The notes under the pieces were generated by a model. The model saw nothing but the letters and a program-made list of their open reading frames with translations, ran no database searches and was not told the DNA's origin. A stretch of DNA of 64,000 nucleotides from the IMG/VR virus record IMGVR_UViG_3300042892_001369, positions 533 to 64,532 of that record; one strand, written 5' to 3'. Shown here one piece after another: positions 1-64,000 of the stretch (positions are counted from its first letter, which is position 1; each line of letters begins with the position of its first letter). Both the position numbers and the translations under genes were made by a program. Source of the DNA: a virus. Taxonomy: Duplodnaviria; Caudoviricetes.

Positions 1-208
1 TACAATCTAAATCAGTACTACCCGTTAAGGTATTAAAATTTACAACAAGTTCATTACCTAATATTGTTTGCAATGCTCCAACGTCTGAATTTTCTGACTT
101 ACTTATTTGAAGGTTTATAGCATTTCGATATTCATTTTCAGGCAACAGCCTGTCATCAATATCTTTATTCATTCTACCTCCCGTGAAGTTATTTGTAGTT
201 TCTGCCAT
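1..208 (-). CDS. N-terminus of a large tail (muzzle/stabilization-type) protein, runs off the left edge
   Basis: Manual translation from the ATG at 208 gives MAETTNNFTGGRMNKDIDDRLLPENEYRNAINLQISKSENSDVGAL, open to the edge. It resembles the N-termini of crAss-like tail stabilization proteins and follows the tail genes. Confidence 0.7.
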   Translation of the reverse strand, partial: MAETTNNFTGGRMNKDIDDRLLPENEYRNAINLQISKSENSDVGALQTILGNELVVNFNTLTGSTDLDC

Positions 209-214
209 TATATT

Positions 215-1450
215 TTAATGTTTTATCCATTTTGATTTGCCTCTCATAACCTGTACAATTTCATGTAGTTTGATATTAGACAAACGTAATTTTGCATTTC
301 TTAATTTAGTAAATTTTTCTTTATTAAATCTTTGTACAAGGTATTCTGGTGAATCTCTTCGAGTAGCAATAACTGCGTGTAATATATAAGCATACATTGC
401 ATCTTCTGCCATTTTAGGAACTCTTGTATCTAAGTCATAAGCCAATCCATCAGATATATAGTCCAATGTTATAATCATCTTATGTAGATTGCTTGAAAAA
501 GATACTTTGCCTTCTCTATCGTTTATTGTAAACCAACCATTACCTTGAGCATATTGAGGATCTAATCCATATTGTCTTCCAACAATACCAAAGTTATCCC
601 AACCATAATCATAAATATCTAGTCCATTGTTGTAATTAACCGCATTAGCCAGGTATGTACCATTAAGCATATCTGTATTGGCTCTTCTCCAACGTTCCTC
701 AATGATAGGCTCTGTGTTAATGTTGTTATTAAAACTGTCTTGTATTTCGACTCCTAAATCGTCCTGTAAAGGAGCTTCTGATGGATTAGAAGTTAAGTTA
801 TTGGCTGGATAGATTGGATGCTTCACACCTTGTCTATCGATCCAGTACATACCAACATAGTTAACATAATCCTGTGGTAATACGACGCTTAGTGAATGAG
901 GGATCGTTAATTCCTGAGATTTGATACTTTTCAATGTATCATAACTAAATTCTTGCATTGCACGTTTAGCGTGAAATATAACATCTGTTCTTTTTACATC
1001 AGATATAATTTTCCCAGCACCAACATAAGCAACCATAAAATTGTTTATTACGTCTACTAATTTAGTATATTGGTATCCCCCGTAATTTTCTTCAACAGTT
1101 GTGCCATAGGCATCATCATCTCCATAATTACCACCTGTTAATATTTTTAATTGTACAACTATATATTCTCCGTCAGCGGGAACATAAGTTGTAAATGATA
1201 TTACATTATTATTTACGGTATATACTTCAAAACATTCGGTATATGTACCCGGTAGCCCTGTAGGACTAGTGAATAGCTTAAAGTTATTTAATGCGTAATT
1301 CTCGCTATTAGGATCATACGAATAAAAAACTAAGCTTGTATTAAAAGTTGTTTCAAATTGAGTTGTGGAATTATCACCAATGAAGCCCTGGGCTCCTTCA
1401 TAATATTGTCTATTAGTTTCGGTGATTAACCCTCCGTTTGGCATTGGCAT
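215..1450 (-). CDS. Virion structural protein, probable tail ring/tubular protein
   Basis: 411-aa ORF downstream of the capsid genes; the LPQDYVNYV segment is typical of podoviral tail tubular/ring proteins. Confidence 0.6.
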   Translation of the reverse strand: MPMPNGGLITETNRQYYEGAQGFIGDNSTTQFETTFNTSLVFYSYDPNSENYALNNFKLFTSPTGLPGTYTECFEVYTVNNNVISFTTYVPADGEYIVVQLKILTGGNYGDDDAYGTTVEENYGGYQYTKLVDVINNFMVAYVGAGKIISDVKRTDVIFHAKRAMQEFSYDTLKSIKSQELTIPHSLSVVLPQDYVNYVGMYWIDRQGVKHPIYPANNLTSNPSEAPLQDDLGVEIQDSFNNNINTEPIIEERWRRANTDMLNGTYLANAVNYNNGLDIYDYGWDNFGIVGRQYGLDPQYAQGNGWFTINDREGKVSFSSNLHKMIITLDYISDGLAYDLDTRVPKMAEDAMYAYILHAVIATRRDSPEYLVQRFNKEKFTKLRNAKLRLSNIKLHEIVQVMRGKSKWIKH

Positions 1451-1456
1451 ATTTCC

Positions 1457-2203
1457 TTAGTTTTTAGAGTTAATTTCTTCTGCTTGTGATTTCTGTGCGG
1501 CTACTTGTATAATTTCTGGATCCCTAATTATAACCCCAGCATATAAAAGTATTTTGGTTATTACATTTGTTTGCTCTGAAGGATCTAAATCAAATTGAAC
1601 AGAATTTGGAGGCGAATATATATATGGACCAGTAGTCCACGGCACTCCACCTATCCCTGTATATCCCCATATAACGTTATTCGGTTTTCTAATATAAGAA
1701 ACACTTATAATATTATTTCCAGTTATATCTTTTGGATAAACATATATGCGCGGTAATGTTGGTGTTGTGCCAATAGTGCCTAACGTTGCATTCTCATATA
1801 AATATACCGGAAATTGTTTTGATGGTTTTGTAAGGGGAGATAAATTAAGATACAATAGTTGATCTTTTTGAACTCGTTCAATTTCTATCTCATCTTTGTA
1901 TATTACAGTACCAAGCTTATGTAGATTTGCCGGCACAACAAAATGGTCAGTACTAAATGTACAATTACCAGCTGTTTTAAATATAGACAATAAACTATCT
2001 ATATTTTTTTGTCTATCGGCGTATTCCGTATTAGCTTGTGGAACTCTTAATTGTTGGTTTAAATCATCAAAATAAGACTCAAATATTTCTAATTGCACTT
2101 GAGTTGCTACTTTATTAAACTCATCAGGAGTCATATACCCTCTCTGTTCTTTATTAAGAATGGAAAGGACTGTTTTGTAAACTGTATCTACGTTTATTGC
2201 CAT
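1457..2203 (-). CDS. Probable tail ring/adaptor protein
   Basis: 248-aa ORF with N-terminal NKEQRGYMTPDEFN, resembling crAss-like ring proteins; structural gene context. Confidence 0.6.
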   Translation of the reverse strand: MAINVDTVYKTVLSILNKEQRGYMTPDEFNKVATQVQLEIFESYFDDLNQQLRVPQANTEYADRQKNIDSLLSIFKTAGNCTFSTDHFVVPANLHKLGTVIYKDEIEIERVQKDQLLYLNLSPLTKPSKQFPVYLYENATLGTIGTTPTLPRIYVYPKDITGNNIISVSYIRKPNNVIWGYTGIGGVPWTTGPYIYSPPNSVQFDLDPSEQTNVITKILLYAGVIIRDPEIIQVAAQKSQAEEINSKN

Positions 2204-2226
2204 TTTTTTGTTTTTATTATAATATT

Positions 2227-2264
2227 TAGGCAGCTACCGCGTTTATCTACGCAATAGCCGCCTA
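2227..2264 (-). terminator. Intergenic stem-loop (terminator or processing site)
   Basis: Minus strand TAGGCGGCTATTGCGT...ACGCGGTAGCTGCCTA forms a long stem with G-U pairs between two ORFs. Confidence 0.5.
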
Positions 2265-2281
2265 TATATTAGTATTACGTA

Positions 2282-3046
2282 TTATTGAAGTTTTTTCTCA
2301 ATAGACTGGAAGATCTCTATACCTTCATCTGTTTTGAAAAATGCTGCCATAGCCGAATACGGGTTTTCATCAAAAGGAACGGTCATTAATTTTTTACCGT
2401 TTGTTGCCCATTTGAAATCACGTTGATCAGGTGACAACTTTATAATGTTAGCCTCGCATGCTTTAATAGCAAAATTACGTAGCTGAATATTTTCATCATT
2501 AACCAAATCTAAGAATAAACTTGGGTTTCTTTTAGCAAAGATCAACAAATCTCTTTTTATCTCCTTAGAAGCCATCTTAGATACCTTAGATCCAATTTCA
2601 ACTCTTAGTATTGCTTCTGCTTGATCAACATCCATAGCTTTAGCTGCAGTCATTGCTTCTAATTCCATTTCCAATGTATCAAGTTCGTCCACCGCGCTAA
2701 GTACTGCATCGAATTCACGATACTTTCTATTTAACATAGGATGGAAAAGTGATAAAAGTTTTTGTAAATTTTGCTTTTCTTTTGGAACCGTTAGTATTCC
2801 ATCACTAAACATAATATGGCCTAATGTAGCCTCCCCTTTTTGTTCATCAACAAATGGAGAGTTTTGATTAGTTGCATACCTTAATTCTCTTTGTTCTCCC
2901 GTTTCTTCATCAAACCACAATAATGGAAATCTCCTTGAATGTCTTGATGAAATTGTGTATGTTAACGGAGTATGATGCCCTGTTAATAAATATGTTCTAT
3001 CTTTAACCTCCCAATTTTGAGGTTCGGTTTGTTTTAATTTTGACAT
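2282..3046 (-). CDS. Conserved virion/morphogenesis protein following the MCP gene
   Basis: 254-aa ORF directly downstream of the major capsid gene. Confidence 0.55.
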   Translation of the reverse strand: MSKLKQTEPQNWEVKDRTYLLTGHHTPLTYTISSRHSRRFPLLWFDEETGEQRELRYATNQNSPFVDEQKGEATLGHIMFSDGILTVPKEKQNLQKLLSLFHPMLNRKYREFDAVLSAVDELDTLEMELEAMTAAKAMDVDQAEAILRVEIGSKVSKMASKEIKRDLLIFAKRNPSLFLDLVNDENIQLRNFAIKACEANIIKLSPDQRDFKWATNGKKLMTVPFDENPYSAMAAFFKTDEGIEIFQSIEKKLQ

Positions 3047-3088
3047 GATATAATATAATTAATTATTTTTTTTTATTTCGAAAGTAAA

Positions 3089-3148
3089 AAAGAGTAAAAA
3101 TTACCCTCGTAATTTCAACGAGGGTAAAATTTACAATAATTTACTCTT
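3089..3148 (-). terminator. Stem-loop after the major capsid gene
   Basis: TTACCCTCGT/ACGAGGGTAA inner stem inside an AAGAGTAAA/TTTACTCTT outer stem, followed by a T-rich run on the minus strand. Confidence 0.7.
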
Positions 3149-3149
3149 A

Positions 3150-4616
3150 TTAAGATACAGATGTGAATAACACGAAGTTATTAGCACCTTGTACACATAA
3201 ACATCTTTCTGATAAGAAGTTTACCTCCATTGCATCTAAGTCAGAAGTGTAAGCACCACCAACAGATCCAAGTACCCAAGATTTCATTCTACGGTCATCA
3301 GCTTGTGAAGCTCTATAACGAACGTGTAAGAATGGTCTACGGATGTTTGTACCTAATACTTGATCATAAACTGTAGAAGTTCCAGCTGGAACCAATACTC
3401 CGTCAATAGCAGATTTAGTAACTGCTCCACGAGTAGAAGCATCATTCAAATATTTCCAGTCAGTTTTATAGAAATCGTAAGATCCTCTACGGAAACCAGA
3501 GAAACCTAAGTTCAATGCCATTTCAGAAGAGTTTTCAAATAATCCATAAGCAACCCCACCTTGAGCTCCAGAAGATAATGCAGCAAGCATATCATCAAAC
3601 TCTAATGAAGTTTGACGGTTTAAGAACAACATGTTTTCTTCAATAGCTCCCTGAGTATCTAAGTTTCTTAAGATTGAATCAAATTCAGCTAATCCAGCAG
3701 CAGCAGTAAAGTTGTTCAATACGTTACCTCTTTCTTCAACAGCTGCAAAAAGACCTTGTGTACCTTTTTTACCAGCGGTAGCTGCAGCAGACTGAATACC
3801 ACTGTTCTGAGTAGTTAAAGCTAATTCACCTTCAACAACCGACATTTCTAAGTAATCTTCAAAACGTAATCTTGTTTCAGATTCCGCTTTTAAATACCAC
3901 ATGAAACCACCAGCCCCATCTTCAGTAGCAATTTCTACCCAGCCAATCTGAGCAGTGTCAGAACCATTAACCGTATATTTGTTACGGATGATAATAGGAG
4001 AGTTGGAAAATTGTGTAAAGCTAGGCTCAATACTAGTATAGTTATCTCCGTCAAGAGAAAAAGATGATCCCTTTTTATATTCAGAACCATAAACGAATAT
4101 TTTAACTACATCACCAGCCGTAAAAGTAGGGGTTAAAGCAACGGTTGTATAGGAAGCAACATCTACATTAGTAGTAGATTGTGTTGGCTTACTAGTTACA
4201 ACTGCTTTTAATTCAACACCTGTAGTAGGGTTCATAATAACAATTGTCTGATTAATAGACAATACATTAGCTACGTAATCCTTAGGATTAGTAGGAGTAA
4301 GGTTAACAGGAATACTAATAGTATTTCCATCAACAATTTCTACATTATTATAAGCAATGTGTAATCTATTCTGTTCTGACCAAATAACCTGATCAGAAGC
4401 CATTGGCATCTCGGCTCCTACCATACGTAAGAAACCAGATAAAGTTCTATTACCATAACGCTCTACTTCTTGTTCGTAGATCTCTGGTAAATATTGTTGA
4501 GCGAAAGATACGAAATCCAAATTGTTAGGATCCGTAAAGTTTAAATAATTTGTATCTAAAGCTTGTTGCTTCTGGGACGGTTTAATGGTCCCAAAGTTAG
4601 GCGTAACATTTGCCAT
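3150..4616 (-). CDS. Major capsid protein
   Basis: 488 aa in the order terminase-portal-scaffold-this gene, followed by a strong hairpin; sequence resembles Bacteroidota podovirus MCPs (FAQQYLPEIYEQEVERYGNRT). Confidence 0.85.
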   Translation of the reverse strand: MANVTPNFGTIKPSQKQQALDTNYLNFTDPNNLDFVSFAQQYLPEIYEQEVERYGNRTLSGFLRMVGAEMPMASDQVIWSEQNRLHIAYNNVEIVDGNTISIPVNLTPTNPKDYVANVLSINQTIVIMNPTTGVELKAVVTSKPTQSTTNVDVASYTTVALTPTFTAGDVVKIFVYGSEYKKGSSFSLDGDNYTSIEPSFTQFSNSPIIIRNKYTVNGSDTAQIGWVEIATEDGAGGFMWYLKAESETRLRFEDYLEMSVVEGELALTTQNSGIQSAAATAGKKGTQGLFAAVEERGNVLNNFTAAAGLAEFDSILRNLDTQGAIEENMLFLNRQTSLEFDDMLAALSSGAQGGVAYGLFENSSEMALNLGFSGFRRGSYDFYKTDWKYLNDASTRGAVTKSAIDGVLVPAGTSTVYDQVLGTNIRRPFLHVRYRASQADDRRMKSWVLGSVGGAYTSDLDAMEVNFLSERCLCVQGANNFVLFTSVS

Positions 4617-4629
4617 AATTTTTTAAATT

Positions 4630-5820
4630 TTAATTGTTAAATTTGTTTTTGATTTTCAGTTTTGTAGAATCAACACCATTAATTGCTTTTACTTTAAAAC
4701 CATTTACAAATATTTCACCACTCGAAGTTTGTCTTGGAGCTGTATTTATATTATTTGACTTTGCTGTAATTTCTTTAATTGCGTCGGCTTTACCCTGCTC
4801 ATAAAAATGATGAGCTAAAGTATCTACGTTTTCAGCAGCATACATTGCCTTATGATAACCTTTCAAATCTGTTACTTCACCCTTATCATTCAAGAACTTC
4901 TTGACTAAGTTAGTAATATTTGATTGTTTATCTGCCACACTCTCTGCGTTTTGAACACCATATCTAAAATTCTTTTCACCTAATTTGAAATCAAAACCTT
5001 TGAAATCTTGGGTAAAGAAACTTTTCGTGTCGTTCTTAAACTTTGAATGTTGGCTTTCAACAACTTCCTGCTCTTGTTGGTAGCGATTAAAAAAGTCCAT
5101 TGCTTTTTGTTGATCTTTGTTTATACTTGGTCGTAACTTTACTTCCTCGTAATATTTAGACTTAAGATCTTCTAAAAAACCTTTGGCTTTTGCAACCTCT
5201 TCCTTAAACGCTAATTTCTTTTTACGAATTTCGCGTTCATCGTCCTCGTCTTCATCGTATGCAAATCGATCATCCATAAGAAAATCAATTTCATCTTCAT
5301 TTAGATGAGGTCTAGTTTTTTTATAATATTCTTTTAATAATAATTCACTATTAACATTAGAGTAATCAGCGTTAAGTCGAACATAATCTTCTACTGTTCC
5401 GCCCGTCTCTTCCATAAATGAAATTAACTTCTCTACATTTTCTGGCAATTGTTTACCTGTTGCTTCTGCTACACTAACGGCCTCCTGAGCTTCTTCGACT
5501 AATTCTTGTGCGCTCGCTGCAATCTCTTCTTCAGAAACTTCTTGCAAAGCATTTATTTGAATTACTTCTTCTTGCTGCGGGTCATTGTTTTGGGTAACGA
5601 TTGTGGGTTCGGTGTTTCCTTCATCCACTCTCGGCAATTCCACTTTGGTGATTTCATTGCCCAACACGCTTTCATTTGTTGTTTGCTCTTGAACGGCATT
5701 TTCTTCTGGTTTAGTTTGTAAATCAACTTTTGCCACCACAGCAGGTTTATTTAATTTACGAGGCGTGGCTTTTGGTTTTTGCATTTTGAAGCTACCTTCT
5801 TGTTTTACTTCTTCTGACAT
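4630..5820 (-). CDS. Capsid scaffolding-like protein
   Basis: Acidic low-complexity N-half and helical C-half; lies between portal and MCP. Confidence 0.65.
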   Translation of the reverse strand: MSEEVKQEGSFKMQKPKATPRKLNKPAVVAKVDLQTKPEENAVQEQTTNESVLGNEITKVELPRVDEGNTEPTIVTQNNDPQQEEVIQINALQEVSEEEIAASAQELVEEAQEAVSVAEATGKQLPENVEKLISFMEETGGTVEDYVRLNADYSNVNSELLLKEYYKKTRPHLNEDEIDFLMDDRFAYDEDEDDEREIRKKKLAFKEEVAKAKGFLEDLKSKYYEEVKLRPSINKDQQKAMDFFNRYQQEQEVVESQHSKFKNDTKSFFTQDFKGFDFKLGEKNFRYGVQNAESVADKQSNITNLVKKFLNDKGEVTDLKGYHKAMYAAENVDTLAHHFYEQGKADAIKEITAKSNNINTAPRQTSSGEIFVNGFKVKAINGVDSTKLKIKNKFNN

Positions 5821-5852
5821 AATATAATAATATAAAATTGGTTAATATTCTT

Positions 5853-8255
5853 TTACATAAGACCAAAATCAAATTCACTTACTCCGTTATTTTCAAAATC
5901 TTTTGGCATAGTATTGTTTTTTCTTTGCTCAATTAATTCCGATTGTTGTGTAGCTTGTATTTTTGTTCTTTGATCTTTTCTATCTTCTGCTTGTTGCAGT
6001 TTTTGATTAGCAATATCCACTTGTAATTTTGCTAATTCGAAATCGTATTGAAATTGTTCTGCCATAAGCAGTTTTTTAATTTCTAATTCTTGTTGCATTC
6101 TTTGCATCTCAAATTGAGATTTTGATTGCAGTACTTGTATTTCTGTTTGCGCTAACGCTTCTCTTTTTTGAACTTCTGCCATTGCAGCCGCTTCTGAAGC
6201 TTGCGCTTGAGCCTCACCCTGCGCTTTAATCATTGCTTGTTGATTTGCTTGATCTTTTTCTTGCCTTTTCTTCTTTTTGAATTTTAAAGCTTGATTAGCT
6301 AAATCTATATTTGTTATTCTGTTTAAATCAATAACATCTTCGAGATCTATATTACCCGCCTGCAAAGCTATTTGTATGTTTCTTTGGAATGCTGCTTTTT
6401 CTTCTTCCTCTGGCTCTAATTCAAGGAATATACCAAAGTCGTGCAAATTAAGATTTTCAATTTCTCTTAATGTTTCAGCATTAAATAAAGATATGCTCTC
6501 TATCAATGATTGTTTTGTTAATGGGAAATTAAGTGAATCCGCAATTCTTAATGATATATTCTCACAAGTTCTTAATGTTAAATATAAACTCGCATCTTTA
6601 ATATGTCTTGTGGCTGTATTTGAATTTGCTGCGGCCATTTTTTGTAATCCTACTAATGCATCTGGATCAGGAGTGCTTCCGTCTCTTGCTTCATTTAATC
6701 CGGTAACATCACGTATCATTTGTAAGTAATACTGATATGTGCCTATCAATGCTTGTATCTTAGCGTTTCCGTTTGATGTTTGTAATTCTTGAATTGGTAC
6801 TTTGCCAGGATTCATTCCTCCGTCTTGGGACATAGAACGACCAACAATACTACCGGTTTGGAAATACATATTTAAAGCTTCCGCTGGATTATAATTTGTT
6901 CCGTTACCTAAATCAACTTCGGCTAATCCATCAACATCGACAAATACTCCATCGGGAACCATTCTTGATAATACTTGTTGTAATTTAAGATGTGTTAACT
7001 GAACCATATCAGCAAAAGTAGTTGTTCTACTTACCAATGATTCAATTCTACCTTTATACATTCTTGGTGCGCAAATGTTATAATTCATTTGTACTTTTGT
7101 TGTATCAGCAAATGGCCTAGTCATATTTTCAGCTAACTTCCATTCTAACATTTTTTCAAATCCAAGAATCTTGGCGCCTGAATATAATACCTCTATACTT
7201 CTTGATACTCTTTTAAAGTTATCATTTTCTGGAGGATTAAAACTATCGTCTTTCTCTATGGCTTTTTCCAGCCCTTGCTCATTATATTTTATTTTAAATA
7301 CTTGATTTGAATATGTTTTGTATTCAAAATATAGTACCTGAACGGTTGTATTATCATTGCTTTGTCCAGGGTAATTACGAATATAATTCATATCGCCTGG
7401 ATATTTCTCAATCTCTTTTAAATCTTCATCAGATAAATATGGAAATTGTTTCTTTAATTCTTCTAGACTAATAGCCTTAACTTCTCCAACATAATAAACA
7501 TCTTCAAAGTTAGGATCTTCCGTATAAGAATATACTAAGTTAGCTGGATCAACATAATCAATAACAATTCCATTAGCAGGATTCCATGATGTTTTAGCAC
7601 ATGCAATACCTATAACTGTTAAATCATAATTAAGTCTCCTAGCAATTAGATCATACTTATTTGTTGCTAATACCTGGTTTATAACCTCTTCCTCTGCAAT
7701 TTCAATAGATGGTTTATAGTCAAGCTGCAAACGCATTTCTAATTCTTCGGTAGATTCCGGCAAATCTTCTGGGTTTGGAGAATTGAATAAATTTACGCCT
7801 AGCTTGCTCTGTATTTGACCAAGCAATTCGCGAGCCATCATATCTCTAATAATACCTGCAGCATAATCTGTTTTTGCTTTTGTTGAAGCAGGATCTTGAG
7901 CATAAGCTTTTATACTATAACTCTTATTCGATATACCGTTAACAACAATGTCAACAAACTTAGGTAAAACAGGAATTGGTTTCCAATCTAAATTCAAATA
8001 AGACAAATCACCGTTAATTGATAATTCATCTTTATATTTCTGTATAGGTTGTTCACCTCTAGCGTAGAGTCTTAGTCTATGGAAGTTTTGCCAATTAGAA
8101 CCAAATCTATCATTGCCGGCTCCTCCAACTCTATCTCCTCTAAACCATTCGTTTTCAATAGCTCTACCAACTAAAGCTCCGTATTCGAGTGATTCCTTTA
8201 CGCTATCCGGTACTACCTGACTTGGAAAAGAACTGTTACTATTAGTATAAATCAT
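5853..8255 (-). CDS. Portal protein
   Basis: 800 aa directly after the terminase; long Q/E/K/A-rich coiled-coil C-terminus typical of podoviral portals. Confidence 0.85.
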   Translation of the reverse strand: MIYTNSNSSFPSQVVPDSVKESLEYGALVGRAIENEWFRGDRVGGAGNDRFGSNWQNFHRLRLYARGEQPIQKYKDELSINGDLSYLNLDWKPIPVLPKFVDIVVNGISNKSYSIKAYAQDPASTKAKTDYAAGIIRDMMARELLGQIQSKLGVNLFNSPNPEDLPESTEELEMRLQLDYKPSIEIAEEEVINQVLATNKYDLIARRLNYDLTVIGIACAKTSWNPANGIVIDYVDPANLVYSYTEDPNFEDVYYVGEVKAISLEELKKQFPYLSDEDLKEIEKYPGDMNYIRNYPGQSNDNTTVQVLYFEYKTYSNQVFKIKYNEQGLEKAIEKDDSFNPPENDNFKRVSRSIEVLYSGAKILGFEKMLEWKLAENMTRPFADTTKVQMNYNICAPRMYKGRIESLVSRTTTFADMVQLTHLKLQQVLSRMVPDGVFVDVDGLAEVDLGNGTNYNPAEALNMYFQTGSIVGRSMSQDGGMNPGKVPIQELQTSNGNAKIQALIGTYQYYLQMIRDVTGLNEARDGSTPDPDALVGLQKMAAANSNTATRHIKDASLYLTLRTCENISLRIADSLNFPLTKQSLIESISLFNAETLREIENLNLHDFGIFLELEPEEEEKAAFQRNIQIALQAGNIDLEDVIDLNRITNIDLANQALKFKKKKRQEKDQANQQAMIKAQGEAQAQASEAAAMAEVQKREALAQTEIQVLQSKSQFEMQRMQQELEIKKLLMAEQFQYDFELAKLQVDIANQKLQQAEDRKDQRTKIQATQQSELIEQRKNNTMPKDFENNGVSEFDFGLM

Positions 8256-8258
8256 TTA

Positions 8259-10478
8259 TTATATTATTTTTGAAGTATTGCCATTATTGTCGTATTTCTT
8301 AAAATTCAAAGGCACTGCTCTTTTCTGTACCTCGTAAACAGGAGAGTACAGATGCCTATTACATGCCATTATAGCTAAGCCCGAACTAATAGAGGCGTCA
8401 TGCTTTGTTCTATCATTGATATTAAACCTTGCCCAGTCATTTAGTGTCTTTTGAAAATACATATCTCCGTGATAATCACCTTGGATCCCAACATAGTTTT
8501 CTATATATGTTTCAATTGCTGCTGCGTGAGCTTGTATAATATCTTGACCTGAGTTAGGTATACCACCAATTTCTTTTTCTGTTGGTGATAATTTGTTCCA
8601 TGTTTTATCTGGTCTATTCATTGAAAAACCTCTATATCCTCTTCGCTTAAAATAATATAACAATCGAGCTTTATTATTCTCTGCTAATATAGGCATACCA
8701 TAAAACACACAAGCCATTAATACTTCTTCAAAGAATATTTCTGCCGTTTGTGGTCTGGCTACATATTCAAGAAAGAAATGGTTTGCGGGTATGTTTTCCA
8801 TTGAAAATTTTGTTAACCCATGTAAAGCTCCATTAGAACCTCTTGTGTCAACTGTTCCTGATATATCATAACTATCACAGCCAAAAGCACCACAGTGCTC
8901 ATTACCAGGATATTTGATACCATCTTTTATTATTACGCGGTTTTGCAAGTATTTATCGGGAACCCAGCTAATTAAGAATCTTCCATCTTGGCTTGGGTAA
9001 AATATTACTTTTGAATCTTGTATTCCGTTTTCCCATTGAAAACTTCCACGAGTAATAACATTTGTATTTCTTAAATCATCGTTATAATCAATCTGCTCAT
9101 ATATCTTTGTCAAATTGAATAATGATTGTTTTGTTTCGTCTCTAAAAGCGTGTTGTTCTGTTCTTGGGAACTGACGGTAATATTCATTTAATGCATCAGA
9201 ATCGCCTTTTAAACCTTCAACTTCATTTTGCCAATGCTCAATTACTCCTGTTTCAATCCAGTTACCATCAACCCCTTTTATTGGTTTTGACGGAGTATCG
9301 AAGACAGGTAAGCCATAAGTATCAATGAATCCCTCGTACGACCATTCCATAGGTATGAACAAACTATATAATCCTGAAGCAGTCTGTCCATTGCGGTTTC
9401 TTTTCGTAACATCTGAATTGTAATAAAGTTTCTTAAAGTTTTCTCCTCCTTTATCTAAAGCATTTGATGTTGATCCCATCATACACTTACCGATAATTCT
9501 CGATCCTAATCGTAAACAGGTCTTAGTAACACGCCAGTTATTTAATATATTATCAGGTCGTTCCCATTTACCACTTTCATCATGTACCAGTAACTTTAAC
9601 TTTTCACCATCATAGGAGTTGTCCCCTGTGTTCTTCCAGTCAATAGTTGTATCTAATCCATCTAACTCTTCTAACTTTTCATTAGTATCGAGTTTTTTAC
9701 GTGTAAGCTTTGACGCAGGTATTCTATATGCTAATTCTGTTTTTGGTCTATCCATACCATCTTGGATAGGTTTAAAAAAGAATGGGTAATTTATAGATAT
9801 TGGCACTACTTTGTCTGTGAACATCTTTTTAGCATCTGCCCCTGACTTAGAAAGTATACCGTATCTGGAATCGCTTGATATAGTTGCTTGATTAACTAGC
9901 TCAGCAGATGACATAAATGAAAACCCGGAACGTCTATTCTTTAAATAAGACATACCGTAACATCTATTATCTGCTTTACAAGCTTCCCAGAATATAAAGA
10001 ACAATCTATTAGATTCTCTGAAATCTGGTGCACCAATATCTATCTTGCTCCATTGCAAGTACATGTAGTGTGTCCCTGTTATATAAGTAGGTTTCCCATT
10101 ATTATAAAAAGCAAAACCTTCTTCTCTATACTTAAATTCTTGATCGATGTAATCATACCAGTGCTCTTTAAAAGCTTCCGGGTATTTATTCCAATCAAAA
10201 ACATTTTTTATTTTTGATATTTCTTTTGGAATTTCTAATTGTTCCCAATATTGATCTTCCTGTTTATTAGATCTTTTATATGCTCCATCTATTAAAGGTA
10301 AAGCAATTTTAAGATTCTGTATTTCGTATATTTCACCAATCTTTCCAGTCTTACTAATAACAACAACATCATGTTCCCGGTTATATCCGTATTCCCATTT
10401 GTTGTGTCTATTCTTTTGCTTTATTATATTAGGTCTAATATGATCGGTAATTTCTCTATATAAAGTTTGTTCGTACAT
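8259..10478 (-). CDS. terL: Terminase large subunit
   Basis: Walker A-like LKNRRSGFS, Walker B LLVHDESGKW, motif III MGSTSN, RNase H-like nuclease FGCDSYD and C-terminal HDASISSGLA. Confidence 0.92.
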   Translation of the reverse strand: MYEQTLYREITDHIRPNIIKQKNRHNKWEYGYNREHDVVVISKTGKIGEIYEIQNLKIALPLIDGAYKRSNKQEDQYWEQLEIPKEISKIKNVFDWNKYPEAFKEHWYDYIDQEFKYREEGFAFYNNGKPTYITGTHYMYLQWSKIDIGAPDFRESNRLFFIFWEACKADNRCYGMSYLKNRRSGFSFMSSAELVNQATISSDSRYGILSKSGADAKKMFTDKVVPISINYPFFFKPIQDGMDRPKTELAYRIPASKLTRKKLDTNEKLEELDGLDTTIDWKNTGDNSYDGEKLKLLVHDESGKWERPDNILNNWRVTKTCLRLGSRIIGKCMMGSTSNALDKGGENFKKLYYNSDVTKRNRNGQTASGLYSLFIPMEWSYEGFIDTYGLPVFDTPSKPIKGVDGNWIETGVIEHWQNEVEGLKGDSDALNEYYRQFPRTEQHAFRDETKQSLFNLTKIYEQIDYNDDLRNTNVITRGSFQWENGIQDSKVIFYPSQDGRFLISWVPDKYLQNRVIIKDGIKYPGNEHCGAFGCDSYDISGTVDTRGSNGALHGLTKFSMENIPANHFFLEYVARPQTAEIFFEEVLMACVFYGMPILAENNKARLLYYFKRRGYRGFSMNRPDKTWNKLSPTEKEIGGIPNSGQDIIQAHAAAIETYIENYVGIQGDYHGDMYFQKTLNDWARFNINDRTKHDASISSGLAIMACNRHLYSPVYEVQKRAVPLNFKKYDNNGNTSKII

Positions 10479-10753
10479 TATTTAGACCTCCCTTCTGCAA
10501 AACCCTTGAAAACTTTTGTTTCAGTAGTATTTTCTGCTTCGTCCATCATTCGCTCTTCTTCTTGAATGCGACTTAATATTTCAAAGGCATCAAAGATTGC
10601 AAGCTTTTTTGTGGCTGCTGCATTTTTTAATTTGTCAGCGGATAAATCATCTTCTCCGTTTTCGAGGATAGCTTCTTCGGCTACTTTGATTAATTCTAGT
10701 ACAGCTTTATGACCAGCGACTATTATATTCCTCTTCGTCTCCTTTATATCCAT
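10478..10753 (-). CDS. Small helical protein, possible terminase small subunit
   Basis: 91 aa, translationally coupled immediately upstream of terL; assignment is positional only. Confidence 0.4.
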   Translation of the reverse strand: MDIKETKRNIIVAGHKAVLELIKVAEEAILENGEDDLSADKLKNAAATKKLAIFDAFEILSRIQEEERMMDEAENTTETKVFKGFAEGRSK

Positions 10754-11309
10754 ATTTAATTACAATATCATTAGATTTCATACAATATAATCTCTGATCA
10801 TCTATGATAAATTCAAATTCCCCGTAAGGCTTGTATCCAACTAGGTCACCAGGATTGATTCCGAGCTTGTTTAAGGACTCGTTTCCATATTTTAGTATTC
10901 CAATATGCTTACGCTCTTTATCGAGCTTAAATTGGTCTATATTTTTTATTGGCTTAACAAAGCAACGGTCCCCATAAGAGCGCCATTCATTATCTCTGTT
11001 ATACAAATAAATTTGGTCAGGAGCACAAAAGTATAAATCTTCTTTAAAGTATGATCTACTATTCTTTTGTCTACCTTTAATATCATAGAAGCGTCTAAAT
11101 ACATTATGGTGTATTACAATAATATCACCAGGTTTTATATCGGTTTCAAAAGCTAATGGAACAGAAACAACTTCTGCTAACTTATTAACTGATTTGAAAC
11201 TTTCTATTCTAGTATTTATTATTAATTGTTTACCATTAACATCAATACTATTATTATATCTAGAGCCTACAGGTTTAATTATAAAATCAAATACAGCTGT
11301 CATATTCAT
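10707..11309 (-). CDS. Tandem GroES-like (double Cpn10-fold) protein
   Basis: Two GroES-like halves: FIIKP...AEVVSVP...IKPGDIIVI and DRCFVKP...GINPGDLVGY...FIIDDQRLYCMKSNDIV. Confidence 0.6.
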   Translation of the reverse strand: MNMTAVFDFIIKPVGSRYNNSIDVNGKQLIINTRIESFKSVNKLAEVVSVPLAFETDIKPGDIIVIHHNVFRRFYDIKGRQKNSRSYFKEDLYFCAPDQIYLYNRDNEWRSYGDRCFVKPIKNIDQFKLDKERKHIGILKYGNESLNKLGINPGDLVGYKPYGEFEFIIDDQRLYCMKSNDIVIKYGYKGDEEEYNSRWS

Positions 11310-11310
11310 T

Positions 11311-11538
11311 CTAATATTCTAAATCATATTCAACAGAGATAGCCATGTTTGAATTAAATTTCTTCCAAGGCATTACTTCTTCGTCTTTTTTAATATATAT
11401 ATTATACGAATTATCAGTATTATCCAATAAAATATAAGAGATGCGATGCCCTCCATAGACCTCTTGACCTACGGAGTAATGCATTGCATCGTCTTTATAA
11501 TTAGTCCCTATACTTATTTTTCTAACGACTGAGTCCAT
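11311..11538 (-). CDS. Hypothetical protein
   Basis: 75-aa ORF tightly packed in the late operon. Confidence 0.7.
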   Translation of the reverse strand: MDSVVRKISIGTNYKDDAMHYSVGQEVYGGHRISYILLDNTDNSYNIYIKKDEEVMPWKKFNSNMAISVEYDLEY

Positions 11539-11541
11539 TAT

Positions 11542-11793
11542 TTAAGCTGTAGCTTCTTCTGGCACAATCTCAGTATATGATCCATCAGATAGATCGATAT
11601 TGATTGCTCCATATTCTTTTTCTAATTCAGCTTTGAACTCTTCTGAAGCTTGGTTAACTTCTGCAACTTGGTGTAGTAATGCGTGTTTTTGCGCTTCTAA
11701 CACTCCAATGTTTGAAAACAAGAAGTTTAAATCTTTTTGTTGCTTTCTAATAGTTTCTAATTGTTCTTGTGTAATCTGTTTTACTACTTCCAT
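11542..11793 (-). CDS. Hypothetical coiled-coil protein
   Basis: 83-aa ORF in operon, heptad pattern. Confidence 0.7.
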   Translation of the reverse strand: MEVVKQITQEQLETIRKQQKDLNFLFSNIGVLEAQKHALLHQVAEVNQASEEFKAELEKEYGAINIDLSDGSYTEIVPEEATA

Positions 11794-11854
11794 GTGATTA
11801 AATTTAATTGTTAATTGTTATTATAATAATGTTAAAAATATTTTAACTTAGTTT

Positions 11855-12121
11855 TTATCTATATAATATTATGCTAGAAACAGGTATATTAACAGCGCTT
11901 GTAACGCTAGTTACCATTATAGGCAAAAATGAGCCTTGATTTAATCCAGAAAAAGTAGTGTCAGCACTATTACCCGCTAATCTAACAGTAATAGAGGCAG
12001 GATCCCCTTCAGTTGTAAAAGCACCAATAAAAACCGCTGACGGTTGTGATGCCTCTTCAGGAAATGCGCTTAATGTTTTTGATGTTACTGCAAAGTCTGG
12101 TTGATTTCCAAATTGTCCCAT
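11855..12121 (-). CDS. Small beta-rich virion protein (hypothetical)
   Basis: 88-aa S/T-rich ORF in the late region. Confidence 0.6.
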   Translation of the reverse strand: MGQFGNQPDFAVTSKTLSAFPEEASQPSAVFIGAFTTEGDPASITVRLAGNSADTTFSGLNQGSFLPIMVTSVTSAVNIPVSSIILYR

Positions 12122-12123
12122 AA

Positions 12124-12360
12124 TTATTTTTTAAATATTTTATTGTATAAACTTTGTTTTTTTATAGGCACTTCTAAAACAATATTCCCAGGAAAAGCAT
12201 AATCTTTCCCCGGTTTCATTAGTTTTTTATTACCTAAGTTGTCAATACCTAAAACGTCAAACTCAACATTTTCCATTGTTATGTTACCGCTAGGTATAAT
12301 ATTGTATGGTTTGTTTTTGTCTTTGCTATTTTTTTTATAGCCAGTTTTAGATATATTCAT
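12124..12360 (-). CDS. Hypothetical protein
   Basis: 78 aa containing ITMENV...LGIDNLG...MKPGKDYAFPG, a motif I recognise from Bacteroidota phage virion proteins. Confidence 0.65.
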   Translation of the reverse strand: MNISKTGYKKNSKDKNKPYNIIPSGNITMENVEFDVLGIDNLGNKKLMKPGKDYAFPGNIVLEVPIKKQSLYNKIFKK

Positions 12361-12362
12361 AA

Positions 12363-12866
12363 TTATCTTCTTGTTATTCTTCCTCGGTCTTCCATTGATT
12401 GTAACTCTTCTGGAGTTCTAGGGGTTGTTCTGCCAGATCCTAAATTAGCAAATGATGCATTAGAATGAGATTGGGTAGCTTTAATCTTGTTAGTTCTTTC
12501 TACGCCTTTAACTAATTTTTCAACCGCGCTAGGCTTATTCATTTGTACTCTTGTTACAAAACCACCTTTGCTATCGTATTCTTCCATAAAGTCGCCAACT
12601 TTTTTAGTTGTATGAGTAGCCGTATTAGCAGAAGCAATACCGCTTTTAGGATCAACTTCAATCTGATTGCCTTTTTCAATATCTTCTTTGCCCTTATTTG
12701 TTTGGATTGCTTTATTGAATTTATCAACAGAAGTAGTTTGTTTTTTAGTATAATCAAACCCTTGCTCTTGTTTCATTGGAGAACAACTCATTAGTGTTGG
12801 CGGAATACCATTACCGGTTTTAGGCATATTGCCACGGCCAGGGGTCATTTTAAATGGACTTTTCAT
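12363..12866 (-). CDS. Basic, probably disordered protein (candidate internal virion protein)
   Basis: 167 aa, K-rich, with SPFKM and SPMKQ motifs. Confidence 0.65.
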   Translation of the reverse strand: MKSPFKMTPGRGNMPKTGNGIPPTLMSCSPMKQEQGFDYTKKQTTSVDKFNKAIQTNKGKEDIEKGNQIEVDPKSGIASANTATHTTKKVGDFMEEYDSKGGFVTRVQMNKPSAVEKLVKGVERTNKIKATQSHSNASFANLGSGRTTPRTPEELQSMEDRGRITRR

Positions 12867-12876
12867 TTTTTTTGTT

Positions 12877-13233
12877 TTAATTGTTTAGTTTTCTTTTGTA
12901 TATTAAAATATTAGGAGCATCAGAAATAACGCTTTCAGCCATAGTATTCTCGTCTACAATTACAAGTTTTCCAATCGCCGCCCAGTCATTTGGTTGATAA
13001 TATGTTTCCATATATAGGTTGTTTTTATTAAATTGATAACCAGTAACATCTATTAATGTATTGGTCTCTTTTAATAAAACGGTTATTTTTAAGTTATTTT
13101 TACTTACTGATTTGAATTCGACAAAATGATATTTTGTTTCCCACTTACCTTCTAAAAATGCTTTATCCATTTTTTGCGAATAAGAAACAAAACAAACAAA
13201 TAATAATGCCAATAATAATACTAATTTTTTCAT
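12877..13233 (-). CDS. Exported protein with signal peptide
   Basis: MKKLVLLLALLFVCFVSYSQ signal peptide ending in the Bacteroidota-style Q; beta-rich mature part. Confidence 0.7.
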   Translation of the reverse strand: MKKLVLLLALLFVCFVSYSQKMDKAFLEGKWETKYHFVEFKSVSKNNLKITVLLKETNTLIDVTGYQFNKNNLYMETYYQPNDWAAIGKLVIVDENTMAESVISDAPNILIYKRKLNN

Positions 13234-13274
13234 AATATATTAAATTAAAGTTATATTATTATTATTACACGTAT

Positions 13275-13589
13275 TTATTGCTTTTTATAAGCTTCCTTTT
13301 CCCAAGGTAATGTTTTGGCTCCTTCATTCATTTTTGAACGTGGATATTTTTTACCCTTCCAGTAAACATTTGATTCATCGTAGCCTAAATCACCTCTCTT
13401 CATTTGATCGATGTGTATAAGCTCATGCTCAACTGTTTTATTCTTTTTTAACTCAATTGGCGATACATCCTTATTAACTAAGATTGTGCCATTAGACTGA
13501 GCCATACCTAATACATTGTTATCCATATCCTTACTGTATATTGGTGTATTATCAATATTATAAGGGGGACCAGTCATTTTAAATGCCAT
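13275..13589 (-). CDS. Zincin-like metallopeptidase
   Basis: HExxH motif (EHELIH) with a downstream PWEKEAY glutamate motif. Confidence 0.7.
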   Translation of the reverse strand: MAFKMTGPPYNIDNTPIYSKDMDNNVLGMAQSNGTILVNKDVSPIELKKNKTVEHELIHIDQMKRGDLGYDESNVYWKGKKYPRSKMNEGAKTLPWEKEAYKKQ

Positions 13590-13595
13590 ATTAAT

Positions 13596-13781
13596 TTAGC
13601 ATTTTTTCATTTTAGCAGCTGGTTTACCTTTAGATGCACCATACTTTTGCATAGGGGCAGGCGTTGCAGCCGCTTTAGCTTCTTTTTTTGCTGCTACTTT
13701 AGCCGCGATGCCAGCCATAACTTTGCTTGCCGCACTTTTAGTTGTATTAGCCACGGTTTTTTTAACAATTTCTTTTTTCAT
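13596..13781 (-). CDS. Small K/A-rich basic protein (histone H1-like composition)
   Basis: 61 aa dominated by K and A. Confidence 0.6.
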   Translation of the reverse strand: MKKEIVKKTVANTTKSAASKVMAGIAAKVAAKKEAKAAATPAPMQKYGASKGKPAAKMKKC

Positions 13782-13792
13782 TTTTGTAGTTT

Positions 13793-13966
13793 TTAATTTT
13801 CGTTTTTATCTTTATTTTTATCTTCAAAGTGACTATATATTCTAATTGCAGTATAACCAATAGAAAGTATAAGAAGAATTATTTTTAATGCTGGTTCTAA
13901 ATTTGTCATTGACAGAGATAGCGCTACTGCATTTAATCCATATAGTTTAATATCAGTTGTGCCCAT
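13793..13966 (-). CDS. Small membrane protein (holin-like), not in the ORF track
   Basis: Manual translation gives MGTTDIKLYGLNAVALSLSMTNLEPALKIILLILSIGYTAIRIYSHFEDKNKDKNEN (57 aa) with hydrophobic segments and a charged tail; start overlaps the upstream stop. Confidence 0.6.
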   Translation of the reverse strand: MGTTDIKLYGLNAVALSLSMTNLEPALKIILLILSIGYTAIRIYSHFEDKNKDKNEN

Positions 13967-14169
13967 TAAAGTTTACATTTCGCTCTCTGAGTAATAGGAG
14001 CAGCGTGATACATAGTGGGAGTCTTTTTAACTTCCATTCCATTTTTTCCATTGCTCGAACCTTGACCCATTGGGAAACCAGTCATATCTAATGGACCGTC
14101 CCATAAAGCGTTAGCTCCTGTAATACCGTTATTTTCTATTCTTTTAACGGCAGGTGTTACTTTTCTCAT
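13966..14169 (-). CDS. Hypothetical small protein
   Basis: 67-aa ORF in operon. Confidence 0.6.
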   Translation of the reverse strand: MRKVTPAVKRIENNGITGANALWDGPLDMTGFPMGQGSSNGKNGMEVKKTPTMYHAAPITQRAKCKL

Positions 14170-14200
14170 ACCTTATATTTGTTATTAATCGATTACTATT

Positions 14201-14461
14201 TTAAATTGTTGGTCCCATTACACGATCATAAGATCCGTCTGTTGGCATTCCAAATACGCCTGTCATTGTAGATTGCGTTTTTGGATTAAAGTTTACAGGT
14301 GCGCCAGATGGCTTTACACCTGGATTGAATGTACGTGGTTCGGAAACAATTGGAGCCGTAGGAATTGTAGTACCCGTTAAACTCATATTTGTAGTAGTTG
14401 CCGCGCTTGGTAACATACCAGGATCAGCCGGCATTCCTTTCATTTGATTGTTGTATATCAT
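14201..14461 (-). CDS. Hypothetical P/T/M-rich protein
   Basis: 86-aa ORF with ATGA overlap with the upstream gene. Confidence 0.55.
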   Translation of the reverse strand: MIYNNQMKGMPADPGMLPSAATTTNMSLTGTTIPTAPIVSEPRTFNPGVKPSGAPVNFNPKTQSTMTGVFGMPTDGSYDRVMGPTI

Positions 14462-14904
14462 CTTGTTTTATCTTTGTTTAAATTATTTATTGCTGAACGT
14501 AATACAATATCTGTATATGTATTATTCTTCATTATTTTATTACTTCTTGCTGTAGTTGGAATATCTTCTTCTCCTAGCATAATCCGGTACATTCTATGTA
14601 TTAGTTGTTTGCACTTGAATGAAACTTTATATATGTTATACTTCTGGGTTGTACGGTTTCTATTTCTCCATACCACTATCCATCCTTCTTTTAACAAATT
14701 GTTCCAGCGCTTATTGTCCCAACTATATGCGTATGTACCTATCTTATAATCTTGCTTGGTAAAAAAGTCCATGCAATCAAAATATATTAATAATTCTAAA
14801 TCAGCGTCAGTAAGATCATAATTTCTACAAGCCCATCTGCGTATTAACCTATAATGTTTTAATAAGCCAAGACTTTTTATATCACTAGCTTCTATTCTTC
14901 TCAT
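14458..14904 (-). CDS. Probable winged-helix (MarR-like) DNA-binding protein
   Basis: YDLTDADLELLIYF...LLKEGWIVV...IYKVSFKCKQLI matches the wHTH helix and wing pattern. Confidence 0.5.
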   Translation of the reverse strand: MRRIEASDIKSLGLLKHYRLIRRWACRNYDLTDADLELLIYFDCMDFFTKQDYKIGTYAYSWDNKRWNNLLKEGWIVVWRNRNRTTQKYNIYKVSFKCKQLIHRMYRIMLGEEDIPTTARSNKIMKNNTYTDIVLRSAINNLNKDKTR

Positions 14905-15161
14905 AGAACTATTACAACGTCTTGTAATCTTATAACTTGATATTCATGCCCGTCAAATTCAATTCCATGACCTGCAGCTTTATCATAGTAAATAACATCA
15001 GCTTCTTTTAAACATTTAATATCTTCACTAACAGAAACTACAATAGCTTCTTTATATCTAATGTTTTCTTTATCTTTTTCTTTTAATAATAAACCATTTT
15101 CCGTTTTTGATAATCCCTCTTTCCTTGGGAGGATCACTATATTATTACCTATTGCCTTCAT
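14901..15161 (-). CDS. groES: Co-chaperonin GroES (Cpn10)
   Basis: MKAIGNNIVI...KTENGLLL...AIVVSV...IEFDGHEYQVIRLQDVVIV; adjacent to groEL. Confidence 0.85.
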   Translation of the reverse strand: MKAIGNNIVILPRKEGLSKTENGLLLKEKDKENIRYKEAIVVSVSEDIKCLKEADVIYYDKAAGHGIEFDGHEYQVIRLQDVVIVL

Positions 15162-16707
15162 TGATTCTTAAATTATTAATTATACAATCAGTTGACAATA
15201 TGGTAATAGCTACAGAAGCTGCATTCATTAATGCACTTTTTGTAACAGATAATGGATCAATAATACCCGCTTCAATCATATTAACTTCTTCTCCAGTTAC
15301 AGCATTCAATCCAGAGCCATCTGGACGACTTGCAGTTGAACTTGGTATATCAATACCCGCGTTAGTTAATATTGTCTTAAACGGAGCCGTAATAGCTTTT
15401 AACAACGCTTCTTCAGCTTTATTCTTGAATACAATTATTCTTGATGCATCTAAAAGAGCAATTCCTCCTCCCGGAACAATTCCTTCTTTAATAGCTGCTT
15501 TAGTTGCGCAAATTGCATCTTCAACTCTATCTGCTTTTTCTTTTAATTCAATATCAGATCCAGCACCCACTTTTACTACTGCTACTTTTGCAGATAATCT
15601 AGCTAATCTTCTTTCTATTCTAATTACTTCAGCCGGTGGTAAGCTTGCTTCTAATTGTGATTTTAATTCATCAATTAAAACTTGAACTTCTTCTTTTGTT
15701 TCACCAACATGCAATATAGTCTCTGTATCACTAGTTATTGCTTTTAAACAATGACCTAAACAATCTGTATCAATAAGATCCATATCATCTCCTAAGTCCT
15801 CATTTATAATAGTAGCACCTGTTAACAATGCTAAATCCGATAATGTATCTTTTTTATTAATACCGTACGTCGGGGCATTAATCACATTTACTTTAATATT
15901 ACCTTTTACTTTATTCATTGCAAGAGCGGCTAATACTGTCGGCTCTATGTCTGCAATAATAAGTAATGGCTTGTTTGCTTTTATAACGTATTCTAAAACC
16001 GATTGTATTTGTCTTATAGATTCAACTGGTGATTCAATAAGCAATACTAATGGATTTTCTAATTCAGCAACTCTTTTGTTAGGATTAGTAATAAAATGTG
16101 AATTTACTAAACCTTTATCATATTGGACACCATCAATAATTTCTATTTCCGTTTCTGCATTTGCCGATGATTCCATCATAACAATTCCGGTTTCACCCAC
16201 CTCTCTAAATGCATCTGCAATAATCTTTCCAAGTACTGGATCATTATTAGTTGAAATCGTAGCAATGTGATCTATCATATCTCCATTTACAGGAACTTTA
16301 ATAGATTCTAAATATTCTACTACTTTGTCAACTGTTTGTTCAATACCGTTCTTTAAGTCTCTTGCATTAACTGTATCTTGGACTGCGTAAGCTTCTTGTA
16401 AAATAGCATGAGCTAATACTGTTGCAGTTGTTGTTCCGTCTCCGGCTTCTTTAACTGTTTTTCTAGCTGCTTCTTTTAAAAGTCTCGCACCCATATTTTC
16501 AACTGGATCAAGTAGTGTAATGCTGTCTGCTACTGTAACACCGTCTTTTGTAATAATCGGCCTACCTTTTCCGTCTTCTAGCATTACACATTTTCCACCC
16601 GCTCCAAGTGTTGAACTAACTGCTTTTGTAAGTTTCTCGATACCTGCAAAAACATTGTCCCTCGCCTCTTTGCCGAAGCTGAGGTTTTTAACTATTTCAT
16701 CGCTCAT
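15145..16707 (-). CDS. groEL: Chaperonin GroEL (Cpn60)
   Basis: ITKDGVTVA, AGDGTTTATVLA, ERRLARL, DRVEDAICATKAA and GIVPGGG motifs. Confidence 0.97.
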   Translation of the reverse strand: MSDEIVKNLSFGKEARDNVFAGIEKLTKAVSSTLGAGGKCVMLEDGKGRPIITKDGVTVADSITLLDPVENMGARLLKEAARKTVKEAGDGTTTATVLAHAILQEAYAVQDTVNARDLKNGIEQTVDKVVEYLESIKVPVNGDMIDHIATISTNNDPVLGKIIADAFREVGETGIVMMESSANAETEIEIIDGVQYDKGLVNSHFITNPNKRVAELENPLVLLIESPVESIRQIQSVLEYVIKANKPLLIIADIEPTVLAALAMNKVKGNIKVNVINAPTYGINKKDTLSDLALLTGATIINEDLGDDMDLIDTDCLGHCLKAITSDTETILHVGETKEEVQVLIDELKSQLEASLPPAEVIRIERRLARLSAKVAVVKVGAGSDIELKEKADRVEDAICATKAAIKEGIVPGGGIALLDASRIIVFKNKAEEALLKAITAPFKTILTNAGIDIPSSTASRPDGSGLNAVTGEEVNMIEAGIIDPLSVTKSALMNAASVAITILSTDCIINNLRINEGNR

Positions 16708-16735
16708 AATTTAATTGAATTTAATTTAATATATA

Positions 16736-16761
16736 TATTACCTGTTTTACGGCTTTTTTAC
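16736..16761 (-). promoter_or_regulatory. Putative late promoter GTAA-N16-GTAATA upstream of groEL
   Basis: Same boxes and 16-nt spacer as at 27079-27104 and 61077-61102. Confidence 0.5.
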
Positions 16762-16901
16762 CTGCCTTGTCCTCGATATTGCTTTTTATAATTTTTTGAA
16801 GACTTCAATACAGATGTTTTAGCTTTAGCATGAATACCTGGACGGCTTATATTCTTCTCATCTATTTTAATTGAGCTCTGTGTTGCTTTTTGTTTAGACA
16901 T
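16758..16901 (-). CDS. Small basic protein ending YRGQGR, not in the ORF track
   Basis: Manual translation gives MSKQKATQSSIKIDEKNISRPGIHAKAKTSVLKSSKNYKKQYRGQGR (47 aa); YRGQG endings are common in small phage proteins. Confidence 0.65.
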   Translation of the reverse strand: MSKQKATQSSIKIDEKNISRPGIHAKAKTSVLKSSKNYKKQYRGQGR

Positions 16902-16905
16902 TATT

Positions 16906-17373
16906 TTAAAATAATTTATATTCAACAATAACTACATACGTAGAAAGATTATTTGGTTGTGCTAAATACTGCGCTCCCGCTCTTATTTTATTAAAACTTA
17001 GCAAGACGGTTGCAGATAAGCAGGGTTGCATTGTATTATTTCCAATAGTTCTTAACCCTAAGTATCCATTTAATTTTGGCTTTTCCCACCAGCCAATAGC
17101 TTTGTCTTGAATAGTTATAATTTCATTTTTTTTAGAAAGTATACTATCTTTAATCTTTATGATTTCTGCAAGTTCATCATTCTGTTCCTGCAAGTTTTTA
17201 ATCTCTTCTTCCTTAAGAATTAACTTTTGCTTACACAAATCACCTTTAACAATATCTTTAACTACCTCTCTAGCTACACTCTCATTTAATACTATCTTTT
17301 TGATTGTATCGGTTTGAGAAAAACTCTTGAAGCTTACTAAAAGCAATAGTATCAATAATTTTAATCGTATCAT
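16906..17373 (-). CDS. Exported protein, spanin-like outer component candidate
   Basis: Signal peptide, coiled coil and beta-strand C-terminus ending in F; overlaps the upstream spanin-like gene in the lysis cassette. Confidence 0.5.
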   Translation of the reverse strand: MIRLKLLILLLLVSFKSFSQTDTIKKIVLNESVAREVVKDIVKGDLCKQKLILKEEEIKNLQEQNDELAEIIKIKDSILSKKNEIITIQDKAIGWWEKPKLNGYLGLRTIGNNTMQPCLSATVLLSFNKIRAGAQYLAQPNNLSTYVVIVEYKLF

Positions 17374-17617
17374 GTTCTATTCTTGTTAATGTTCTTTGTT
17401 TTTCAATAATCGTATTTTTGCCAAGCTTTAAACTATCAAGTTTATTCCAGTGAGATTCTTCTTGCTTCTCTAATGCTTTAATTTCTTTTTCAAGTCGTTC
17501 CTTTTCTTTTTTTAATTCATTATTCTTGCCTATCCCGTAAATTAAGAATAGGCCGAATAATATGATTAGGATGGTTCCTAGCCATTGTTGTTTTATAAAA
17601 TTACTTATATGGAACAT
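17282..17617 (-). CDS. Inner-membrane spanin-like protein
   Basis: N-terminal TM helix followed by a coiled coil, directly after the endolysin. Confidence 0.55.
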   Translation of the reverse strand: MFHISNFIKQQWLGTILIILFGLFLIYGIGKNNELKKEKERLEKEIKALEKQEESHWNKLDSLKLGKNTIIEKQRTLTRIEHDTIKIIDTIAFSKLQEFFSNRYNQKDSIK

Positions 17618-18068
17618 AACTTGTTTTGCCGTTTGTTTTTACGGCTTTAAGAATTTGCTTTCTTTGCTTGCCCGTTGATTCATAAGAAACATGAACCCAA
17701 TCTGGATTTTTATCTGTACCAAATTCCCAAATCATTTGGTCAAAGACTAAGTTATCTTTAATAAAATCAAATACCATTTTATTGGTTATGCCATTTGAAC
17801 TTCCGTCCATGTCAATGTCAATAGCTTCTCCCTGGCAATGCTGCGAAGATAAGCTCCCCCCAATAGCTGCATTAAGAGCCTTGCTTCTGTATCCTGATGA
17901 TATATGAATAGGAACTCCAAAGTGTTCTCTAATTGGTTGGAATATATTCTCAGCTAACTTCTTAAAGTTTTCAATATGCTCCGGAGTTGGCATATTGCTA
18001 ATTCCTTTTCTCTTTGCAGTTTCGCTTCTTGTAACTTCTGCTAATGTTAAATTTTTACTCAGTTGCAT
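17601..18068 (-). CDS. Endolysin, peptidase M15 family
   Basis: SSGYRS...SQHCQGEAIDID...WVHVSY Zn-peptidase motifs; likely start MQLSKNLTL at 18068 rather than 18119. Confidence 0.9.
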   Translation of the reverse strand: MQLSKNLTLAEVTRSETAKRKGISNMPTPEHIENFKKLAENIFQPIREHFGVPIHISSGYRSKALNAAIGGSLSSQHCQGEAIDIDMDGSSNGITNKMVFDFIKDNLVFDQMIWEFGTDKNPDWVHVSYESTGKQRKQILKAVKTNGKTSYVPYK

Positions 18069-18306
18069 CTTTTTCTTGTTTTTTGTTATTAAATATTTTG
18101 CCTGCAGTAGCAATACCAAAGACTACCGATGTTAACATCAAAAATCCATTAAAAATAAATTCCTCAATTACTAATTTTGATCCCCACACTCCGGTAATAA
18201 TATCTACTAGAAAAGCGAGTACCATCATAAAAAAAGAAATTACACCAACAAATGATTTTTCGTTTATTGTATTATTGTCACTAATTAATTCTTTCCAAAA
18301 TCCCAT
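18055..18306 (-). CDS. Holin
   Basis: Two TM helices and a charged C-terminus, immediately upstream of the endolysin. Confidence 0.7.
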   Translation of the reverse strand: MGFWKELISDNNTINEKSFVGVISFFMMVLAFLVDIITGVWGSKLVIEEFIFNGFLMLTSVVFGIATAGKIFNNKKQEKDATE

Positions 18307-18308
18307 AA

Positions 18309-18671
18309 TTATTTTATTGTGTCTATGACTGTTATTGAATCCTTATTTGTACCAAGCACTTTGTCAAAAAATGACCTTTTTTTAGGGTACTTATATTCTT
18401 TTATTTTTTCATTTGCAACGGCTAAGCAATCTTTAGCTGTTGCCAGCTCCTCTTTTGCTAAAACTAGTTTTTCACCTAATGAATTTTTTTCATAAATAAC
18501 TTCATCAACAGATATTTTAAATCCATCAACCATTTCTAATAAACTATCCACCTTCTCGGTATCGGCATATTCTACAGCAATAGCATCCGCTATCTTAACC
18601 TTGGGTTCAATAGTTTTTTCGCATGAAACTAATAAAAACCATAATATGATTATTATAATATACTTTTTCAT
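18309..18671 (-). CDS. Lipoprotein with coiled coil
   Basis: MKKYIIIIILWFLLVSC lipobox. Confidence 0.65.
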   Translation of the reverse strand: MKKYIIIIILWFLLVSCEKTIEPKVKIADAIAVEYADTEKVDSLLEMVDGFKISVDEVIYEKNSLGEKLVLAKEELATAKDCLAVANEKIKEYKYPKKRSFFDKVLGTNKDSITVIDTIK

Positions 18672-18931
18672 TATTTAAGTCCTTTAATTTCGTTTAACAT
18701 TTCTAATTTAGCGCTAGCTCTCGCTAGTGTACTATCCGATTTTTTTAATCTTTCGTCAAGCTTGTCAACTTTTTTAGTTAGTTGTTCTACATTGACACCA
18801 CACTTGTCTATTTGTGAAGTGTAGTTCATTTTGTTGTCGACATATAAATATCCAACAGCAAGTATTACTAAGAATAATAAACCTTTAACAGGATCCTTAG
18901 AAAACTCTTTAAATGATATTGGCATTTCCAT
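18671..18931 (-). CDS. Membrane-anchored coiled-coil protein
   Basis: Single TM segment followed by heptads; coupled to the lipoprotein gene. Confidence 0.6.
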   Translation of the reverse strand: MEMPISFKEFSKDPVKGLLFLVILAVGYLYVDNKMNYTSQIDKCGVNVEQLTKKVDKLDERLKKSDSTLARASAKLEMLNEIKGLK

Positions 18932-18933
18932 AA

Positions 18934-19905
18934 TTAATATATTTTATTTAAGTTAAATGTCTGTGTATAAATAAAACTAGTAAGAGAAGCAGTTCCCCAC
19001 TGAGCAGTTACTACCAATGTATTCGCTATCGTTGTATCAAATGTTGTAGAATTAACACTTCCAAAGTGAGTGCTTGGAGAAGCATAGCCGCTTGAAAAGA
19101 TAGCTGTTGTAGCTATTGCAGCTGTTGAAGCCGCTCCAGTTGCTCTTACCGTTAAAGTAGCCTCTAAATTCCATCTACTGTTTGAAACACTGGGCCCAAC
19201 TGATGAACCTGTAAATTCTGCTAAAACAACACCATCAAGTGTTTTTATAGATATAGAAATATTATTGCTAATAACCGAATTTATAAGTCCAGCTAAACTA
19301 AGTTTAAATGAATCTCCAACCACAAGACTATCTGCTGGCAATGTTAATGTACCCGCAATAGTACCGTTTAATAAAGTAAGCGCTGAGGTGGTATTATTTA
19401 CAGGAAGAGCATTTGTAGTAAGGACAGCTAAACCATAATTAGTTATGTCCGATAAATATGCAATAGTTCCAGAAGCATCTTGAAATGTAGCCGTATTTGT
19501 TGTTGCAACAGGATTAGGCGCTTTAACATTTGTTCCAAAATTTGTGTCTATACCTTTTATAAATATACCTCCATTATAGATTTGAGCATATTTTGCCCCA
19601 CCTACACTTACAAAGTTAAATGCATTTTTATCGCCTGTTATAGATACATAACCAAGACCAGCTGGAGCAAAATCATTGTATAAGTATATACTGCCAACTT
19701 TGGCGTCTTCTAAAGAAACATTGCCAGCTGTTAATACTTGATCTAGCGTATTAGAATAATTGGCTACTACATAGCCGCCTATAGCGTCTGCTGTAAAACT
19801 AATAGTTCTTGCCGATCCATTATCTTCATTTTCAAACCTAGTAGCTATTAATAAATCAGAACTGTTTAAAGAAGTAACTCTAGGATAGCTATATATTATT
19901 GCCAT
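18934..19905 (-). CDS. Tail fibre/spike-related protein
   Basis: S/T/G-rich; the MAIIYSYP N-terminus is shared with 25118-25864. Confidence 0.6.
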   Translation of the reverse strand: MAIIYSYPRVTSLNSSDLLIATRFENEDNGSARTISFTADAIGGYVVANYSNTLDQVLTAGNVSLEDAKVGSIYLYNDFAPAGLGYVSITGDKNAFNFVSVGGAKYAQIYNGGIFIKGIDTNFGTNVKAPNPVATTNTATFQDASGTIAYLSDITNYGLAVLTTNALPVNNTTSALTLLNGTIAGTLTLPADSLVVGDSFKLSLAGLINSVISNNISISIKTLDGVVLAEFTGSSVGPSVSNSRWNLEATLTVRATGAASTAAIATTAIFSSGYASPSTHFGSVNSTTFDTTIANTLVVTAQWGTASLTSFIYTQTFNLNKIY

Positions 19906-19919
19906 TTTATATTTTTGTT

Positions 19920-20243
19920 TTAGTTGTTAGCGAATGGTGGTGGTAATGTTACATATACAGGATTGATAATTAATTCAATCTGTTCTGCAATATTTAATTG
20001 TAAAGCGGGTACATCCATTGTTGCTTCCATCCATCCGATAACTTCCGCTTCGGTTAAGTCTGGATAAGGTATGAATGCTTCAGGCGTAGGTGTTCCTACC
20101 GCTTGTGCTCCATAAACATTAGCTGTAATTCCGTTCTCATCTGTTCCAATGTAAACCCAATGTACTGTTGTAACAACGTCCATTAATCCATCTTCGTCTA
20201 CTCTGCAATCAAATGCAGGAAAATTCCAAGTGTAAGTAATCAT
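19920..20243 (-). CDS. Tail-fibre-associated small acidic protein
   Basis: MITYTW...VHW...FIPYPDLTEAEVIGW pattern, often found downstream of phage fibre genes. Confidence 0.55.
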   Translation of the reverse strand: MITYTWNFPAFDCRVDEDGLMDVVTTVHWVYIGTDENGITANVYGAQAVGTPTPEAFIPYPDLTEAEVIGWMEATMDVPALQLNIAEQIELIINPVYVTLPPPFANN

Positions 20244-20264
20244 AATTATTTAGTTTATTTGTTA

Positions 20265-23200
20265 TTAATTTGTCATCATTCCTCTGACCGTTATTCTTAT
20301 CCAAGCATCATTCCCTGATGTATTAGTTAAAACTAAGGTTTGGCCACTTCCTCCTAAAGAAAACACAAATCCAGACATATTACTCCACTCTATTTGTCGT
20401 ACGTCTTTAAGATTTCCACTGCCGCTACTCTTCCATCCCGTATATACAGTGCCTACCGCATAATCGCCTCCGGCATCAAGTCTAATCATATATTCTATAA
20501 TTGCTCCAGCATAGTGAAGGAAGTCAAATGTTATAACGTTTGTAGCTCCTCCATTAGGGATAGGCACTGGTTTTGGTGCATATATGTGTGGTACCTGAGC
20601 TGAATCTGCATTACTGTTAAATTGAGATATGGCTAAACAATCCTGCCCTAAATTATTAGTATCAGGACCAACGTTTAAATCAACTCCAATAGCAGTAAGA
20701 CCGTTAGCGTTATTATTAGTATTAGCCCCCCATCCTAGAGCTATGTTGTAATTAGCTGTTGTTGTTGAATCTAAAGCACCAGTTCCAATAGCGGTGTTTG
20801 TTGATATATTTCCAGGCCCTCTACCAATAGTAACATTATTAATCAAAGCGTCTCCAGCAACATCTAATAAAGCACCTGGACTACTTGTTCCAATACCTAC
20901 GCTGCCTGATGAAGTGATACGCATTCTTTCTGAACCAATAGCAAAAGCCAAATCATTTACCCCACCCACTCTGTAAATTGCTGGATCTGTATTTAATGGC
21001 GAACCGCTACCTGCAAAATTTATTGCAGCACTCGTTACGTTAATATGACCAGCAACATCTAATTTAGCACTTGGACTTGTTGTTCCAATACCTACGTTAC
21101 CAGCCTCGTTTATAGTCAACTTAGAATCAGCAAGAGTAGCGCTTCCAGGCCCTGATTGAGGTCCATTTAATATATGTACTTTACCTTGAGCGTTATTTGA
21201 AGTTAAATCTGTTCTTTCAAATACTATAGCTGACTTTCTATAAAGTGTATTATTTTCTCTATAACCAAAATGAATACCTGAATAATTCCCTATACCTAAA
21301 GTTACTGCAAAACTTGCGTAACCATTATAAGGAGTATTTACATCTAATATTGATTGAGGATATAAGGTACCTATGCCTACATTACCAGCATTGGTAAGAT
21401 TTATTATTTTATTAGCAAATGCTCCACCAACATCATTTCCTATACTTAATGTAGAACTATTCACAGCAGATACCCCAATTTTCCAAGATTGAACCCCGGG
21501 GTGATCAATATAGTAACTACCCAATGTGCTTCCAAGTGTACCTAATACGCCAATTGTTCCATTAACAGCTAGTTTAAACGGATCAGGACTTGTCGTTCCA
21601 ATTCCTACGTTGCCTTCTACTATTAAACCATTGCTTGGGGGTGTAGTAAAGTAATTTGCGCCAATTGTTGCTCCTGCTCTGATGTGTGATGTATAATCAC
21701 TACCACCTTTTACAACAAATGCAAAACCTCCGCCTCCTCCATCAACTCTTAATCCCTCACTTCCTGTTGCTGTAGAAACAATATCTAATTTTGCCCCTGG
21801 ACTAGTTGTTCCAATGCCTACGTTAGTGCCATTGTCATAAATTAATGAATTACCTAATGTACTTGCTGTAGTAAATTTAGAAACGTAATTTGTTGTACCT
21901 GATATTGCAGCTGTTGATCCAGAGCTCCCTGTAATGCTAGTGGCTAAAGGCTTATATGTTAAGACGCTTACGTCGGTGCAATCAGAGATGTTAGCATCGG
22001 TCCAAGTCCATCCGCTTGAATAGCTTGCTTGATAGCTACTACTATAAACACTTTCTACATAAAGTTTTGACCAATATGGTGGAGATGGAAGATAAATAAC
22101 TACAAATCCATTTGTGTCTTTTGCTAAGCTAACAGTTGGACTCCAAGCCCCATTTGATATTATTGTTTCATTCCAAAAAGTTTCTAAATAATAGTGCCAT
22201 CCAAGTGACAAAGATACCATTTGTTCTGCTCCATAAGCAAAACCTTTTATATTTACTGTAAAGTCAGCTGCTCCAGAAGCAAAAGGTATTGTTGTATTAA
22301 TTCTTACTTGTGTTTGATTATTGACATTTATATCAAGAATCCCAAGCGATAGTTTTTTACCTCCAGCCGACACTATTCCTGTTGCAGCAATATTGCCAGA
22401 CACGTCAAGTCTTGCTACAGGACTTGTTGTTCCAATTCCTACGTTGCCAGCGTTATTTATATAAACTCTACTTACTCCGCTTGAATACAAGGATATGGCA
22501 TCTGTCGCTAATGAACCAAAATAAGCTATTCCGTTTGTTCCTTCTATAAACGCTCCCTCATAAGTGTTTGCATCTCTAAATCTACCTAATCCAATAACGT
22601 CTAATTTCGAAGCAGGACTTGCCGTTCCAATCCCAACGTTACCATTTGGTCTAATTCGCATTCTTTCTAACATAGAACCTCCCTCTGGAGTTGTCCAAAA
22701 AGACATCTCTCCGCCAGTAGCATCGCCTCCTCTATGAAATTTTATAGAATTATTTATAGTACCATACCACTTGCTACTTAAATTAGTTATATTAGCAGAA
22801 CTATCTCCTACAATTCCAAGAGAACACTGCTCTCCAGTTGTAGTATTATCTACCTCAAATTTTAGTGTTGGGTTTGTCGTTCCAATACCTACGTTGCCTG
22901 AAGGTGTTAAAGTTAATTTTGTTCCGCCGGCAGCTCCATTGTAAAACTCAAGATTACCAATTGTTCTACCGTTTTCAATATTCCATTCTGCACCCCCTAC
23001 CCTTGTATCAATCATTTGATAAATAGGATAAGTTGTAGCCCAATTCCCATTAACAGAAATATTACCTGCAATACTTACCGCAACTCCACTTACTTCACTT
23101 ATAATACTATTACCTAAAGATGTAGAACCCGTGAATTTAGGCACGTAGTTTGTTGTACCACTTGCATTAGCCTTTGAATTAAATGTAGTCCAATCTGCTG

Positions 23201-23978
23201 AACTTAACGCCCCTCTATTAACAGCTGATGCTGTAGGCAAATTGAATGTATGTGTATTTGTAGCAGATGATATATTAAAATCCGTACCTGCTGTTCCAGG
23301 AGCAAAATATTGCACTTGCGCGGTTAAACCGTTTAATGCGGTTAATCCCGTAGAGAATGTTGTAATCACTTCGCTCAGATGGCCATTTTGGGTATGCATT
23401 GTAATAGTTCTACCCGAGTGAGTTACATATACTCTAACCGCTAATCTATCCGTAACCAGTAATGTAGTTGCGGGAACCGCTAAAGGTGTAAAATAAGCAT
23501 CAATAGCTGTGCCGTTAGTAATACCTTCAGGTGCTGCTGAACTACTAGCTATTAAAGTAAAGACCCCTCCCGAAGAATATTTATATAATTCAAGGTAGAA
23601 AGATGGAGAACCGCCGCCTGAACTTGCACTAAAATAAATTTCAAAGTTCCAATTTCCCGCTGGTATATTAAGTTGATTTGGGGAGGCTACATCTGTTAAG
23701 AATGAAGCTATATATCCATTTGCATTGATAGAAAAATCAGCAGCTGTACCAGTATTAGCTACTGGACTCATTTGATAATAACCACCAACACTTGACACTG
23801 TTCCTCCATTAAAGTAGAATACTTGACTAGATCCACCTCCCCCTGGTGTTTGAGGAGGAGTAATCCATTCCGTTTTAGTTCCTGTAGAAGATAGCACTTG
23901 ACCAGCAGTACCTGTAAACCCAAATGAGTCTATAAGTCCAGCTTGTGTTTCTATATCACTTAAGAATTTTTGACTCAT
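20265..23978 (-). CDS. Long tail fibre protein with GNVGIGT repeats
   Basis: 1237 aa with eight (G/T)(N/S)VGIGTxxP repeats; G/S/T/N-rich. Confidence 0.85.
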   Translation of the reverse strand: MSQKFLSDIETQAGLIDSFGFTGTAGQVLSSTGTKTEWITPPQTPGGGGSSQVFYFNGGTVSSVGGYYQMSPVANTGTAADFSINANGYIASFLTDVASPNQLNIPAGNWNFEIYFSASSGGGSPSFYLELYKYSSGGVFTLIASSSAAPEGITNGTAIDAYFTPLAVPATTLLVTDRLAVRVYVTHSGRTITMHTQNGHLSEVITTFSTGLTALNGLTAQVQYFAPGTAGTDFNISSATNTHTFNLPTASAVNRGALSSADWTTFNSKANASGTTNYVPKFTGSTSLGNSIISEVSGVAVSIAGNISVNGNWATTYPIYQMIDTRVGGAEWNIENGRTIGNLEFYNGAAGGTKLTLTPSGNVGIGTTNPTLKFEVDNTTTGEQCSLGIVGDSSANITNLSSKWYGTINNSIKFHRGGDATGGEMSFWTTPEGGSMLERMRIRPNGNVGIGTASPASKLDVIGLGRFRDANTYEGAFIEGTNGIAYFGSLATDAISLYSSGVSRVYINNAGNVGIGTTSPVARLDVSGNIAATGIVSAGGKKLSLGILDINVNNQTQVRINTTIPFASGAADFTVNIKGFAYGAEQMVSLSLGWHYYLETFWNETIISNGAWSPTVSLAKDTNGFVVIYLPSPPYWSKLYVESVYSSSYQASYSSGWTWTDANISDCTDVSVLTYKPLATSITGSSGSTAAISGTTNYVSKFTTASTLGNSLIYDNGTNVGIGTTSPGAKLDIVSTATGSEGLRVDGGGGGFAFVVKGGSDYTSHIRAGATIGANYFTTPPSNGLIVEGNVGIGTTSPDPFKLAVNGTIGVLGTLGSTLGSYYIDHPGVQSWKIGVSAVNSSTLSIGNDVGGAFANKIINLTNAGNVGIGTLYPQSILDVNTPYNGYASFAVTLGIGNYSGIHFGYRENNTLYRKSAIVFERTDLTSNNAQGKVHILNGPQSGPGSATLADSKLTINEAGNVGIGTTSPSAKLDVAGHINVTSAAINFAGSGSPLNTDPAIYRVGGVNDLAFAIGSERMRITSSGSVGIGTSSPGALLDVAGDALINNVTIGRGPGNISTNTAIGTGALDSTTTANYNIALGWGANTNNNANGLTAIGVDLNVGPDTNNLGQDCLAISQFNSNADSAQVPHIYAPKPVPIPNGGATNVITFDFLHYAGAIIEYMIRLDAGGDYAVGTVYTGWKSSGSGNLKDVRQIEWSNMSGFVFSLGGSGQTLVLTNTSGNDAWIRITVRGMMTN

Positions 23979-23995
23979 ATTAAATTTGTATTAAA

Positions 23996-25114
23996 TTACC
24001 CAACCTTAGTAACTAATACTCTAATCGGGTTGGTTGGTGCTGTTGCAAATGTTACCGTTACTGTATTTACAGTTGGTCTAGATACATCAGAGAATATAGT
24101 TTCAAATGTTACTGTATCATATAATTGTACATTTACATCCTTTGTGTTTAAACTGTGAGTTACTGTTGAAGTAACCGATATTGTAGTTGCATAAGAAGTT
24201 GCTGCTGGCGTAGCTAAACTTACAGCCCCTGCGGTTACAACAAAATCAGCAGAACTGAATGACGCAATACCAGGTACGGTATAAGTAGCTAGATCGATGT
24301 TATTTTGTAATGTTGTCCAATCCGCTAAAGTAGTCGGATTATTAACATTAGCAATAAGCAAATCACCCACTCTTACTTGTTCCGTAAAGAATGTACCATC
24401 CACGGTTACTGCAAATGTCCAACCTGTTTTAATACCAGTTATTGTAGGTACTACATCTAAGTTTGGCGTATTTGTAGCCGCGTCATATCCTCCTTGGAAA
24501 ACTAATGCCGCAGTAGTTGAAGCATCAATATAATTTTTAACTAATGTCAACGCATCCATTGGAATTGATCCAAATGATGTTTTCTTAACATTACCATCAG
24601 CATCGTCATTAAACAATATTGCGTCATCTGCAGAAGCCGTTGCTGTAGTACCAATAACAATAAAGTTATCTACACCAGCATAATCAAGTGATATAGTTCC
24701 AGTAGTCGTAATTGTACCACCTGTTAATCCGCTACCAGTCGCAACAGAAGTTACAGCTGTAGTCAAATACCCTTGCCCTACAACGAAATCATAAATCTGA
24801 TCACCGGTTGCTAATGATGTTGAACCATTCGTAACCGCAGCGGTATTAATAGCTAACGACGGAATTGGCCCAGTACCGTTGGTAATGGTTAATTGGTTTG
24901 ATGTAGTTGTTTGAATTTCAGTAATGTCTCCATCCTGCCCGACATCTACCCAGCCCCCACTTCCATAGAGTCTTAATTTATTAGATACTGAATTATAATA
25001 TATCTGTCCTGCAACAGGTGTATATAATGTTGGATCAGAAGTTGCTGGTTGAATAACCGCATATTGTAGTTGGTTCGTAGTTAAATTTATACTACTTAAG
25101 TATTGTATTGCCAT
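23996..25114 (-). CDS. Tail fibre-related structural protein
   Basis: T/G-rich (GSGLTGGTITTTGTIS); C-terminal VTHSLNT domain. Confidence 0.65.
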   Translation of the reverse strand: MAIQYLSSINLTTNQLQYAVIQPATSDPTLYTPVAGQIYYNSVSNKLRLYGSGGWVDVGQDGDITEIQTTTSNQLTITNGTGPIPSLAINTAAVTNGSTSLATGDQIYDFVVGQGYLTTAVTSVATGSGLTGGTITTTGTISLDYAGVDNFIVIGTTATASADDAILFNDDADGNVKKTSFGSIPMDALTLVKNYIDASTTAALVFQGGYDAATNTPNLDVVPTITGIKTGWTFAVTVDGTFFTEQVRVGDLLIANVNNPTTLADWTTLQNNIDLATYTVPGIASFSSADFVVTAGAVSLATPAATSYATTISVTSTVTHSLNTKDVNVQLYDTVTFETIFSDVSRPTVNTVTVTFATAPTNPIRVLVTKVG

Positions 25115-25117
25115 AGT

Positions 25118-25864
25118 TTAGTTCATATATGCTTGTCCTGAGAAAGCACCGTTAAAAGTTATAGTTAAGTTATTAGTTGAAATATATTGTACGTCACCGA
25201 ATACCTGTACATTGTCATCACTGACAACAGATACCGACGGAAATTTAGCCAAGTTGTGTGTTACATTCCAAACTGAAGAAGCAACTGCCTGTGTATAAAC
25301 AAATGTCTTATCTCCAACATTAGGGACAATGTCTGGATTAACGAATCCCGGATATACCGCAACACCGTAAAACTTATCCTCTAAGATATTACCATTTGCA
25401 TTTACCGCTTCTATAGTTATATCTAAGAAATTTACATTGCCAACCACTGGTGATATACTAATACATTTATATATACCGAAGTTATTCAAGTTATCCACTT
25501 GAGCAATTATGATAGCTTCATTTGCCAATGTAGCAAGATACTCTGCAACACTGTTTCCTGATGTAGCAAATTTACTTATGCGTATAACCGTTATATTATT
25601 AAACGGTGTATTTGCTCCTCCTCCTGAAACAAAGCTTATAGATCCAGCTTTTCTACCAGGAGCAATATTGTTTTGGAAAAAGAAATTATTTTGACCAGCA
25701 ATAGCAATAGCGCTAGTATCATTAAAAAAAGTAGCTATAGCCCCAATCTCGAAATTTTTAGTTATATTCTTCCTCCTCCCGTTAACGATCTTAGTGGAAG
25801 TACCAACTACTATATCTGTGGATAGTATATCCGTATTTTTTGGATAACTATAAATTATAGCCAT
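25118..25864 (-). CDS. Tail fibre-related structural protein
   Basis: MAIIYSYP N-terminus; C-terminal WNVTHNLAKFPSVSVV domain. Confidence 0.65.
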   Translation of the reverse strand: MAIIYSYPKNTDILSTDIVVGTSTKIVNGRRKNITKNFEIGAIATFFNDTSAIAIAGQNNFFFQNNIAPGRKAGSISFVSGGGANTPFNNITVIRISKFATSGNSVAEYLATLANEAIIIAQVDNLNNFGIYKCISISPVVGNVNFLDITIEAVNANGNILEDKFYGVAVYPGFVNPDIVPNVGDKTFVYTQAVASSVWNVTHNLAKFPSVSVVSDDNVQVFGDVQYISTNNLTITFNGAFSGQAYMN

Positions 25865-25880
25865 ATTATTACTTTATTAA

Positions 25881-26219
25881 TTAACAATTCCATTTGTCCA
25901 ACGCTAGTTTCTTCCTCGTTGGTTCTCCATTCGGTTTCTTCATTGGTCCTGGCATACCAGACATCCTAGCGCAAAAAGATTTACGCCTCTTTGCATCTTT
26001 ACTACCCGGCTTTAATTCCGATGGTTTTTTAGTAACCGCCGTTTGTAGTTTACTGCCTGGATTCTCTTTTCTATAACTTGCAACTCCTTTTGCATTCAAC
26101 CCACCTTTTGGATCTTTACCTTCTTTACGTGTCCAAGCCGCAGTTTTTTTCTGCATAACCGGTGATTTCTTTACAGCAGATGTACCACAAGCACACCTAC
26201 CTTTACATTTACACGACAT
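25881..26219 (-). CDS. Basic conserved phage protein (DUF6321-like)
   Basis: WTRKEGKDPKGGLNAKG...RRKSFCARMSGM motif. Confidence 0.7.
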   Translation of the reverse strand: MSCKCKGRCACGTSAVKKSPVMQKKTAAWTRKEGKDPKGGLNAKGVASYRKENPGSKLQTAVTKKPSELKPGSKDAKRRKSFCARMSGMPGPMKKPNGEPTRKKLALDKWNC

Positions 26220-26233
26220 ACTATATATTTTAT

Positions 26234-26488
26234 TTATGAAACATTACTACTACTAGATCTTCTAGCTCCCATACCAACTTTCTTCTTAGCCGATACAACT
26301 TTTGTTTTTTCCGCTTGCGTCATTTGACCCCAAGGCTTTGGGGAATCCTTATTAACTCTTACAGATGGTCTACAAGCTTTCACTCCTTTTCTATCCGCAG
26401 ATCCACATACATTACCTTTCTCATCGGTCCACTTCTCTTTGAACCATCTTTTTAAGGATACACCTTTCTCGGTTTTTCGTATAGCCAT
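26234..26488 (-). CDS. Basic conserved phage protein
   Basis: LKRWFKEKW...CG...CRPSVRV motif seen in aquatic phages. Confidence 0.7.
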   Translation of the reverse strand: MAIRKTEKGVSLKRWFKEKWTDEKGNVCGSADRKGVKACRPSVRVNKDSPKPWGQMTQAEKTKVVSAKKKVGMGARRSSSSNVS

Positions 26489-26778
26489 TACTTTTTGCCT
26501 TTATTTTTTCTACACTTAGCGATAGCACCACTAGCATAAGCCGAAGGAAATACATCATACGTTGCCTTTACTTTTTTATAACAGGAATCTTTAACAGTTT
26601 GTTTCATCGGCGATTCAATAACTCCTCTACCAATCAACACATCTTTCTGGGTAACTTTACCATCACCACTCAAATCCTTTAACTTCTTTATAGGACTGCT
26701 ACCAGATCCAGATCCAATAGTATACCCATTGTTTGTTTTAACACCTAATCCCTGAGGACCAATACCTTTTGCATTCAT
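26488..26778 (-). CDS. Basic virion-type protein with EF-hand/dockerin-like loop
   Basis: Likely start MNAKGIG at 26778; DLSGDGKVTQKD loop; DSCYKKVK...PSAYASGAIAKCRK motif. Confidence 0.65.
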   Translation of the reverse strand: MNAKGIGPQGLGVKTNNGYTIGSGSGSSPIKKLKDLSGDGKVTQKDVLIGRGVIESPMKQTVKDSCYKKVKATYDVFPSAYASGAIAKCRKNKGKK

Positions 26779-26779
26779 G

Positions 26780-27052
26780 CTATTTAGTTTTATATTTTTT
26801 ACCACTCTCTTTCTTTGTTCCCTCACCCTCATTACCTCTGTTCTGTTTAACAGATTCAAATCTCCCATCCTCATGATCATAATCCATACCATTCTTTCCA
26901 GGATGCTTGCGATGCATTCTCTGCGCATGTGCCTTCTTATCCTTTCTATCATCCGTCTTAGCATACGCCAAATCTCTCTCCGCTTTAGCCTTAGCCGCTT
27001 TAGGAGATAACTTCTGCTTTAATAACGGCGATTGTGATCTTAATTGAAACAT
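26780..27052 (-). CDS. Basic protein, first gene of the leftward late operon
   Basis: Likely start MFQLRSQ at 27052, downstream of the late promoter motif; DYDH...NRG is weakly HNH-like. Confidence 0.6.
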   Translation of the reverse strand: MFQLRSQSPLLKQKLSPKAAKAKAERDLAYAKTDDRKDKKAHAQRMHRKHPGKNGMDYDHEDGRFESVKQNRGNEGEGTKKESGKKYKTK

Positions 27053-27078
27053 AGTTTGTACTTTAATATAGTATATAC

Positions 27079-27104
27079 TATTACGCATCGATCTCAATTC
27101 TTAC
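27079..27104 (-). promoter_or_regulatory. Putative late promoter GTAA-N16-GTAATA
   Basis: Heads the leftward structural operon; shares boxes and spacing with the other copies. Confidence 0.5.
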
Positions 27105-27117
27105 AACATAAAGAAGT

Positions 27118-27161
27118 GTGACATTAGCCTACTATTTATATACTTAATAAGCTTACGTCAC
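27118..27161. promoter_or_regulatory. Palindromic operator-like site, copy 1
   Basis: GTGACATTAGC-N22-GCTTACGTCAC; related copies at 30047 and 36418. Confidence 0.65.
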
Positions 27162-27239
27162 CTTTTTGGAAATACTACATTAGATATTTGGAACTAAGGG
27201 GTTATATACTATTTTTAACGTAAACTTTTACAAAGGAAA

Positions 27240-27500
27240 ACGATTTTGTTTTTCGCCCCCCGGGTGCCTGTTTTTGGTTTTGTTCCAAATGTTTTGCCTT
27301 TTCCGGTTTCGGAATCGTATGTGTTAGGCTTACTGGTATGCGTATCTGGTGCTGTGTTGGGCCGTGTGTTGAGCGATGGCGTGCATTCGTTACGTTACGT
27401 ATCGATGCGTAGTGATCGTATCGTGTGGATCGTGCACGTGGTCCGTGTCGTATCGTATACGTTTGTTCTCGTTCATACGGCATAGCGCGTTAGCGCGGAG
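27240..27500. other. Non-coding G/T-skewed, CG-rich segment at the divergence point (candidate genome end or origin)
   Basis: Composition differs sharply from the AT-rich genome, with many CGT/TACG/ATCG units; lies between divergent transcription units. Confidence 0.45.
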
Positions 27501-27571
27501 CGTATAGCATTTACAAGGTTGATACGGGTTGATCTTGATAATATAGGTGTAACAAATTAAATATAAATATT

Positions 27572-27769
27572 ATGGAACTTAGAAATTTAATTACAGAACA
27601 GTATGATTTATTATTAACAGATAATAATTATAATATTCCTGAGGATATTGAAATGGAAATTGAGGATCAAACAGGATTATACAGGGATTTCTGTACAGAT
27701 ACAGAACAGTATCTAGATACCCAGATGGAATGGATTAAATTTATTCTGGACTATCCTATGGAATTCTAA
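27572..27769 (+). CDS. Early acidic hypothetical protein
   Basis: 65 aa, D/E-rich, behind promoter copy 1. Confidence 0.7.
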   Translation: MELRNLITEQYDLLLTDNNYNIPEDIEMEIEDQTGLYRDFCTDTEQYLDTQMEWIKFILDYPMEF

Positions 27770-27790
27770 CCTCCAGTTATAATCTGATCT

Positions 27791-27809
27791 AACCCCTCAG
27801 GGGGTTTTT
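27791..27809 (+). terminator. Small intrinsic terminator
   Basis: AACCCC-TCAG-GGGGTT followed by TTTT after the first early ORF. Confidence 0.55.
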
Positions 27810-27933
27810 ACTCTGCATCCTGCGGAATGGACAGGCGGAGCCGTGGCTACAAGCGAGCGGAGCGAGTGTATAGCACTTACAGACTTAGTACGAAGAGTAT
27901 TTGATAATATAAATGTAACTAAAATAAATAACT

Positions 27934-28116
27934 ATGATATTAAAAATTAATAAAAATTTCAGATCAATTATTACTAATCAATTAATTAATTCAAATAAAT
28001 TAAACTTTGAATTTAAAATTCTAAACTCAAATTTATTAATCAATTCAAAAGATCTTGAAGAAGTTGATAAAATATTAAATAAAAACTTTCACAAATATAA
28101 AGTTCTTACAAAGTAG
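27934..28116 (+). CDS. Early hypothetical protein
   Basis: 60 aa behind promoter copy 2. Confidence 0.6.
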   Translation: MILKINKNFRSIITNQLINSNKLNFEFKILNSNLLINSKDLEEVDKILNKNFHKYKVLTK

Positions 28117-28162
28117 ATACGAAGAGTAATTGATAATATAAGTGTAACTAAAAATAAATAAT

Positions 28163-28318
28163 ATGAATAGAATAGATCAATTAATATTAAATAAATATCC
28201 GGATCAATTAGATCAAATCAAAGATAAAATAGAACTATTAAAACTAGACTATGATCAAGATCAATTTCTTGAAGAAGATATAATAGAATCTATATTAATA
28301 GAACTAGATATAATATAA
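28163..28318 (+). CDS. Early acidic hypothetical protein, not in the ORF track
   Basis: MNRIDQLILNKYPDQLDQIKDKIELLKLDYDQDQFLEEDIIESILIELDII (51 aa) fills the gap between promoter copies 3 and 4. Confidence 0.65.
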   Translation: MNRIDQLILNKYPDQLDQIKDKIELLKLDYDQDQFLEEDIIESILIELDII

Positions 28319-28376
28319 TCTACAAACCTAATACGACTAGTAATTGATAATAATAATGTAACTAAAAATAAATAAT

Positions 28377-28613
28377 ATGAAATTCTTAGAAAAACAAATC
28401 AAAACAAAAAAAGACATTAAAGACTATATTGATAATTTAGTAATTAATAATATGATGTATCATTTTGAAGACGACTCAAGAGACATACCGGCTTTTGAAT
28501 TAAGACTAACTCAAGAACAACTTGATCTATTAGATATAAGATCAACCGAAATGTTAAATGTTAATTATAACTACACATTTGACTATGCTTGTAAAGTACT
28601 AGAAATTGATTAG
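28377..28613 (+). CDS. Early hypothetical protein
   Basis: 78 aa behind promoter copy 4. Confidence 0.7.
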   Translation: MKFLEKQIKTKKDIKDYIDNLVINNMMYHFEDDSRDIPAFELRLTQEQLDLLDIRSTEMLNVNYNYTFDYACKVLEID

Positions 28614-28697
28614 TATGCTATACATCTCTACAGACCTAATACGAAATGAATTTGATAATATAAATGAATATAAATAATAACTTAAATAAATAAAATT

Positions 28698-29063
28698 ATG
28701 AAAACTAAAGTAACAAAAATCGAAGAAGTAGTTGTAACAACTAAAACAAACAAAGAATTATTAGTTGAAGCAATCGCAAGTTTATCACAAGAACAATTGG
28801 CTCTAATCTATCCGCCAATACAAAGAGCTAACTTTGTAGTAAGAAAGTCGTGGCTAGGTCGCAATCAAGTAATCACTTTTGTAAACAACAAAAATCAAAA
28901 AGTTACTTACAATCATGACGAAGTATTGAATGTAATGCTACCTAAGCTATCTATCATGCCATGTTGGATTAAGCGTGAGTATTGGTCACAATCAACTGAT
29001 ATGCCGGCTAATGTTAGACATCTAGCGACTATCGAACAACTGGAAGTTGCAGCGGCTGAATAG
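28698..29063 (+). CDS. Early hypothetical protein
   Basis: 121 aa behind promoter copy 5, with a hairpin overlapping its stop. Confidence 0.75.
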   Translation: MKTKVTKIEEVVVTTKTNKELLVEAIASLSQEQLALIYPPIQRANFVVRKSWLGRNQVITFVNNKNQKVTYNHDEVLNVMLPKLSIMPCWIKREYWSQSTDMPANVRHLATIEQLEVAAAE

Positions 29064-29187
29064 CCGTTGTAGCCCACGGGGGTAACCTCAACACGCTGTA
29101 ATCATTGAGCCTCTGCGAATGCTATACATTTACAGTGTAAATACGAGATCAAAATGATAATATAAATGTAACTAAAATAAATATACT

Positions 29188-29349
29188 ATGAGAAATTTAA
29201 TCAATGCAATCGAATTACAACAAGAAAAATTACAAGCTTTAAAAATAGTACTTGCTAATATAAACACGGATGATCCAAACCAATCTACATCCGACTTCTT
29301 GAAAGAATTAAATATGAAAATTGTAAACCTAATAATAACCGACTTCTAA
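29188..29349 (+). CDS. Early hypothetical protein, not in the ORF track
   Basis: 53 aa (MRNLINAIELQQEKLQ...) behind promoter copy 6. Confidence 0.6.
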   Translation: MRNLINAIELQQEKLQALKIVLANINTDDPNQSTSDFLKELNMKIVNLIITDF

Positions 29350-29350
29350 T

Positions 29351-29527
29351 ATGAGAACTGAAAGAATACAATTTGAATGCGCTTACGGTTACGGCTATAT
29401 TGATATAACCAATCGAGGTGATGAAAGAAACACAACATACGAGATAATCATTGAAGATACTTACAGCGATGCAACCGAGGATGATGTTATAAATGAAATA
29501 AAGATAATTATAAATGAATTGATATGA
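29351..29527 (+). CDS. Early acidic hypothetical protein, not in the ORF track
   Basis: 58 aa (MRTERIQFECAYGYGY...), starts 1 nt after the previous stop. Confidence 0.6.
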   Translation: MRTERIQFECAYGYGYIDITNRGDERNTTYEIIIEDTYSDATEDDVINEIKIIINELI

Positions 29528-29650
29528 TAAAAACTAAAACCCAACGCCGAGCCGAGTACGTGCAAGCGTGCTACAAAAGCGGATCACTCGAATCATACAT
29601 CGAGCAAAGACTAAACAAACTAAATAATAACCCAGTAAAAGTAACTAAAA

Positions 29651-29896
29651 ATGAAAACACTAGAAAGTAACATCATCGCATTGGCAGTATTAAGCTTCTT
29701 TGGGGGCGTAACGTTAACAATAGTAATGGGAAACGTATACAACCGTGAAGAATTGCTCAGACAAGAAGAAAATGAGTTTAAAAACCAAGGTCACACGTTC
29801 ATTTGGAATGATGATTGGGAATCTATTCCAGCTGAGGGTTATGTAAAGATCGATATGGTTGAGGGTAATACAATTTATCTAGCGCCTAGCGAATAA
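29651..29896 (+). CDS. Early membrane-anchored protein
   Basis: 81 aa with an N-terminal TM helix. Confidence 0.65.
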   Translation: MKTLESNIIALAVLSFFGGVTLTIVMGNVYNREELLRQEENEFKNQGHTFIWNDDWESIPAEGYVKIDMVEGNTIYLAPSE

Positions 29897-30046
29897 AACA
29901 CCCGCAGGGTGTATAGCATACAGCCCTAACACGGTTGTTTTTTGATAATAATTATGGGTCTGGCTCTGAAATAAGGTCGAAAGAGTAGACTCCGTCCTAC
30001 ACGATAGTTTCTGGGCTCACCGAACCGTATAAGATCAAAAAAAAAG

Positions 30047-30091
30047 GTGACGTTAGCCTATTATATTATATACTTAAGACCCTAATGTCAC
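30047..30091. promoter_or_regulatory. Palindromic operator-like site, copy 2
   Basis: GTGACGTTAGC-N23-CCTAATGTCAC. Confidence 0.65.
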
Positions 30092-30390
30092 ACTTTTCCA
30101 AATACTCGGGTCGCCACGGCCCCCCAACACACCGTGTATAGCACTTACAAGCATAATACGAGCTCAATTTGATAATATATTTGAATAAAATGACCGATTC
30201 TAGTCAATCAAAGTAATAAATGTACCATATTTTGGTGTAAATGTGTTGTTTTGAGTAACAAACGTAGAGATAGGGGGTTATATATACATTACTTTTTTTT
30301 CTTATAAATAAAGTGCAACCTTCTTACGGTCTTGATACGAATTGGATTTGATAATATAAGTGTAAGTATAACAAACTAATATAAACGATT

Positions 30391-30489
30391 ATGACGAATT
30401 ATTCTAGAGCCTTTAGGGTGGTATTATTAAAATTGAAATTTGAGCTCTTAGAGGGTGCTAAAAACGCTGCTTGGGCGATGAGAAACTAG
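30391..30489 (+). CDS. Very small early ORF (32 aa)
   Basis: MTNYSRAFRVVLLKLKFELLEGAKNAAWAMRN behind promoter copy 9. Confidence 0.45.
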   Translation: MTNYSRAFRVVLLKLKFELLEGAKNAAWAMRN

Positions 30490-30515
30490 TATTTAACAAT
30501 TAAAAAGTAATTAAT

Positions 30516-30638
30516 ATGGAAGAATATAGCGATTGTTGTGGTGCAAGTAGACACCATATATTTGATGAGTTGTGTGGAGATTGTTTAGAACATTGCGAAT
30601 TTACGGATTGGGATGGAGAAGACGATATACAATCTTAA
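30516..30638 (+). CDS. Small Cys-rich, zinc-finger-like protein, not in the ORF track
   Basis: MEEYSDCCGASRHHIFDELCGDCLEHCEFTDWDGEDDIQS (40 aa), with CC...CxxCxxHC. Confidence 0.65.
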   Translation: MEEYSDCCGASRHHIFDELCGDCLEHCEFTDWDGEDDIQS

Positions 30639-30684
30639 TACGAATTGAGTTTGATAATAAATGTGTAACTAAAAAAGATATAAT

Positions 30685-32368
30685 ATGAATTTAGATTTTA
30701 AAAAATTGAGTGTGAGTGACCAAGTTAAAGCGGTTGAAAATGTGATTAGGCTTGATAGTATTAACTACTTATGCTACTTAATCGGTAACGGTGAAAAATC
30801 ACACGATGTGTATGGGTGGTTTGTATTAGGTGATAGCTTAGAAGGTGACCAATATTGGTATGATGTAAGAAACGAAATAACTAAAAGCGAAACAAATGAA
30901 AAAGTTTAATGGATTTGAAGCTCACTTATTAGAGGAGGGTTTAAAAAGATATGTCGAGGCTATCGTCGATGACATTATTACGGCGGAACACAAAGGTAAA
31001 CGTCCTATCATGACGGCGGATTATGTTCGTATGATTGAACGTGAGACATTAGAAAAATTAAAAAGTTTAACTCTAAAACAAAAGTAATATGAATAAAATA
31101 ATAAGTTGTGAGAGTGTGTATTGGTGTGAAGGTGATGACCGTTATGTACGTGTGTTCCAATTAGGCGATGAAATTACCGGTATCAACTTCATGCAAGGTG
31201 ATGATTATGAATTATTCAACGATGACTACCAAGGTATCGATGAAGACTTAACAAACTTTTTCCACGCTACAAAAAATCATTTGAGTGGCGACACTAGAAT
31301 TGAGCGTATTAACCAAGCGATTTGGGCGTGGTTTGACTATAAAAATAACTACTAAAACGAGTAATATGAAAGAGTATAATATTGAAGTGTGCGAAACACT
31401 TATAAGAATAGTAACCGTTGAAGCAACGAGTGAAGAACAAGCATTAGAGTTTGTACGGTATGATTATAACAATGCGGAATTAGTATTGGATAGCGATGAC
31501 TTTTTTGATGTGGATTTTGAAATTGTAAATAGAGATTAATATGAATATAGAAATAACAAAGATTGAAGCAAATGTAATTCAAGTGGCGCTTGACCACCTA
31601 TACGAGATGCATAGAGAAATAGTAACCGAAGCATTATGTGATAATGATTCCGAAACCGTACGATTTTCGTCTCACGTGTTAAGTAATATCACAGAGATAC
31701 AAGAAGAAATAAAATATAAATTAACTTTAGAAACGGATAAATAATGAAACAAATAGTAAACACAGTAAGTACAATAGATTTTAGAGATATAACTAACAAT
31801 TCGTTTGTTGGTATTGCTTTTGGTCATGACCATAAAGCTATGGTTATTCGAGTAGAACGAGATAAGTTCATGAGTTTAAGTAACCACAGTTATTGCAATC
31901 TACTTGATTGTTGGGATTCAACTACAATGCAAAGTTATATCTCTAAAGCCTTGAGTCAAGGTGATTATGTTAAAGCATACGCTTTTAATGATATAAAAGA
32001 ATTATTAACTTGGTTAACACTTGAATAATATGGCAAATAAAATAACAATGGATTCGGTACATGCTTTTGTAATAGGGAGGCCGTTTTGTAGACAGAATAT
32101 GGAGGTAACCGCTAATGACAACGGCGTATACTTAAAACTACACGGTAATGTAATAGCGAGACGTGACCGTGAAAATGGTGCGGTGTTTATTAGTAATTGT
32201 GGTTGGTCTACTAACACAACTAAGATGCGGTTGAATTACTTGCTATACATGTATAACTCGCCCTTCAAAATCACCCAAAAGAATTGGGTATGGTATCTTG
32301 GTGATAAGCAATGGGAAGGCGGTAAGACCTATATATATGATGAGGCTTACAAAGTTAATACGAATTAA
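30685..32368 (+). CDS. Cluster of early hypothetical ORFs (30685-30909, 30896-31087, 31089-31355, 31541-31744, 31744-32028, 32021-32368)
   Basis: Tightly packed or overlapping plus-strand ORFs behind promoter copy 10; no recognisable families. Confidence 0.7.
31366..31539 (+). CDS. DpnD/PcfM-like small protein
   Basis: Likely start MKEYNIEVCETLIRIVTVEATSEEQALEFVRYDYNNAELVLDSDDF, matching the family pattern as I recall it. Confidence 0.55.
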   Translation: MKEYNIEVCETLIRIVTVEATSEEQALEFVRYDYNNAELVLDSDDFFDVDFEIVNRD

Positions 32369-32406
32369 GATTGATAATATAAATGTAACAAATAAAAATT
32401 ATAATT

Positions 32407-33675
32407 ATGAATACAACAGGTAAACTAGACAAATTGATCGAAAGTAAAGTAGATCAAAAGATTAGAGAATTTTCAACTAAAATAACTAGTCAAATAAAAG
32501 ACTTTCTTGTAGAAAATGGTGACTATAACGGCGACAGCTTATATCAAGCAAACGGGTTTGACCAAGAATATCGCCCTATAGATTATAAGTCAATGAAAAT
32601 GTACACTATGAATAGTAATCTTAGAGGTGGTTTAGAATTAACCATAAAACAAAATATGATTGATAGAGCAACAAAAGAATTATTAGAAAAAGTAGAATTA
32701 TTATCTTAAAACAAATATAATTATGGTAAAGTTAAACGAAACAAAAAGCAAAGAAAAGTTATTAATGCGCGACTTAAAAGACGGTCAGATAGCAATAATT
32801 GTTGATGATAATTACCACGGGTATAAAGGTAGAATAGTACAAAGATACGGTATCGAGGCTTTAACTCTAGGCATGAGCTCAGGAAATGGGTGGACAGATA
32901 TTCAAAACAATACTTTAGAAGTAAGATTATTAGAAGACGGAGAAACATTAACAATATTTGATAACGAATAAAAATTATAACTATGGCAAGAATTAAATAT
33001 CGAGGTGAAGGAATAGAAGTTGAATATAATCTTTATGGTGATTATTACGCAGCTACTAATGATAGTCAAGAAGAATACCCGGATGTAATTATTGATGCAG
33101 TATATTATAATGAAGTTAATATACTACCATTATTAAGCTACGAAGATCAAGAAGAAATAAGTGAAACTTTAATTGACTATTTATATGGATAATGCAGAAA
33201 AATTTAATGAATGGATGAAGAGTAAAGTGCAAAGTTATTATTACTCAAACAACTTAGAAATGTTAAACGCTTTTAATACAATGACAGATAAAGATGGAAG
33301 AAACTATAGCCCACCGCGTACACTTAAAAGCATTAGCTAAAGTAACAACTCTTATGTTCGATATTAGAGAATGTAAAGAAGATTTAAAATGGGATAATGG
33401 CGATGGCCCATTAACCACAGAACAATTACAAAGTTGCTTGCGTCACACTGAGCGTGAGTACGATATATGGAATTATATACTTAAAATAACAGCAAATGAA
33501 AAAAATTAAATTTTTAAAGAACAACTTAATCCGCCTAAATGGCGTGCTATACACACCTTATCTTGTTGGCGATCTGCCACAACGATTCGGATTTATTTAT
33601 AACGAAGACAAAGAGCAAGACGGTATTACCTCTTGGTTTAACTTCAAAGGATTTACTTATGTAGTTAAGGAATAA
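32407..33675 (+). CDS. Cluster of early hypothetical ORFs (32407-32709, 32723-32971, 32983-33192, 33294-33509, 33496-33675)
   Basis: Packed plus-strand ORFs behind promoter copy 11; the last (59 aa, MKKIKFLKNN...) was translated manually. Confidence 0.65.
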
Positions 33676-33736
33676 CTTACAAACATAACACGATTAACAA
33701 TTGATAATATTAATGTAACCAATAAAAATAAAAATT

Positions 33737-34346
33737 ATGACACAAGATCAAAAAACTCTATTTGAAGTATCAATTTCAAAAGTAAACAACTCTGCTAGCA
33801 GTATCTTTTCTAAAGATGACGTGATTGGCTTATTAACAACATTAGAATCATGCATCGCCGATTCACCTAAAGAAACAGGTGTTAATTATGACTGTGATGC
33901 AATTGTGCGAGCATTCAACGACATATTTGATGAATATGATTTCGATGAATTTGTATCTTTTGAACCTGAGCTATGTGGATCATACGGCAGTAGCTATTCA
34001 CTTGAAATAAACCACAGCTTTGATGACAGTGAACTTAGAAGATGTATTATTAACGACCTAGAAAAATATTTTTCACCTAACGAACCAGAATAATATGAAT
34101 GCAAAACAAATTAAAGATTATATAGAAAATACTTTAGGTCAAACACCTAGACATGACTGTAGTGCATTAGCAAAAGCTATAACAAAAGCAAGTAAACAAT
34201 TTGATCAAAATGAATTTGATATGCTGTATCTATTATTAGAAAACTCACCGATCGATAGTTACACCCACAGTTATGGCTTTCATACCGCATACGGCAGAGA
34301 ACTTATAAATACCATGCAAGATTATTATTATAAATATAACCAATAA
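33737..34346 (+). CDS. Two early hypothetical ORFs (33737-34093, 34095-34346)
   Basis: Behind promoter copy 12. Confidence 0.7.
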
Positions 34347-34357
34347 AAAATAAATAT

Positions 34358-34633
34358 ATGAACACAATTAAAACAGTAGAAGATTTCAAACAATTCGTTG
34401 GTGACAACGGCAAATTATTTAGTGTAACATTCACAAAGCTTGACGGATCTGAAAGAAAAATGGTTGCACGATTAGATGTAAAAAAATATCTTAAAGGCGG
34501 TAACACACGTTACAATCCAGCATCTCGTAACAATATTATAGTATTCTCAATGAAAGACGACGCCTACCGTACGATCAGCATTGATAGACTATTACGAGTT
34601 AAAGCATTTAATACTACCATACAAGTTGGGTAG
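34358..34633 (+). CDS. SH3/WYL-like beta-barrel protein
   Basis: FSVTFTKLDGSERKMVAR...VFSMKDDAYRTISID pattern of phage SH3-fold (DUF2693-like) proteins. Confidence 0.6.
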   Translation: MNTIKTVEDFKQFVGDNGKLFSVTFTKLDGSERKMVARLDVKKYLKGGNTRYNPASRNNIIVFSMKDDAYRTISIDRLLRVKAFNTTIQVG

Positions 34634-34682
34634 TTACAAAGATAATACGAATACTAACTGATAATATAATAAACTAAACAAT

Positions 34683-35114
34683 ATGAACTTACAAACATTT
34701 TTATCCGAAGTATTAAAAAATAATGGTGGTAGTTATAATATAACAACTGGTGAATCAAATCCAACTGACGGTTATATGGTATCATTACCAAATTGTGAAG
34801 AGATCTTTAATGCTGATGACTTATGCGCTACTGTGTTAAGCGAATATATAATCGATAACGCCGATGAATTATCTTCAGAACATAGTTTTGTAGGTTTATG
34901 GATTGATAATGGTATGGTCTATCTTGATGTGTCAGTAAAGTATGATGATCTTGAAACCGCTTGTTATGTTGGTATTATTAACGATCAAAAAGCAATCTAC
35001 GATAATGCAAATGCGGTTGCTATACACCTGCCAACTCCGCAACGATCTGGCACAATGACGCAACAACGAACATATAATTATATGGCTGCACAAAAAGCAG
35101 CTGGATTAATATAA
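34683..35114 (+). CDS. Early hypothetical protein
   Basis: 143 aa behind promoter copy 13. Confidence 0.75.
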   Translation: MNLQTFLSEVLKNNGGSYNITTGESNPTDGYMVSLPNCEEIFNADDLCATVLSEYIIDNADELSSEHSFVGLWIDNGMVYLDVSVKYDDLETACYVGIINDQKAIYDNANAVAIHLPTPQRSGTMTQQRTYNYMAAQKAAGLI

Positions 35115-35218
35115 TCGATAATAATGTTGATTTCTGGGACTACGTAAATTTATGCCGCTAAGCTCGGTTGTAGTCGAATTGCAAATAAAGAATATATCCG
35201 GTTTGCAAATCAACAAAA

Positions 35219-35290
35219 GAACTAAGTCTGGTAGCCATTGAGTTGGTAACGACCGACGGGTTTTGGGGTTCGATTCCCCTTTTAGTTCCA
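35219..35290 (+). ncRNA. tRNA-like RNA with a non-canonical D arm and anticodon arm
   Basis: GAACTAAG/TTTAGTTC closing stem, GGGG-TTCGATT-CCCC T-arm and 3' CCA; the central stem GTTGG/CCGAC has a 6-nt loop. Confidence 0.5.
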
Positions 35291-35358
35291 AATTAATAAC
35301 ATACAAAACAAACACGAATATTAATTGATAATAATAATGTAACTAAAACAAATTAACT

Positions 35359-35802
35359 ATGAATATATTTTATTTAGACCGCGATCCTTATAAAGCCGCG
35401 GCAAAGCACTACAACAAGCACGTAGTAAAAATGGTATTGGAAGCTGCTCAATTACTTTGTACAGCGCATCATCTTGAAGGTAATCCAGACGACGTGCCTT
35501 ATAAAAAGACACACATGAATCATCCGTCAGCAGTATGGGTACGATCATCAAAAGCAAACTATATGTGGTGCTACGAATATATGTTAGCTCTTGGTAAAGA
35601 ATATACAAGACGATACGGCAAGTCTCATTTGACTATTGAGAAGTGTAGAGATATTCTATATAACATACCAAATAAAATCAAATCTGAAGACTTCTGTGAT
35701 CCTCCACAATGTATGCCGGACGAATACAAAATGGCCGATGCAGTACAAGGTTATCAAAAATATTATGAATTTGGCAAAGCACATTTAAAAGATAAAGTAT
35801 GA
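35359..35802 (+). CDS. Pyrimidine-dimer DNA glycosylase-like protein (T4 DenV-related family)
   Basis: MNIFYLD...KHVVKMVLEAAQLLCTAH...YKKTHMNHPSAVW...EYTRRYGKSH. Confidence 0.75.
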   Translation: MNIFYLDRDPYKAAAKHYNKHVVKMVLEAAQLLCTAHHLEGNPDDVPYKKTHMNHPSAVWVRSSKANYMWCYEYMLALGKEYTRRYGKSHLTIEKCRDILYNIPNKIKSEDFCDPPQCMPDEYKMADAVQGYQKYYEFGKAHLKDKV

Positions 35803-36407
35803 CAAAACAAGAAATAATTTCAGAACTAGACATTATATCTGCTGTTGCAGAAGTTAATGAAAATACATTGATCTACAATAAAGTAAAAAGAATTAAAGAT
35901 TGTTTAATAGATGAGTGGAATCTTAGCGATTTTTATATGGATTTGATGATTAAAGAACTATATTATTATGAAACTACAACTTAACAATTACGGAAAAATA
36001 ATGACATACGAAACAGCGTATGATGATGTTAACTTAGAAGAATACTTTGAAGCGTTCGAAGGCTTATTAGTACAAGCGACATTTAACCAAAAAAATATTA
36101 GAGAGTTCATTGTAGAACTTGCAGAATCATATAAAGAAGAATAATTATGACAGACGAACAAATTGAAAAATTAGCAGAATTAGTTTTCCAAAAACTATTA
36201 GACAAACAAAAAGAATGGGATCAACAATTTAATAAAGACATTTACACAGAGTTAGATTTACCTGATTCAGTGCACATTGCCACGCAATTAGCCATATCAG
36301 AGATGCTACTAAAACAGTATGTTGAAGACGAAGATTATTACCTAGCGGGGGAAATACAAAAAACAATAAAAATATTAACTGACAAGTTAAATACAATGAA
36401 TGATTAG
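35799..36407 (+). CDS. Three small hypothetical ORFs (35799-35984, 35968-36144, 36147-36407)
   Basis: Overlapping or packed ORFs; the last ends in a UVR-like segment (EDEDYYLAGEIQKTIK). Confidence 0.6.
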
Positions 36408-36417
36408 TTGACAAATA

Positions 36418-36462
36418 GTGACGTCAGCTTATTAAGATAATTAAATAACAGGCTAATGTCAT
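36418..36462. promoter_or_regulatory. Palindromic operator-like site, copy 3, overlapping the start codon of the HTH gene
   Basis: GTGACGTCAGC-N23-GCTAATGTCAT; close to the reverse complement of copy 1. Confidence 0.65.
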
Positions 36463-37076
36463 ACGATAGAAATTTAGACTACTTAAATAAAAAGAGAGTG
36501 ATATATAGACGTGGACCATTAAATGATAAGCCAACCGAGGAGTTTAGTTGGGGTAGTTATTATGAAGAAGGTACAAAAGAATGTTATGAGTTATTTCGCA
36601 GTAATGCAAAGATAACTACATATAAGTCATTGCGATGGCATCTATATGTTCTTTGGTATCTAAATGATAATCTTGATCAAAACGCATTTGAAAGTATTGT
36701 TAGGTATGTATGTGATAAAAAGAATGGCTTTATAACTTTTACAGTTAGTGAGCAATTACTACAAAGCATGATGTACGATGTATCTCTTAAAGACCTTGAA
36801 GAACCCCCATATAATAAAACAAGAAAGATAATCTTTAAAGACAACAGTGGGCTTACATTAAATGAGAAGCTAAGCATAGTTGGTAAAATGATTGGTAAAA
36901 CTAAAAAGGTAAATGAGTCTGATATATATGACGTTATGCTATACATGCATGACATCGGCCAAAAAATAACGATCAAAAAAATTGCGGAGCATTTTGGTTG
37001 TGCAATACGAACTATCCATCGCAATATGAGCAATGAATTAAAAAAAGAAAAAGAAATCCTTAATCAAGAATTATGA
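36456..37076 (+). CDS. DNA-binding protein with C-terminal HTH
   Basis: KITIKKIAEHFGCAIRTIHRNM is a classical HTH. Confidence 0.7.
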   Translation: MSYDRNLDYLNKKRVIYRRGPLNDKPTEEFSWGSYYEEGTKECYELFRSNAKITTYKSLRWHLYVLWYLNDNLDQNAFESIVRYVCDKKNGFITFTVSEQLLQSMMYDVSLKDLEEPPYNKTRKIIFKDNSGLTLNEKLSIVGKMIGKTKKVNESDIYDVMLYMHDIGQKITIKKIAEHFGCAIRTIHRNMSNELKKEKEILNQEL

Positions 37077-37900
37077 CACCAAAAGAAAAAGCGGAAGAGT
37101 TAGTAAATAAATATTTAAGAACATATCCAATATACGATAATCCAACTGTAGTAATATCTTATACTAATACTGAAGCTAAAAGCTGTGCATTAATAGCAGT
37201 TGATGAGATATTGAAAATAACTTGGGTTGACAAATTTTTAATTACAGAAGATTATTGGCAAGAAGTTAAACAAGAAATAGAGAAATTATGAAGTATTTTT
37301 TAATATGGTTAGGTTATGAATTTATAAGACCAAAAATTATTTGGCTATGGTATTATTTAATTAATAAAGGAACGGAATGACACAATTTATTAAATTTACG
37401 CTAATGTGGATTAGCCAGAACTTAGCAATACCTTTTTGGGTTGTGGGACATGTGCATTTAACTATAAATATATATGAAGATATACATGAAATAATAGCAT
37501 CATTTGGCATGAATATAATAGTTGCAATAGGTTTTTGGATAGAATGGAAAAACAATATAAAACAAAATAGAACATGAAACTAAAAGAATTACGAAGCTTA
37601 CCATTTAGAAAATGGGACGAGGTAAAGTCATACAAAAGTATTTTAGTAATACCAAGTGGTAAAAAACATGAGAGTGGATGGGCTTTAATGTATGTTATTG
37701 GTTTAAATGAAGAACAAAAGCCAATAGAAATTGCAGCATGTTGCGACGATATTTGTTGGAAGATTCCGGAATCAATAGAGTATGATTTTAGAAACGATAT
37801 GTTTTATCCAAGCGGTGCAATACATTTTTGGAGTAGAAAATATTCTTTTGAAGTTGGAACATCATTATCGAGTACTGATATATCATTAATTAAAAAATAA
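37073..37900 (+). CDS. Hypothetical ORFs (37073-37291, 37377-37577 membrane protein, 37574-37900)
   Basis: Packed plus-strand ORFs with ATGA overlaps; 37377 has two hydrophobic segments. Confidence 0.65.
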
Positions 37901-37906
37901 ATAAAT

Positions 37907-38668
37907 ATGAAAAGTTACAACATACCAAATTACCTTAGGTATAAAGAAGACATAGCTCGTGTTAATAAAAATAATAATGAAGCAGAATTTAAATCGTACT
38001 CAAGAGATCAACTTATAAGTAAATTCCTACCATTAGTAGAAAATATAGCCAAAAAGTTCTCAACAACGACGCAAGCCTGTGGAGTATTAGATATTACGGA
38101 TCTTATTCAGCATGGATCAATTGGTTTAATATTAGCCGTTGATAAAATAGAATGGGACACAATAGACTTGTCTGCTGATAAAGAAAAAACAATTAAGTCG
38201 TTTCTATCAAAAAGAATTAAAGGCTCAATTAGACGAGCTATAGACATCAACAGAGGTGCTATTAAAATTCCAGAGCATAAGCTAAATGAAATTAGAAAAG
38301 ACAATGGTCAAGATCATAAAATGGTTGCCATGTTTTTCAATTCCATATTCCTTAGTATCGATGAACAAATGAATGATGATGACGAAAATATGTTGTACCA
38401 AATCCCTGATAGAACAGAGCCGTACAATATTAATATGATGAATAAGTATTTAACAGGATTGTTGAAGAAACATTTAACAGAAACGGAATACGATGTACTA
38501 CGATTAAGTTATGGACTTGATTGTGATAAACATCCTGCAAATGCAATAGCAGACTATTTAGGCATCGAAGGAGCAAGTGCTTATGTTAGAATTTCTGAGA
38601 TAAAAAAGCAAGCAATCGCTAAGCTAGTTGCTAACGTTGATTCCTCGCAAGTCCTTGATTACCTATAA
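37907..38668 (+). CDS. Phage sigma70-family RNA polymerase sigma factor
   Basis: Region 2: RDQLISKFLPLVENIAKKF, DLIQHGSIGLILAVDKI, RIKGSIRRAI. Region 4: LTETEYDVLRLSYGL...IADYLGI...RISEIKKQAIAKL. Confidence 0.9.
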   Translation: MKSYNIPNYLRYKEDIARVNKNNNEAEFKSYSRDQLISKFLPLVENIAKKFSTTTQACGVLDITDLIQHGSIGLILAVDKIEWDTIDLSADKEKTIKSFLSKRIKGSIRRAIDINRGAIKIPEHKLNEIRKDNGQDHKMVAMFFNSIFLSIDEQMNDDDENMLYQIPDRTEPYNINMMNKYLTGLLKKHLTETEYDVLRLSYGLDCDKHPANAIADYLGIEGASAYVRISEIKKQAIAKLVANVDSSQVLDYL

Positions 38669-38735
38669 GTTATATTAAAATTTGTAACAAAAATTAACTA
38701 AATATGTTACAAAATACGTAATTATATTAATATAG

Positions 38736-38815
38736 AACAAGAGTAAATTTTAATGTTTTTTACTCTCGAAAATAAAACAAGAGTAAACTTTAATGTTTTT
38801 TACTCTCGAAAATAA
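38736..38815 (+). repeat. Tandem 40-bp direct repeat, each unit a hairpin
   Basis: AACAAGAGTAAA(T/C)TTTAATGTTTTTTACTCTCGAAAATAA twice with one mismatch; AGAGTAAA/TTTACTCT stem. Confidence 0.9.
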
Positions 38816-38834
38816 AACCAATTAAATTAAATAT

Positions 38835-39407
38835 ATGACAAAAAAAGAAGACCCAACAATGTCTTTGCATGAAAAATTATCTAGGATCCAAGTAGAATTT
38901 AAAGCTAACAAAAGTAAATTCAATTCCTTTGGAAAATATAATTTTAGATCGGCAGAAGATATATTAGAAGCATTAAAACCTTTCAATGAAAAGTATGCTG
39001 TCTATTTTGTGATTAAGGAGCATGTAACTTATAATGGTTCATTGCCAATTATGTTATCGAGTGCTACAATTTATGATGTTAATGGAACAGATTCTATTGA
39101 AGCGACTGCTGTAGTCGGTGTTGACTTAGTTCAAAAAGGTATGCAAACACCTCAAGCGTTTGGATCAGCGTCGTCTTATGGAAAGAAGTATGCATTAGGT
39201 AATCTATTATTGATTGATGATACTCAAGATGCAGATGCAACTAATACGCACGGCAAAGCTGCTGCGCCAGTATCTAAAAGTAAACTTGATGTAGGAGATG
39301 CGGCATTTGAAAAAGCAAAAGCATTTATTGCTAATGGTGGATCATTAGATGCAATCAAAACAAAGTATGACTTAACAGATGCTGCACTAAAAGAATTAAC
39401 ACCATAA
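38835..39407 (+). CDS. ERF-family single-strand annealing protein
   Basis: KSKFNSFGKYNFRSAEDIL...QAFGSASSYGKKYALGNLLLIDDTQDAD. Confidence 0.88.
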   Translation: MTKKEDPTMSLHEKLSRIQVEFKANKSKFNSFGKYNFRSAEDILEALKPFNEKYAVYFVIKEHVTYNGSLPIMLSSATIYDVNGTDSIEATAVVGVDLVQKGMQTPQAFGSASSYGKKYALGNLLLIDDTQDADATNTHGKAAAPVSKSKLDVGDAAFEKAKAFIANGGSLDAIKTKYDLTDAALKELTP

Positions 39408-39411
39408 CTAT

Positions 39412-40152
39412 ATGACAGACGAACAAATTAAAACTGTATTAAAACGATTAGAAAATGATGAAGACTATTACGGCGATTTCGGAAAACAATTTTTATCTAA
39501 CTCCGACATAAGAGCATTATTAAAAGATCCATTAACATTTAAGCAACCGATAATCGGTAATCCAAACTTAATTAAAGGATCATACTTTCACACATTAATA
39601 TTAGAGCCAGATAAACTGGAAAAGATTAAAATCATTGATGCAACAACTCGTAACACTTCGAGGTATAAAGAATTATCAAATGGTGAAATGTGTTTACTGC
39701 AGCACGAAGCAGACTCAATAGAGTTATTAAGAGATGCTGTCTTAGAAAACTCAGTAACACGAGACTTAATCAGAGATATCGATGTTGAATATGAAGTTCC
39801 CGGATTAATAAAATTAGAAGATGAATGGTTCAAATTAAAAGCAGATATTAAGAACAATACACAAGGTTTGATAGTAGATTTAAAAACAACGTCTGACATA
39901 GATAAATTCAGATATTCTGCAAAAGAATACAATTATGACAGTCAAGCCTACATATATTCTAAATATTTCAATATGGATATGGTATTTATTGCTGTAGACA
40001 AAACATCAAGTAAGATAGGAGTATATGATTGCTCACCACAATTCTTAGAAAGTGGTAAGTATAAAGTTGAGAAAGCAGTAGAGACATATCGACTATTCTT
40101 CAAAGATGAAAATTTTAACTTAAAAGATTATTGTATAACAGAAACACTTTAA
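39412..40152 (+). CDS. PD-(D/E)XK exonuclease (RecE/exonuclease VIII-like)
   Basis: LSNSDIR, GSYFHTLILEP, KLKADI...IVDLKTT and YDSQAYIY motifs; paired with ERF. Confidence 0.82.
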   Translation: MTDEQIKTVLKRLENDEDYYGDFGKQFLSNSDIRALLKDPLTFKQPIIGNPNLIKGSYFHTLILEPDKLEKIKIIDATTRNTSRYKELSNGEMCLLQHEADSIELLRDAVLENSVTRDLIRDIDVEYEVPGLIKLEDEWFKLKADIKNNTQGLIVDLKTTSDIDKFRYSAKEYNYDSQAYIYSKYFNMDMVFIAVDKTSSKIGVYDCSPQFLESGKYKVEKAVETYRLFFKDENFNLKDYCITETL

Positions 40153-40162
40153 AAAAAAAATT

Positions 40163-40321
40163 ATGAAAAAAGTAACATTAGCATTAGCAGTATTAGGATT
40201 TATTTTTGTATCTTGCAAACAAGAAAGCAATTTAACTAAAGACGAAGTCGCAGTAGATACAACAACTGTTGATAGCACCGCAGTAGACACGACAACCGTA
40301 GATTCAGTAACTAATAAATAA
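40163..40321 (+). CDS. Small lipoprotein, not in the ORF track
   Basis: MKKVTLALAVLGFIFVSC lipobox followed by VDTTTVDSTAVDTTTVDSV (52 aa). Confidence 0.75.
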   Translation: MKKVTLALAVLGFIFVSCKQESNLTKDEVAVDTTTVDSTAVDTTTVDSVTNK

Positions 40322-40327
40322 TTATAT

Positions 40328-40645
40328 ATGGCGAGTATTATTAAAGCGAGTATCAACTTAAACGAGATACCAAAGCACAAGATCATTGATGGTAAGAAAG
40401 GGAAGTACTTACCTATTACCATTACTATCAATGATGAAGTTGATCAGTTTGGAAATCAAGGACCAGTAATGGTCGAACAATCAAAAGAAGAAAGGGAATC
40501 AAAAGCTACAAAAGTTTATCTTGGCAATGTAAAAGTTGTATGGACAAATGGAACTAATGTAGCAGCAGCTCCTCAAAACGGACAAGCACCGCCGCAAAAA
40601 CAAGCGCAGTCTTTTGCGCCACAAGCGGACGATCTCCCCTTCTAA
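40328..40645 (+). CDS. Single-stranded DNA-binding protein
   Basis: Beta-rich core, Q/P/A linker and C-terminal DDLPF tail; replication context. Confidence 0.75.
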   Translation: MASIIKASINLNEIPKHKIIDGKKGKYLPITITINDEVDQFGNQGPVMVEQSKEERESKATKVYLGNVKVVWTNGTNVAAAPQNGQAPPQKQAQSFAPQADDLPF

Positions 40646-40667
40646 ATTTATAAGTTTAAATAGTTAG

Positions 40668-40692
40668 TTAAGCCCCACAAGTTGGGGTTTAA
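40668..40692 (+). terminator. Hairpin after the SSB gene
   Basis: TTAAGCCCCA-CAAGT-TGGGGTTTAA. Confidence 0.55.
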
Positions 40693-40817
40693 TTATCTAT
40701 AATAATGAGCTTTTACAATACAAACACGATAACACATTGATAATATATATGTAACAGACTATATTCATTTAGATATAAAATAATCAATTATTAACAAATC
40801 ATATTCAATTAGATATA

Positions 40818-42533
40818 ATGCAAACAATAGAGATAAATGGTTTTTTGATTGACCAATTCAATCAATACAAGCTTGAAGAAGGTAAGTCTCAAGGAGTTTG
40901 TCCTTTATGTTCAGCTGATAGAAAAGGTGAACACAAAAAATTAAAGTGTGCTTCTTACGATTGGGAAAAAGGTATTGGTACTTGTCATAATTGTAACAAG
41001 TCATTCCAACTACATACTTACCAAAGAAAAGGAGCAAGCGAAAAGGTTTATATGAAGCCGCCAGTAAAAGAGCATGTCGAGGAAATGCAACTAAGCGAGC
41101 AGGTAATTAAATGGTTTGATTCACGAGGTATATCTAAAAATACTCTTTATGAATTAGGTGTAACTGAAGGTCCTGAGTTTATGCCTCAAACAGCTAAGGT
41201 AGAAAATGCAATACATTTTAATTATTTCATTGGTGATCAGCTAATCAATATAAAGTATAGAGACGGTCGCAAAAACTTTAAACTATATAAAGGAGCTGAA
41301 AAAATATTTTACAATATAAACAGCATTGTAGGATATGAATATTGTGTTATTGTTGAGGGTGAAATGGACGTGCTAGCGTTACATGAAGCAGGAATAACAA
41401 ATGCTATTTCAGTACCTAATGGCGCAACATTACATACAAATAATTTAGAATACCTAGACAATTGTATTGATTATTTCGACGACAAGAATAGAATAATTAT
41501 TGCAGTAGACTCAGACGAAGCTGGGCAAGCATTACAATCTGAATTAATCAGAAGACTAGGATCTGAAACTTGTTATATTGCAACATTTGAAGATTGTAAA
41601 GATGCAAATGAATACTTATTAAAATATGGCAAAGAAGCTTTAGCACAAAGAATTGGGAAAGCAAAGCCAGTGCCTTTAGAAAATGTTACAACATTTAAAG
41701 ACATAGAAGATGAGATTACGGATTTTGTTAGGAATGGTTTCAAACCTGGTTTTCAAGTTGGGCTATCTAATTTCGATGATATATTCAGCACTTATACTGG
41801 TCAGTTTATTACTGTTACTGGTGTGCCTAGTTCGGGCAAGTCTGATTTTGTTGATCAAATGGTTGTAGGCTATAATAAAAACTACGGTTGGAAAACAGCT
41901 TATGCTTCTCCTGAGAACTCACCAACATATTTGCATGCTCATAAGTTAATGCGTAAAGTTTGGGAGGGTATGCCAACAGAAGCAGATATTTATTCTGAAA
42001 GATGGAATCAAGTTGCGGATCATGTTAACGATAACTTTTTCTTTATCGATATGGAAAAATATACATTAGATGCAGTTCTTAAAAAAGCTGGTGAGCTTGT
42101 AAAAAGAAAAGGTATTAAGTGTCTTGTTATAGACCCATTCAATAAGGTTAGAGACAATGATGCGTCTGGTGATGTTAATGTATATACATTAGAATACCTA
42201 AGTAAGATTGAAATCTTTGCTAAAAAATATGATGTATTAGTAATGGTTGTTGCGCATCCTACTAAAATGTATAAAGGTTCTGATGGTAAAATTGAAGAGC
42301 CAACTATGTACAACATTAAAGGCGGAGGCGAATGGTACGACGCATCTTATCATGGCTTATTAGTCCATAGAGATTATGAAAACAAAACTGTTAAAGTAAA
42401 AGTACTTAAGGTTAAGTTTCAGAATCTTGGTGAGAACGGAGCTGAATGTTATTTTGCTTGGGAACCAAAGTCAGGTTGCTTTATTCCTCACATACCAATA
42501 GACACGTCTAATGATAAGCTTCCCTGGGAATAA
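40818..42533 (+). CDS. T7 gp4/Twinkle-like primase-helicase
   Basis: Zn finger CPLC...CHNC; TOPRIM IVEGEMD and AVDSDEAG; Walker A TGVPSSGKS; LVIDPFN and VAHP motifs. Confidence 0.93.
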   Translation: MQTIEINGFLIDQFNQYKLEEGKSQGVCPLCSADRKGEHKKLKCASYDWEKGIGTCHNCNKSFQLHTYQRKGASEKVYMKPPVKEHVEEMQLSEQVIKWFDSRGISKNTLYELGVTEGPEFMPQTAKVENAIHFNYFIGDQLINIKYRDGRKNFKLYKGAEKIFYNINSIVGYEYCVIVEGEMDVLALHEAGITNAISVPNGATLHTNNLEYLDNCIDYFDDKNRIIIAVDSDEAGQALQSELIRRLGSETCYIATFEDCKDANEYLLKYGKEALAQRIGKAKPVPLENVTTFKDIEDEITDFVRNGFKPGFQVGLSNFDDIFSTYTGQFITVTGVPSSGKSDFVDQMVVGYNKNYGWKTAYASPENSPTYLHAHKLMRKVWEGMPTEADIYSERWNQVADHVNDNFFFIDMEKYTLDAVLKKAGELVKRKGIKCLVIDPFNKVRDNDASGDVNVYTLEYLSKIEIFAKKYDVLVMVVAHPTKMYKGSDGKIEEPTMYNIKGGGEWYDASYHGLLVHRDYENKTVKVKVLKVKFQNLGENGAECYFAWEPKSGCFIPHIPIDTSNDKLPWE

Positions 42534-42880
42534 TGAGTAGCGGTAACAAGAAAGGTAAAGCAATAGATATGGGTAATTATGTAGCTAAAGAAAGAGAACA
42601 AGCGGCTTATGTTTGGTGCATACATAATAATATATTTATTGCACCTAAAGCAAAGAGTACAACTGAATGGTATATTTGTATTACTTCTAATGGCAAAACA
42701 ACACAAAGTCCTTTAGCTTATGAAAGGATCGATATATGGAAAGAGATATATAAGTTCTATACTTATTACTATGATAAATATAGTGGCGTTAAAGTTATTA
42801 AAGAAGTACAGCCAAGAAAGTTTATAAAAGAGGAACCAGTAAAGCAAAAAGAAAAACCAACAATAAATACTTTATTTTAA
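42533..42880 (+). CDS. Hypothetical protein
   Basis: 115-aa ORF coupled to the primase-helicase. Confidence 0.7.
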   Translation: MSSGNKKGKAIDMGNYVAKEREQAAYVWCIHNNIFIAPKAKSTTEWYICITSNGKTTQSPLAYERIDIWKEIYKFYTYYYDKYSGVKVIKEVQPRKFIKEEPVKQKEKPTINTLF

Positions 42881-42881
42881 T

Positions 42882-43649
42882 ATGACAAAATACGAAGCGC
42901 AATATAAAGAATTGTTATGGAAATGTATGACGAACGGAGTATATCGTAAAGATAGAACAAACGTAGGTTGTTTATCAATATTCAATGCTGGCTTAAGAAT
43001 TAATCTCAATGAAGGTTTCCCTTTGTTAACTGGTAGAAAAATGTTTCAAAAAACTTTTGATACAGAGTTTGATTGGTTTATGAATGGTGAAACTAATATT
43101 CAAAGATTCAAAGATGCTGGTGTAAAGATATGGGATTCTTGGGCAGATGAGAATGGAGATCTAGGACCAGTATATGGTTACCAAATGCGTAACTTTAATG
43201 GTGCTGGCGGTGATCAACTTCAAGCCTTGATAACAAGTTTAAAAAATAATCCTGATAGCAGAAGACATATAATATCACTATGGAATCCATTACAGTTACA
43301 TCAAATGGCATTGCCTCCGTGTTATTTATATTTCCAATTCTTTGTAGAACAAGACAGACTTAATATGTTTGTAGTACAGAGATCAGGTGATATTTTTTTA
43401 GGAATCCCTTATGATGTAGCTTTGTTTTCAAAAATACTTTTGTATATTGCGGAGCAAACTAATTTGAAAGCAAGCTATATTGATATACAGATCGTAGACG
43501 CTCATGTTTATAACAATCAACATGATGCTATACACAAATATCTTGATCAAGAAACTTTTCAAGCACCTGACTATATTTACAAAAACGGAGCATTATCCCT
43601 AATAAATTACAAACACGGACCAGTAATAACGGCAAAAGTAGCCATTTAA
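42882..43649 (+). CDS. thyA: Thymidylate synthase family protein with variant substrate residue
   Basis: DRTNVG, GDLGPVYGYQMR, SRRHII, LPPC and QRSGDIFLGIPYD motifs. Confidence 0.9.
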   Translation: MTKYEAQYKELLWKCMTNGVYRKDRTNVGCLSIFNAGLRINLNEGFPLLTGRKMFQKTFDTEFDWFMNGETNIQRFKDAGVKIWDSWADENGDLGPVYGYQMRNFNGAGGDQLQALITSLKNNPDSRRHIISLWNPLQLHQMALPPCYLYFQFFVEQDRLNMFVVQRSGDIFLGIPYDVALFSKILLYIAEQTNLKASYIDIQIVDAHVYNNQHDAIHKYLDQETFQAPDYIYKNGALSLINYKHGPVITAKVAI

Positions 43650-43657
43650 TCTTAATT

Positions 43658-44548
43658 ATGTATTATATATATCACATTTTTGGTAAAAAGATCGGCGTTA
43701 CACGTAATCTTAATAAGAGAGTTGAAGTTGCTCAGGGCTATATGCCAGAAGAATATGAAGTGATCGAAATGCATGACGACATACATCACGTTTCAAATCG
43801 CGAAAGAGAACTACAACGGCTTTATGGTTATAAAGTTGATCGAGATTCCTACAAACAAGTAATAGACAGTAAAAATAAACTAACTAAATCAAATAAAATG
43901 AAATTAAACATCACAGAACAAACGATTACGTTTCCATGTCCTCCAAATAAATTAAAAGGACAGCTTTTGGACTCATTAGGACTTACATTTGAAACACAAT
44001 ATGGCAAATACATATTGAATACTGAACTAGTAGATTGGATTGTCCAGAACGCTTCTGTGTCAATGTTTAATATTAATAGAAGTTTTGTATACAATAAAGC
44101 TTTACATAATACCTTCCAATCTCCAGAAGCATTTGTTGAACAAAAATTGGCACCCGCCGAACAAACACTTGCTGATATGCGCAGACAATTAAATGAAATG
44201 CTTAATGAAGTGCTTAATAATAAACAACCACAAGAGGAAATTGATCCTACCGCTAATGTATATGATTTAATTAGAGATTGGGCCAGCAAGAAAGGTATTT
44301 ATACATCAGGTGATTCTAAAACGCAATATGTTAAGCTAATGGAAGAATCAGGAGAATTAGCAAGAGCAATTCTTAAACGAGATAAACCAGAAATTAAAGA
44401 TGCAATTGGTGATATGATTGTAGTATTAACTAATCTTGCATACTTAGAAGGTTTTGATATTGAGGATTGTGTTACATCAGCTTACGATGTAATTAAGAAT
44501 CGAACAGGTAAAATGGAAAACGGAACTTTTGTAAAATCTACATTATAA
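43658..44548 (+). CDS. Fusion of a GIY-YIG-like N-terminus and a MazG-like NTP pyrophosphohydrolase
   Basis: MYYIYHIFGKKIGVT...R...E at the N-terminus; KLMEESGELARA...DAIGDMIVVL at the C-terminus. Confidence 0.7.
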   Translation: MYYIYHIFGKKIGVTRNLNKRVEVAQGYMPEEYEVIEMHDDIHHVSNRERELQRLYGYKVDRDSYKQVIDSKNKLTKSNKMKLNITEQTITFPCPPNKLKGQLLDSLGLTFETQYGKYILNTELVDWIVQNASVSMFNINRSFVYNKALHNTFQSPEAFVEQKLAPAEQTLADMRRQLNEMLNEVLNNKQPQEEIDPTANVYDLIRDWASKKGIYTSGDSKTQYVKLMEESGELARAILKRDKPEIKDAIGDMIVVLTNLAYLEGFDIEDCVTSAYDVIKNRTGKMENGTFVKSTL

Positions 44549-44549
44549 T

Positions 44550-45017
44550 ATGCAAAAACAAGAAATTGAATTTAGAGACCCAGTCGTACAACAAGTAGTA
44601 AATAAATTTGTATCAAGATCTGATGTTGGCTTTGCTAAATATGGCAAGACTATGATTGATGACAAATCTGATATTAAAGTCTGGCTTAATCATGTTCAAG
44701 AAGAATTAATGGATGCTACATTATATATTCAAAGATTGAAAATTGAAATCAATGATCTAATTGAAGAACGTGTAACAAGAAATGAAATACAAGCTTTATT
44801 AGATTGCATTAATGTTGTAAATCCAGAATATGTTTCACCAAAAGTTAAACCATTTAATGGCATATACGAAACTATTGCAAAGCATGAAAAGAAAAAGGCA
44901 AAGAAAAAACACAAAGCCTACCGTGTAAATCGTGGTGATACTTATTCTTTTACTATGGATGATGATTTTGAATGGCAGGTAAGTTGTACTAATTGTTGTA
45001 TGAATGAGAAAAGCTAG
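44550..45017 (+). CDS. All-alpha NTP pyrophosphatase-like protein
   Basis: RSDVGFAKYG...WLNHVQEELMDATLY. Confidence 0.5.
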   Translation: MQKQEIEFRDPVVQQVVNKFVSRSDVGFAKYGKTMIDDKSDIKVWLNHVQEELMDATLYIQRLKIEINDLIEERVTRNEIQALLDCINVVNPEYVSPKVKPFNGIYETIAKHEKKKAKKKHKAYRVNRGDTYSFTMDDDFEWQVSCTNCCMNEKS

Positions 45018-45465
45018 AAAGAAAGGACCAGTAGTTGCAAAAAAAGTAATATATGATGGTATTACCTTTGCTTCAGGTCTTGAAAAGTATATGTACAAAG
45101 CTTTAAAAGATGCGGGTATAGATTTTAAATATGAGGGGGTAACGTTTGAATTGTTGCCCTCTTTCATATTTGAAAATGTTTCAATAGAAAGACAATCAAA
45201 TGGCAAGGGAGATTTTATTAATAGGGGTCTAAAAAAGATATTAAACCTTAAATATACTCCAGACTTTGTTGGTGATAATTTTATAATTGAAACTAAAGGT
45301 AGAGCTAATGAATCTTTTCCATTACGTTGGAAACTATTTAAGAAGTGGATGATGGATAACAACGATTACCGAACATTATATAAGCCTCAGAATCAAGCTG
45401 AGTGTCTTAAAACAATTGAATTAATATTAGCTAATACAAAACAAAAAAAGAATGAACAAATTTAG
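45004..45465 (+). CDS. T7 endonuclease I-like Holliday junction resolvase
   Basis: FASGLE...FKYE...YTPDF...IIETKG. Confidence 0.8.
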   Translation: MRKARKKGPVVAKKVIYDGITFASGLEKYMYKALKDAGIDFKYEGVTFELLPSFIFENVSIERQSNGKGDFINRGLKKILNLKYTPDFVGDNFIIETKGRANESFPLRWKLFKKWMMDNNDYRTLYKPQNQAECLKTIELILANTKQKKNEQI

Positions 45466-45601
45466 TGAAAAAAGTTGGTCAATATCCATTGGCCTGTATA
45501 CAGGAATCTTATTAGGATTCAGAGCATATGAGGAAGAATATTATACAACCTATGTATTGTATTTGCCATTTGTTGATGTTGCATTAGAAATTGATAATTA
45601 A
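45452..45601 (+). CDS. Small hypothetical protein, not in the ORF track
   Basis: 49 aa (MNKFSEKSWSISIGLYTGILLGFRAY...) fills the gap before the RNR gene. Confidence 0.55.
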   Translation: MNKFSEKSWSISIGLYTGILLGFRAYEEEYYTTYVLYLPFVDVALEIDN

Positions 45602-45610
45602 AAAATAAAT

Positions 45611-47479
45611 ATGAGCCTTAGTTTAGACAAACAAATATTAAGTGATATTACTGTATACACAAAGTATGCAAAGTACGTTCAATCAAAAGAACGTAGAGAA
45701 ACGTGGGAAGAATTAGTAACAAGGAATATGGATATGCACAAAGCCAAATTTCCACAAATGAAAGAAGCAATTGAACAAGTATACAAAAATTTCGTATTCA
45801 CTAAAAAAGTGTTACCTTCAATGCGCAGCCTACAGTTTGGTGGGAAAGCTATTGAACTTAATAATGCTCGCATTTATAATTGCGCTTTTTTACCTGTCGA
45901 TAATATTCGTAGTTTTTCTGAAACTATGTTTTTACTTCTTGGAGGCACTGGCGTTGGATATTCGGTACAAAATCACAACATTGATAAACTACCTGAAATA
46001 AGAAAGCCTAATTACGATCGCAAAAAACGTTATGTTGTTCAGGATAGTATTATTGGTTGGGCTGATGCAATCAAAACATTATTCAAATCGTATACAGGAG
46101 AGTTAACTTCACATATTGAATTTGATCTTTCAGATATACGCCAGAAAGGAGCATTACTTGTAACAGCAGGAGGTAAAGCACCAGGGCCGGAACCATTAAG
46201 ATTAGCATTAGTTAAGATTGAAGCTATTCTTCGCGAAAAAGAAGACAGATCAAAACTAACAGATATTGAATGCCATGATATTCAATGTCATATTGCCGAT
46301 GCAGTTTTAGCCGGAGGTATTCGTAGAGCAGCAATGATTTCATTATTCGACCTTGACAGTACTGCAATGCTAAATTGTAAAGCTGGAAATTGGTGGGAAG
46401 AAAATCCGCAAAGAGGTAGAGCTAATAACTCTGTTGTTTTAGTACGCCATAAAATTGATAAGAAAACATTTGATAAAGTATGGGAACGTATTGAAGCATC
46501 TGGATCAGGAGAGCCTGGAATTTATCTTACCAATGACAAAGATTGGGGTACAAATCCCTGCTGTGAGATTGCATTGAGACCATATCAATTCTGTAATTTA
46601 ACAGAGATCAATATGGCTAATATTGAAGATCAAGAAGATTTTAATGCAAGAGCATCTGCTGCATCATTCTTAGGAACATTGCAAGCATCATACTCAGATT
46701 TTCATTATCTTCGCGATATATGGAGAAAGAATACAGAAAAAGATGCTTTACTTGGAGTCTCAATGACAGGTATTGCATCTAAGTCAAACCTAGAATTAAA
46801 TTATGAAGAAGCAGCAAATACCGTTAAAGAAACAAACAAAGAAACAGCTAAAGCGCTTGGAATTAATATCGCAGCAAGAACGACGGCCGTTAAGCCAGCT
46901 GGTACAACTAGCTTGGTACTTGGTACTTCTAGCGGGATACATGCTTGGCATAATGACTATTATATACGTCGTATGCGCTTAGGCAAAAATGAAGCAATTT
47001 ATTCTTATCTTGCAATTAATCATCCAGAATTACTCGAAGATGAATACTTTAATCCAACATTACAATCAGTTATTTCAGTCCCTCAGAAGGCTCCAGACGG
47101 CGCTATAACACGGCATGAATCAACATTAGATCTATTGGAAAGAGTAAAACTTATATCTAGAGATTGGGTTAAGACCGGCCATGATAAAGGTAACAATACA
47201 CACAATGTATCTTGTACTGTTTCTGTTAGAGATGATGAATGGAAAATAATTGGTGAATGGATGTGGGCAAACAAAGAGTACTATAATGGACTATCTGTTT
47301 TACCATATCACGGTGGTACATATAAGCAAACTCCGTTTGAAGATTGTACAAAAGAAGTGTACGATGAAATGATGTCTACATTAAAGAACGTAGATTTATC
47401 TAAAGTAGTTGAGATACACGATAATACTAACTTTGCTGATTCAGCAGCTTGTGGAGGAGGAAATTGTGAGATTGTATAG
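45611..47479 (+). CDS. nrdJ: Class II (adenosylcobalamin-dependent) ribonucleotide reductase
   Basis: YNCAF, TNPCCEI...FCNLTE, VKPAGTTS and C-terminal ACGGGNC; no small subunit gene nearby. Confidence 0.88.
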   Translation: MSLSLDKQILSDITVYTKYAKYVQSKERRETWEELVTRNMDMHKAKFPQMKEAIEQVYKNFVFTKKVLPSMRSLQFGGKAIELNNARIYNCAFLPVDNIRSFSETMFLLLGGTGVGYSVQNHNIDKLPEIRKPNYDRKKRYVVQDSIIGWADAIKTLFKSYTGELTSHIEFDLSDIRQKGALLVTAGGKAPGPEPLRLALVKIEAILREKEDRSKLTDIECHDIQCHIADAVLAGGIRRAAMISLFDLDSTAMLNCKAGNWWEENPQRGRANNSVVLVRHKIDKKTFDKVWERIEASGSGEPGIYLTNDKDWGTNPCCEIALRPYQFCNLTEINMANIEDQEDFNARASAASFLGTLQASYSDFHYLRDIWRKNTEKDALLGVSMTGIASKSNLELNYEEAANTVKETNKETAKALGINIAARTTAVKPAGTTSLVLGTSSGIHAWHNDYYIRRMRLGKNEAIYSYLAINHPELLEDEYFNPTLQSVISVPQKAPDGAITRHESTLDLLERVKLISRDWVKTGHDKGNNTHNVSCTVSVRDDEWKIIGEWMWANKEYYNGLSVLPYHGGTYKQTPFEDCTKEVYDEMMSTLKNVDLSKVVEIHDNTNFADSAACGGGNCEIV

Positions 47480-47527
47480 TTACCTAGGAACAAGATGTTG
47501 GATTTACACTTTATACATAAATAAAAT

Positions 47528-47746
47528 ATGAAAGAACAAACATTAGTTGAAATGAAAAATAAAGTTGATGCAATCACAAGAGTGCTTCAGCAATTGATCT
47601 ACGAGCAAGATAACTTGCGGACTTTAACAGTTGGAATTATGGAAACAATTAAGGCTATGCCTGATTATGAAGAAGCATTGCAAGCTGTCAAAGATAAAGT
47701 AAAGGAGCAAGAAGAAAAAGAAAACGCTCCAAAGTTAGAAGTTTAG
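47528..47746 (+). CDS. Hypothetical coiled-coil protein
   Basis: 72 aa, last gene of the rightward unit. Confidence 0.7.
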   Translation: MKEQTLVEMKNKVDAITRVLQQLIYEQDNLRTLTVGIMETIKAMPDYEEALQAVKDKVKEQEEKENAPKLEV

Positions 47747-47763
47747 TTTAGTTTATTAATCAG

Positions 47764-47800
47764 AAAAGGGGACCGCGAATTATCACGAGTCCCCTTTTTT
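47764..47800. terminator. Bidirectional intrinsic terminator
   Basis: AAAAGGGGAC...GTCCCCTTTTTT between convergent gene blocks. Confidence 0.85.
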
Positions 47801-47847
47801 CGGTTATAGGAATATTTAGGTATGGTGCCTAGTTATCTTTATTCCTT

Positions 47848-50800
47848 TTAATCACCGCCCATCTTTTTCTTTCTACGCTCTCTTTTCTTTCTATACTTTT
47901 CTTGCCTTACTTGGTCTAAATAGTTATTATATTCATCATCAGATAATTTACTTATAGAGTCTTTTAGCGCGGTCTTTTTAGCTTCCCTTGTTTCCTTAGA
48001 CTTTATTTTGCCTTCTTCTTTACGCTGAGCTTTTGCTTCCTCAATAATCTTTAAATCACCAGGAGTTTTTTCTATTCCAACTGTCCAAGGAGTAAACCCT
48101 AATGCAACAGCTGCTCTTTGCCATGCCGCATTTTGATTGTTTAATGCTTGAGAAACATTTTCAATTTTATTTACCAAACGATCCATTGGTACATTTAATA
48201 ATACCTCAGCCCCTTTACCAGTTACAGAATACATAGGGCCAAGATGAACTCTTCCGTCTTGCATTATTCCCCAACCTCTTTCTTCTATTAAATCTTTGTC
48301 AAATTCTGTTTGCTTTAACCCGGCATATAATTTTCTTAATTTAGATCCAATTGGAGGAGATATATTAGCAGCTTCAATCGCAACGCCCGCATAATCTTTT
48401 TGTTTTTTATTCTGTTGTTCCATGTATTTTACAGCCACATTTTTAAGAGTAGATACAATACCTCCATAGAACCCAGTACCCCTAAGGATTGAATCAAGTA
48501 CTCCATTAGCTAAATCAACAGTCTTTTCTTCTCTATTCTTTTTTCTTTTTGCTTCTTCTTCATCTTCGTCAAACAATACTGAAAATAAACCTTGCTGTAA
48601 TATTGAAAATGCCGTATTTTGAAGTATTAAATAATAACTGATTTTAGCAATATTAGTTTTAGCATCCCCCCTACCGTTTTTCAAATCCAAAAAAGCTTTT
48701 TTAACTAATCTTGATTGCTGCATTGCTGTATTCTGAAAAGTCAATAGTAATCTTCCAGCTCCACTTGCTTGTTGTTTAGATATATCCTTTGGATCACCAG
48801 ATTGTTGTGTCTCATCTGAGATCTTAGAAAATTCTTCCCATGCTAATGCTTCAGCTTCAGCTTTAGACATACCTTCTGAAATATGAGTTTTAATTCTATT
48901 TCTATAATACGGAGCACCACCTGATGATATTGCAAAACTATCTGCTAATTGAGTTGGAGTATAACCTATTTTCAATAGATATGAGATAACAGCTGCTGGT
49001 TTGTTTTTACTGCCAGCAGCCGCATTTGCAATTTCAGAAGCAACAACATCCTCGCGTAATCCGCCACGTCTTTCTTTCATTTTATCAGAGTTCCATATAG
49101 TAGAAAAATCACTCCAATATTGTTTCTGATTAGCAAAAGCTTTGGCGACCGCAACAGGGTTATTGTCTCTTAAATTTAAGAAGTTAGCCGTACTAAGTAA
49201 TTGTAAAGCGGCGGATCTTGTGTTAAGGAACATAATAACTCCCGTTGATCCTGTGACCCAATTAGTCCACATGCTTGTCTCTCTGTCTTTCCCGTAGCTA
49301 CGGTTTTTACCATTAGTCATTCTATATATTGAGTCCTCTAATGCTTCTCTTACATCAGTTCCATATACAGCCTGGATTTTATTCATATTAGGGCCGACTA
49401 ATTTACCGGATTCCCATTTTCCGAAGATAGTCTCAACATTTTCAATAAACTCTCCTAAGAATTTTTTTCTTCCACCTGATTGAGTTATATTAAATAGATC
49501 AGAAACTATTGTATCAGTGTCCCAATGTTCAGATGGTTCAACCCAGCCCTTCTCTTGTCGACTCATTGCCTTTAATCCTTCTTTAAATGCCAGCAATTGG
49601 GGGTCGTTATTAACCATATCAACAAGTTTTCTATTGTCTCTTTTAGTTAATCCCGGTATTTCGATTCCCGCATCATTCCATAATGCAACCCGTATCGCTT
49701 GATCATAAGTAAAATCTTTATCAGGATTAAGGGTTTCTAATTTCTTTTTAACATCCGGGAATGCTTTTGTCAATGTTTTGTACGATTTTTTAATTGACTG
49801 TCTTGCCCCGTCCATTAAATTAACACCATTAATATATGGTTTTAATAAAGTCTCGTCAAAGAATTTTTGTTGTTCTTCACCTCGTCTACCTTTGCCCATA
49901 AATTTATATAGTAATAATTCAAAGTCTGCTGCAGATGGCGGAACATATAAATCAAATTTATTTTTACCAGCCCCGCGTCTTTTTGCAACAATATCAGAAT
50001 ATACTTTGTAACTTTCTACTCCTTTATTTTCCTCAATAATTTTATTAAACTCCTCAGACAATCCCTTGCTGCGTTTAATTTTAGCTTGTTGCACTTTTGA
50101 TTTAACATCCAATACGCTAAGAGCTTCTTTAACTGCTTTAACATTTTGAATAGCATCATCTGAAAAATAAAAATCATTATATCCCTCGGCTGCTTTACTA
50201 ATAATCCAGTCAGCCTTAGCCTTAGCGGTGCTATTTCCTAATCCTACAATATTATCTAATTTAATATCTAATCCTTGTGCTTTTAAAAATTCTTGTATAG
50301 CAATATTTGAATCGGCTGGTCTAGCGGTCAAGACGTAAACATCTTTAGTTCCAAACTTACCAGCGAGTTTCATAGCTTTATCAAACATCGGCCCCCTTTG
50401 CCCCTCATTTACTTTTGAAAATTCAGAGAAATCGAATACTGCTCCTCTGTCTAAGTAATCTTGACCAGATTTTGCAAATTCTTCTGCGTTTAGTTTTCCA
50501 CGCTCCCCATCTGGCATTGTATATAATACATTTGATTTTGTTCTAGCTAATGTGTCGTCAAAGTCTAATACACTTATGCCTTTGTTTTCTTTGCTACGCA
50601 TAAGTGATCTTTCAATGGCGGTACTATTATTTATCTGTAGTCTTCTTTCTTTTGCTCCCTGGGCATTGTTCATAGCTGCATCTAATATTTCTTTAGATCC
50701 ATATAAACTTTCTATGTTATGCATCCTATTGCGATAAGGTATTAAAGCTTCTAAAAATTCTGGAGCAAAATGCCTGTCTTTACCGGTGTATTTTAGATTA

Positions 50801-53800
50801 GAGTCTGTCAATGCCTGATCCGCCGATAACGGAATTAAATTCACCCTCATTTTATTAACAAACCCTTCTAATTCCGTTCTGGTCATATTAGGATCTTTCA
50901 AAAACCTTTTTAGCTCGGCTTTTAAATCATTTATGGTTGTATTGTGCTCTAATCTGCTTTCACTTGATTTTAAACCATCAATCCAAAACCCTGCTTTTGA
51001 CATTTTTCTAATTGCGCCAAGCATGTCCACCGCTAATAAGTCAATATGATTTTCTCCTTTTTCAACCATACCTTTTTTCTTATAATACTCTATAGTATCA
51101 ATAACATACTTTTGCTGTTTAGCCGCTTCTGCATCAATAGTTTTAATTACCTCTTTACCTTTATCCACTGTATTGGCTTTTCTAAGCTCGGATTTTATTT
51201 CTGATATAGGTTTATTATGTGTAAAAACGTCACCATCTATAGTAATATAAGTTCTAAGCTTACCACTTACGGTTTTTTCTTTAAGACCAAAAACACCTTC
51301 TCCGTAAAGTTCTCCCAAACGCTCTTCCCCGAATACTTTTCTTAGAGCTGGATCCAAAACATAAGTAAGATAATCTCTATTGGTTGTAAAGAAATTCCCT
51401 TCGCTAGTTTTAAAAGACTTTAATTCTGCTTTTAAGAATTCATTTACCGATGAGGCAATAGTTTTATTGTCAGCATTCTTTAATTTTGACAGAGTGCGTT
51501 CTAATGCTTCTGTAGAAGCTATTGACCCAGCTTTTTGTACTACCGACCCCAATTTTTTACCGCGAGCTTCTTCCATAGAACGCTCATAAGCCATATACTC
51601 TTGTATAATAGGATTAGAAGTAGCTTTTTCTTTATCTATTGTTGCAGTATTTGATATGTAATCTTTTACAATTGATTGCTCGTTGAGCGCCAAATTATCA
51701 TAAAATTTAAAGAATTCATCTTTAGCTTTTGAAATATCTGCTGTCTCATTTTTGTTTTTTGATCTCTTAACATTACCTCTCTCTATTTGTCTAATAATAT
51801 CAACAGCCATTGCATCACCAATAGTAACACCCTGTCTTTCTTGATTAGTAACTAACGCTTCAAACAATGGCCCCTCTTCTGCAAAGTCTTTTGCAATAAT
51901 ATCAAATGATATTTCCTCTGCTGTAGCTTTTGCTAACGATTCTTTTCGGCCACGAATAGGATTGCCTGTTGAGCCTAAAAATTGACCTAGATAATCAGCA
52001 TCAGAAACTAAGTTAACTGCGTTAGGTAGCCTTCTAACAAGCTCTGCGCCAGATGTACGTCCCGCATTATCCGTAGACACAGCTTCACGATCTATTTTTT
52101 GGTCAACCCACTCAGGGTAATTAACCCACTTACCGTTTATTCTTTTTTGTATTGCTTGTGGTATACCTCCAACGCCATTAGCCCCCATTAGCCATGTAGT
52201 AGTCATGTTCTCTAATGTTGCTTTTTTATTTTTTAATAGCCAACTTCTAAATTGATTATCTTTTTTTCCACCCATTGCGGTTTTTAAATCAATATCCGCT
52301 TGTTTACCCATTGCATCTTTGATTTCTGCAATTATTGGCGTAACCGTTCTATTAAGCGTAATTGGTGTGTCTAATCTAGACTTTGTAGTTCTAAGTGTAG
52401 TTAAAACTTTATTGGTAATTGATTGTACAACTGGTTCTTCGACAATTTTTTGATCCAACAAACTTTTATACTTAGGAGCTTCAGCTTCTACTCTTTCAAA
52501 AGATTGCTCAGCTGTTTCAGTAGCCATTAACCCTTTCTGATCTTCAATATCTTTTGAAAATTCTTTACCCAAAACCCTTCTTGATGCTGTAATTGCTCTA
52601 ACAGGTAAATATTTATTAATATATGCGGCCAATGGAATTCCCATTGCAGGATCATATTTTTGAATTAAAGATAAAATTCCACCATCTCCGGTCTCTATTT
52701 CATCTGTTAATAATTCTTCTTCAAACCCCGGAGCGTCTTTTCTTTTATTAACGAGTGCTTTTGTAATTGGCTTGAATAAATTTATAATATCCATTGCAGC
52801 TTCAACTCCCTTAGCATTGTAAGCGGCCTGCACTCTATCGGAAGCAATCTTGCCTTTATTATCCGTAATTACTTTCCTAGCCTCTTCTTCATAGCTTACA
52901 TTTAATTTCTCCGGTTTAGCTTTTACTTCAGCAACCGGATTTTCCAAGGCATCTATTTTGTCCTCAAGAACTTTAAGTTTCTCTTTATAAACTTTATCGG
53001 TTACGCCTCCATAACTCCAAGTCTCAGTTAAATCTTCAATTTGATTTTCTAAGTCTTCTATTTTTTCTTTTGATCTAATAATATTTGTTCTAGAAATCTC
53101 AGTCGCTCCTTTTGTTCTTTCAGCAAAAGAAATAGCTTTTTCACTAGCTTCTCCTTTTTTACCAGACTCTGCTAATGATTTTAATATTCCTGTAATTTCT
53201 TCTACACTAGCTTCTTCCGGAATAGGCTCTCCGGTTTTTCCTGCCACTTTTTTTAATGTTTTATCAAAGAATGATTTAAAGCTATTAATGCTTTCTTTGT
53301 TATAACTTAATTCACCTGTTCTATTTGCCTCAGAAAAAGCAGCTAAGTATTCTTCATAATATTTATTTTTAAGAACCGGAACTTTTTCTATTTTCCCATT
53401 CTTATCTAATTTTTCTTCAAACGCGTATGGTTTTACGGCATCAGTTACTACCTTTAGCTCTTTGGAGGATAACGTAGCTAGCCAATTATCTATAAAATCA
53501 ACGCCTTCGTCAGTTAATGTACCATCATCATTTTTCATCCACTCTCCAAATACTAAATGGGTGGATTCATGTCCTCCTGTTCCTGTCTTACTATATTCTT
53601 TTGCTAAAGATTTATTGATATGTAAATTACCATTTAAATCGTAAAATCCAAAACTGATTTCTCCTGATTTCAGCTTATTACTTTCACCAAATGATACGGC
53701 TGTTTTTTCAAATCTTTCAGTAGCGTTTTCTCCTTCATAAACTATTACTTCTTTGCCTAATGCTTTTGCATTTTCTTCTGCTGATTTTATATCAAGATCT

Positions 53801-56658
53801 AGATCTTTTACTAATCTAGTGTCGCTTTCCCCAATAAGCTTTCTTGCCTCAGATTCTAGGGCCTCTGACTTTTTAGTTAACTCTGTTAGTTTTGTTTCAT
53901 AGACTACTTTTAATGCCGGGTTATCTTTAGCTAATGCTTCATTTGTTTTTATTTCCCCTTGAATCTTAGCTTGGTTAAACATATTTTCAAGCAAAGGTTT
54001 TCTTTCCGGTGTATTTCTAAATATTTTCATTTGATCAAGAGCAGTGCCAATTTTTTGGGCGGTTCCTTGATAGCTATTCATAATATCGTATATCGGAGAA
54101 TTTTTCTTTAATCCTAGTTGGTTAGCAATTAATTCAATTGGATTGCTTGCCAAAAGCTCTAAAGAAGTGCTATCTAGATTTTCACCATATTTGATTCTAT
54201 TTGCTGCTACCCATAAATCTGTAGCGTCATAATCAACAACACCCGCGGCTATATCGCCCTTTGCAATTTGAATGTCAACATTTCCTCTTAATACATTAGC
54301 TGCTTTTCTTATAGCCGCTTCTTCCGTAGCCATAGCTTCAAAATTATCTGAATCTTCGTATTTTTTTTCAAGTTTTTCAATAGCTTCTTTTTCAGCTTTG
54401 TCAATTTCAATATTTCTATTCTCAGCTTCTTTGCCTTTTGAAACTTTTAACTTACCATCTATACCTAATATTTTACCCGCATTAGGGCTCTCAACATCAA
54501 ACACCGGTAGTTTGTTTATATCAGATTTTAAATTTTCAAATGTTTGTCTAGGAGCAAATCCCCCTAATAACACAAGTGACCCAAATGTGCCGGCTACATG
54601 CTGATAATCGGATAATTGAGCCCATTGTTGTGCTTGATCAATTTTGCCCTTTGCGACTAATTGATCCTTTATTAATGTAGCTCTTTCAGCTATATTCATT
54701 ACAACAGTTCCCGACGTAGCACCAGTTAAAACATTTGCTGCTTGACTAGCTGTTTTTGATTTAGAACCAAACATAAGTATTGGTGACAAAAAAGGTATTT
54801 TATTTGCTACCATCTTTTTTATCAACTTACCAGCTAAAACATTACCAACGCCTAAACTTGCCGCAAACGTAGCATCTACAGGTGGAGCTCCCGTTGTATT
54901 TGCTAAAACTTCATCAGCACCGGCCATTAAAGCAACTTCTCTAGCCCCTCCTACAAATAACGCAGTAGCATTTCTCATTGCTCTACTATTGCCAAATACT
55001 TTACTAGACCAAGCTGTAAATATATTGCCTGCTTGTGTTAATTGTGGCCCTGATAATTTTTTTGTTAGGAATAACGATCCTACAAGCGGAATTAAATGAG
55101 CTGTGCCTTTTAAAGACAAATCTCCTATATCTTCCTTTAATATTTTTTCTAATTGATTAGGATTTTCATATTTAAACCCAGCACTAATTAATGATTCATT
55201 AAAAGCCTTTGCGGCCTCCTTTGTGTTTTGTAATCCAGTTGCCGAGTATATACCTGTATTTCCAAAAGCTTTATATGTTTCATCAATAAAATCAACAATT
55301 TTGTAATTTCTTTCTGCTGCAATTGGATCAGCATTTAATTCAATTGCTTTTGTTAAAGTTACATATTCTTGTAATTTTTGGTTAAAAGCTTTTGCAATTG
55401 GATTGTTTCCTGGTAATTCGTTTAAATTTGATGGAAGTTTTCCTGTTTCATAAACTTGCCCTAAGTTTTTTATATCTTGGAAATAGCCTTCATTATCTTC
55501 AGGGTCTTCAGATGTAATATCTTGAATATAAGATCCAATTTTTTCAATATTACTTTCACCTTCCCATATTTTATCTTTAAGCTGTAGGGCTTTATTTGAC
55601 AATGCTAAAAGCTGATAATACGAATCCTCCTGAGCAGCCTGCAAATCATCTATTCCTCTGGTTTCAGCAATAGCAGCTGCATTAGCATCTTGGTTTTCTT
55701 TCCAAGCCAACGCTTTTTTAGCAGTTAGCAATTCGCCGGTATTTTCGTCGTATAATTTAGTTTTTATACCTAAAGCCTCTCTTCCCGCTTTTATTTCGCT
55801 CTCAAGTCTATTAATTTCAGAGGTATTTTTTTCAGTTTTTGCTCTTATTAATAAACTGGTTTTTCTAACAAGCTCTCGTTCTCCATAGTCAAGGAATTCT
55901 CTGCCATTTGACGAAGCTTTATCTCTTGTATTAACTTTTTTGCTAAGATCTAATGCTCGTTCGGCTTCTCCATTTTCAATAACCCACGCTTGTTGCATTC
56001 TTGGCAAGTTATTAATTATAAACTGCCCGTCTTTTATATTAGTATATTCTTTGTCTTGTAGCTCGTTATTTACTACCGGCGCAATTTGGCCTGTTATTCC
56101 ATCAGCACTAGTAATTGTACTAATAGCTTGATATACCTCTGGCTTTTCAAGTTCACTTTCTGAAACCCAAATAAGATCGCCTAATTTATTTTTATATGTA
56201 TTAGATTTATTTTCTACTTGTTGTTCATCAACTCTAACTTTTGAATCATTTAAGCTAGCTATAATACTAGCGTCTTCTAATCTTTTTTGCCCAGCTTTGA
56301 TAGATTCTTTTTCTCTTTGCTCGTTTAAATATTCTGGGCTATATATAGAAAACTTTTCCTCTTGAGCAGGATATACTAATTCAACGTTGGCTTTTTCAAT
56401 ATCTACTGGGGATATTTTTTCTGTTTTTTTTGGCTTACGTCTATCTTTTTTAAAATCGTATGAAAAATTATCAATTTGTTCGCTTTTTGACGGCTCACTC
56501 CAAGGATATTTTTTTGTAGAAACTTTTGTTTCTTCTGTTTTTTTCTTTAAACCTTTACTCTCTATAATGGCACTAGCCGAGGTTTTTTGCTCGGCTGCCA
56601 TTTTATTTATTTGATCTTCTGTATAGATTTGCCCAGAGGCATCAACGTATTCAAACAT
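47848..56658 (-). CDS. Giant (2936 aa) virion/ejection polyvalent protein with zincin, sigma-region-2-like and HAD modules
   Basis: HESTH at aa 1030; GILSLIQKYDPAMGIPLAAYINKYLPVRAI from aa 1327; DFDDT at aa 2032 with LTAR and FSDD; last gene of the ejection-protein cluster. Confidence 0.8.
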   Translation of the reverse strand: MFEYVDASGQIYTEDQINKMAAEQKTSASAIIESKGLKKKTEETKVSTKKYPWSEPSKSEQIDNFSYDFKKDRRKPKKTEKISPVDIEKANVELVYPAQEEKFSIYSPEYLNEQREKESIKAGQKRLEDASIIASLNDSKVRVDEQQVENKSNTYKNKLGDLIWVSESELEKPEVYQAISTITSADGITGQIAPVVNNELQDKEYTNIKDGQFIINNLPRMQQAWVIENGEAERALDLSKKVNTRDKASSNGREFLDYGERELVRKTSLLIRAKTEKNTSEINRLESEIKAGREALGIKTKLYDENTGELLTAKKALAWKENQDANAAAIAETRGIDDLQAAQEDSYYQLLALSNKALQLKDKIWEGESNIEKIGSYIQDITSEDPEDNEGYFQDIKNLGQVYETGKLPSNLNELPGNNPIAKAFNQKLQEYVTLTKAIELNADPIAAERNYKIVDFIDETYKAFGNTGIYSATGLQNTKEAAKAFNESLISAGFKYENPNQLEKILKEDIGDLSLKGTAHLIPLVGSLFLTKKLSGPQLTQAGNIFTAWSSKVFGNSRAMRNATALFVGGAREVALMAGADEVLANTTGAPPVDATFAASLGVGNVLAGKLIKKMVANKIPFLSPILMFGSKSKTASQAANVLTGATSGTVVMNIAERATLIKDQLVAKGKIDQAQQWAQLSDYQHVAGTFGSLVLLGGFAPRQTFENLKSDINKLPVFDVESPNAGKILGIDGKLKVSKGKEAENRNIEIDKAEKEAIEKLEKKYEDSDNFEAMATEEAAIRKAANVLRGNVDIQIAKGDIAAGVVDYDATDLWVAANRIKYGENLDSTSLELLASNPIELIANQLGLKKNSPIYDIMNSYQGTAQKIGTALDQMKIFRNTPERKPLLENMFNQAKIQGEIKTNEALAKDNPALKVVYETKLTELTKKSEALESEARKLIGESDTRLVKDLDLDIKSAEENAKALGKEVIVYEGENATERFEKTAVSFGESNKLKSGEISFGFYDLNGNLHINKSLAKEYSKTGTGGHESTHLVFGEWMKNDDGTLTDEGVDFIDNWLATLSSKELKVVTDAVKPYAFEEKLDKNGKIEKVPVLKNKYYEEYLAAFSEANRTGELSYNKESINSFKSFFDKTLKKVAGKTGEPIPEEASVEEITGILKSLAESGKKGEASEKAISFAERTKGATEISRTNIIRSKEKIEDLENQIEDLTETWSYGGVTDKVYKEKLKVLEDKIDALENPVAEVKAKPEKLNVSYEEEARKVITDNKGKIASDRVQAAYNAKGVEAAMDIINLFKPITKALVNKRKDAPGFEEELLTDEIETGDGGILSLIQKYDPAMGIPLAAYINKYLPVRAITASRRVLGKEFSKDIEDQKGLMATETAEQSFERVEAEAPKYKSLLDQKIVEEPVVQSITNKVLTTLRTTKSRLDTPITLNRTVTPIIAEIKDAMGKQADIDLKTAMGGKKDNQFRSWLLKNKKATLENMTTTWLMGANGVGGIPQAIQKRINGKWVNYPEWVDQKIDREAVSTDNAGRTSGAELVRRLPNAVNLVSDADYLGQFLGSTGNPIRGRKESLAKATAEEISFDIIAKDFAEEGPLFEALVTNQERQGVTIGDAMAVDIIRQIERGNVKRSKNKNETADISKAKDEFFKFYDNLALNEQSIVKDYISNTATIDKEKATSNPIIQEYMAYERSMEEARGKKLGSVVQKAGSIASTEALERTLSKLKNADNKTIASSVNEFLKAELKSFKTSEGNFFTTNRDYLTYVLDPALRKVFGEERLGELYGEGVFGLKEKTVSGKLRTYITIDGDVFTHNKPISEIKSELRKANTVDKGKEVIKTIDAEAAKQQKYVIDTIEYYKKKGMVEKGENHIDLLAVDMLGAIRKMSKAGFWIDGLKSSESRLEHNTTINDLKAELKRFLKDPNMTRTELEGFVNKMRVNLIPLSADQALTDSNLKYTGKDRHFAPEFLEALIPYRNRMHNIESLYGSKEILDAAMNNAQGAKERRLQINNSTAIERSLMRSKENKGISVLDFDDTLARTKSNVLYTMPDGERGKLNAEEFAKSGQDYLDRGAVFDFSEFSKVNEGQRGPMFDKAMKLAGKFGTKDVYVLTARPADSNIAIQEFLKAQGLDIKLDNIVGLGNSTAKAKADWIISKAAEGYNDFYFSDDAIQNVKAVKEALSVLDVKSKVQQAKIKRSKGLSEEFNKIIEENKGVESYKVYSDIVAKRRGAGKNKFDLYVPPSAADFELLLYKFMGKGRRGEEQQKFFDETLLKPYINGVNLMDGARQSIKKSYKTLTKAFPDVKKKLETLNPDKDFTYDQAIRVALWNDAGIEIPGLTKRDNRKLVDMVNNDPQLLAFKEGLKAMSRQEKGWVEPSEHWDTDTIVSDLFNITQSGGRKKFLGEFIENVETIFGKWESGKLVGPNMNKIQAVYGTDVREALEDSIYRMTNGKNRSYGKDRETSMWTNWVTGSTGVIMFLNTRSAALQLLSTANFLNLRDNNPVAVAKAFANQKQYWSDFSTIWNSDKMKERRGGLREDVVASEIANAAAGSKNKPAAVISYLLKIGYTPTQLADSFAISSGGAPYYRNRIKTHISEGMSKAEAEALAWEEFSKISDETQQSGDPKDISKQQASGAGRLLLTFQNTAMQQSRLVKKAFLDLKNGRGDAKTNIAKISYYLILQNTAFSILQQGLFSVLFDEDEEEAKRKKNREEKTVDLANGVLDSILRGTGFYGGIVSTLKNVAVKYMEQQNKKQKDYAGVAIEAANISPPIGSKLRKLYAGLKQTEFDKDLIEERGWGIMQDGRVHLGPMYSVTGKGAEVLLNVPMDRLVNKIENVSQALNNQNAAWQRAAVALGFTPWTVGIEKTPGDLKIIEEAKAQRKEEGKIKSKETREAKKTALKDSISKLSDDEYNNYLDQVRQEKYRKKRERRKKKMGGD

Positions 56659-56670
56659 AAGTATTTATTT

Positions 56671-58104
56671 TTATTTAGCAGGTATTGATCCAGTTCTTAC
56701 ATAAGCTTCGGCTGCTTCAGCATTTGGAATATTTTCACCAGCAAGAGCACCTCCAATTACATTCCACTTTTTGCCATCGAATACTGCTTTACGGTCTTTA
56801 AATCGTATCTCTGTTTTGTTGCCTGCATTTGCTTTCTTTATACCTTGTTTTAATGCCTTTTCTTCCTCTGCAGCTTTTTCATCAGATGCAGATGTTTTTG
56901 TTGTCTTACCTTCTTTTTTCTTTGGTACTTTTAAAATAAGTGTGGATGGATCTTCCTTTTGAATAATTTGTTGGCTTGGGACTTTTGCTTCAACCCAATA
57001 TTTTATATATTCTTCTTCAGCTTTGTCTCTTTCCTTTTCCGTCAAAACCCGATTATCAGGCATTAGTTCTTTAGTTTCTTCTGTAGATCTTTCCCAAAAT
57101 GGCACAATTATATTGTTATAATATGACGCTAAAGTAGAGTCATCAAACGCCGCTAACTGTCCAAATAGCTGTTCCTTTACCTCAGGTAGTATTGCTCCTT
57201 TATTAACTTTTGCTACTAGTTTGTATTGCCCCGGCAAATCGCCATAAGGCTCTCTTTCATATTCAATTTTGCCAGTTTTTGGATCTTTTACCAAATAATC
57301 AATATTTATATTTGCCGTAGCTATCGTGCCTTTAGATGGGTCCTTTGGATCAACAAGTTTGTTTTCAAAAACATTAGAAACTTGTTTTTTTACAGCCTCA
57401 GTATTTGCCGTTGTATCAGGCAATATTTTAACCCCTATTATATTTTGAGCATTCATTTTCTTTAGCTCATCTGCATAGAATCTGTATACCTCTTTTCCTT
57501 CTCCATCTTTTGTTATATAGGCTAACTTTTTAGTTTTAACATCCTCATAAACCGCCTCAACAGAACCATCTATTTTTCCACTAAAAATGCGTAACCCCCT
57601 ATTCAGAGCAGGATCTAACTCCTTTGCTAAGCCGCCCTCTACTCCAACGCCTTTCAACGCAGCCTCTTCAAGATCGGTAACCATTTCTCCAGCTATAACT
57701 AATCCTGCTGAAAAATCATTATCAACGGTTGAATTAATCTCAGACAATTCCATTTGAGCTTCATTCCTTTCCGCTCCTGTTATCTTATTTTGTAAGATAC
57801 TTATATTTAGTTCTTTAGCTCTCTCAATTAAGGGATTAAATGTATTGGCTAAATTTATTTTTGGATTTACACCTTTTAATTTGTTAACCCCATTCATTAA
57901 CCTAATTTGACCCTTTTCAACTTCCTTTTCAACTTCTTGGTTCTTTTTGCCATTTTCTTCTAGCTCTTTACGTTTTTGTTCCTGCACACTCATGTATGTT
58001 TGTCCAAATTTTGCAACAGACCCGGCTAAAGATTCTTGTAAATTTCTAAGGTGCTGACCGCTTTGTGTGTCAACTAGTATTTGTGGATTACTGTATGCTC
58101 CCAT
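56671..58104 (-). CDS. Probable internal virion/ejection protein
   Basis: 477 aa, helical and charged, between the pilot-like and giant proteins. Confidence 0.55.
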   Translation of the reverse strand: MGAYSNPQILVDTQSGQHLRNLQESLAGSVAKFGQTYMSVQEQKRKELEENGKKNQEVEKEVEKGQIRLMNGVNKLKGVNPKINLANTFNPLIERAKELNISILQNKITGAERNEAQMELSEINSTVDNDFSAGLVIAGEMVTDLEEAALKGVGVEGGLAKELDPALNRGLRIFSGKIDGSVEAVYEDVKTKKLAYITKDGEGKEVYRFYADELKKMNAQNIIGVKILPDTTANTEAVKKQVSNVFENKLVDPKDPSKGTIATANINIDYLVKDPKTGKIEYEREPYGDLPGQYKLVAKVNKGAILPEVKEQLFGQLAAFDDSTLASYYNNIIVPFWERSTEETKELMPDNRVLTEKERDKAEEEYIKYWVEAKVPSQQIIQKEDPSTLILKVPKKKEGKTTKTSASDEKAAEEEKALKQGIKKANAGNKTEIRFKDRKAVFDGKKWNVIGGALAGENIPNAEAAEAYVRTGSIPAK

Positions 58105-58107
58105 ATA

Positions 58108-59139
58108 TTATATTTTTTTAAATTCAACATCTAATAAAGAATAATCTACTTTGTCATAGCCATCTTCTGTTTTAATTATAGCGTTTAACGGTATTTCATC
58201 TGACATTACCCCTTGAAAAGTACCTTCTCCTATATTTTTATCTTTGTATTCAAAAGAATAAATATTTAATCCGCTTTTGGATATACCAATTTTTTTAATA
58301 TTTGTTTTTAATCTTCTATCTGATGATGGATAAATGATTGGGGAAACAGCTGGCTGAGGATAAATAGCCGGCCCTGTAGCGGTGCTAATTACCCCTGTTG
58401 GAGAAGTTGTTTTGTTTGATCCGCTAGCAGCCATAGAGGAAGCTATTGAACCTAATCCACCGATCATTCCAGTTAATGCTCCCATCTGATCGGCTCTAGC
58501 CTGCATTTGTTGTGCTTGAGCTTGTTGTTGTTGCCCCGCTACGCGGTCCATTCGCGCAACCTCTCGGTCCTCTCTTGTTCCAAACATAAACTGTTGACCG
58601 GCAACATCAGCTTGCTGAATCCTTTGAGCTTCAGACATTTGTATGCTTTGTATTCTTTGGGCTTCGGCCATTTTAATTTGTTGCAGTTGCTGTTCTCCCT
58701 GGGCTCGTAATTTTTGATTATCAGCTTCTTGCATCTCAATACTAGCAGATATTTCTTTTTTACTTTGTAATGCCGCTTGGGCTAATGCAGTTGCTCCACC
58801 CGCTCCAGCTCCGGTTTGTTGTAATGTATCTAATGTATTTGCTAACGACATATCCGCTTGCTCTGCTTGAAACTCAGCTGCTTTTGTAGCAACTCCTAAG
58901 CTATCATAAGGATTTGATACCATGCCAGATAAATCAGAGGCCATAGAACTAATGTCTCTAACCCCAGCGTAAGGATTTATAATCGCTTGACGTGATTGCT
59001 CTAATCTATTTAATTCTTTAGCTTTTGCTTTTGCGGCTCTTGCTGCAGCTCGGCGAGCTCGATTAGCGCTGCTCATGCCTATTAACCCTGACGCTATTGA
59101 TGCTCCGGCCCCAATGCAACCAACTACTACCATTGACAT
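58108..59139 (-). CDS. Pilot/ejection-like protein with C-terminal peptidase S74 (intramolecular chaperone) domain
   Basis: G/A-rich hydrophobic N-terminus, A/Q-rich coils and SDRRLKTNIKKIG...GVMSDE...VDYS. Confidence 0.75.
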   Translation of the reverse strand: MSMVVVGCIGAGASIASGLIGMSSANRARRAAARAAKAKAKELNRLEQSRQAIINPYAGVRDISSMASDLSGMVSNPYDSLGVATKAAEFQAEQADMSLANTLDTLQQTGAGAGGATALAQAALQSKKEISASIEMQEADNQKLRAQGEQQLQQIKMAEAQRIQSIQMSEAQRIQQADVAGQQFMFGTREDREVARMDRVAGQQQQAQAQQMQARADQMGALTGMIGGLGSIASSMAASGSNKTTSPTGVISTATGPAIYPQPAVSPIIYPSSDRRLKTNIKKIGISKSGLNIYSFEYKDKNIGEGTFQGVMSDEIPLNAIIKTEDGYDKVDYSLLDVEFKKI

Positions 59140-59142
59140 ATT

Positions 59143-59616
59143 TTATTCGTTTAAAAGTTTATATTCTTTGTATTCTTCATAAGACTTGCAGGTTAACATA
59201 TCTTCCAATGTTGCAATGTCCGTTATATTTTCCGGGTTTGGATATACATTGACGAAGACAGAATCTTCAACCGCGTATATAACTCTTTTGGTGCCTTCTG
59301 GTGCATAAACATAACAAGGAGCTATGTAAGCATTAACTCCCTCGTCTGTAGCCACCGTAATCTCTCCTTCTAATAAAAACCATGTATGTGATATCTTATA
59401 TAATTTTCCAATCACAACCCCTGTTTTTTGCATAAACATCTCCCGAATATAAACTCCCTCAGAAAATGAATGCTTTAATGGAAACATATCAGAATTCCCC
59501 TTTGCTACCAAGTCTGTGTTCATTGCCAGCATAGAGGATTCTAATTGTTCTACTTTATTTATGAACTCAGTATTTATTAACCGATGTTCTTGATTTAATT
59601 TAATTTGATTTTCCAT
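59143..59616 (-). CDS. Cupin-like protein
   Basis: LKHSFSEGVYIREMFM...HTWFLLEGEITV...APEGTKRV pattern. Confidence 0.6.
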   Translation of the reverse strand: MENQIKLNQEHRLINTEFINKVEQLESSMLAMNTDLVAKGNSDMFPLKHSFSEGVYIREMFMQKTGVVIGKLYKISHTWFLLEGEITVATDEGVNAYIAPCYVYAPEGTKRVIYAVEDSVFVNVYPNPENITDIATLEDMLTCKSYEEYKEYKLLNE

Positions 59617-59622
59617 TTATAT

Positions 59623-61068
59623 TTAGTAACTTGATACCGAGAACACTGACCCTACACTCCATAATTCTTTTAATCCTCCCGGATTGGTTACAGAATCGGT
59701 TGACATAGTAACTGTAGCAAATCTACCTTTAATACCAGTCATTTGCTGACCATATAATATCTCCTCGTTTGCAGGGGCACTATTATTAACTAGGTTAGCA
59801 TAATATTTATTTTCTTTTCTATTAAAACCATAATGGTAAGTAACGCCCCCCTCTGTATACGTACCCCCTATGTAACTTGGCACTATTGCTGTTGTATCAT
59901 TCACAGAAATCCAAGTACCTGGACTAGATCCTGGGTCAAATTTTTGCGCATCTGATATAAAACTATTAACTTGCCAGCCATTGTCTCCTTCGTAGTTAAC
60001 TGTTTTAAAGTTTTTAGCAATTGAAGGGTTTTCATTAAGCACAAATGTAATAGATGACGCATAGCCAGTTGATGGTGTTGGCAATCCGTAAAATTGCCCT
60101 ACAGGAACATTGTTACTATAATGTTGCCATAATTTACCATCATTTAAGGAATACACTTTATTTCGTATGCTGAATAATTGAGATGGTTTAAATGTAAAAA
60201 ACCCTGTAAATCCAGTAACTAATTCATCAAAATTTGTAGTTGCATAATATTGATTTGGGTTTGTTCTACTTGTTTGCAAAGATAATACATATTGTTTATT
60301 ATGTATATCCCACCCACCTATAATGTACCCTGGGCCAATATTTGTAGAAGGTGAACTTATAGAATTAAAAGCATCCCTAAAAAAATCAGTCATTCCGTTC
60401 TCTGAAATTTCTGTTATCCCATCCTGGGATAATCTAAGCACCGCGTTACGGAATCTATCTGTAAAGTATTTTCTATATCCATAAACAGCAAAACTTTGGG
60501 GATCTTGACTAATACCATAGTTACCAGCATAAGCTTGAATATCGCCAATGACAGCAAATGATGATGTTACCGTCCCTCCTCCTTCAGCAGAATATATTGC
60601 ATCCTTATCAATTAACGCTCTACTAACTTTATCTTCTTGAAATATAATTAGGTTTGTATCCTCAGCATATAATCTTTGTATAGATCCATTAGATGGATTT
60701 AAGCTTTTTGTTATATCTTCTCCTACTGAAAATTGATTGGTATTGTTTGTTCCTGTTCTGGAATTATATACTCCTGAATATATTAATGAACTTGATCTTA
60801 TCGATGCTCCATTGTCGTCTTCAACTATGTAAGCTTTTGGTCCAAAGTCAACTGTTGTATCGTTATATCCACCTTGTATTCTAGCTTCCTCAACAAACCA
60901 CTCACGGTCATTTGGGTTTACCTCTAAATTTGGAGTAGGATAACCCCCTATTTCCTCAGGTATACCAAAAGATCCACCATATACAGGGTCAAAGTCTGCA
61001 GGGTCATCTGTTAATACTTTTTTTAATAAAAATGTATTAAAATATTTAACTTCTATTGATGCTGCCAT
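59623..61068 (-). CDS. Tail protein (nozzle/stabilization-like)
   Basis: Beta-propeller-like content (GNYGISQDPQSFA, YFTDRFRNAVLRL) and KNFKTVNYEG. Confidence 0.6.
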   Translation of the reverse strand: MAASIEVKYFNTFLLKKVLTDDPADFDPVYGGSFGIPEEIGGYPTPNLEVNPNDREWFVEEARIQGGYNDTTVDFGPKAYIVEDDNGASIRSSSLIYSGVYNSRTGTNNTNQFSVGEDITKSLNPSNGSIQRLYAEDTNLIIFQEDKVSRALIDKDAIYSAEGGGTVTSSFAVIGDIQAYAGNYGISQDPQSFAVYGYRKYFTDRFRNAVLRLSQDGITEISENGMTDFFRDAFNSISSPSTNIGPGYIIGGWDIHNKQYVLSLQTSRTNPNQYYATTNFDELVTGFTGFFTFKPSQLFSIRNKVYSLNDGKLWQHYSNNVPVGQFYGLPTPSTGYASSITFVLNENPSIAKNFKTVNYEGDNGWQVNSFISDAQKFDPGSSPGTWISVNDTTAIVPSYIGGTYTEGGVTYHYGFNRKENKYYANLVNNSAPANEEILYGQQMTGIKGRFATVTMSTDSVTNPGGLKELWSVGSVFSVSSY

Positions 61069-61076
61069 ATAATTAT

Positions 61077-61102
61077 TATCACTTATTTATTGTATTAATT
61101 AC
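61077..61102 (-). promoter_or_regulatory. Putative late promoter GTAA-N16-GTGATA
   Basis: Heads the ejection-protein operon, just after a hairpin. Confidence 0.45.
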
Positions 61103-61132
61103 GGTAGTATAACGAAATGCATTATACTACCG
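61102..61132 (-). terminator. Intergenic hairpin
   Basis: CGGTAGTATAA...TTATACTACCG perfect 11-bp stem. Confidence 0.6.
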
Positions 61133-61151
61133 CAATGATATTGCATATTTT

Positions 61152-64000
61152 TTAATTTATATACATTCCACCTGGACCTCCTTCGGTCCCAAAGTATGTA
61201 ACCGTTACATCAAATGACCATGTGCCTGGCCCTACCAATTCTATTTCATCAATTGAGTAACCTCCTATCCCGTCATCATAATCTGCAATTAATACAGGAA
61301 ATGGTTCTCCTGGACCAGTTATAATGACTTGAGCCAATACGCGATTAGCTCCCCAAGGAAATGGAAATGCACCTGCTCTTATTATAGCGGTAATACCGTC
61401 TATGACTTGAATTGTACCCAACGATGAAAAGTTTCTGTCAATTTCATTCCCGGTTGATACATAGCCAGGTCCTCCTGCTATTACAACTGGTATAATGCCA
61501 TACTCTTCAGAAAGGTTTACTGTTATCGTTATTTCATCAAATAATCCACCCGCGTCTGTTAAACGTATGGTTATAACATAACTACCCTCGACTATATCTC
61601 CACTTGGCTGAACTAATAATCCAGTTACCGGGTCTATGTAAAAATCAGGGCTATAACTTGTTATTGTCCAAGTTAAATCAAGCAACTGGTCCCCTCCATT
61701 TATATTCGACCCATTCACCCCAACAAATTCATGAATACCAACTTGTCCTATTGGAAAGTTATATACAGTAGGATTTATAAGAGGATCGCTGTCTATAGTC
61801 GGAGCAACATTTTGTAAAGCTCCTGTTTTTTGGAATTCAGTTGATGTTGTAGGTGTTGTAACTGTTATAAAAAACTTATACGACTCAATATCACTTGCGT
61901 CAAAACCGTAATAAAAATAATCTGTAGTTATCAAATTAAATGTATCCCCTGCTCCGACAACTATTTGAAACCTGCCTACAACTGGGTTGTTTAATTGATC
62001 AAATACTTGCAAAGACAATTGTCCTATAGAGAATGGCATAGGTATACCTAGTACGTCTGCAAAATAAAACCCTGTTACAGCATCATCTCCTAATTCAGCA
62101 GATTCAAATAATTCAAATGACCAATCTATTAAAGAATATGGAGCATCAGAATCGGCAGCAATTGCTTCATTAAGTTCTGTTATTATTCCAGACGTTGCGG
62201 TTTCCCAGTATAAATCTAACCTTGAATCTACAGGTTCTGTTTCCATTACAGCTAAATTTGCTAAAGCAACAAATCCAGCTTCTTGAGGAGCCGGTAATCC
62301 AGCTGTAGTTACCCCTATTTTTGAAACAGTTGACAATCTACCTATTAATGGATTAGATATATTTTGGTAAAATTGATAATACTGGGGAGGCACTAACGTC
62401 CCTGTTCCTTGTGTAGATTCAGGAAATAAAGAATTTAAAGTCGCAATAGTATTAACAAAAGAAAATGTATTTCCAGGATAAAATTGTTGATTTAAAAGAT
62501 AAGGAACAGGTGGGTCGGATGGAGTATATAGATTATTTACTCTTGAATATAATCTAACGCTACTTCTATACTGTTCCTGCGTCCCACTAATATCGTTTAA
62601 GTCTCTTGGAACTTTGTTTATATTATCCCCTATAATTACAAAATGTGAAGTTTTACCAAGTTCTTTTGTATCCTCAACTGGATAAGATGCCATTACTCCA
62701 GGCAGATATACATTATAATAATCTTGTTCGTTTTGTTTTACTACAATTTTATATGAGTACCATCCCAGTGGATTATAGTCGATACTTGCAGCGTCTCCAT
62801 TATATACACCTGGCCAATCTAATATACCATTTCCAGATATTACTTCATTAAATAATACTTTTAATGAATAACCGGGCCATTGGTTTATTATTTCACCATT
62901 TTGAGGTATATTACTGCCTGGTTCTTCCTCTCCAAAATATGGAACATATAAAGAGGCTGCACCATAACTCGTAGGGCCTAAATCAGCTGGTATAACCGCA
63001 TTTGAAAGTATAACTCCAGATTGACGCCCAAATTTATCAGACAATACTACACCAACTTCATAATTCCTATTCTGTTTTACGGAATGATTTGGATATTCGA
63101 TCTTACTAGTATAATTTCTTATAGGATCAAAATTGAATTTATTGGTACAAGTTACATTGTAATTAAAAAATTTTGGATAACCTTGTTTGTCTTGATAATT
63201 ACTATAAACAATGCGGTTACTAATTATTTCTTGCCCCAATGCCTTTACAGGAGTTTTGTCATATACTCTAATTAAGTCTCTTTCAGGTAATGTTTTAAAC
63301 GGCTTTTTAGACTGATAATTATAAACATATATATCGGAGCCACCCGTCTGCGCGGCTATTTCAGAAACTGGTATAATATCTACTACCTGAACGGCAAGTC
63401 CATTTGACTCTTTATATAATATGTCAATCTCAGATATTTTGCATACAGACTCTAACATATCTCCGGGACATGGCAGTTTTATCTGTAAATAAATATCATT
63501 TACTTTATTGTACATAAATGAAACAACCGTACTTCTGAAAGCCGCTGTTTCATTATCAACCAAAGGTTCTTGCGTAGGGTCTACATTTGGCTCATATAGA
63601 AAATACCCATCTTGTTTAGGTATAAATGCTATTTGTGTAAATGGCGCAAATATAGAATACTCGTTATCATTAAATCTAAATCTATAACTAAATCTAACAA
63701 ATTTATCTTCTAAATATGTAGGATCGCCTATGAAATTAGGATTATAATATGGGTTAGCATTAAATTTTATTTCTTGATTATCTGCTAATGTTATATTACC
63801 GGATACTACCACAGTAAATGGAGGCAAAAGTGGGTCATTATATGTTACAACTCTAATATCATTTGGTATGCCTACACCAGAAACTAATTGCCCTGGTGAA
63901 GGATCAAATTCTAATACTGGATCGTCTATAACAAATGTATTTGTTGATGTAATTGCTCCATTTACAATAGCTGTTGACCCGTAAGGAGGAAGAAACTCAC
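61152..64000 (-). CDS. C-terminal part of a large tail protein, enters from the right edge
   Basis: The frame stays open upstream of 63827 to the window end; FVRFSYRFRFNDNEYS motif and an Ig/cadherin-like C-terminal region. Confidence 0.75.
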   Translation of the reverse strand, partial: EFLPPYGSTAIVNGAITSTNTFVIDDPVLEFDPSPGQLVSGVGIPNDIRVVTYNDPLLPPFTVVVSGNITLADNQEIKFNANPYYNPNFIGDPTYLEDKFVRFSYRFRFNDNEYSIFAPFTQIAFIPKQDGYFLYEPNVDPTQEPLVDNETAAFRSTVVSFMYNKVNDIYLQIKLPCPGDMLESVCKISEIDILYKESNGLAVQVVDIIPVSEIAAQTGGSDIYVYNYQSKKPFKTLPERDLIRVYDKTPVKALGQEIISNRIVYSNYQDKQGYPKFFNYNVTCTNKFNFDPIRNYTSKIEYPNHSVKQNRNYEVGVVLSDKFGRQSGVILSNAVIPADLGPTSYGAASLYVPYFGEEEPGSNIPQNGEIINQWPGYSLKVLFNEVISGNGILDWPGVYNGDAASIDYNPLGWYSYKIVVKQNEQDYYNVYLPGVMASYPVEDTKELGKTSHFVIIGDNINKVPRDLNDISGTQEQYRSSVRLYSRVNNLYTPSDPPVPYLLNQQFYPGNTFSFVNTIATLNSLFPESTQGTGTLVPPQYYQFYQNISNPLIGRLSTVSKIGVTTAGLPAPQEAGFVALANLAVMETEPVDSRLDLYWETATSGIITELNEAIAADSDAPYSLIDWSFELFESAELGDDAVTGFYFADVLGIPMPFSIGQLSLQVFDQLNNPVVGRFQIVVGAGDTFNLITTDYFYYGFDASDIESYKFFITVTTPTTSTEFQKTGALQNVAPTIDSDPLINPTVYNFPIGQVGIHEFVGVNGSNINGGDQLLDLTWTITSYSPDFYIDPVTGLLVQPSGDIVEGSYVITIRLTDAGGLFDEITITVNLSEEYGIIPVVIAGGPGYVSTGNEIDRNFSSLGTIQVIDGITAIIRAGAFPFPWGANRVLAQVIITGPGEPFPVLIADYDDGIGGYSIDEIELVGPGTWSFDVTVTYFGTEGGPGGMYIN

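Follow-up and report, generated by a model that had tools for sequence, protein, structure and literature searches.

The giant gene and its surroundings

The complete genome of this uncultured phage is 64.5 kb long with terminal repeats, and is podovirus-like and related to Flavobacteriia phages. In the window analysed here, a stretch of 64,000 nucleotides, the minus-strand structural operon ends in a giant ORF located downstream of muzzle-like and tail-fibre genes, at the tail/cargo end of the operon. An ORF at window positions 59623-61068 matches the crassvirus muzzle C-terminal domain (PF25729, E 2.9e-8), and the phage also encodes GroEL and a GroES-like protein. Because the giant gene stands last in the tail/cargo block, its product is probably packaged and ejected with the DNA, and on gene order we presume it to be virion cargo or an ejected protein. 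The cargo proteins gp45-gp50 of the crassvirus PhiCrAss001 (PMC10172136) are encoded at the same position, directly downstream of muzzle and tail genes on the same strand, and share the proposed role of virion-stored proteins extruded ahead of the DNA. However, the crassvirus cargo consists of several separate gene products, whereas here there is one polypeptide with no PHROG or Pfam homology to gp45-gp50, and the crassvirus genome is larger (~100 kb versus 64.5 kb).

The giant ORF and its modules are located as follows (window coordinates).

47848..56658, minus strand: giant ORF (P0001), 2,936 aa, last gene of the structural operon
53767..56658, minus strand: N-terminal region, aa 1-964; first ~40 aa conserved, remainder variable and coiled-coil-rich with Gly/Ala-rich hydrophobic stretches
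53101..53766, minus strand: zincin-like module, aa ~965-1186, assigned on AF2 topology and an invariant HExxH/Glu
53557..53571, minus strand: HESTH, aa 1030-1034, HExxH zinc-binding and catalytic motif; H1030, E1031 and H1034 in 121/121 sequences
53350..53352, minus strand: E1103, candidate third zinc ligand of the gluzincin type; invariant in alignments of 49 and 48 rows
51766..53067, minus strand: conserved "sigma-like" middle module, aa 1198-1631; conservation 0.7-0.87 over aa 1250-1625
50599..51756, minus strand: variable middle module, aa 1635-2020; low conservation and occupancy, AF2 mixed alpha/beta with pLDDT up to 95
50074..50589, minus strand: HAD-superfamily phosphatase module, aa 2024-2195, assigned on phrog_415, HAD motifs and an alpha/beta fold (AF2)
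47851..50064, minus strand: C-terminal all-alpha module, aa 2199-2936, the most conserved part (0.8-0.9), all-helical in AF2

The protein has at least 991 full-length homologs, and its C-terminal module is common to 2,283 clusters at 50% identity. A tblastn search with the whole protein and with the C-terminal module against 50,697 phage records returned no match, and phrog_415 was the sole return of a PHROG scan of P0001.

Domain composition

From its N terminus the chain comprises the N-terminal region, the zincin, the conserved middle, the variable module, the HAD phosphatase and the all-alpha C-terminal module. Multiple unrelated domains are joined in one polypeptide, as in polyvalent proteins: a zincin signature, a HAD phosphatase, a further two conserved modules and inserted modules that vary. 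The PDB hits of the N-terminal region are of the coiled-coil type only.

The original prediction was of a zincin motif with a downstream EEY ahead of the first junction, and both HESTH and the EEY (E1102/E1103) are present there. HExxH was found in 210 of 213 giant proteins, the three exceptions being contig-truncated. In 48 sequences with 11-46% identity to the query, nothing in the module is invariant except the H, E and H of this motif and E1103, and the remainder is ~18% identical. In the AF2 model (pLDDT ~80-90), strands are followed by the HExxH helix and then by a Glu-bearing helix (164-175) that starts with E1103, a predicted topology compatible with a minimal gluzincin in which E1103 would be a zinc ligand. 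Searches with the whole protein, six pieces of it and the 48 zincin homologs gave no Pfam match for the module, PolyVal and LPD models included. A Foldseek search of the PDB with a 1,091-residue model returned nothing at E<=0.001, and a zincin profile gave E~1 hits only among PDB sequences, to M48 and a snake-venom metalloproteinase. ESM Atlas, used for leads only, placed the module nearest clusters with LPD23, LPD1 and ART-PolyVal (LPD23 in 18-20% of cluster members, score 0.95-0.96); the LPD23 lead was not confirmed by HMM, with no match for PF18838 in a six-frame search of the genome.

The first two junctions had been proposed to bracket a sigma-like module. They do enclose a strongly conserved block (aa ~1250-1625), but the sigma-like label failed in Pfam, hhalign and Foldseek comparisons. 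There was no Pfam match in aa 1198-1631, and a six-frame genome search with PF04542 matched another gene only (window ~38012-38239), that of a phage sigma, to which the middle module aligns with an hhalign probability of 0.14%. The best sigma match in Foldseek was 6omf_F at E 4.1. Sigma70_r2 was present in 27 of 30 named ESM Atlas hits (score 0.90), a language-model lead. The variable module that follows has no family match in Pfam.

In the next module, assigned to the HAD superfamily, residues 2017-2196 match phrog_415 "polynucleotide kinase" (kinase/phosphatase) with an E value of 2.4e-5, and HAD motifs I-IV are represented by D2032, T2111, K2148 and D2168, all invariant in 73 sequences; within motif I, D2034, D2035 and T2036 occur in at least 90% of these rows. 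The Pfam HAD match (E 0.11) is below the cut-off, and Foldseek matches to HAD phosphatases are weak (probability 0.6-0.8, E about 1). The C-terminal module has no PDB fold match at E<=0.001. It is C-terminal in 150 of the 150 listed representatives, with the match starting at query residues 1-5.

A recurring motif at the module junctions

As originally predicted, RSK occurs exactly four times in the 2,936 aa, at R1195, R1632, R2021 and R2196, each time with a hydrophobic residue (I, V or L) two positions before the Arg (NIIRSK, NVKRSK, SLMRSK and KIKRSK). The four copies, and a further related sequence, are given below with their conservation in 121 relatives.

53068..53076, minus strand: junction motif copy 1, R1195-S-K, separating the zincin from the conserved middle module; Ser 115/121, K+1 78/121
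51757..51765, minus strand: junction motif copy 2, R1632-S-K, family consensus ERGN[V/I]K-[F/R/Y]-S-K; K-1 121/121, Ser 101/121
50590..50598, minus strand: junction motif copy 3, R2021-S-K, 5 residues before HAD strand 1; Ser 104/121, K 91/121
50065..50073, minus strand: junction motif copy 4, R2196-S-K, family consensus QQA[K/R][I/L/A]K-F-S-K-[T/S]; Ser 121/121, K-1 110, K+1 99
52552..52563, minus strand: E-F-S-K, aa 1366-1369, conserved as [D/E]-F-[S/K]-K-D; F 111, K 115 and D 119 of 121

Four copies of RSK compare with 0.83 expected by chance (Poisson P 0.010; 1.15% of 2,000 shuffles reach four), but as 61 different tripeptides are present at least four times in the protein, the RSK count alone fails correction over all tripeptides. 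At the four aligned positions the 121 relatives have the family motif [V/I]-K-[F>Y,R,L,H]-S-K-[T/S], with variable flanks. A short conserved motif is therefore upheld (Ser in 101-121 of 121), whereas RSK as such is not, Arg being the minority residue at sites 1-4 (8, 17, 5 and 6 of 121). Given K-[F/Y/R/L/H]-S-K in these relatives, RSK is the spelling, in the clade of the query, of a family motif that is mostly FSK or YSK. A PSSM constructed from the four sites gave 2.37 hits per protein versus 0.32 in shuffled sequences (213 proteins, ~7-fold), a test that is partly circular because the matrix was built from the same four sites. Many relatives have a degenerate motif at sites 1 and 3, and in divergent relatives a motif-like hit (DTLAFSKS) lies within the HAD fold.

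In the AF2 models all four sites lie at module boundaries, in low-confidence coil that separates confidently modelled domains and is predicted to be flexible linker, with none inside a folded domain. Site 1 is at the end of a loop with pLDDT<50 (model residues 247-257), site 2 is inside another such loop (689-700), site 3 is in coil (31-37, pLDDT ~65) and site 4 is in a segment of pLDDT 57-61 between the HAD and C-terminal modules. Sites 3 and 4 had been described as tightly bracketing the HAD domain, and they do: site 3 lies 5 residues ahead of strand 1, and ~12 residues separate the end of the last helix from site 4. The same junctions are recovered from alignments among homologs, in which 178 of 517 internal BLAST HSP end points are no more than 15 aa away from one of the four sites, versus 21.8 expected. 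The excess is at sites 2-4, with HSP ends piling up at aa 1620-1680 and HSP starts at aa 2000-2030.

If the motif marks junctions, it should be kept while the modules between vary, and this is the pattern among homologs, in which those modules vary, are lost or are inserted. Three relatives without the HAD module (L020, L022 and L023) retain K-[F/R]-S-K directly before the C-terminal module, and in two of them (L022 and L023) the sequence upstream of it is unrelated. Four others (L018, L019, L026 and L030) have an extra module of 150-330 aa before the C-terminal module, with K-F-S in the linker on both sides. A set of 140 representatives at 50% identity shows the motif ahead of the C-terminal module after many different upstream sequences and with variable spacing; [FYW]-S lies within 8 residues upstream of that module in 74 of the 140, and a recognisable motif before it is absent in some. 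As in self-processing viral polyproteins, a short motif recurs here at module junctions in accessible linkers.

The four sites could instead lack a common function and resemble one another because the linkers are rich in Lys and Ser and descend from duplicated segments. Consistent with this view, Lys makes up 10.8% and Ser 6.4% of the protein, duplicated linkers can be seen next to the inserted modules, and RSK alone is non-significant after multiple testing. However, the aromatic-Ser core is kept in variable, disordered linkers, in relatives down to ~45% identity, next to unrelated upstream sequence and at shifting spacing, and the excess of PSSM hits over shuffles, from a matrix trained on the same sites, argues in the same direction. 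We consider an origin without function very improbable and disfavour it. In all likelihood the motif is a selected junction signal.

In the query, the zincin module is not preceded by a copy of the motif at its N-terminal edge. The E-F-S-K at aa 1366-1369 opens a 30-residue disordered loop within the middle module (pLDDT<50, AF2 model residues 426-455), and may be a variant site or unrelated.

Proposed proteolytic processing and its alternatives

In the polyproteins of RNA viruses, and in those of large DNA viruses such as pp220 and pp62 of ASFV, a single translation product is cut by an embedded or dedicated protease at a short recognition motif that recurs at each junction. The logic proposed here is the same, although the virus realms are unrelated and the protease classes differ. 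The joint reading that we prefer, with a probability of roughly 0.45, is that the motif is a junction signal serving proteolytic processing, most likely by the embedded zincin. The giant protein would be carried in the virion and leave it together with the DNA, as gene order suggests; a single protease would find this signal in every linker and cleave there, separating the modules of the polyprotein; and the best candidate for this protease would be the protein's own gluzincin-like domain (HExxH plus the invariant Glu), acting in cis or between copies. The components of this reading differ in strength. The chances that the motif is a cleavage site, as predicted, are about even, and those that the zincin, as candidate protease, does the cutting are somewhat below even. 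The original prediction also had the cutting take place after injection, which we regard as unlikely compared with cutting in the capsid.

Zincin-like peptidases have been proposed to process polyvalent phage proteins (Iyer, Burroughs, Anand, de Souza, Aravind 2017, PMC5512222). Those proteins, known from phages and conjugative elements, and this one are giant multidomain chains encoded by mobile elements, in which unrelated enzymatic modules are joined to a zincin-like peptidase proposed to release them, although the giant protein has no Pfam PolyVal or LPD match. The available portion of PMC5512222 proposes processing and names no cleavage-site motif; unlike there, a specific conserved junction motif is defined here. 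According to a study cited in the same portion of PMC5512222, DdrB of P1 (darA operon), which is packaged in the head and has a zincin-like domain at its C terminus, undergoes proteolytic processing before packaging, but it is cleaved only once, its domains differ and it is not homologous to the giant protein. Our literature search found no tailed-phage example with a defined repeated junction motif.

The motif could also be a selected linker signal without cleavage, a docking or hinge element in a protein that is packaged and ejected intact. Possible partners would be the portal or capsid interior, the phage GroEL/GroES, or a factor that sets the pace at which the protein unfolds and threads through the tail. 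Any short linear motif could show this conservation, linker position and persistence, and the GroEL and GroES-like protein of this phage are consistent with such a role. The precedent, and the closest analogue in function for which data exist, is the N4 virion RNA polymerase gp50 (Schitoviridae), reported in the accessible part of PMC5512222 to have an HExxH subdomain and yet to be packaged unprocessed. Both proteins are giant (~3,000-3,500 aa) and encoded with virion genes, and in both an HExxH subdomain precedes a large C-terminal part that is mostly alpha-helical and has no structural homologs (PMC13434306, as far as its text was available). However, there is no sequence or fold match to gp50 here, a T7-like RNAP domain was not detected, and no repeated junction motif is reported for gp50 in the text at hand. 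The portion of the 2026 N4 structure paper that was searched (PMC13434306) contains no occurrence of "proteoly" and uses "cleav" for a TEV step only. Cleavage of crassvirus cargo is likewise undocumented in the text of PMC10172136, where "cleav" and "proteoly" have 0 occurrences. In contrast, an invariant HExxH and Glu in a module that is otherwise so divergent would imply, on sequence conservation, an active peptidase needing a substrate, and a motif that lies at every shuffling junction and moves with inserted modules resembles polyprotein processing sites. An intact protein with an uncleaved signal is rather unlikely on this evidence.

Alternatively, the motif may be a cleavage site that is cut by a host protease or an unrecognised phage protease, with the zincin acting on host targets or the cell envelope. 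Host proteases process phage capsid proteins in other systems, which favours an external protease. However, 31 other window ORFs, each compared with PHROGs, Pfam or both (a set from which smaller, mostly plus-strand ORFs were left out), include no prohead or other processing protease, and the only other peptidase among them is an M15 cell-wall enzyme. Among window ORFs of 60 aa or more, K[FYR]SK is confined to the giant protein, which gives no indication that head proteins are processed in the same way, and the zincin and the motif co-occur in every complete family member. Cutting by an external protease appears improbable, and we retain the embedded zincin as the candidate.

Covariation bears on the same question. 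Leu at the second x of HExxH accompanies Phe at site 4 (107/56/36/4), with independent pairs at 7.9 in this direction versus 1.0 in the other (median p 0.039). However, when the 213 zincin columns are ordered by their mutual information with the site-4 residue, this position comes only 14th, and covariation between the zincin and the junction motif is indistinguishable from general phylogenetic signal, which is compatible with an external protease. Between sites, the variable motif residue tends to agree across the four copies of one protein (RRRR, YYYY, FFFF), with 257 matching site pairs versus 163.9 in column shuffles (0 of 5,000 shuffles reach the observed number), but independent-pair tests between sites are not significant (median p 0.125 to 1). 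Once relatedness is considered, the covariation is weak and at most suggestive. At sites 3 and 4 the query encodes Arg with the less common codons CGT and CGC, and Tyr occupies these positions in sister lineages.

Conservation of the junction motif

The giant protein (2,936 aa; 47848-56658, minus strand) contains RSK at R1195, R1632, R2021 and R2196, each with I, V or L at position -2 relative to the R, and HESTH at aa 1030-1034 with E1102/E1103 downstream. Residue and nucleotide positions agree with the original prediction, in which the RSK copies were proposed as cleavage sites of a self-cleaving polyprotein. Four copies compare with 0.83 expected (P ~0.01 for that single tripeptide), yet 61 tripeptides reach four or more copies in this Lys-rich protein, and the count alone is therefore no evidence; RSK enrichment was discarded as an argument.

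Relatives of this lineage number in the thousands in aquatic metagenomes. A word-indexed search recovered at least 991 related proteins of 2,500-3,300 aa, the family occupies at least 539 loci in IMG/VR, and a complete scan that used the C-terminal module as query gave 2,283 clusters at 50% identity. The giant protein had no match among 50,697 deposited phage records, where the family is without a cultured representative. Site conservation was counted in an alignment of 121 homologs.

Table. The four sites (nucleotide positions in the window, minus strand), their family form, conservation of the Ser, and residues at the Arg position among 121 homologs
Site 1, R1195 (53068-53076): x-[V/I]-K-[F/K/L/Y/R]-S-K; Ser 115/121; F31 K26 L19 A13 Y12 R8
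Site 2, R1632 (51757-51765): ERGN-[V/I]-K-[F/R/Y/L/H]-S-K; Ser 101/121; F59 R17 Y14 L10 H7 N5
Site 3, R2021 (50590-50598): [F/Y/..]-S-K-x-x-KGIS; Ser 104/121; F32 Y24 N12 K11 R5
Site 4, R2196 (50065-50073): QQA-[K/R]-[I/L/A]-K-[F/Y/R]-S-K-[T/S]; Ser 121/121; F103 Y11 R6 L1

The family form is [V/I]-K-aromatic-S-K, and RSK, originally taken as the motif itself, survives as a local variant of it; the Arg state belongs to the giant protein's own clade (P0001-P0006, of which it is P0001). The Lys preceding the variable residue of site 2 is present in 121/121 homologs. A four-site PSSM gave 2.37 matches per protein in 213 non-identical members versus 0.32 in shuffled sequences, a partly circular comparison in that the PSSM was trained on the same sites; the surplus matches are mostly site-1 equivalents or tandem copies adjoining site 3. 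Other [F/Y]SK strings in the giant protein (aa 1022, 1367, 2080 and 2610) differ in context from the four sites: that at 1022 (E-Y-S-K) is not conserved among homologs, and the remaining three, all of the form [D/E]-F-[S/T]-K, are kept inside domain blocks. Within the conserved middle module, a conserved [D/E]-F-[S/K]-K-D at aa 1366-1369 (52552-52563, minus strand) opens a 30-residue disordered loop, and could be either a fifth, variant site or unrelated. It is very probable that the motif at the module junctions is a short linear signal under selection.

Module exchange around the sites

BLAST coverage and column conservation delimit conserved cores at aa ~950-1640 and ~2000-2900, with variable parts between. 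Among 213 relatives, 178 of 517 internal HSP end points lie no more than 15 residues from one of the four sites (21.8 expected). Sites 2, 3 and 4 account for this excess, and site 1 is seldom a break point; further clusters of HSP ends at ~880-1010 and ~1820-1850 have no motif in the giant protein. The expectation that homologs would keep a boundary motif while the modules between varied is borne out by natural module shuffling. The HAD module is absent from six relatives' loci (L017, L020, L022, L023, L027 and L042), in which homology restarts at site 4; K-F-S-K or K-R-S-K is retained there in L020, L022 and L023, in the last two behind unrelated upstream sequence. Four others (L018, L019, L026 and L030) carry an extra module of 150-330 aa between the HAD and C-terminal modules, with a copy of the linker ('..QQAxxKFS..') on either side of it, and HSP coordinates indicate a similar insertion in L041. 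The extra module lies at aa ~2243-2405 in L018 and ~2012-2350 in L019, begins 'KFSLTSKQDLKW' and includes a conserved '..F[VT]F.AKEPSR.KLYN..' stretch; Pfam searches with two of the inserted modules returned nothing above the cut-off.

Across 140 representatives at 50% identity, K-[F/Y/R]-S-K precedes the C-terminal module behind many different upstream sequences, at a spacing that varies by up to ~10 residues. [FYW]-S occurs within 8 residues upstream of the module in 74/140, and some representatives have no recognisable motif or a differing K-P/S-S-L-x-x-P pattern. The giant protein is a single uninterrupted ORF at each locus examined. Split genes or stand-alone modules were considered and rejected: short proteins with the C-terminal module (791-1,703 aa) begin within giant-protein sequence and look contig-truncated. 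Conservation for recombination at the DNA level was likewise set aside, because it spans only three to four codons.

Two AlphaFold2 models were built, each on an alignment of homologous segments: one of aa 940-2030 (49 rows; mean pLDDT 78.0) and one of aa 1990-2936 (73 rows; mean pLDDT 78.7). Site 1 is at the end of a loop with pLDDT below 50 (model residues 247-257), site 2 lies within another such loop (model residues 689-700), site 3 falls in coil linking a helix to the first HAD strand, and site 4 in a segment of pLDDT 57-61 that leads from the last HAD helix to the all-alpha C-terminal module. None of the four sites (0/4) is thus inside a confidently folded domain, a location that would have spoken against cleavage.

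The HAD module is recognised by phrog_415 (E 2.4e-5), conserved motif I-IV residues and an alpha/beta fold, and the C-terminal 740 aa are all-helical, with no fold match found. The block between sites 1 and 2 (aa 1198-1631) is highly conserved and had been called sigma-like. Its matches in the ESM Atlas were Sigma70_r2 clusters (27 of 30 named matches, at a borderline score of 0.90). Pfam gave no match, hhalign against the phage's own Sigma70_r2 gene was negative and the best Foldseek sigma match had E 4.1, and because of these results the label is unproven and was not retained. The Sigma70_r2 model matches only another gene of this phage, at ~38012-38239. This 253-aa gene (37907-38668, plus strand; 23.8 bits alone and 27.3 with neighbours, cut-off 24; E 2.2e-6 in this genome) therefore gives the phage a sigma-like gene apart from the giant protein. 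For both AlphaFold2 models, Foldseek found nothing in PDB at E<=0.001 and one uncharacterised viral protein in BFVD (8e-7); profile searches against PDB sequences gave coiled-coil or E~1 matches only.

The embedded zincin as a candidate processing enzyme

Across 48 homologous segments of the zincin module, only 11-46% identical to the giant protein, just four columns are invariant: the two His and the Glu of HExxH, and E1103. HExxH is present in 210 of 213 giant proteins, the remaining three being truncated, and the model comprises strands, an HExxH helix and a Glu-bearing helix. The module had no Pfam, PDB-sequence or Foldseek match, and Pfam searches with the whole giant protein, six pieces of it and the 48 zincin homologs yielded nothing above the cut-off. 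The ESM Atlas offers a lead to LPD23/LPD1 'polyvalent protein' clusters, which the LPD23 HMM, with no match in the genome, did not confirm. Scans of 31 other window ORFs against PHROGs, Pfam or both, which took in all but smaller ORFs lying chiefly on the plus strand, detected no processing protease, and the sole other peptidase among the 31 is an M15 cell-wall enzyme. Among the other window ORFs, none with 60 aa or more contains K[FYR]SK. The embedded zincin is consequently the obvious candidate reader of the motif. A prohead protease was rejected on the same absence of K[FYR]SK and because no protease family was matched between the portal and capsid genes.

In its simplest function, the motif would direct proteolytic processing, with cuts made by the embedded zincin at the motif-bearing linkers. 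A K|aromatic scissile bond would suit a zincin whose S1' pocket is hydrophobic and which favours a hydrophobic P2, the specificity pattern of anthrax-lethal-factor-like zincins; the alternative would be the bond between the aromatic residue and Ser. Cleavage before a Ser that follows an aromatic residue is also the mark of Nup98-type cis-autoproteolysis, which was set aside because the AlphaFold2 models have no common upstream fold at the four sites.

Zincins of polyvalent proteins have been proposed to process them (Iyer et al., PMC5512222). The motif may instead serve as a linker signal that is not cut, and this is a serious rival to processing: like the giant protein, N4 gp50 combines an HExxH subdomain with a large helical C-terminal part (PMC13434306), yet it reportedly enters the virion unprocessed (PMC5512222), which is the main counterweight to cleavage.

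The examination of covariation gave a mixed picture. Within a protein the four sites tend to share their variable residue; RRRR, YYYY and FFFF occur in 5 homologs each of 121. Residue-matching site pairs number 257, versus 163.9 in column shuffles that ignore relatedness, and 59 versus 37.6 among 35 representatives below 70% identity, again with relatedness ignored; 0/5,000 shuffles reached the observed value in either set. Phylogenetically independent pairs were too few for significance (median p 0.125 to 1), and concerted change between sites was not accepted. The giant gene spells Arg with the less common codons CGT and CGC at sites 3 and 4, where sister lineages carry Tyr; this fits a recent Tyr-to-Arg change at a stage when AGA-encoded Arg was already present at sites 1 and 2. 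At the second x of HExxH, Leu accompanies Phe at site 4 (L/F 107, non-L/F 56, non-L/non-F 36, L/non-F 4), and independent pairs changed the same way in 7.9 cases versus 1.0 opposite (median p 0.039), yet by mutual information the column comes only 14th among the 213 of the zincin module. This zincin-to-motif covariation does not clearly exceed lineage signal and was not taken as proof. A complex prediction of the zincin module (segment A3, residues 1-247), the site-4 linker (segment A2, residues 186-230) and Zn scored 0.00, which is no answer and counts neither way.

Taken in full, the processing model has, in our estimate, about three chances in ten of being correct. It holds that the early-acting proteins of a tailed dsDNA phage lineage are delivered as a single self-cleaving polyprotein, whose K-[F/Y/R]-S-K linkers would be cut by an embedded gluzincin either inside the capsid or once ejected. 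Cleavage would release transcription-factor-like, swappable effector, HAD (polynucleotide) phosphatase and conserved alpha-helical modules, and the motif would act as a universal adaptor for plugging in effector modules by recombination. If true, this would bring polyprotein logic to a tailed phage, account for the swapping of effector modules in such giant proteins and make the released products predictable from sequence alone.

Giant polyvalent or cargo proteins that carry a zincin are already known. A defined junction motif that recurs at each module boundary and survives the exchange of modules, in a family numbering thousands, was not found in the literature searched (supplementary files excluded). 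That embedded zincins process giant 'polyvalent' phage proteins was hypothesised in 2017, and the literature examined describes no defined cleavage site for such processing. The present family supplies a concrete conserved candidate site, repeated four-fold and with exact coordinates, together with E1031 as the candidate catalytic Glu and naturally occurring F, Y and R variants, so that a few constructs can test the idea and an old hypothesis becomes directly testable.

Genome setting of the giant gene

The virus record is complete (64,532 bp, direct terminal repeats), and the window covers nearly all of it. The giant gene is the final gene in a minus-strand block.

Genes in the setting of the giant gene
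10707-11309, minus strand, GroES-like protein (phrog_13932)
15145-16707, minus strand, GroEL homolog (phrog_5725, E 1e-135)
40818-42533, plus strand, primase-helicase (phrog_239)
45611-47479, plus strand, class II-like ribonucleotide reductase (phrog_367, E 3e-130)
Upstream of the giant gene in the same block, minus strand, 948-aa virion protein
Upstream of the giant gene in the same block, minus strand, two tail-fibre-like genes and a 477-aa ORF
59623-61068, minus strand, also upstream of the giant gene in the same block, 481-aa protein with a crassvirus muzzle C-terminal domain (PF25729, E 2.9e-8; also phrog_14478)
Opposite window end, same strand as the giant gene, portal, large terminase and capsid-like genes

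The same gene position holds virion cargo or ejected proteins in crassviruses and N4-like phages, according to PMC10172136 and PMC13434306, and by this analogy we infer that the giant protein may be packaged in the virion. Its first ~40 residues (56539-56658, minus strand; MxEYxxxxGxxYTE...) are kept across the family and the following ~900 aa are not; this stretch could be a packaging or portal-targeting signal. The ribonucleotide reductase and primase-helicase genes are in convergent orientation towards the giant gene's 3' end.

The best terminase match (65% identity) is an uncultured 'Podoviridae sp.' record, followed by phages of Flavobacterium, Cellulophaga, Tenacibaculum and Maribacter. 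The muzzle-domain protein at 59623-61068 is a crassvirus-type tail element within a 64.5-kb genome related to Flavobacteriia podophages. Judged by terminase, the closest deposited relative is MW202828.1 (TerL 65% identical), in which the same slot is occupied by a giant gene of 3,859 aa (741-12320, minus strand). Its product bears HEFGH twice, shares no detectable similarity with the giant protein described here and lacks a recurring K-F-S-K, which makes the motif specific to the present family. Between the two phages the giant-gene slot is conserved, and what it contains has been replaced. The phage GroEL/GroES-like pair may bear on the folding of a 330-kDa multidomain protein, and MW202828.1 likewise carries groEL and a chaperonin-10 gene.

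Follow-up and report, generated by a model that had tools for sequence, protein, structure and literature searches.

Phages are known to start their transcriptional programme either via early promoters that mimic those of the host or by means of an injected RNA polymerase (RNAP). To the second type belong gp50 of N4-like phages and gp66 of the crAss-like phage phi14:2, giant virion RNAPs which are encoded with the structural genes and are thought to transcribe the early genes, with phage-specific promoters, at time zero. In sigma factors, domain 2 docks on the β′ clamp helices and reads the -10 element, and a late sigma factor consisting of region 2 only is found in T4, where gp55 directs the host core RNAP to a promoter consisting of TATAAATA, an extended -10-like box. 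A small protein that is free in the infected cell, gp55 is synthesized during infection, depends on both gp33 and the sliding clamp, and is not carried in the virion.

The domain described here lies in a window of 64,000 nucleotides (the whole stretch of DNA analyzed, positions 533 to 64,532 of the IMG/VR record IMGVR_UViG_3300042892_001369) from an uncultivated phage of 64.5 kb. It is embedded in a late-gene protein encoded by a giant open reading frame (ORF), P0001 (47848..56658, minus strand; 2936 aa, from the ORF list and its translation), which ends the minus-strand block of structural genes and whose neighbours match PHROG virion-structural and tail-fibre families. Judged by gene order and annotation, P0001 is probably an internal or ejected virion protein, and from these features together with synteny we infer that it is packaged: Elemovirus gp18 (3694 aa), which is syntenic with P0001, is annotated as 'structural protein', and MW202828 harbors a giant ORF in the matching position. 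The literature on Cellulophaga phage proteomics, considered without its supplementary data, offered no paper directly useful with regard to packaging. The terminase of this phage is nearest to those of Flavobacterium and Cellulophaga podoviruses, and the phage is not crAss-like.

Compared with sigma-70 domain 2, as represented by PF04542, 8b3z and sigma-A/sigma-70, the P0001 domain has the same helical fold and the same order and spacing of regions 2.1–2.4, but it is embedded in a 2936-aa ORF, stays below threshold in Pfam and precedes a conserved domain that is unrelated to sigma factors and has no fold match in the PDB. In contrast to a complete sigma factor, P0001 has no detected regions 3 and 4. 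It also differs from gp50 and gp66, which carry a catalytic RNAP, in that none was detected by Pfam, PHROGs or a PDB sequence search of aa 1–2935, in keeping with the original prediction that an RNAP catalytic motif is absent. A reading of P0001 as a virion RNAP was rejected given the outcome of the Pfam and PHROGs searches; instead, P0001 is proposed to borrow the host core RNAP. In a search of the genome PF00940 was absent, with search controls that were uninformative.

The sigma-like module was originally placed at 51766–53067 (aa 1198–1631) with no strand given. It is encoded on the minus strand, and a plus-strand reading of this span is full of stops. Only part of the span proved sigma-like, namely an N sub-domain of about 110 residues (aa 1269–1379; 52522..52854, minus strand) defined by fold and profile matches, while aa 1395–1637 form a separate conserved domain, here called the C sub-domain (51748..52476, minus strand). 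Between them lies a low-confidence linker (aa 1366–1394; 52477..52563, minus strand), with pLDDT below 50 at residues 98–126 of the model of aa 1269–1637. The segment comprising aa 1198–1631 has 1120 homologues at E ≤ 0.001 (8000 candidates scored), and this 434-aa family comprises 466 cluster representatives at 50% identity; none of the 120 homologues listed carried a Pfam domain. In 50,697 phage records, neither blastn nor tblastn found a match to the segment or to the last 950 aa of P0001, and phmmer with four pieces spanning aa 1–2935 found none among PDB sequences (E ≤ 1; E ≤ 10 for aa 1198–1631). Likewise, no description of the segment family was found in the literature.

The fold and the family-wide conservation of the N sub-domain were computed. 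Its AlphaFold model, built with no template, was all-helical (pLDDT 88.8, pTM 0.78), and 48 of the top 50 Foldseek matches in the PDB were sigma chains or domain-2 entries (probability up to 0.97), a count in which the PDB sigma chains are redundant copies of few proteins. The model superimposed on the SigE N-domain 8b3z_C with a TM-score by target of 0.68 and an rmsd of 2.7 Å over 75 columns, and among the top 20 BFVD matches phage sigma factors made up 8 of the 10 named proteins. The helical fold of sigma domain 2 is thus seen in the model, with weak Foldseek E-values (at least 0.45 in the PDB and at least 0.013 in BFVD). On the whole, aa 1269–1379 probably adopt a true sigma-2 fold, as anticipated in the proposed Foldseek check.

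At the sequence level, the resemblance to sigma region 2 exceeds chance, yet it is weak. Neither P0001 nor its segments matched PF04542 (Sigma70_r2) or any other sigma family in Pfam at E ≤ 10. Of the P0001 homologues, 8 of 53 family members matched PF04542 with E-values from 3.2e-4 to 0.046, the best of them (20.9 bits) below the 24-bit gathering score. The four matching homologues that were re-examined all aligned in one register, at profile positions 21–67. A PDB profile search with the family returned four sigma factors among eight matches, including 8b3z (E 0.0053); its top match was an unrelated Piwi protein (E 2e-4), and spurious matches of such strength are therefore possible. An hhalign comparison with 28 diverse bacterial sigma-2 regions gave P 0.0026 in the register of regions 2.1–2.4, with 1 of 60 column-shuffled controls reaching the observed score, and a comparison of the family with the phage's own sigma factor, P0002, gave E 0.0045; the hhalign probabilities were low, at 11.5% and 7.7%, respectively. 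The family profile also found P0002 at its region 2 (aa 34–121, E 2.2e-4 in a 4-sequence set), and the family HMM recovered genuine phage sigma factors, again by their region 2, in G000, G060 and G072. A sigma-2 HMM built from the 28 bacterial sigma factors did not recover P0001 at E ≤ 10, and BLASTP of the segment against P0002 gave nothing significant (best E 5.6).

The pattern noticed in the original prediction, whose quoted peptide AAMDIINLF...ITASRR corresponds to aa 1287–1361 (nt 52576–52800), was in this way borne out by the homologue Pfam matches, hhalign and the AlphaFold/Foldseek comparisons. Mean identity among 120 homologues reached 73% over aa 1301–1350, and within the N sub-domain conservation was highest in the equivalents of regions 2.2 and 2.3, the most conserved stretch being PLAAYINKYLPVRAI (nt 52591–52635). 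The pattern of region 2.2 aligned gap-free with DEIETGxGGILxLIxKYDP, and the region 2.3 element F/L-x-x-Y with PLAAY. In E. coli sigma-70, the aromatic residues Y430, W433 and W434 serve to recognize and melt the -10 element. In the ungapped alignment, the position of the W433-W434 pair is occupied by K-Y in P0001 and by A-Q in a divergent subfamily, while the tyrosine position of region 2.3/2.4 is kept, or replaced by W, H or F, across the family. A sigma region 3 or 4 (PF04545 and PF08281 included) had no Pfam match in P0001 at E ≤ 10.

We also co-folded the N sub-domain with residues 245–400 of a stand-in β′ subunit from a Flavobacteriaceae MAG, clamp helices included. The score was 0.50 (runs of 0.20, 0.50 and 0.58), whereas the best of three controls reached 0.00; from run to run, 47% or more of the contacts agreed, and the partner pLDDT did not fall below 64. 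Of 80 solved complexes, 58 attained this mark, as did 2 of 110 mismatched pairs, and passes at or below 0.60 comprised only 7 of the 80 solved complexes and both of the mismatches. As sigma–β′ complexes have already been solved, the pass may reflect likeness to known structures. The co-folding check set out in the original prediction lends weak support to a possible docking of the N sub-domain on the β′ clamp helices.

The C sub-domain is highly conserved, with 54–78% mean identity per 50-aa block over aa 1401–1600 (120 homologues), mixed helix and strand and a pLDDT of about 90. Its invariant polar residues fall in NRTVTP, LENMTTTWL, AIQK, GxTxG..RR and RGRKES. Foldseek of the whole aa 1269–1637 model against the PDB gave no usable match for the C sub-domain, and sigma chains recurred in it at probabilities of up to 0.28. 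Member-wise Pfam searches on the C sub-domain yielded no recurring family; GBP_C, matched in 5 of 33 members, was dismissed as noise, which we attribute to a coiled-coil signal in the linker helix, and an Atlas search reached a score of only 0.81, which was uninformative. We flag this conserved domain, which lacks a known fold, beside the sigma-like domain.

The phage also encodes a complete sigma factor, separate from P0001. P0002 (37907..38668, plus strand; 253 aa) matched PF04542 at 23.8 bits (27.3 with neighbours; E 2.2e-6) and the phrog_351 sigma factor at E 3e-21, and its homologues bear PF04542 or PF04545. It is a free protein with homologues matching Pfam region 2 or region 4, in contrast to the P0001 domain, which is internal to a giant ORF. 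P0002 did not figure in the original prediction.

The early genes lie mid-genome, at 27.5–47.5 kb, and are preceded by a long motif with the consensus tTACAa-N4-tAAtACGA-N8-TTGATAATAtaaaTGtAac. At no more than one mismatch, 15 plus-strand copies were found at about 27524–40745, namely at 27510..27553, 27876..27919, 28105..28148, 28319..28362, 28627..28670, 29129..29172, 29917..29960 (one core mismatch, with no ORF start close behind), 30144..30187, 30323..30366, 30626..30669, 32346..32389, 33676..33719, 34633..34676, 35300..35343 (the last copy upstream of P0002) and 40712..40755 (upstream of the primase/helicase gene). At up to two mismatches there were 29 matches against 11.4 expected, a number reached in none of 100 shuffles. 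In its core, TGATAATAT, the motif is similar to an extended -10 element: an extended -10-like TGnTAATAT lies within the motif, the ACG and TACA blocks upstream of it are invariant, and TATAAAT is present in 5 of the 15 copies. The motif does not fit the Bacteroidota -33/-7 consensus, a comparison relevant to a flavobacterial host.

This one long motif, with its extended -10-like core, is present at all mapped early promoters. Between 35343 and 37907, upstream of P0002, there was neither an early motif nor a predicted plus-strand terminator. Since its gene lies downstream of the motif promoters, P0002 cannot be the first factor, and the sharing of the motif by all mapped early promoters, together with this position of P0002, indicates that some factor is needed at time zero; an RNAP encoded by the phage was not detected in the Pfam and PHROGs searches. 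No tRNA or Rfam family was found near the early region, and a minus-strand late-promoter motif was dropped, as the search gave only two copies of TAATATATATATTAAA.

The module and the motif were then compared across 43 related records, all of which carry a P0002-type sigma factor. Thirteen of these had no module match at E ≤ 0.001, and 10 of the 13 keep at least five same-strand motif copies as nGATAATA; in 10 of the 43, the N sub-domain occurs without the C sub-domain in the giant ORF. Local full-sensitivity HMM searches of the giant ORFs found no sigma-2-like match for G072 or G074 and a weak one for G060 (E 8.2e-4), and HMM searches of Elemovirus gp18 and of the MW202828 giant ORF did not find the module. 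The motif variant (T, G or A before GATAATA) followed overall divergence among the 43 records and not module presence; the comparison of module and motif thus has no discriminating power, and their co-variation was rejected as a test. A separate sigma factor was present in all 17 near-complete module-bearing records, 13 of which came from the sigma-selected set and 4 (of 4) were new.

We assign a probability of roughly 0.4 to the reading that P0001 is an ejected protein in which a diverged sigma-70 domain 2 captures core RNAP for the early motif. P0001 would be carried within the virion and ejected together with the DNA, and because only few copies can be delivered the domain would have to act locally. 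It would capture the host core RNAP at the entering genome via the clamp helices and help to initiate transcription at the 15 phage-specific motif copies; ejection and promoter use are both inferred. The domain would then act as a minimal, region-2-only sigma factor. T4 gp55 is a precedent for such a factor, and the TATAAAT of some motif copies recalls its box. The neighbouring C sub-domain may, speculatively, add DNA or RNAP contacts, proteolytic release of the sigma-like domain from the 2936-aa ORF is possible, and P0002, encoded downstream of the early promoters, would subsequently serve later genes. Redirection of core RNAP to the early motif by the module is in our opinion a live hypothesis, under which the domain could give the phage control of host transcription as it enters the cell. 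The most far-reaching version, in which the virion-delivered factor programs core RNAP for about 15 early promoters at entry with neither host sigma nor prior phage expression, with the C sub-domain replacing regions 3 and 4, and does so throughout an abundant uncultivated group of phages of about 60–70 kb, seems unlikely as a whole.

Part of the evidence can also be accommodated by a fold without any role in transcription, whether acquired by descent or by convergence, which would make the N sub-domain a helical module serving structure or protein binding within a large internal virion protein and leave the early promoters to the host holoenzyme. Sequence signals below the family thresholds, a Piwi protein ranking above sigma factors in the PDB profile search, Foldseek E-values that are not significant by themselves, the lack of a detected sigma-4, the loss of the tryptophan pair, the persistence of the motif where the module is undetected and the weak pass of the complex score all agree with such a module. 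It fits poorly, however, with the dominance of sigma proteins among the fold matches in two independent libraries, with the common register of the Pfam matches, with the concentration of conservation in the region 2.2 and 2.3 equivalents and with the scores of 0.00 in all three co-fold controls, and we consider it a doubtful, though tenable, account. A role in binding host RNAP without promoter specificity would be in line with the weak co-fold support for clamp-helix docking: the domain could anchor RNAP at the end of the DNA or at the ejection complex, or displace host sigma locally, and the promoters would be read either by the host's sigma-A holoenzyme or by P0002, itself translated from an initial transcript that the host drives. 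The separate complete sigma factor in 17 of 17 near-complete module-bearing records and the motif kept without a detectable module would both be expected, and TGnTAATAT is readable by an ordinary sigma-70-family holoenzyme. Nevertheless, transcription-driven DNA entry from the end is not obviously served by early genes in mid-genome, a plain host promoter leaves the invariant ACG and TACA blocks unexplained, the motif misfits the presumed Bacteroidota consensus if the host is a flavobacterium, and P0002, lying downstream of the motif promoters, is not the first factor; this role thus appears rather improbable.

A sigma decoy for host shut-off, with the domain blocking the clamp helices of host RNAP cell-wide, would agree with a sigma-2 fold bearing a region-2.2-like stretch and with the weak co-fold pass. 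An ejected protein is present in few copies per virion and a cell contains thousands of RNAP molecules, so a stoichiometric binder cannot shut off the host; the decoy was rejected on this stoichiometry as very improbable, and Pfam and PHROGs detected no RNAP-directed catalytic domain that would speak for it. Injected polyvalent proteins often bear host-takeover domains (Iyer et al. 2017; PMC5512222), which would be compatible with a decoy.

The sigma-like domain within a giant phage protein is a real observation and a new context for such a domain. If the capture of core RNAP for the early motif is true, it would constitute a third route beside host-sigma promoters and packaged RNAPs, a cheaper one in which the phage brings the specificity part and borrows the catalytic core. 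Even if the domain merely docks on RNAP, it would provide a testable handle on giant podovirus proteins post-ejection.

P0001 as a whole is similar to the polyvalent proteins of phages and conjugative elements (Iyer et al. 2017; PMC5512222). It shares with them its great size and multi-domain make-up with effector-type domains (HAD/PNK-like and sigma-2-like), is encoded in the late region and could plausibly be injected cargo. In that paper the word 'sigma' has no occurrence, which places a sigma-like domain outside the repertoire described there. MuF or LPD (LPD1–39) Pfam domains were not found in P0001 at E ≤ 10. The identity profile of 120 homologues resolved at least four separately conserved blocks in P0001. 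The conserved C-terminal region (aa 2200–2900; 47959..50061, minus strand), with 54–80% mean identity per 50-aa block, had no match in a PDB sequence search; its nearest named Atlas clusters contain LPD39 (28% of members) or LPD38, which may serve as a lead only. The HAD/polynucleotide-kinase-phosphatase-like domain (aa 2017–2196; 50071..50610, minus strand) matched the phrog_415 'polynucleotide kinase' with E 2.4e-5 and carries its DxDxT motif (LDFDDT) at aa 2031–2036. An HExxH motif is present in P0001 at aa 1030–1034.

The region under study was confirmed to lie in a single minus-strand ORF, P0001 (47848–56658; 2936 aa), in which the span of the proposed sigma-like module corresponds to aa 1198–1631 and the sigma-like peptide originally quoted to aa 1287–1361. 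With this segment as query, 1120 homologues were retrieved at E ≤ 0.001 (8000 candidates scored), with 466 representatives in a 50%-identity library, and all of the 120 homologues listed were proteins of 1810–3329 aa without a Pfam domain. Comparison of P0001 with these 120 proteins revealed a variable stretch over the first 900 aa and strong conservation at aa ~1270–1630 and ~2000–2900. The former block was composed of two modules, an N part (aa 1269–1379) and a C part (aa 1395–1637): on the basis of our own coverage thresholds, 149 out of 259 sequences harbored both parts, 84 only the C part and 7 only the N part, although many of the 84 have a divergent N part missed by phmmer.

The P0001 gene is the last of the structural block, a position occupied in Elemovirus by the 3694-aa gp18, annotated as 'structural protein', and in MW202828 by a 3859-aa ORF, neither of which shares detectable sequence with P0001. 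The label 'virion ejection protein' given in the original prediction is therefore reasonable by gene position, but positional and nothing more. In Pfam, P0001 matched nothing beyond a sub-threshold DUF4972, and no solved structure was matched by sequence across the whole ORF. At aa 2017–2196 (50071–50610, minus strand; phrog_415, E 2.4e-5), P0001 has a domain that resembles HAD/polynucleotide-kinase-phosphatase enzymes and contains a DxDxT motif, which suggests an enzymatic cargo function. Separately, an HExxH motif (HESTH; aa 1030–1034, 53557–53571), N-terminal to the sigma-like domain in a stretch of moderate conservation, could belong to a zincin-type protease that processes P0001, a reading backed by no family match.

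With regard to the N part, we analyzed an alignment of 53 rows, comprising aa 1269–1379 and homologous counterparts. When scanned singly, 8 of the 53 rows matched the Pfam family Sigma70_r2, with other families matched by at most 2 rows each; the 4 Sigma70_r2 matches re-examined all covered profile positions 21–67, with E-values from 3.2e-4 to 0.046 and scores under the 24-bit cut-off. Against PDB sequences, the profile of this alignment gave 8 matches at E ≤ 10, 4 of them sigma factors (SigE N-domain 8b3z, 0.0053; RpoH, 0.78; SigA, 0.97; RpoS, 0.98). The two best matches, to an archaeal Piwi protein (E 2e-4), were taken as spurious and warn about sequence matches of this strength. Alignment of the N-part family with hhalign yielded an E-value of 0.0045 against the family of the phage's own sigma factor, and a score of 22.0 (P 0.0026) against 28 diverse bacterial sigma-2 regions from five genomes, compared with 13.9 for the reversed template; a score of 22 was reached by 1 out of 60 column shuffles. 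Furthermore, the HMM of the alignment recognized region 2 of genuine sigma factors in this phage (E 2.2e-4, 4-sequence set) and in the related viral records G060 and G072, while the reverse search of P0001 with a bacterial sigma-2 HMM gave no match. By eye, DEIETGDGGILSLIQKYDP aligns ungapped to the region 2.2 pattern D-L-I-x-x-G-x-x-G-L-x-x-A-x-x-K-F-D, and PLAAY to the region 2.3 pattern F/L-x-x-Y, with the Tyr of PLAAY or another aromatic residue conserved across subfamilies. The positions that we take to be those of the tryptophan pair of sigma-70 are occupied by K-Y in P0001 and by A-Q in a divergent subfamily.

Modeled by AlphaFold2 without templates, the N part was all-helical (pLDDT 88.8, pTM 0.78). 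In a Foldseek search of the PDB for a sigma-2 fold, as proposed in the original prediction, none of the 151 matches reached E ≤ 0.001 (best 0.45). Nevertheless, sigma made up 48 of the top 50, either as chains within holoenzyme or initiation complexes or as domain 2 on its own; these entries are redundant and represent perhaps eight proteins. These identities were assigned from customary chain letters and target lengths, with 8b3z_C, 4x8k_A, 9a58_A and 6omf_F named explicitly as sigma; the two non-sigma matches were an RpsB-RpoC integrative model at rank 1 and a cyclophilin at rank 17. In BFVD, the best match was a homologous protein of an uncultured virus (TM 0.79), after which phage sigma factors accounted for 8 of the 10 named proteins in the top 20, with 13 named sigma factors in the top 50. 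Taken together, the sequence and fold lines make a genuine sigma domain-2 fold likely for the N part.

As suggested in the original prediction, the N part was also co-folded with the beta-prime clamp helices (residues 245–400 from a Flavobacteriaceae MAG as stand-in; 29-row alignment). The median was 0.50 (runs of 0.20, 0.50 and 0.58) versus 0.00 for the best of 3 controls, with contact agreement between runs of at least 47% and partner pLDDT of at least 64. Among benchmark pairs, 58 of 80 solved complexes pass the mark, as do 2 of 110 mismatched pairs, but passes at 0.60 or under comprise only 7 of the 80 complexes and both passing mismatches. This gives weak support to docking, but, because sigma–beta-prime complexes have already been solved, the pass may reflect likeness to them rather than binding.

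In a model of aa 1269–1637 (pLDDT 79.5), the sigma-like bundle was followed by a disordered linker (aa 1366–1394) and a confident mixed alpha/beta domain. This C part has many invariant polar residues, and gave no significant PDB fold match, no recurring Pfam family and no informative Atlas neighbor. Neither sigma region 3 nor region 4 was detectable in P0001 with Pfam.

The phage record is complete (64,532 bp, with direct terminal repeats), and the window covers nearly all of it. Leftward blocks (215–27483 and 47848–63998, minus strand) carry structural and late genes (terminase, portal, virion structural proteins, tail fibers, GroEL), and a rightward block (27.5–47.5 kb, plus strand) carries small early genes, the sigma factor, Erf, exonuclease, primase/helicase, thymidylate synthase, MazG and RNR. 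Among 87 records, the closest terminases were those of Flavobacterium Elemovirus and of Cellulophaga, Tenacibaculum and Maribacter phages (45–65% identity), which places the phage outside the crAss-like group and indicates that its host is probably a flavobacterium. A sigma factor 71% identical to that of the phage is encoded on two contigs (117 kb and 25 kb) of a Flavobacteriaceae MAG. This hints weakly at the host; alternatively, the contigs may be a binned phage, perhaps in the form of a concatemer created by assembly.

The early motif, tTACAa-N4-tAAtACGA-N8-TTGATAATAtaaaTGtAac, occurs in 15 copies at ≤1 core mismatch, all on the plus strand between 27524 and 40745 and ~17–25 nt ahead of start codons. 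At ≤2 mismatches, 29 copies were observed versus 11.4 expected, a number reached by 0 of 100 shuffles. Its core has the form of an extended -10 element (TG-n-TAATAT), with the upstream TACA and ACGA blocks off the canonical -35 spacing; as we read it, the Bacteroidota -33/-7 consensus does not fit either. The phage's own sigma-70-family gene, P0002 (37907–38668, plus strand), whose homologues have r2 or r4 Pfam matches, is located 3' of copy 14 of the motif (35300), the last one to precede it; the interval between the two is free of additional motif copies and of predicted plus-strand terminators. In line with the lack of an RNAP catalytic motif noted originally, no phage RNAP was found in Pfam/PHROG and genome searches. 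Since P0002 is downstream of early motifs and no phage RNAP was found, the first promoters must be read by a factor present at time zero, which could be host holoenzyme or one that is delivered. Among the indirect arguments for the injected sigma-like factor originally proposed, this one is the strongest.

Ejected proteins reach the cell in few copies, and a simple binder would therefore matter only locally, at the incoming genome. This speaks against a cell-wide sigma decoy, which we regard as very improbable, and, if the N part binds RNAP at all, favors a role in bringing a core enzyme to the phage DNA. T4 gp55 provides a precedent for a sigma that consists of region 2 only. Based on few-copy delivery and this precedent, we favor a mechanism in which the N part would capture RNAP locally and then drive initiation at the early promoters; with a probability of roughly 0.4, it is the single most likely one and ranks ahead of all rivals. 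A helical module with a non-transcriptional role is the next candidate, though an unlikely one, and docking on RNAP without promoter specificity appears somewhat less probable still.

The link between module and motif was examined in 43 related viral records of ≥58 kb with a P0002-like sigma. The module was matched at E ≤ 0.001 in 30 records (both parts in 19, the sigma-like part only in 10, where it sits inside giant ORFs of 2092–3216 aa, and a C-part fragment only in 1) and was absent at this threshold in 13. Ten of these 13 keep 5–9 same-strand copies of ACGA-N8-[G/A/C]GATAATA, compared with 0–3 for reversed-pattern controls. A local full-sensitivity HMM search of three of them revealed a weak sigma-like match in the giant ORF of G060 (aa 1189–1277, E 8.2e-4) and none in those of G072 and G074. 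Conversely, all 4 further near-complete module-bearing records have the sigma gene. Because the early-motif variant tracks overall divergence, the comparison neither requires nor excludes a link; on balance, it speaks against strict dependence, unless the phages scored as negative harbor modules that have diverged beyond detection.

In full-text searches of the literature, no paper was found that describes a sigma-like domain carried in the virion or ejected from it. A polyvalent-protein survey does not use the word 'sigma' (0 occurrences; PMC5512222), and passages of a jumbo-phage review cover free phage sigma factors only. The architectural context of this sigma domain is new, and the functional context probably so.

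Several other features were observed in the window. At 29917–30140, early-motif copy 7 has no start codon behind it and instead precedes an untranslated stretch richer in G+C, which gave no match in tRNA and Rfam searches and may give rise to a small non-coding transcript. Directly 3' of P0002, two tandem 40-nt repeats (38729–38808), each with what appears by eye to be an inverted repeat and a T-run after it, resemble a pair of terminators at the end of the early/middle unit. The early-motif core also occurs once, with one mismatch, on the minus strand (61074–61093), in the gap upstream of a 481-aa virion structural gene (59623–61068). Two identical copies of TAATATATATATTAAA (11389–11404 and 16725–16740, minus strand) are found upstream of late-strand genes; the search gave 5 matches versus 1.2 expected. 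A late promoter element is possible, with two copies too few to call. A GroEL-type chaperonin gene (15145–16707; phrog_5725, E 1.1e-135) is also present in Elemovirus and MW202828. Finally, the late and early blocks diverge from an interval of ~270 bp (27230–27500) that looks G+C-rich by eye, with A+T-rich flanks. This interval contains no ORF of ≥80 aa wholly inside, is overlapped by a minus-strand frame (27202–27483; 93 aa), gave no Rfam match and may act as an origin, in packaging or in regulation.
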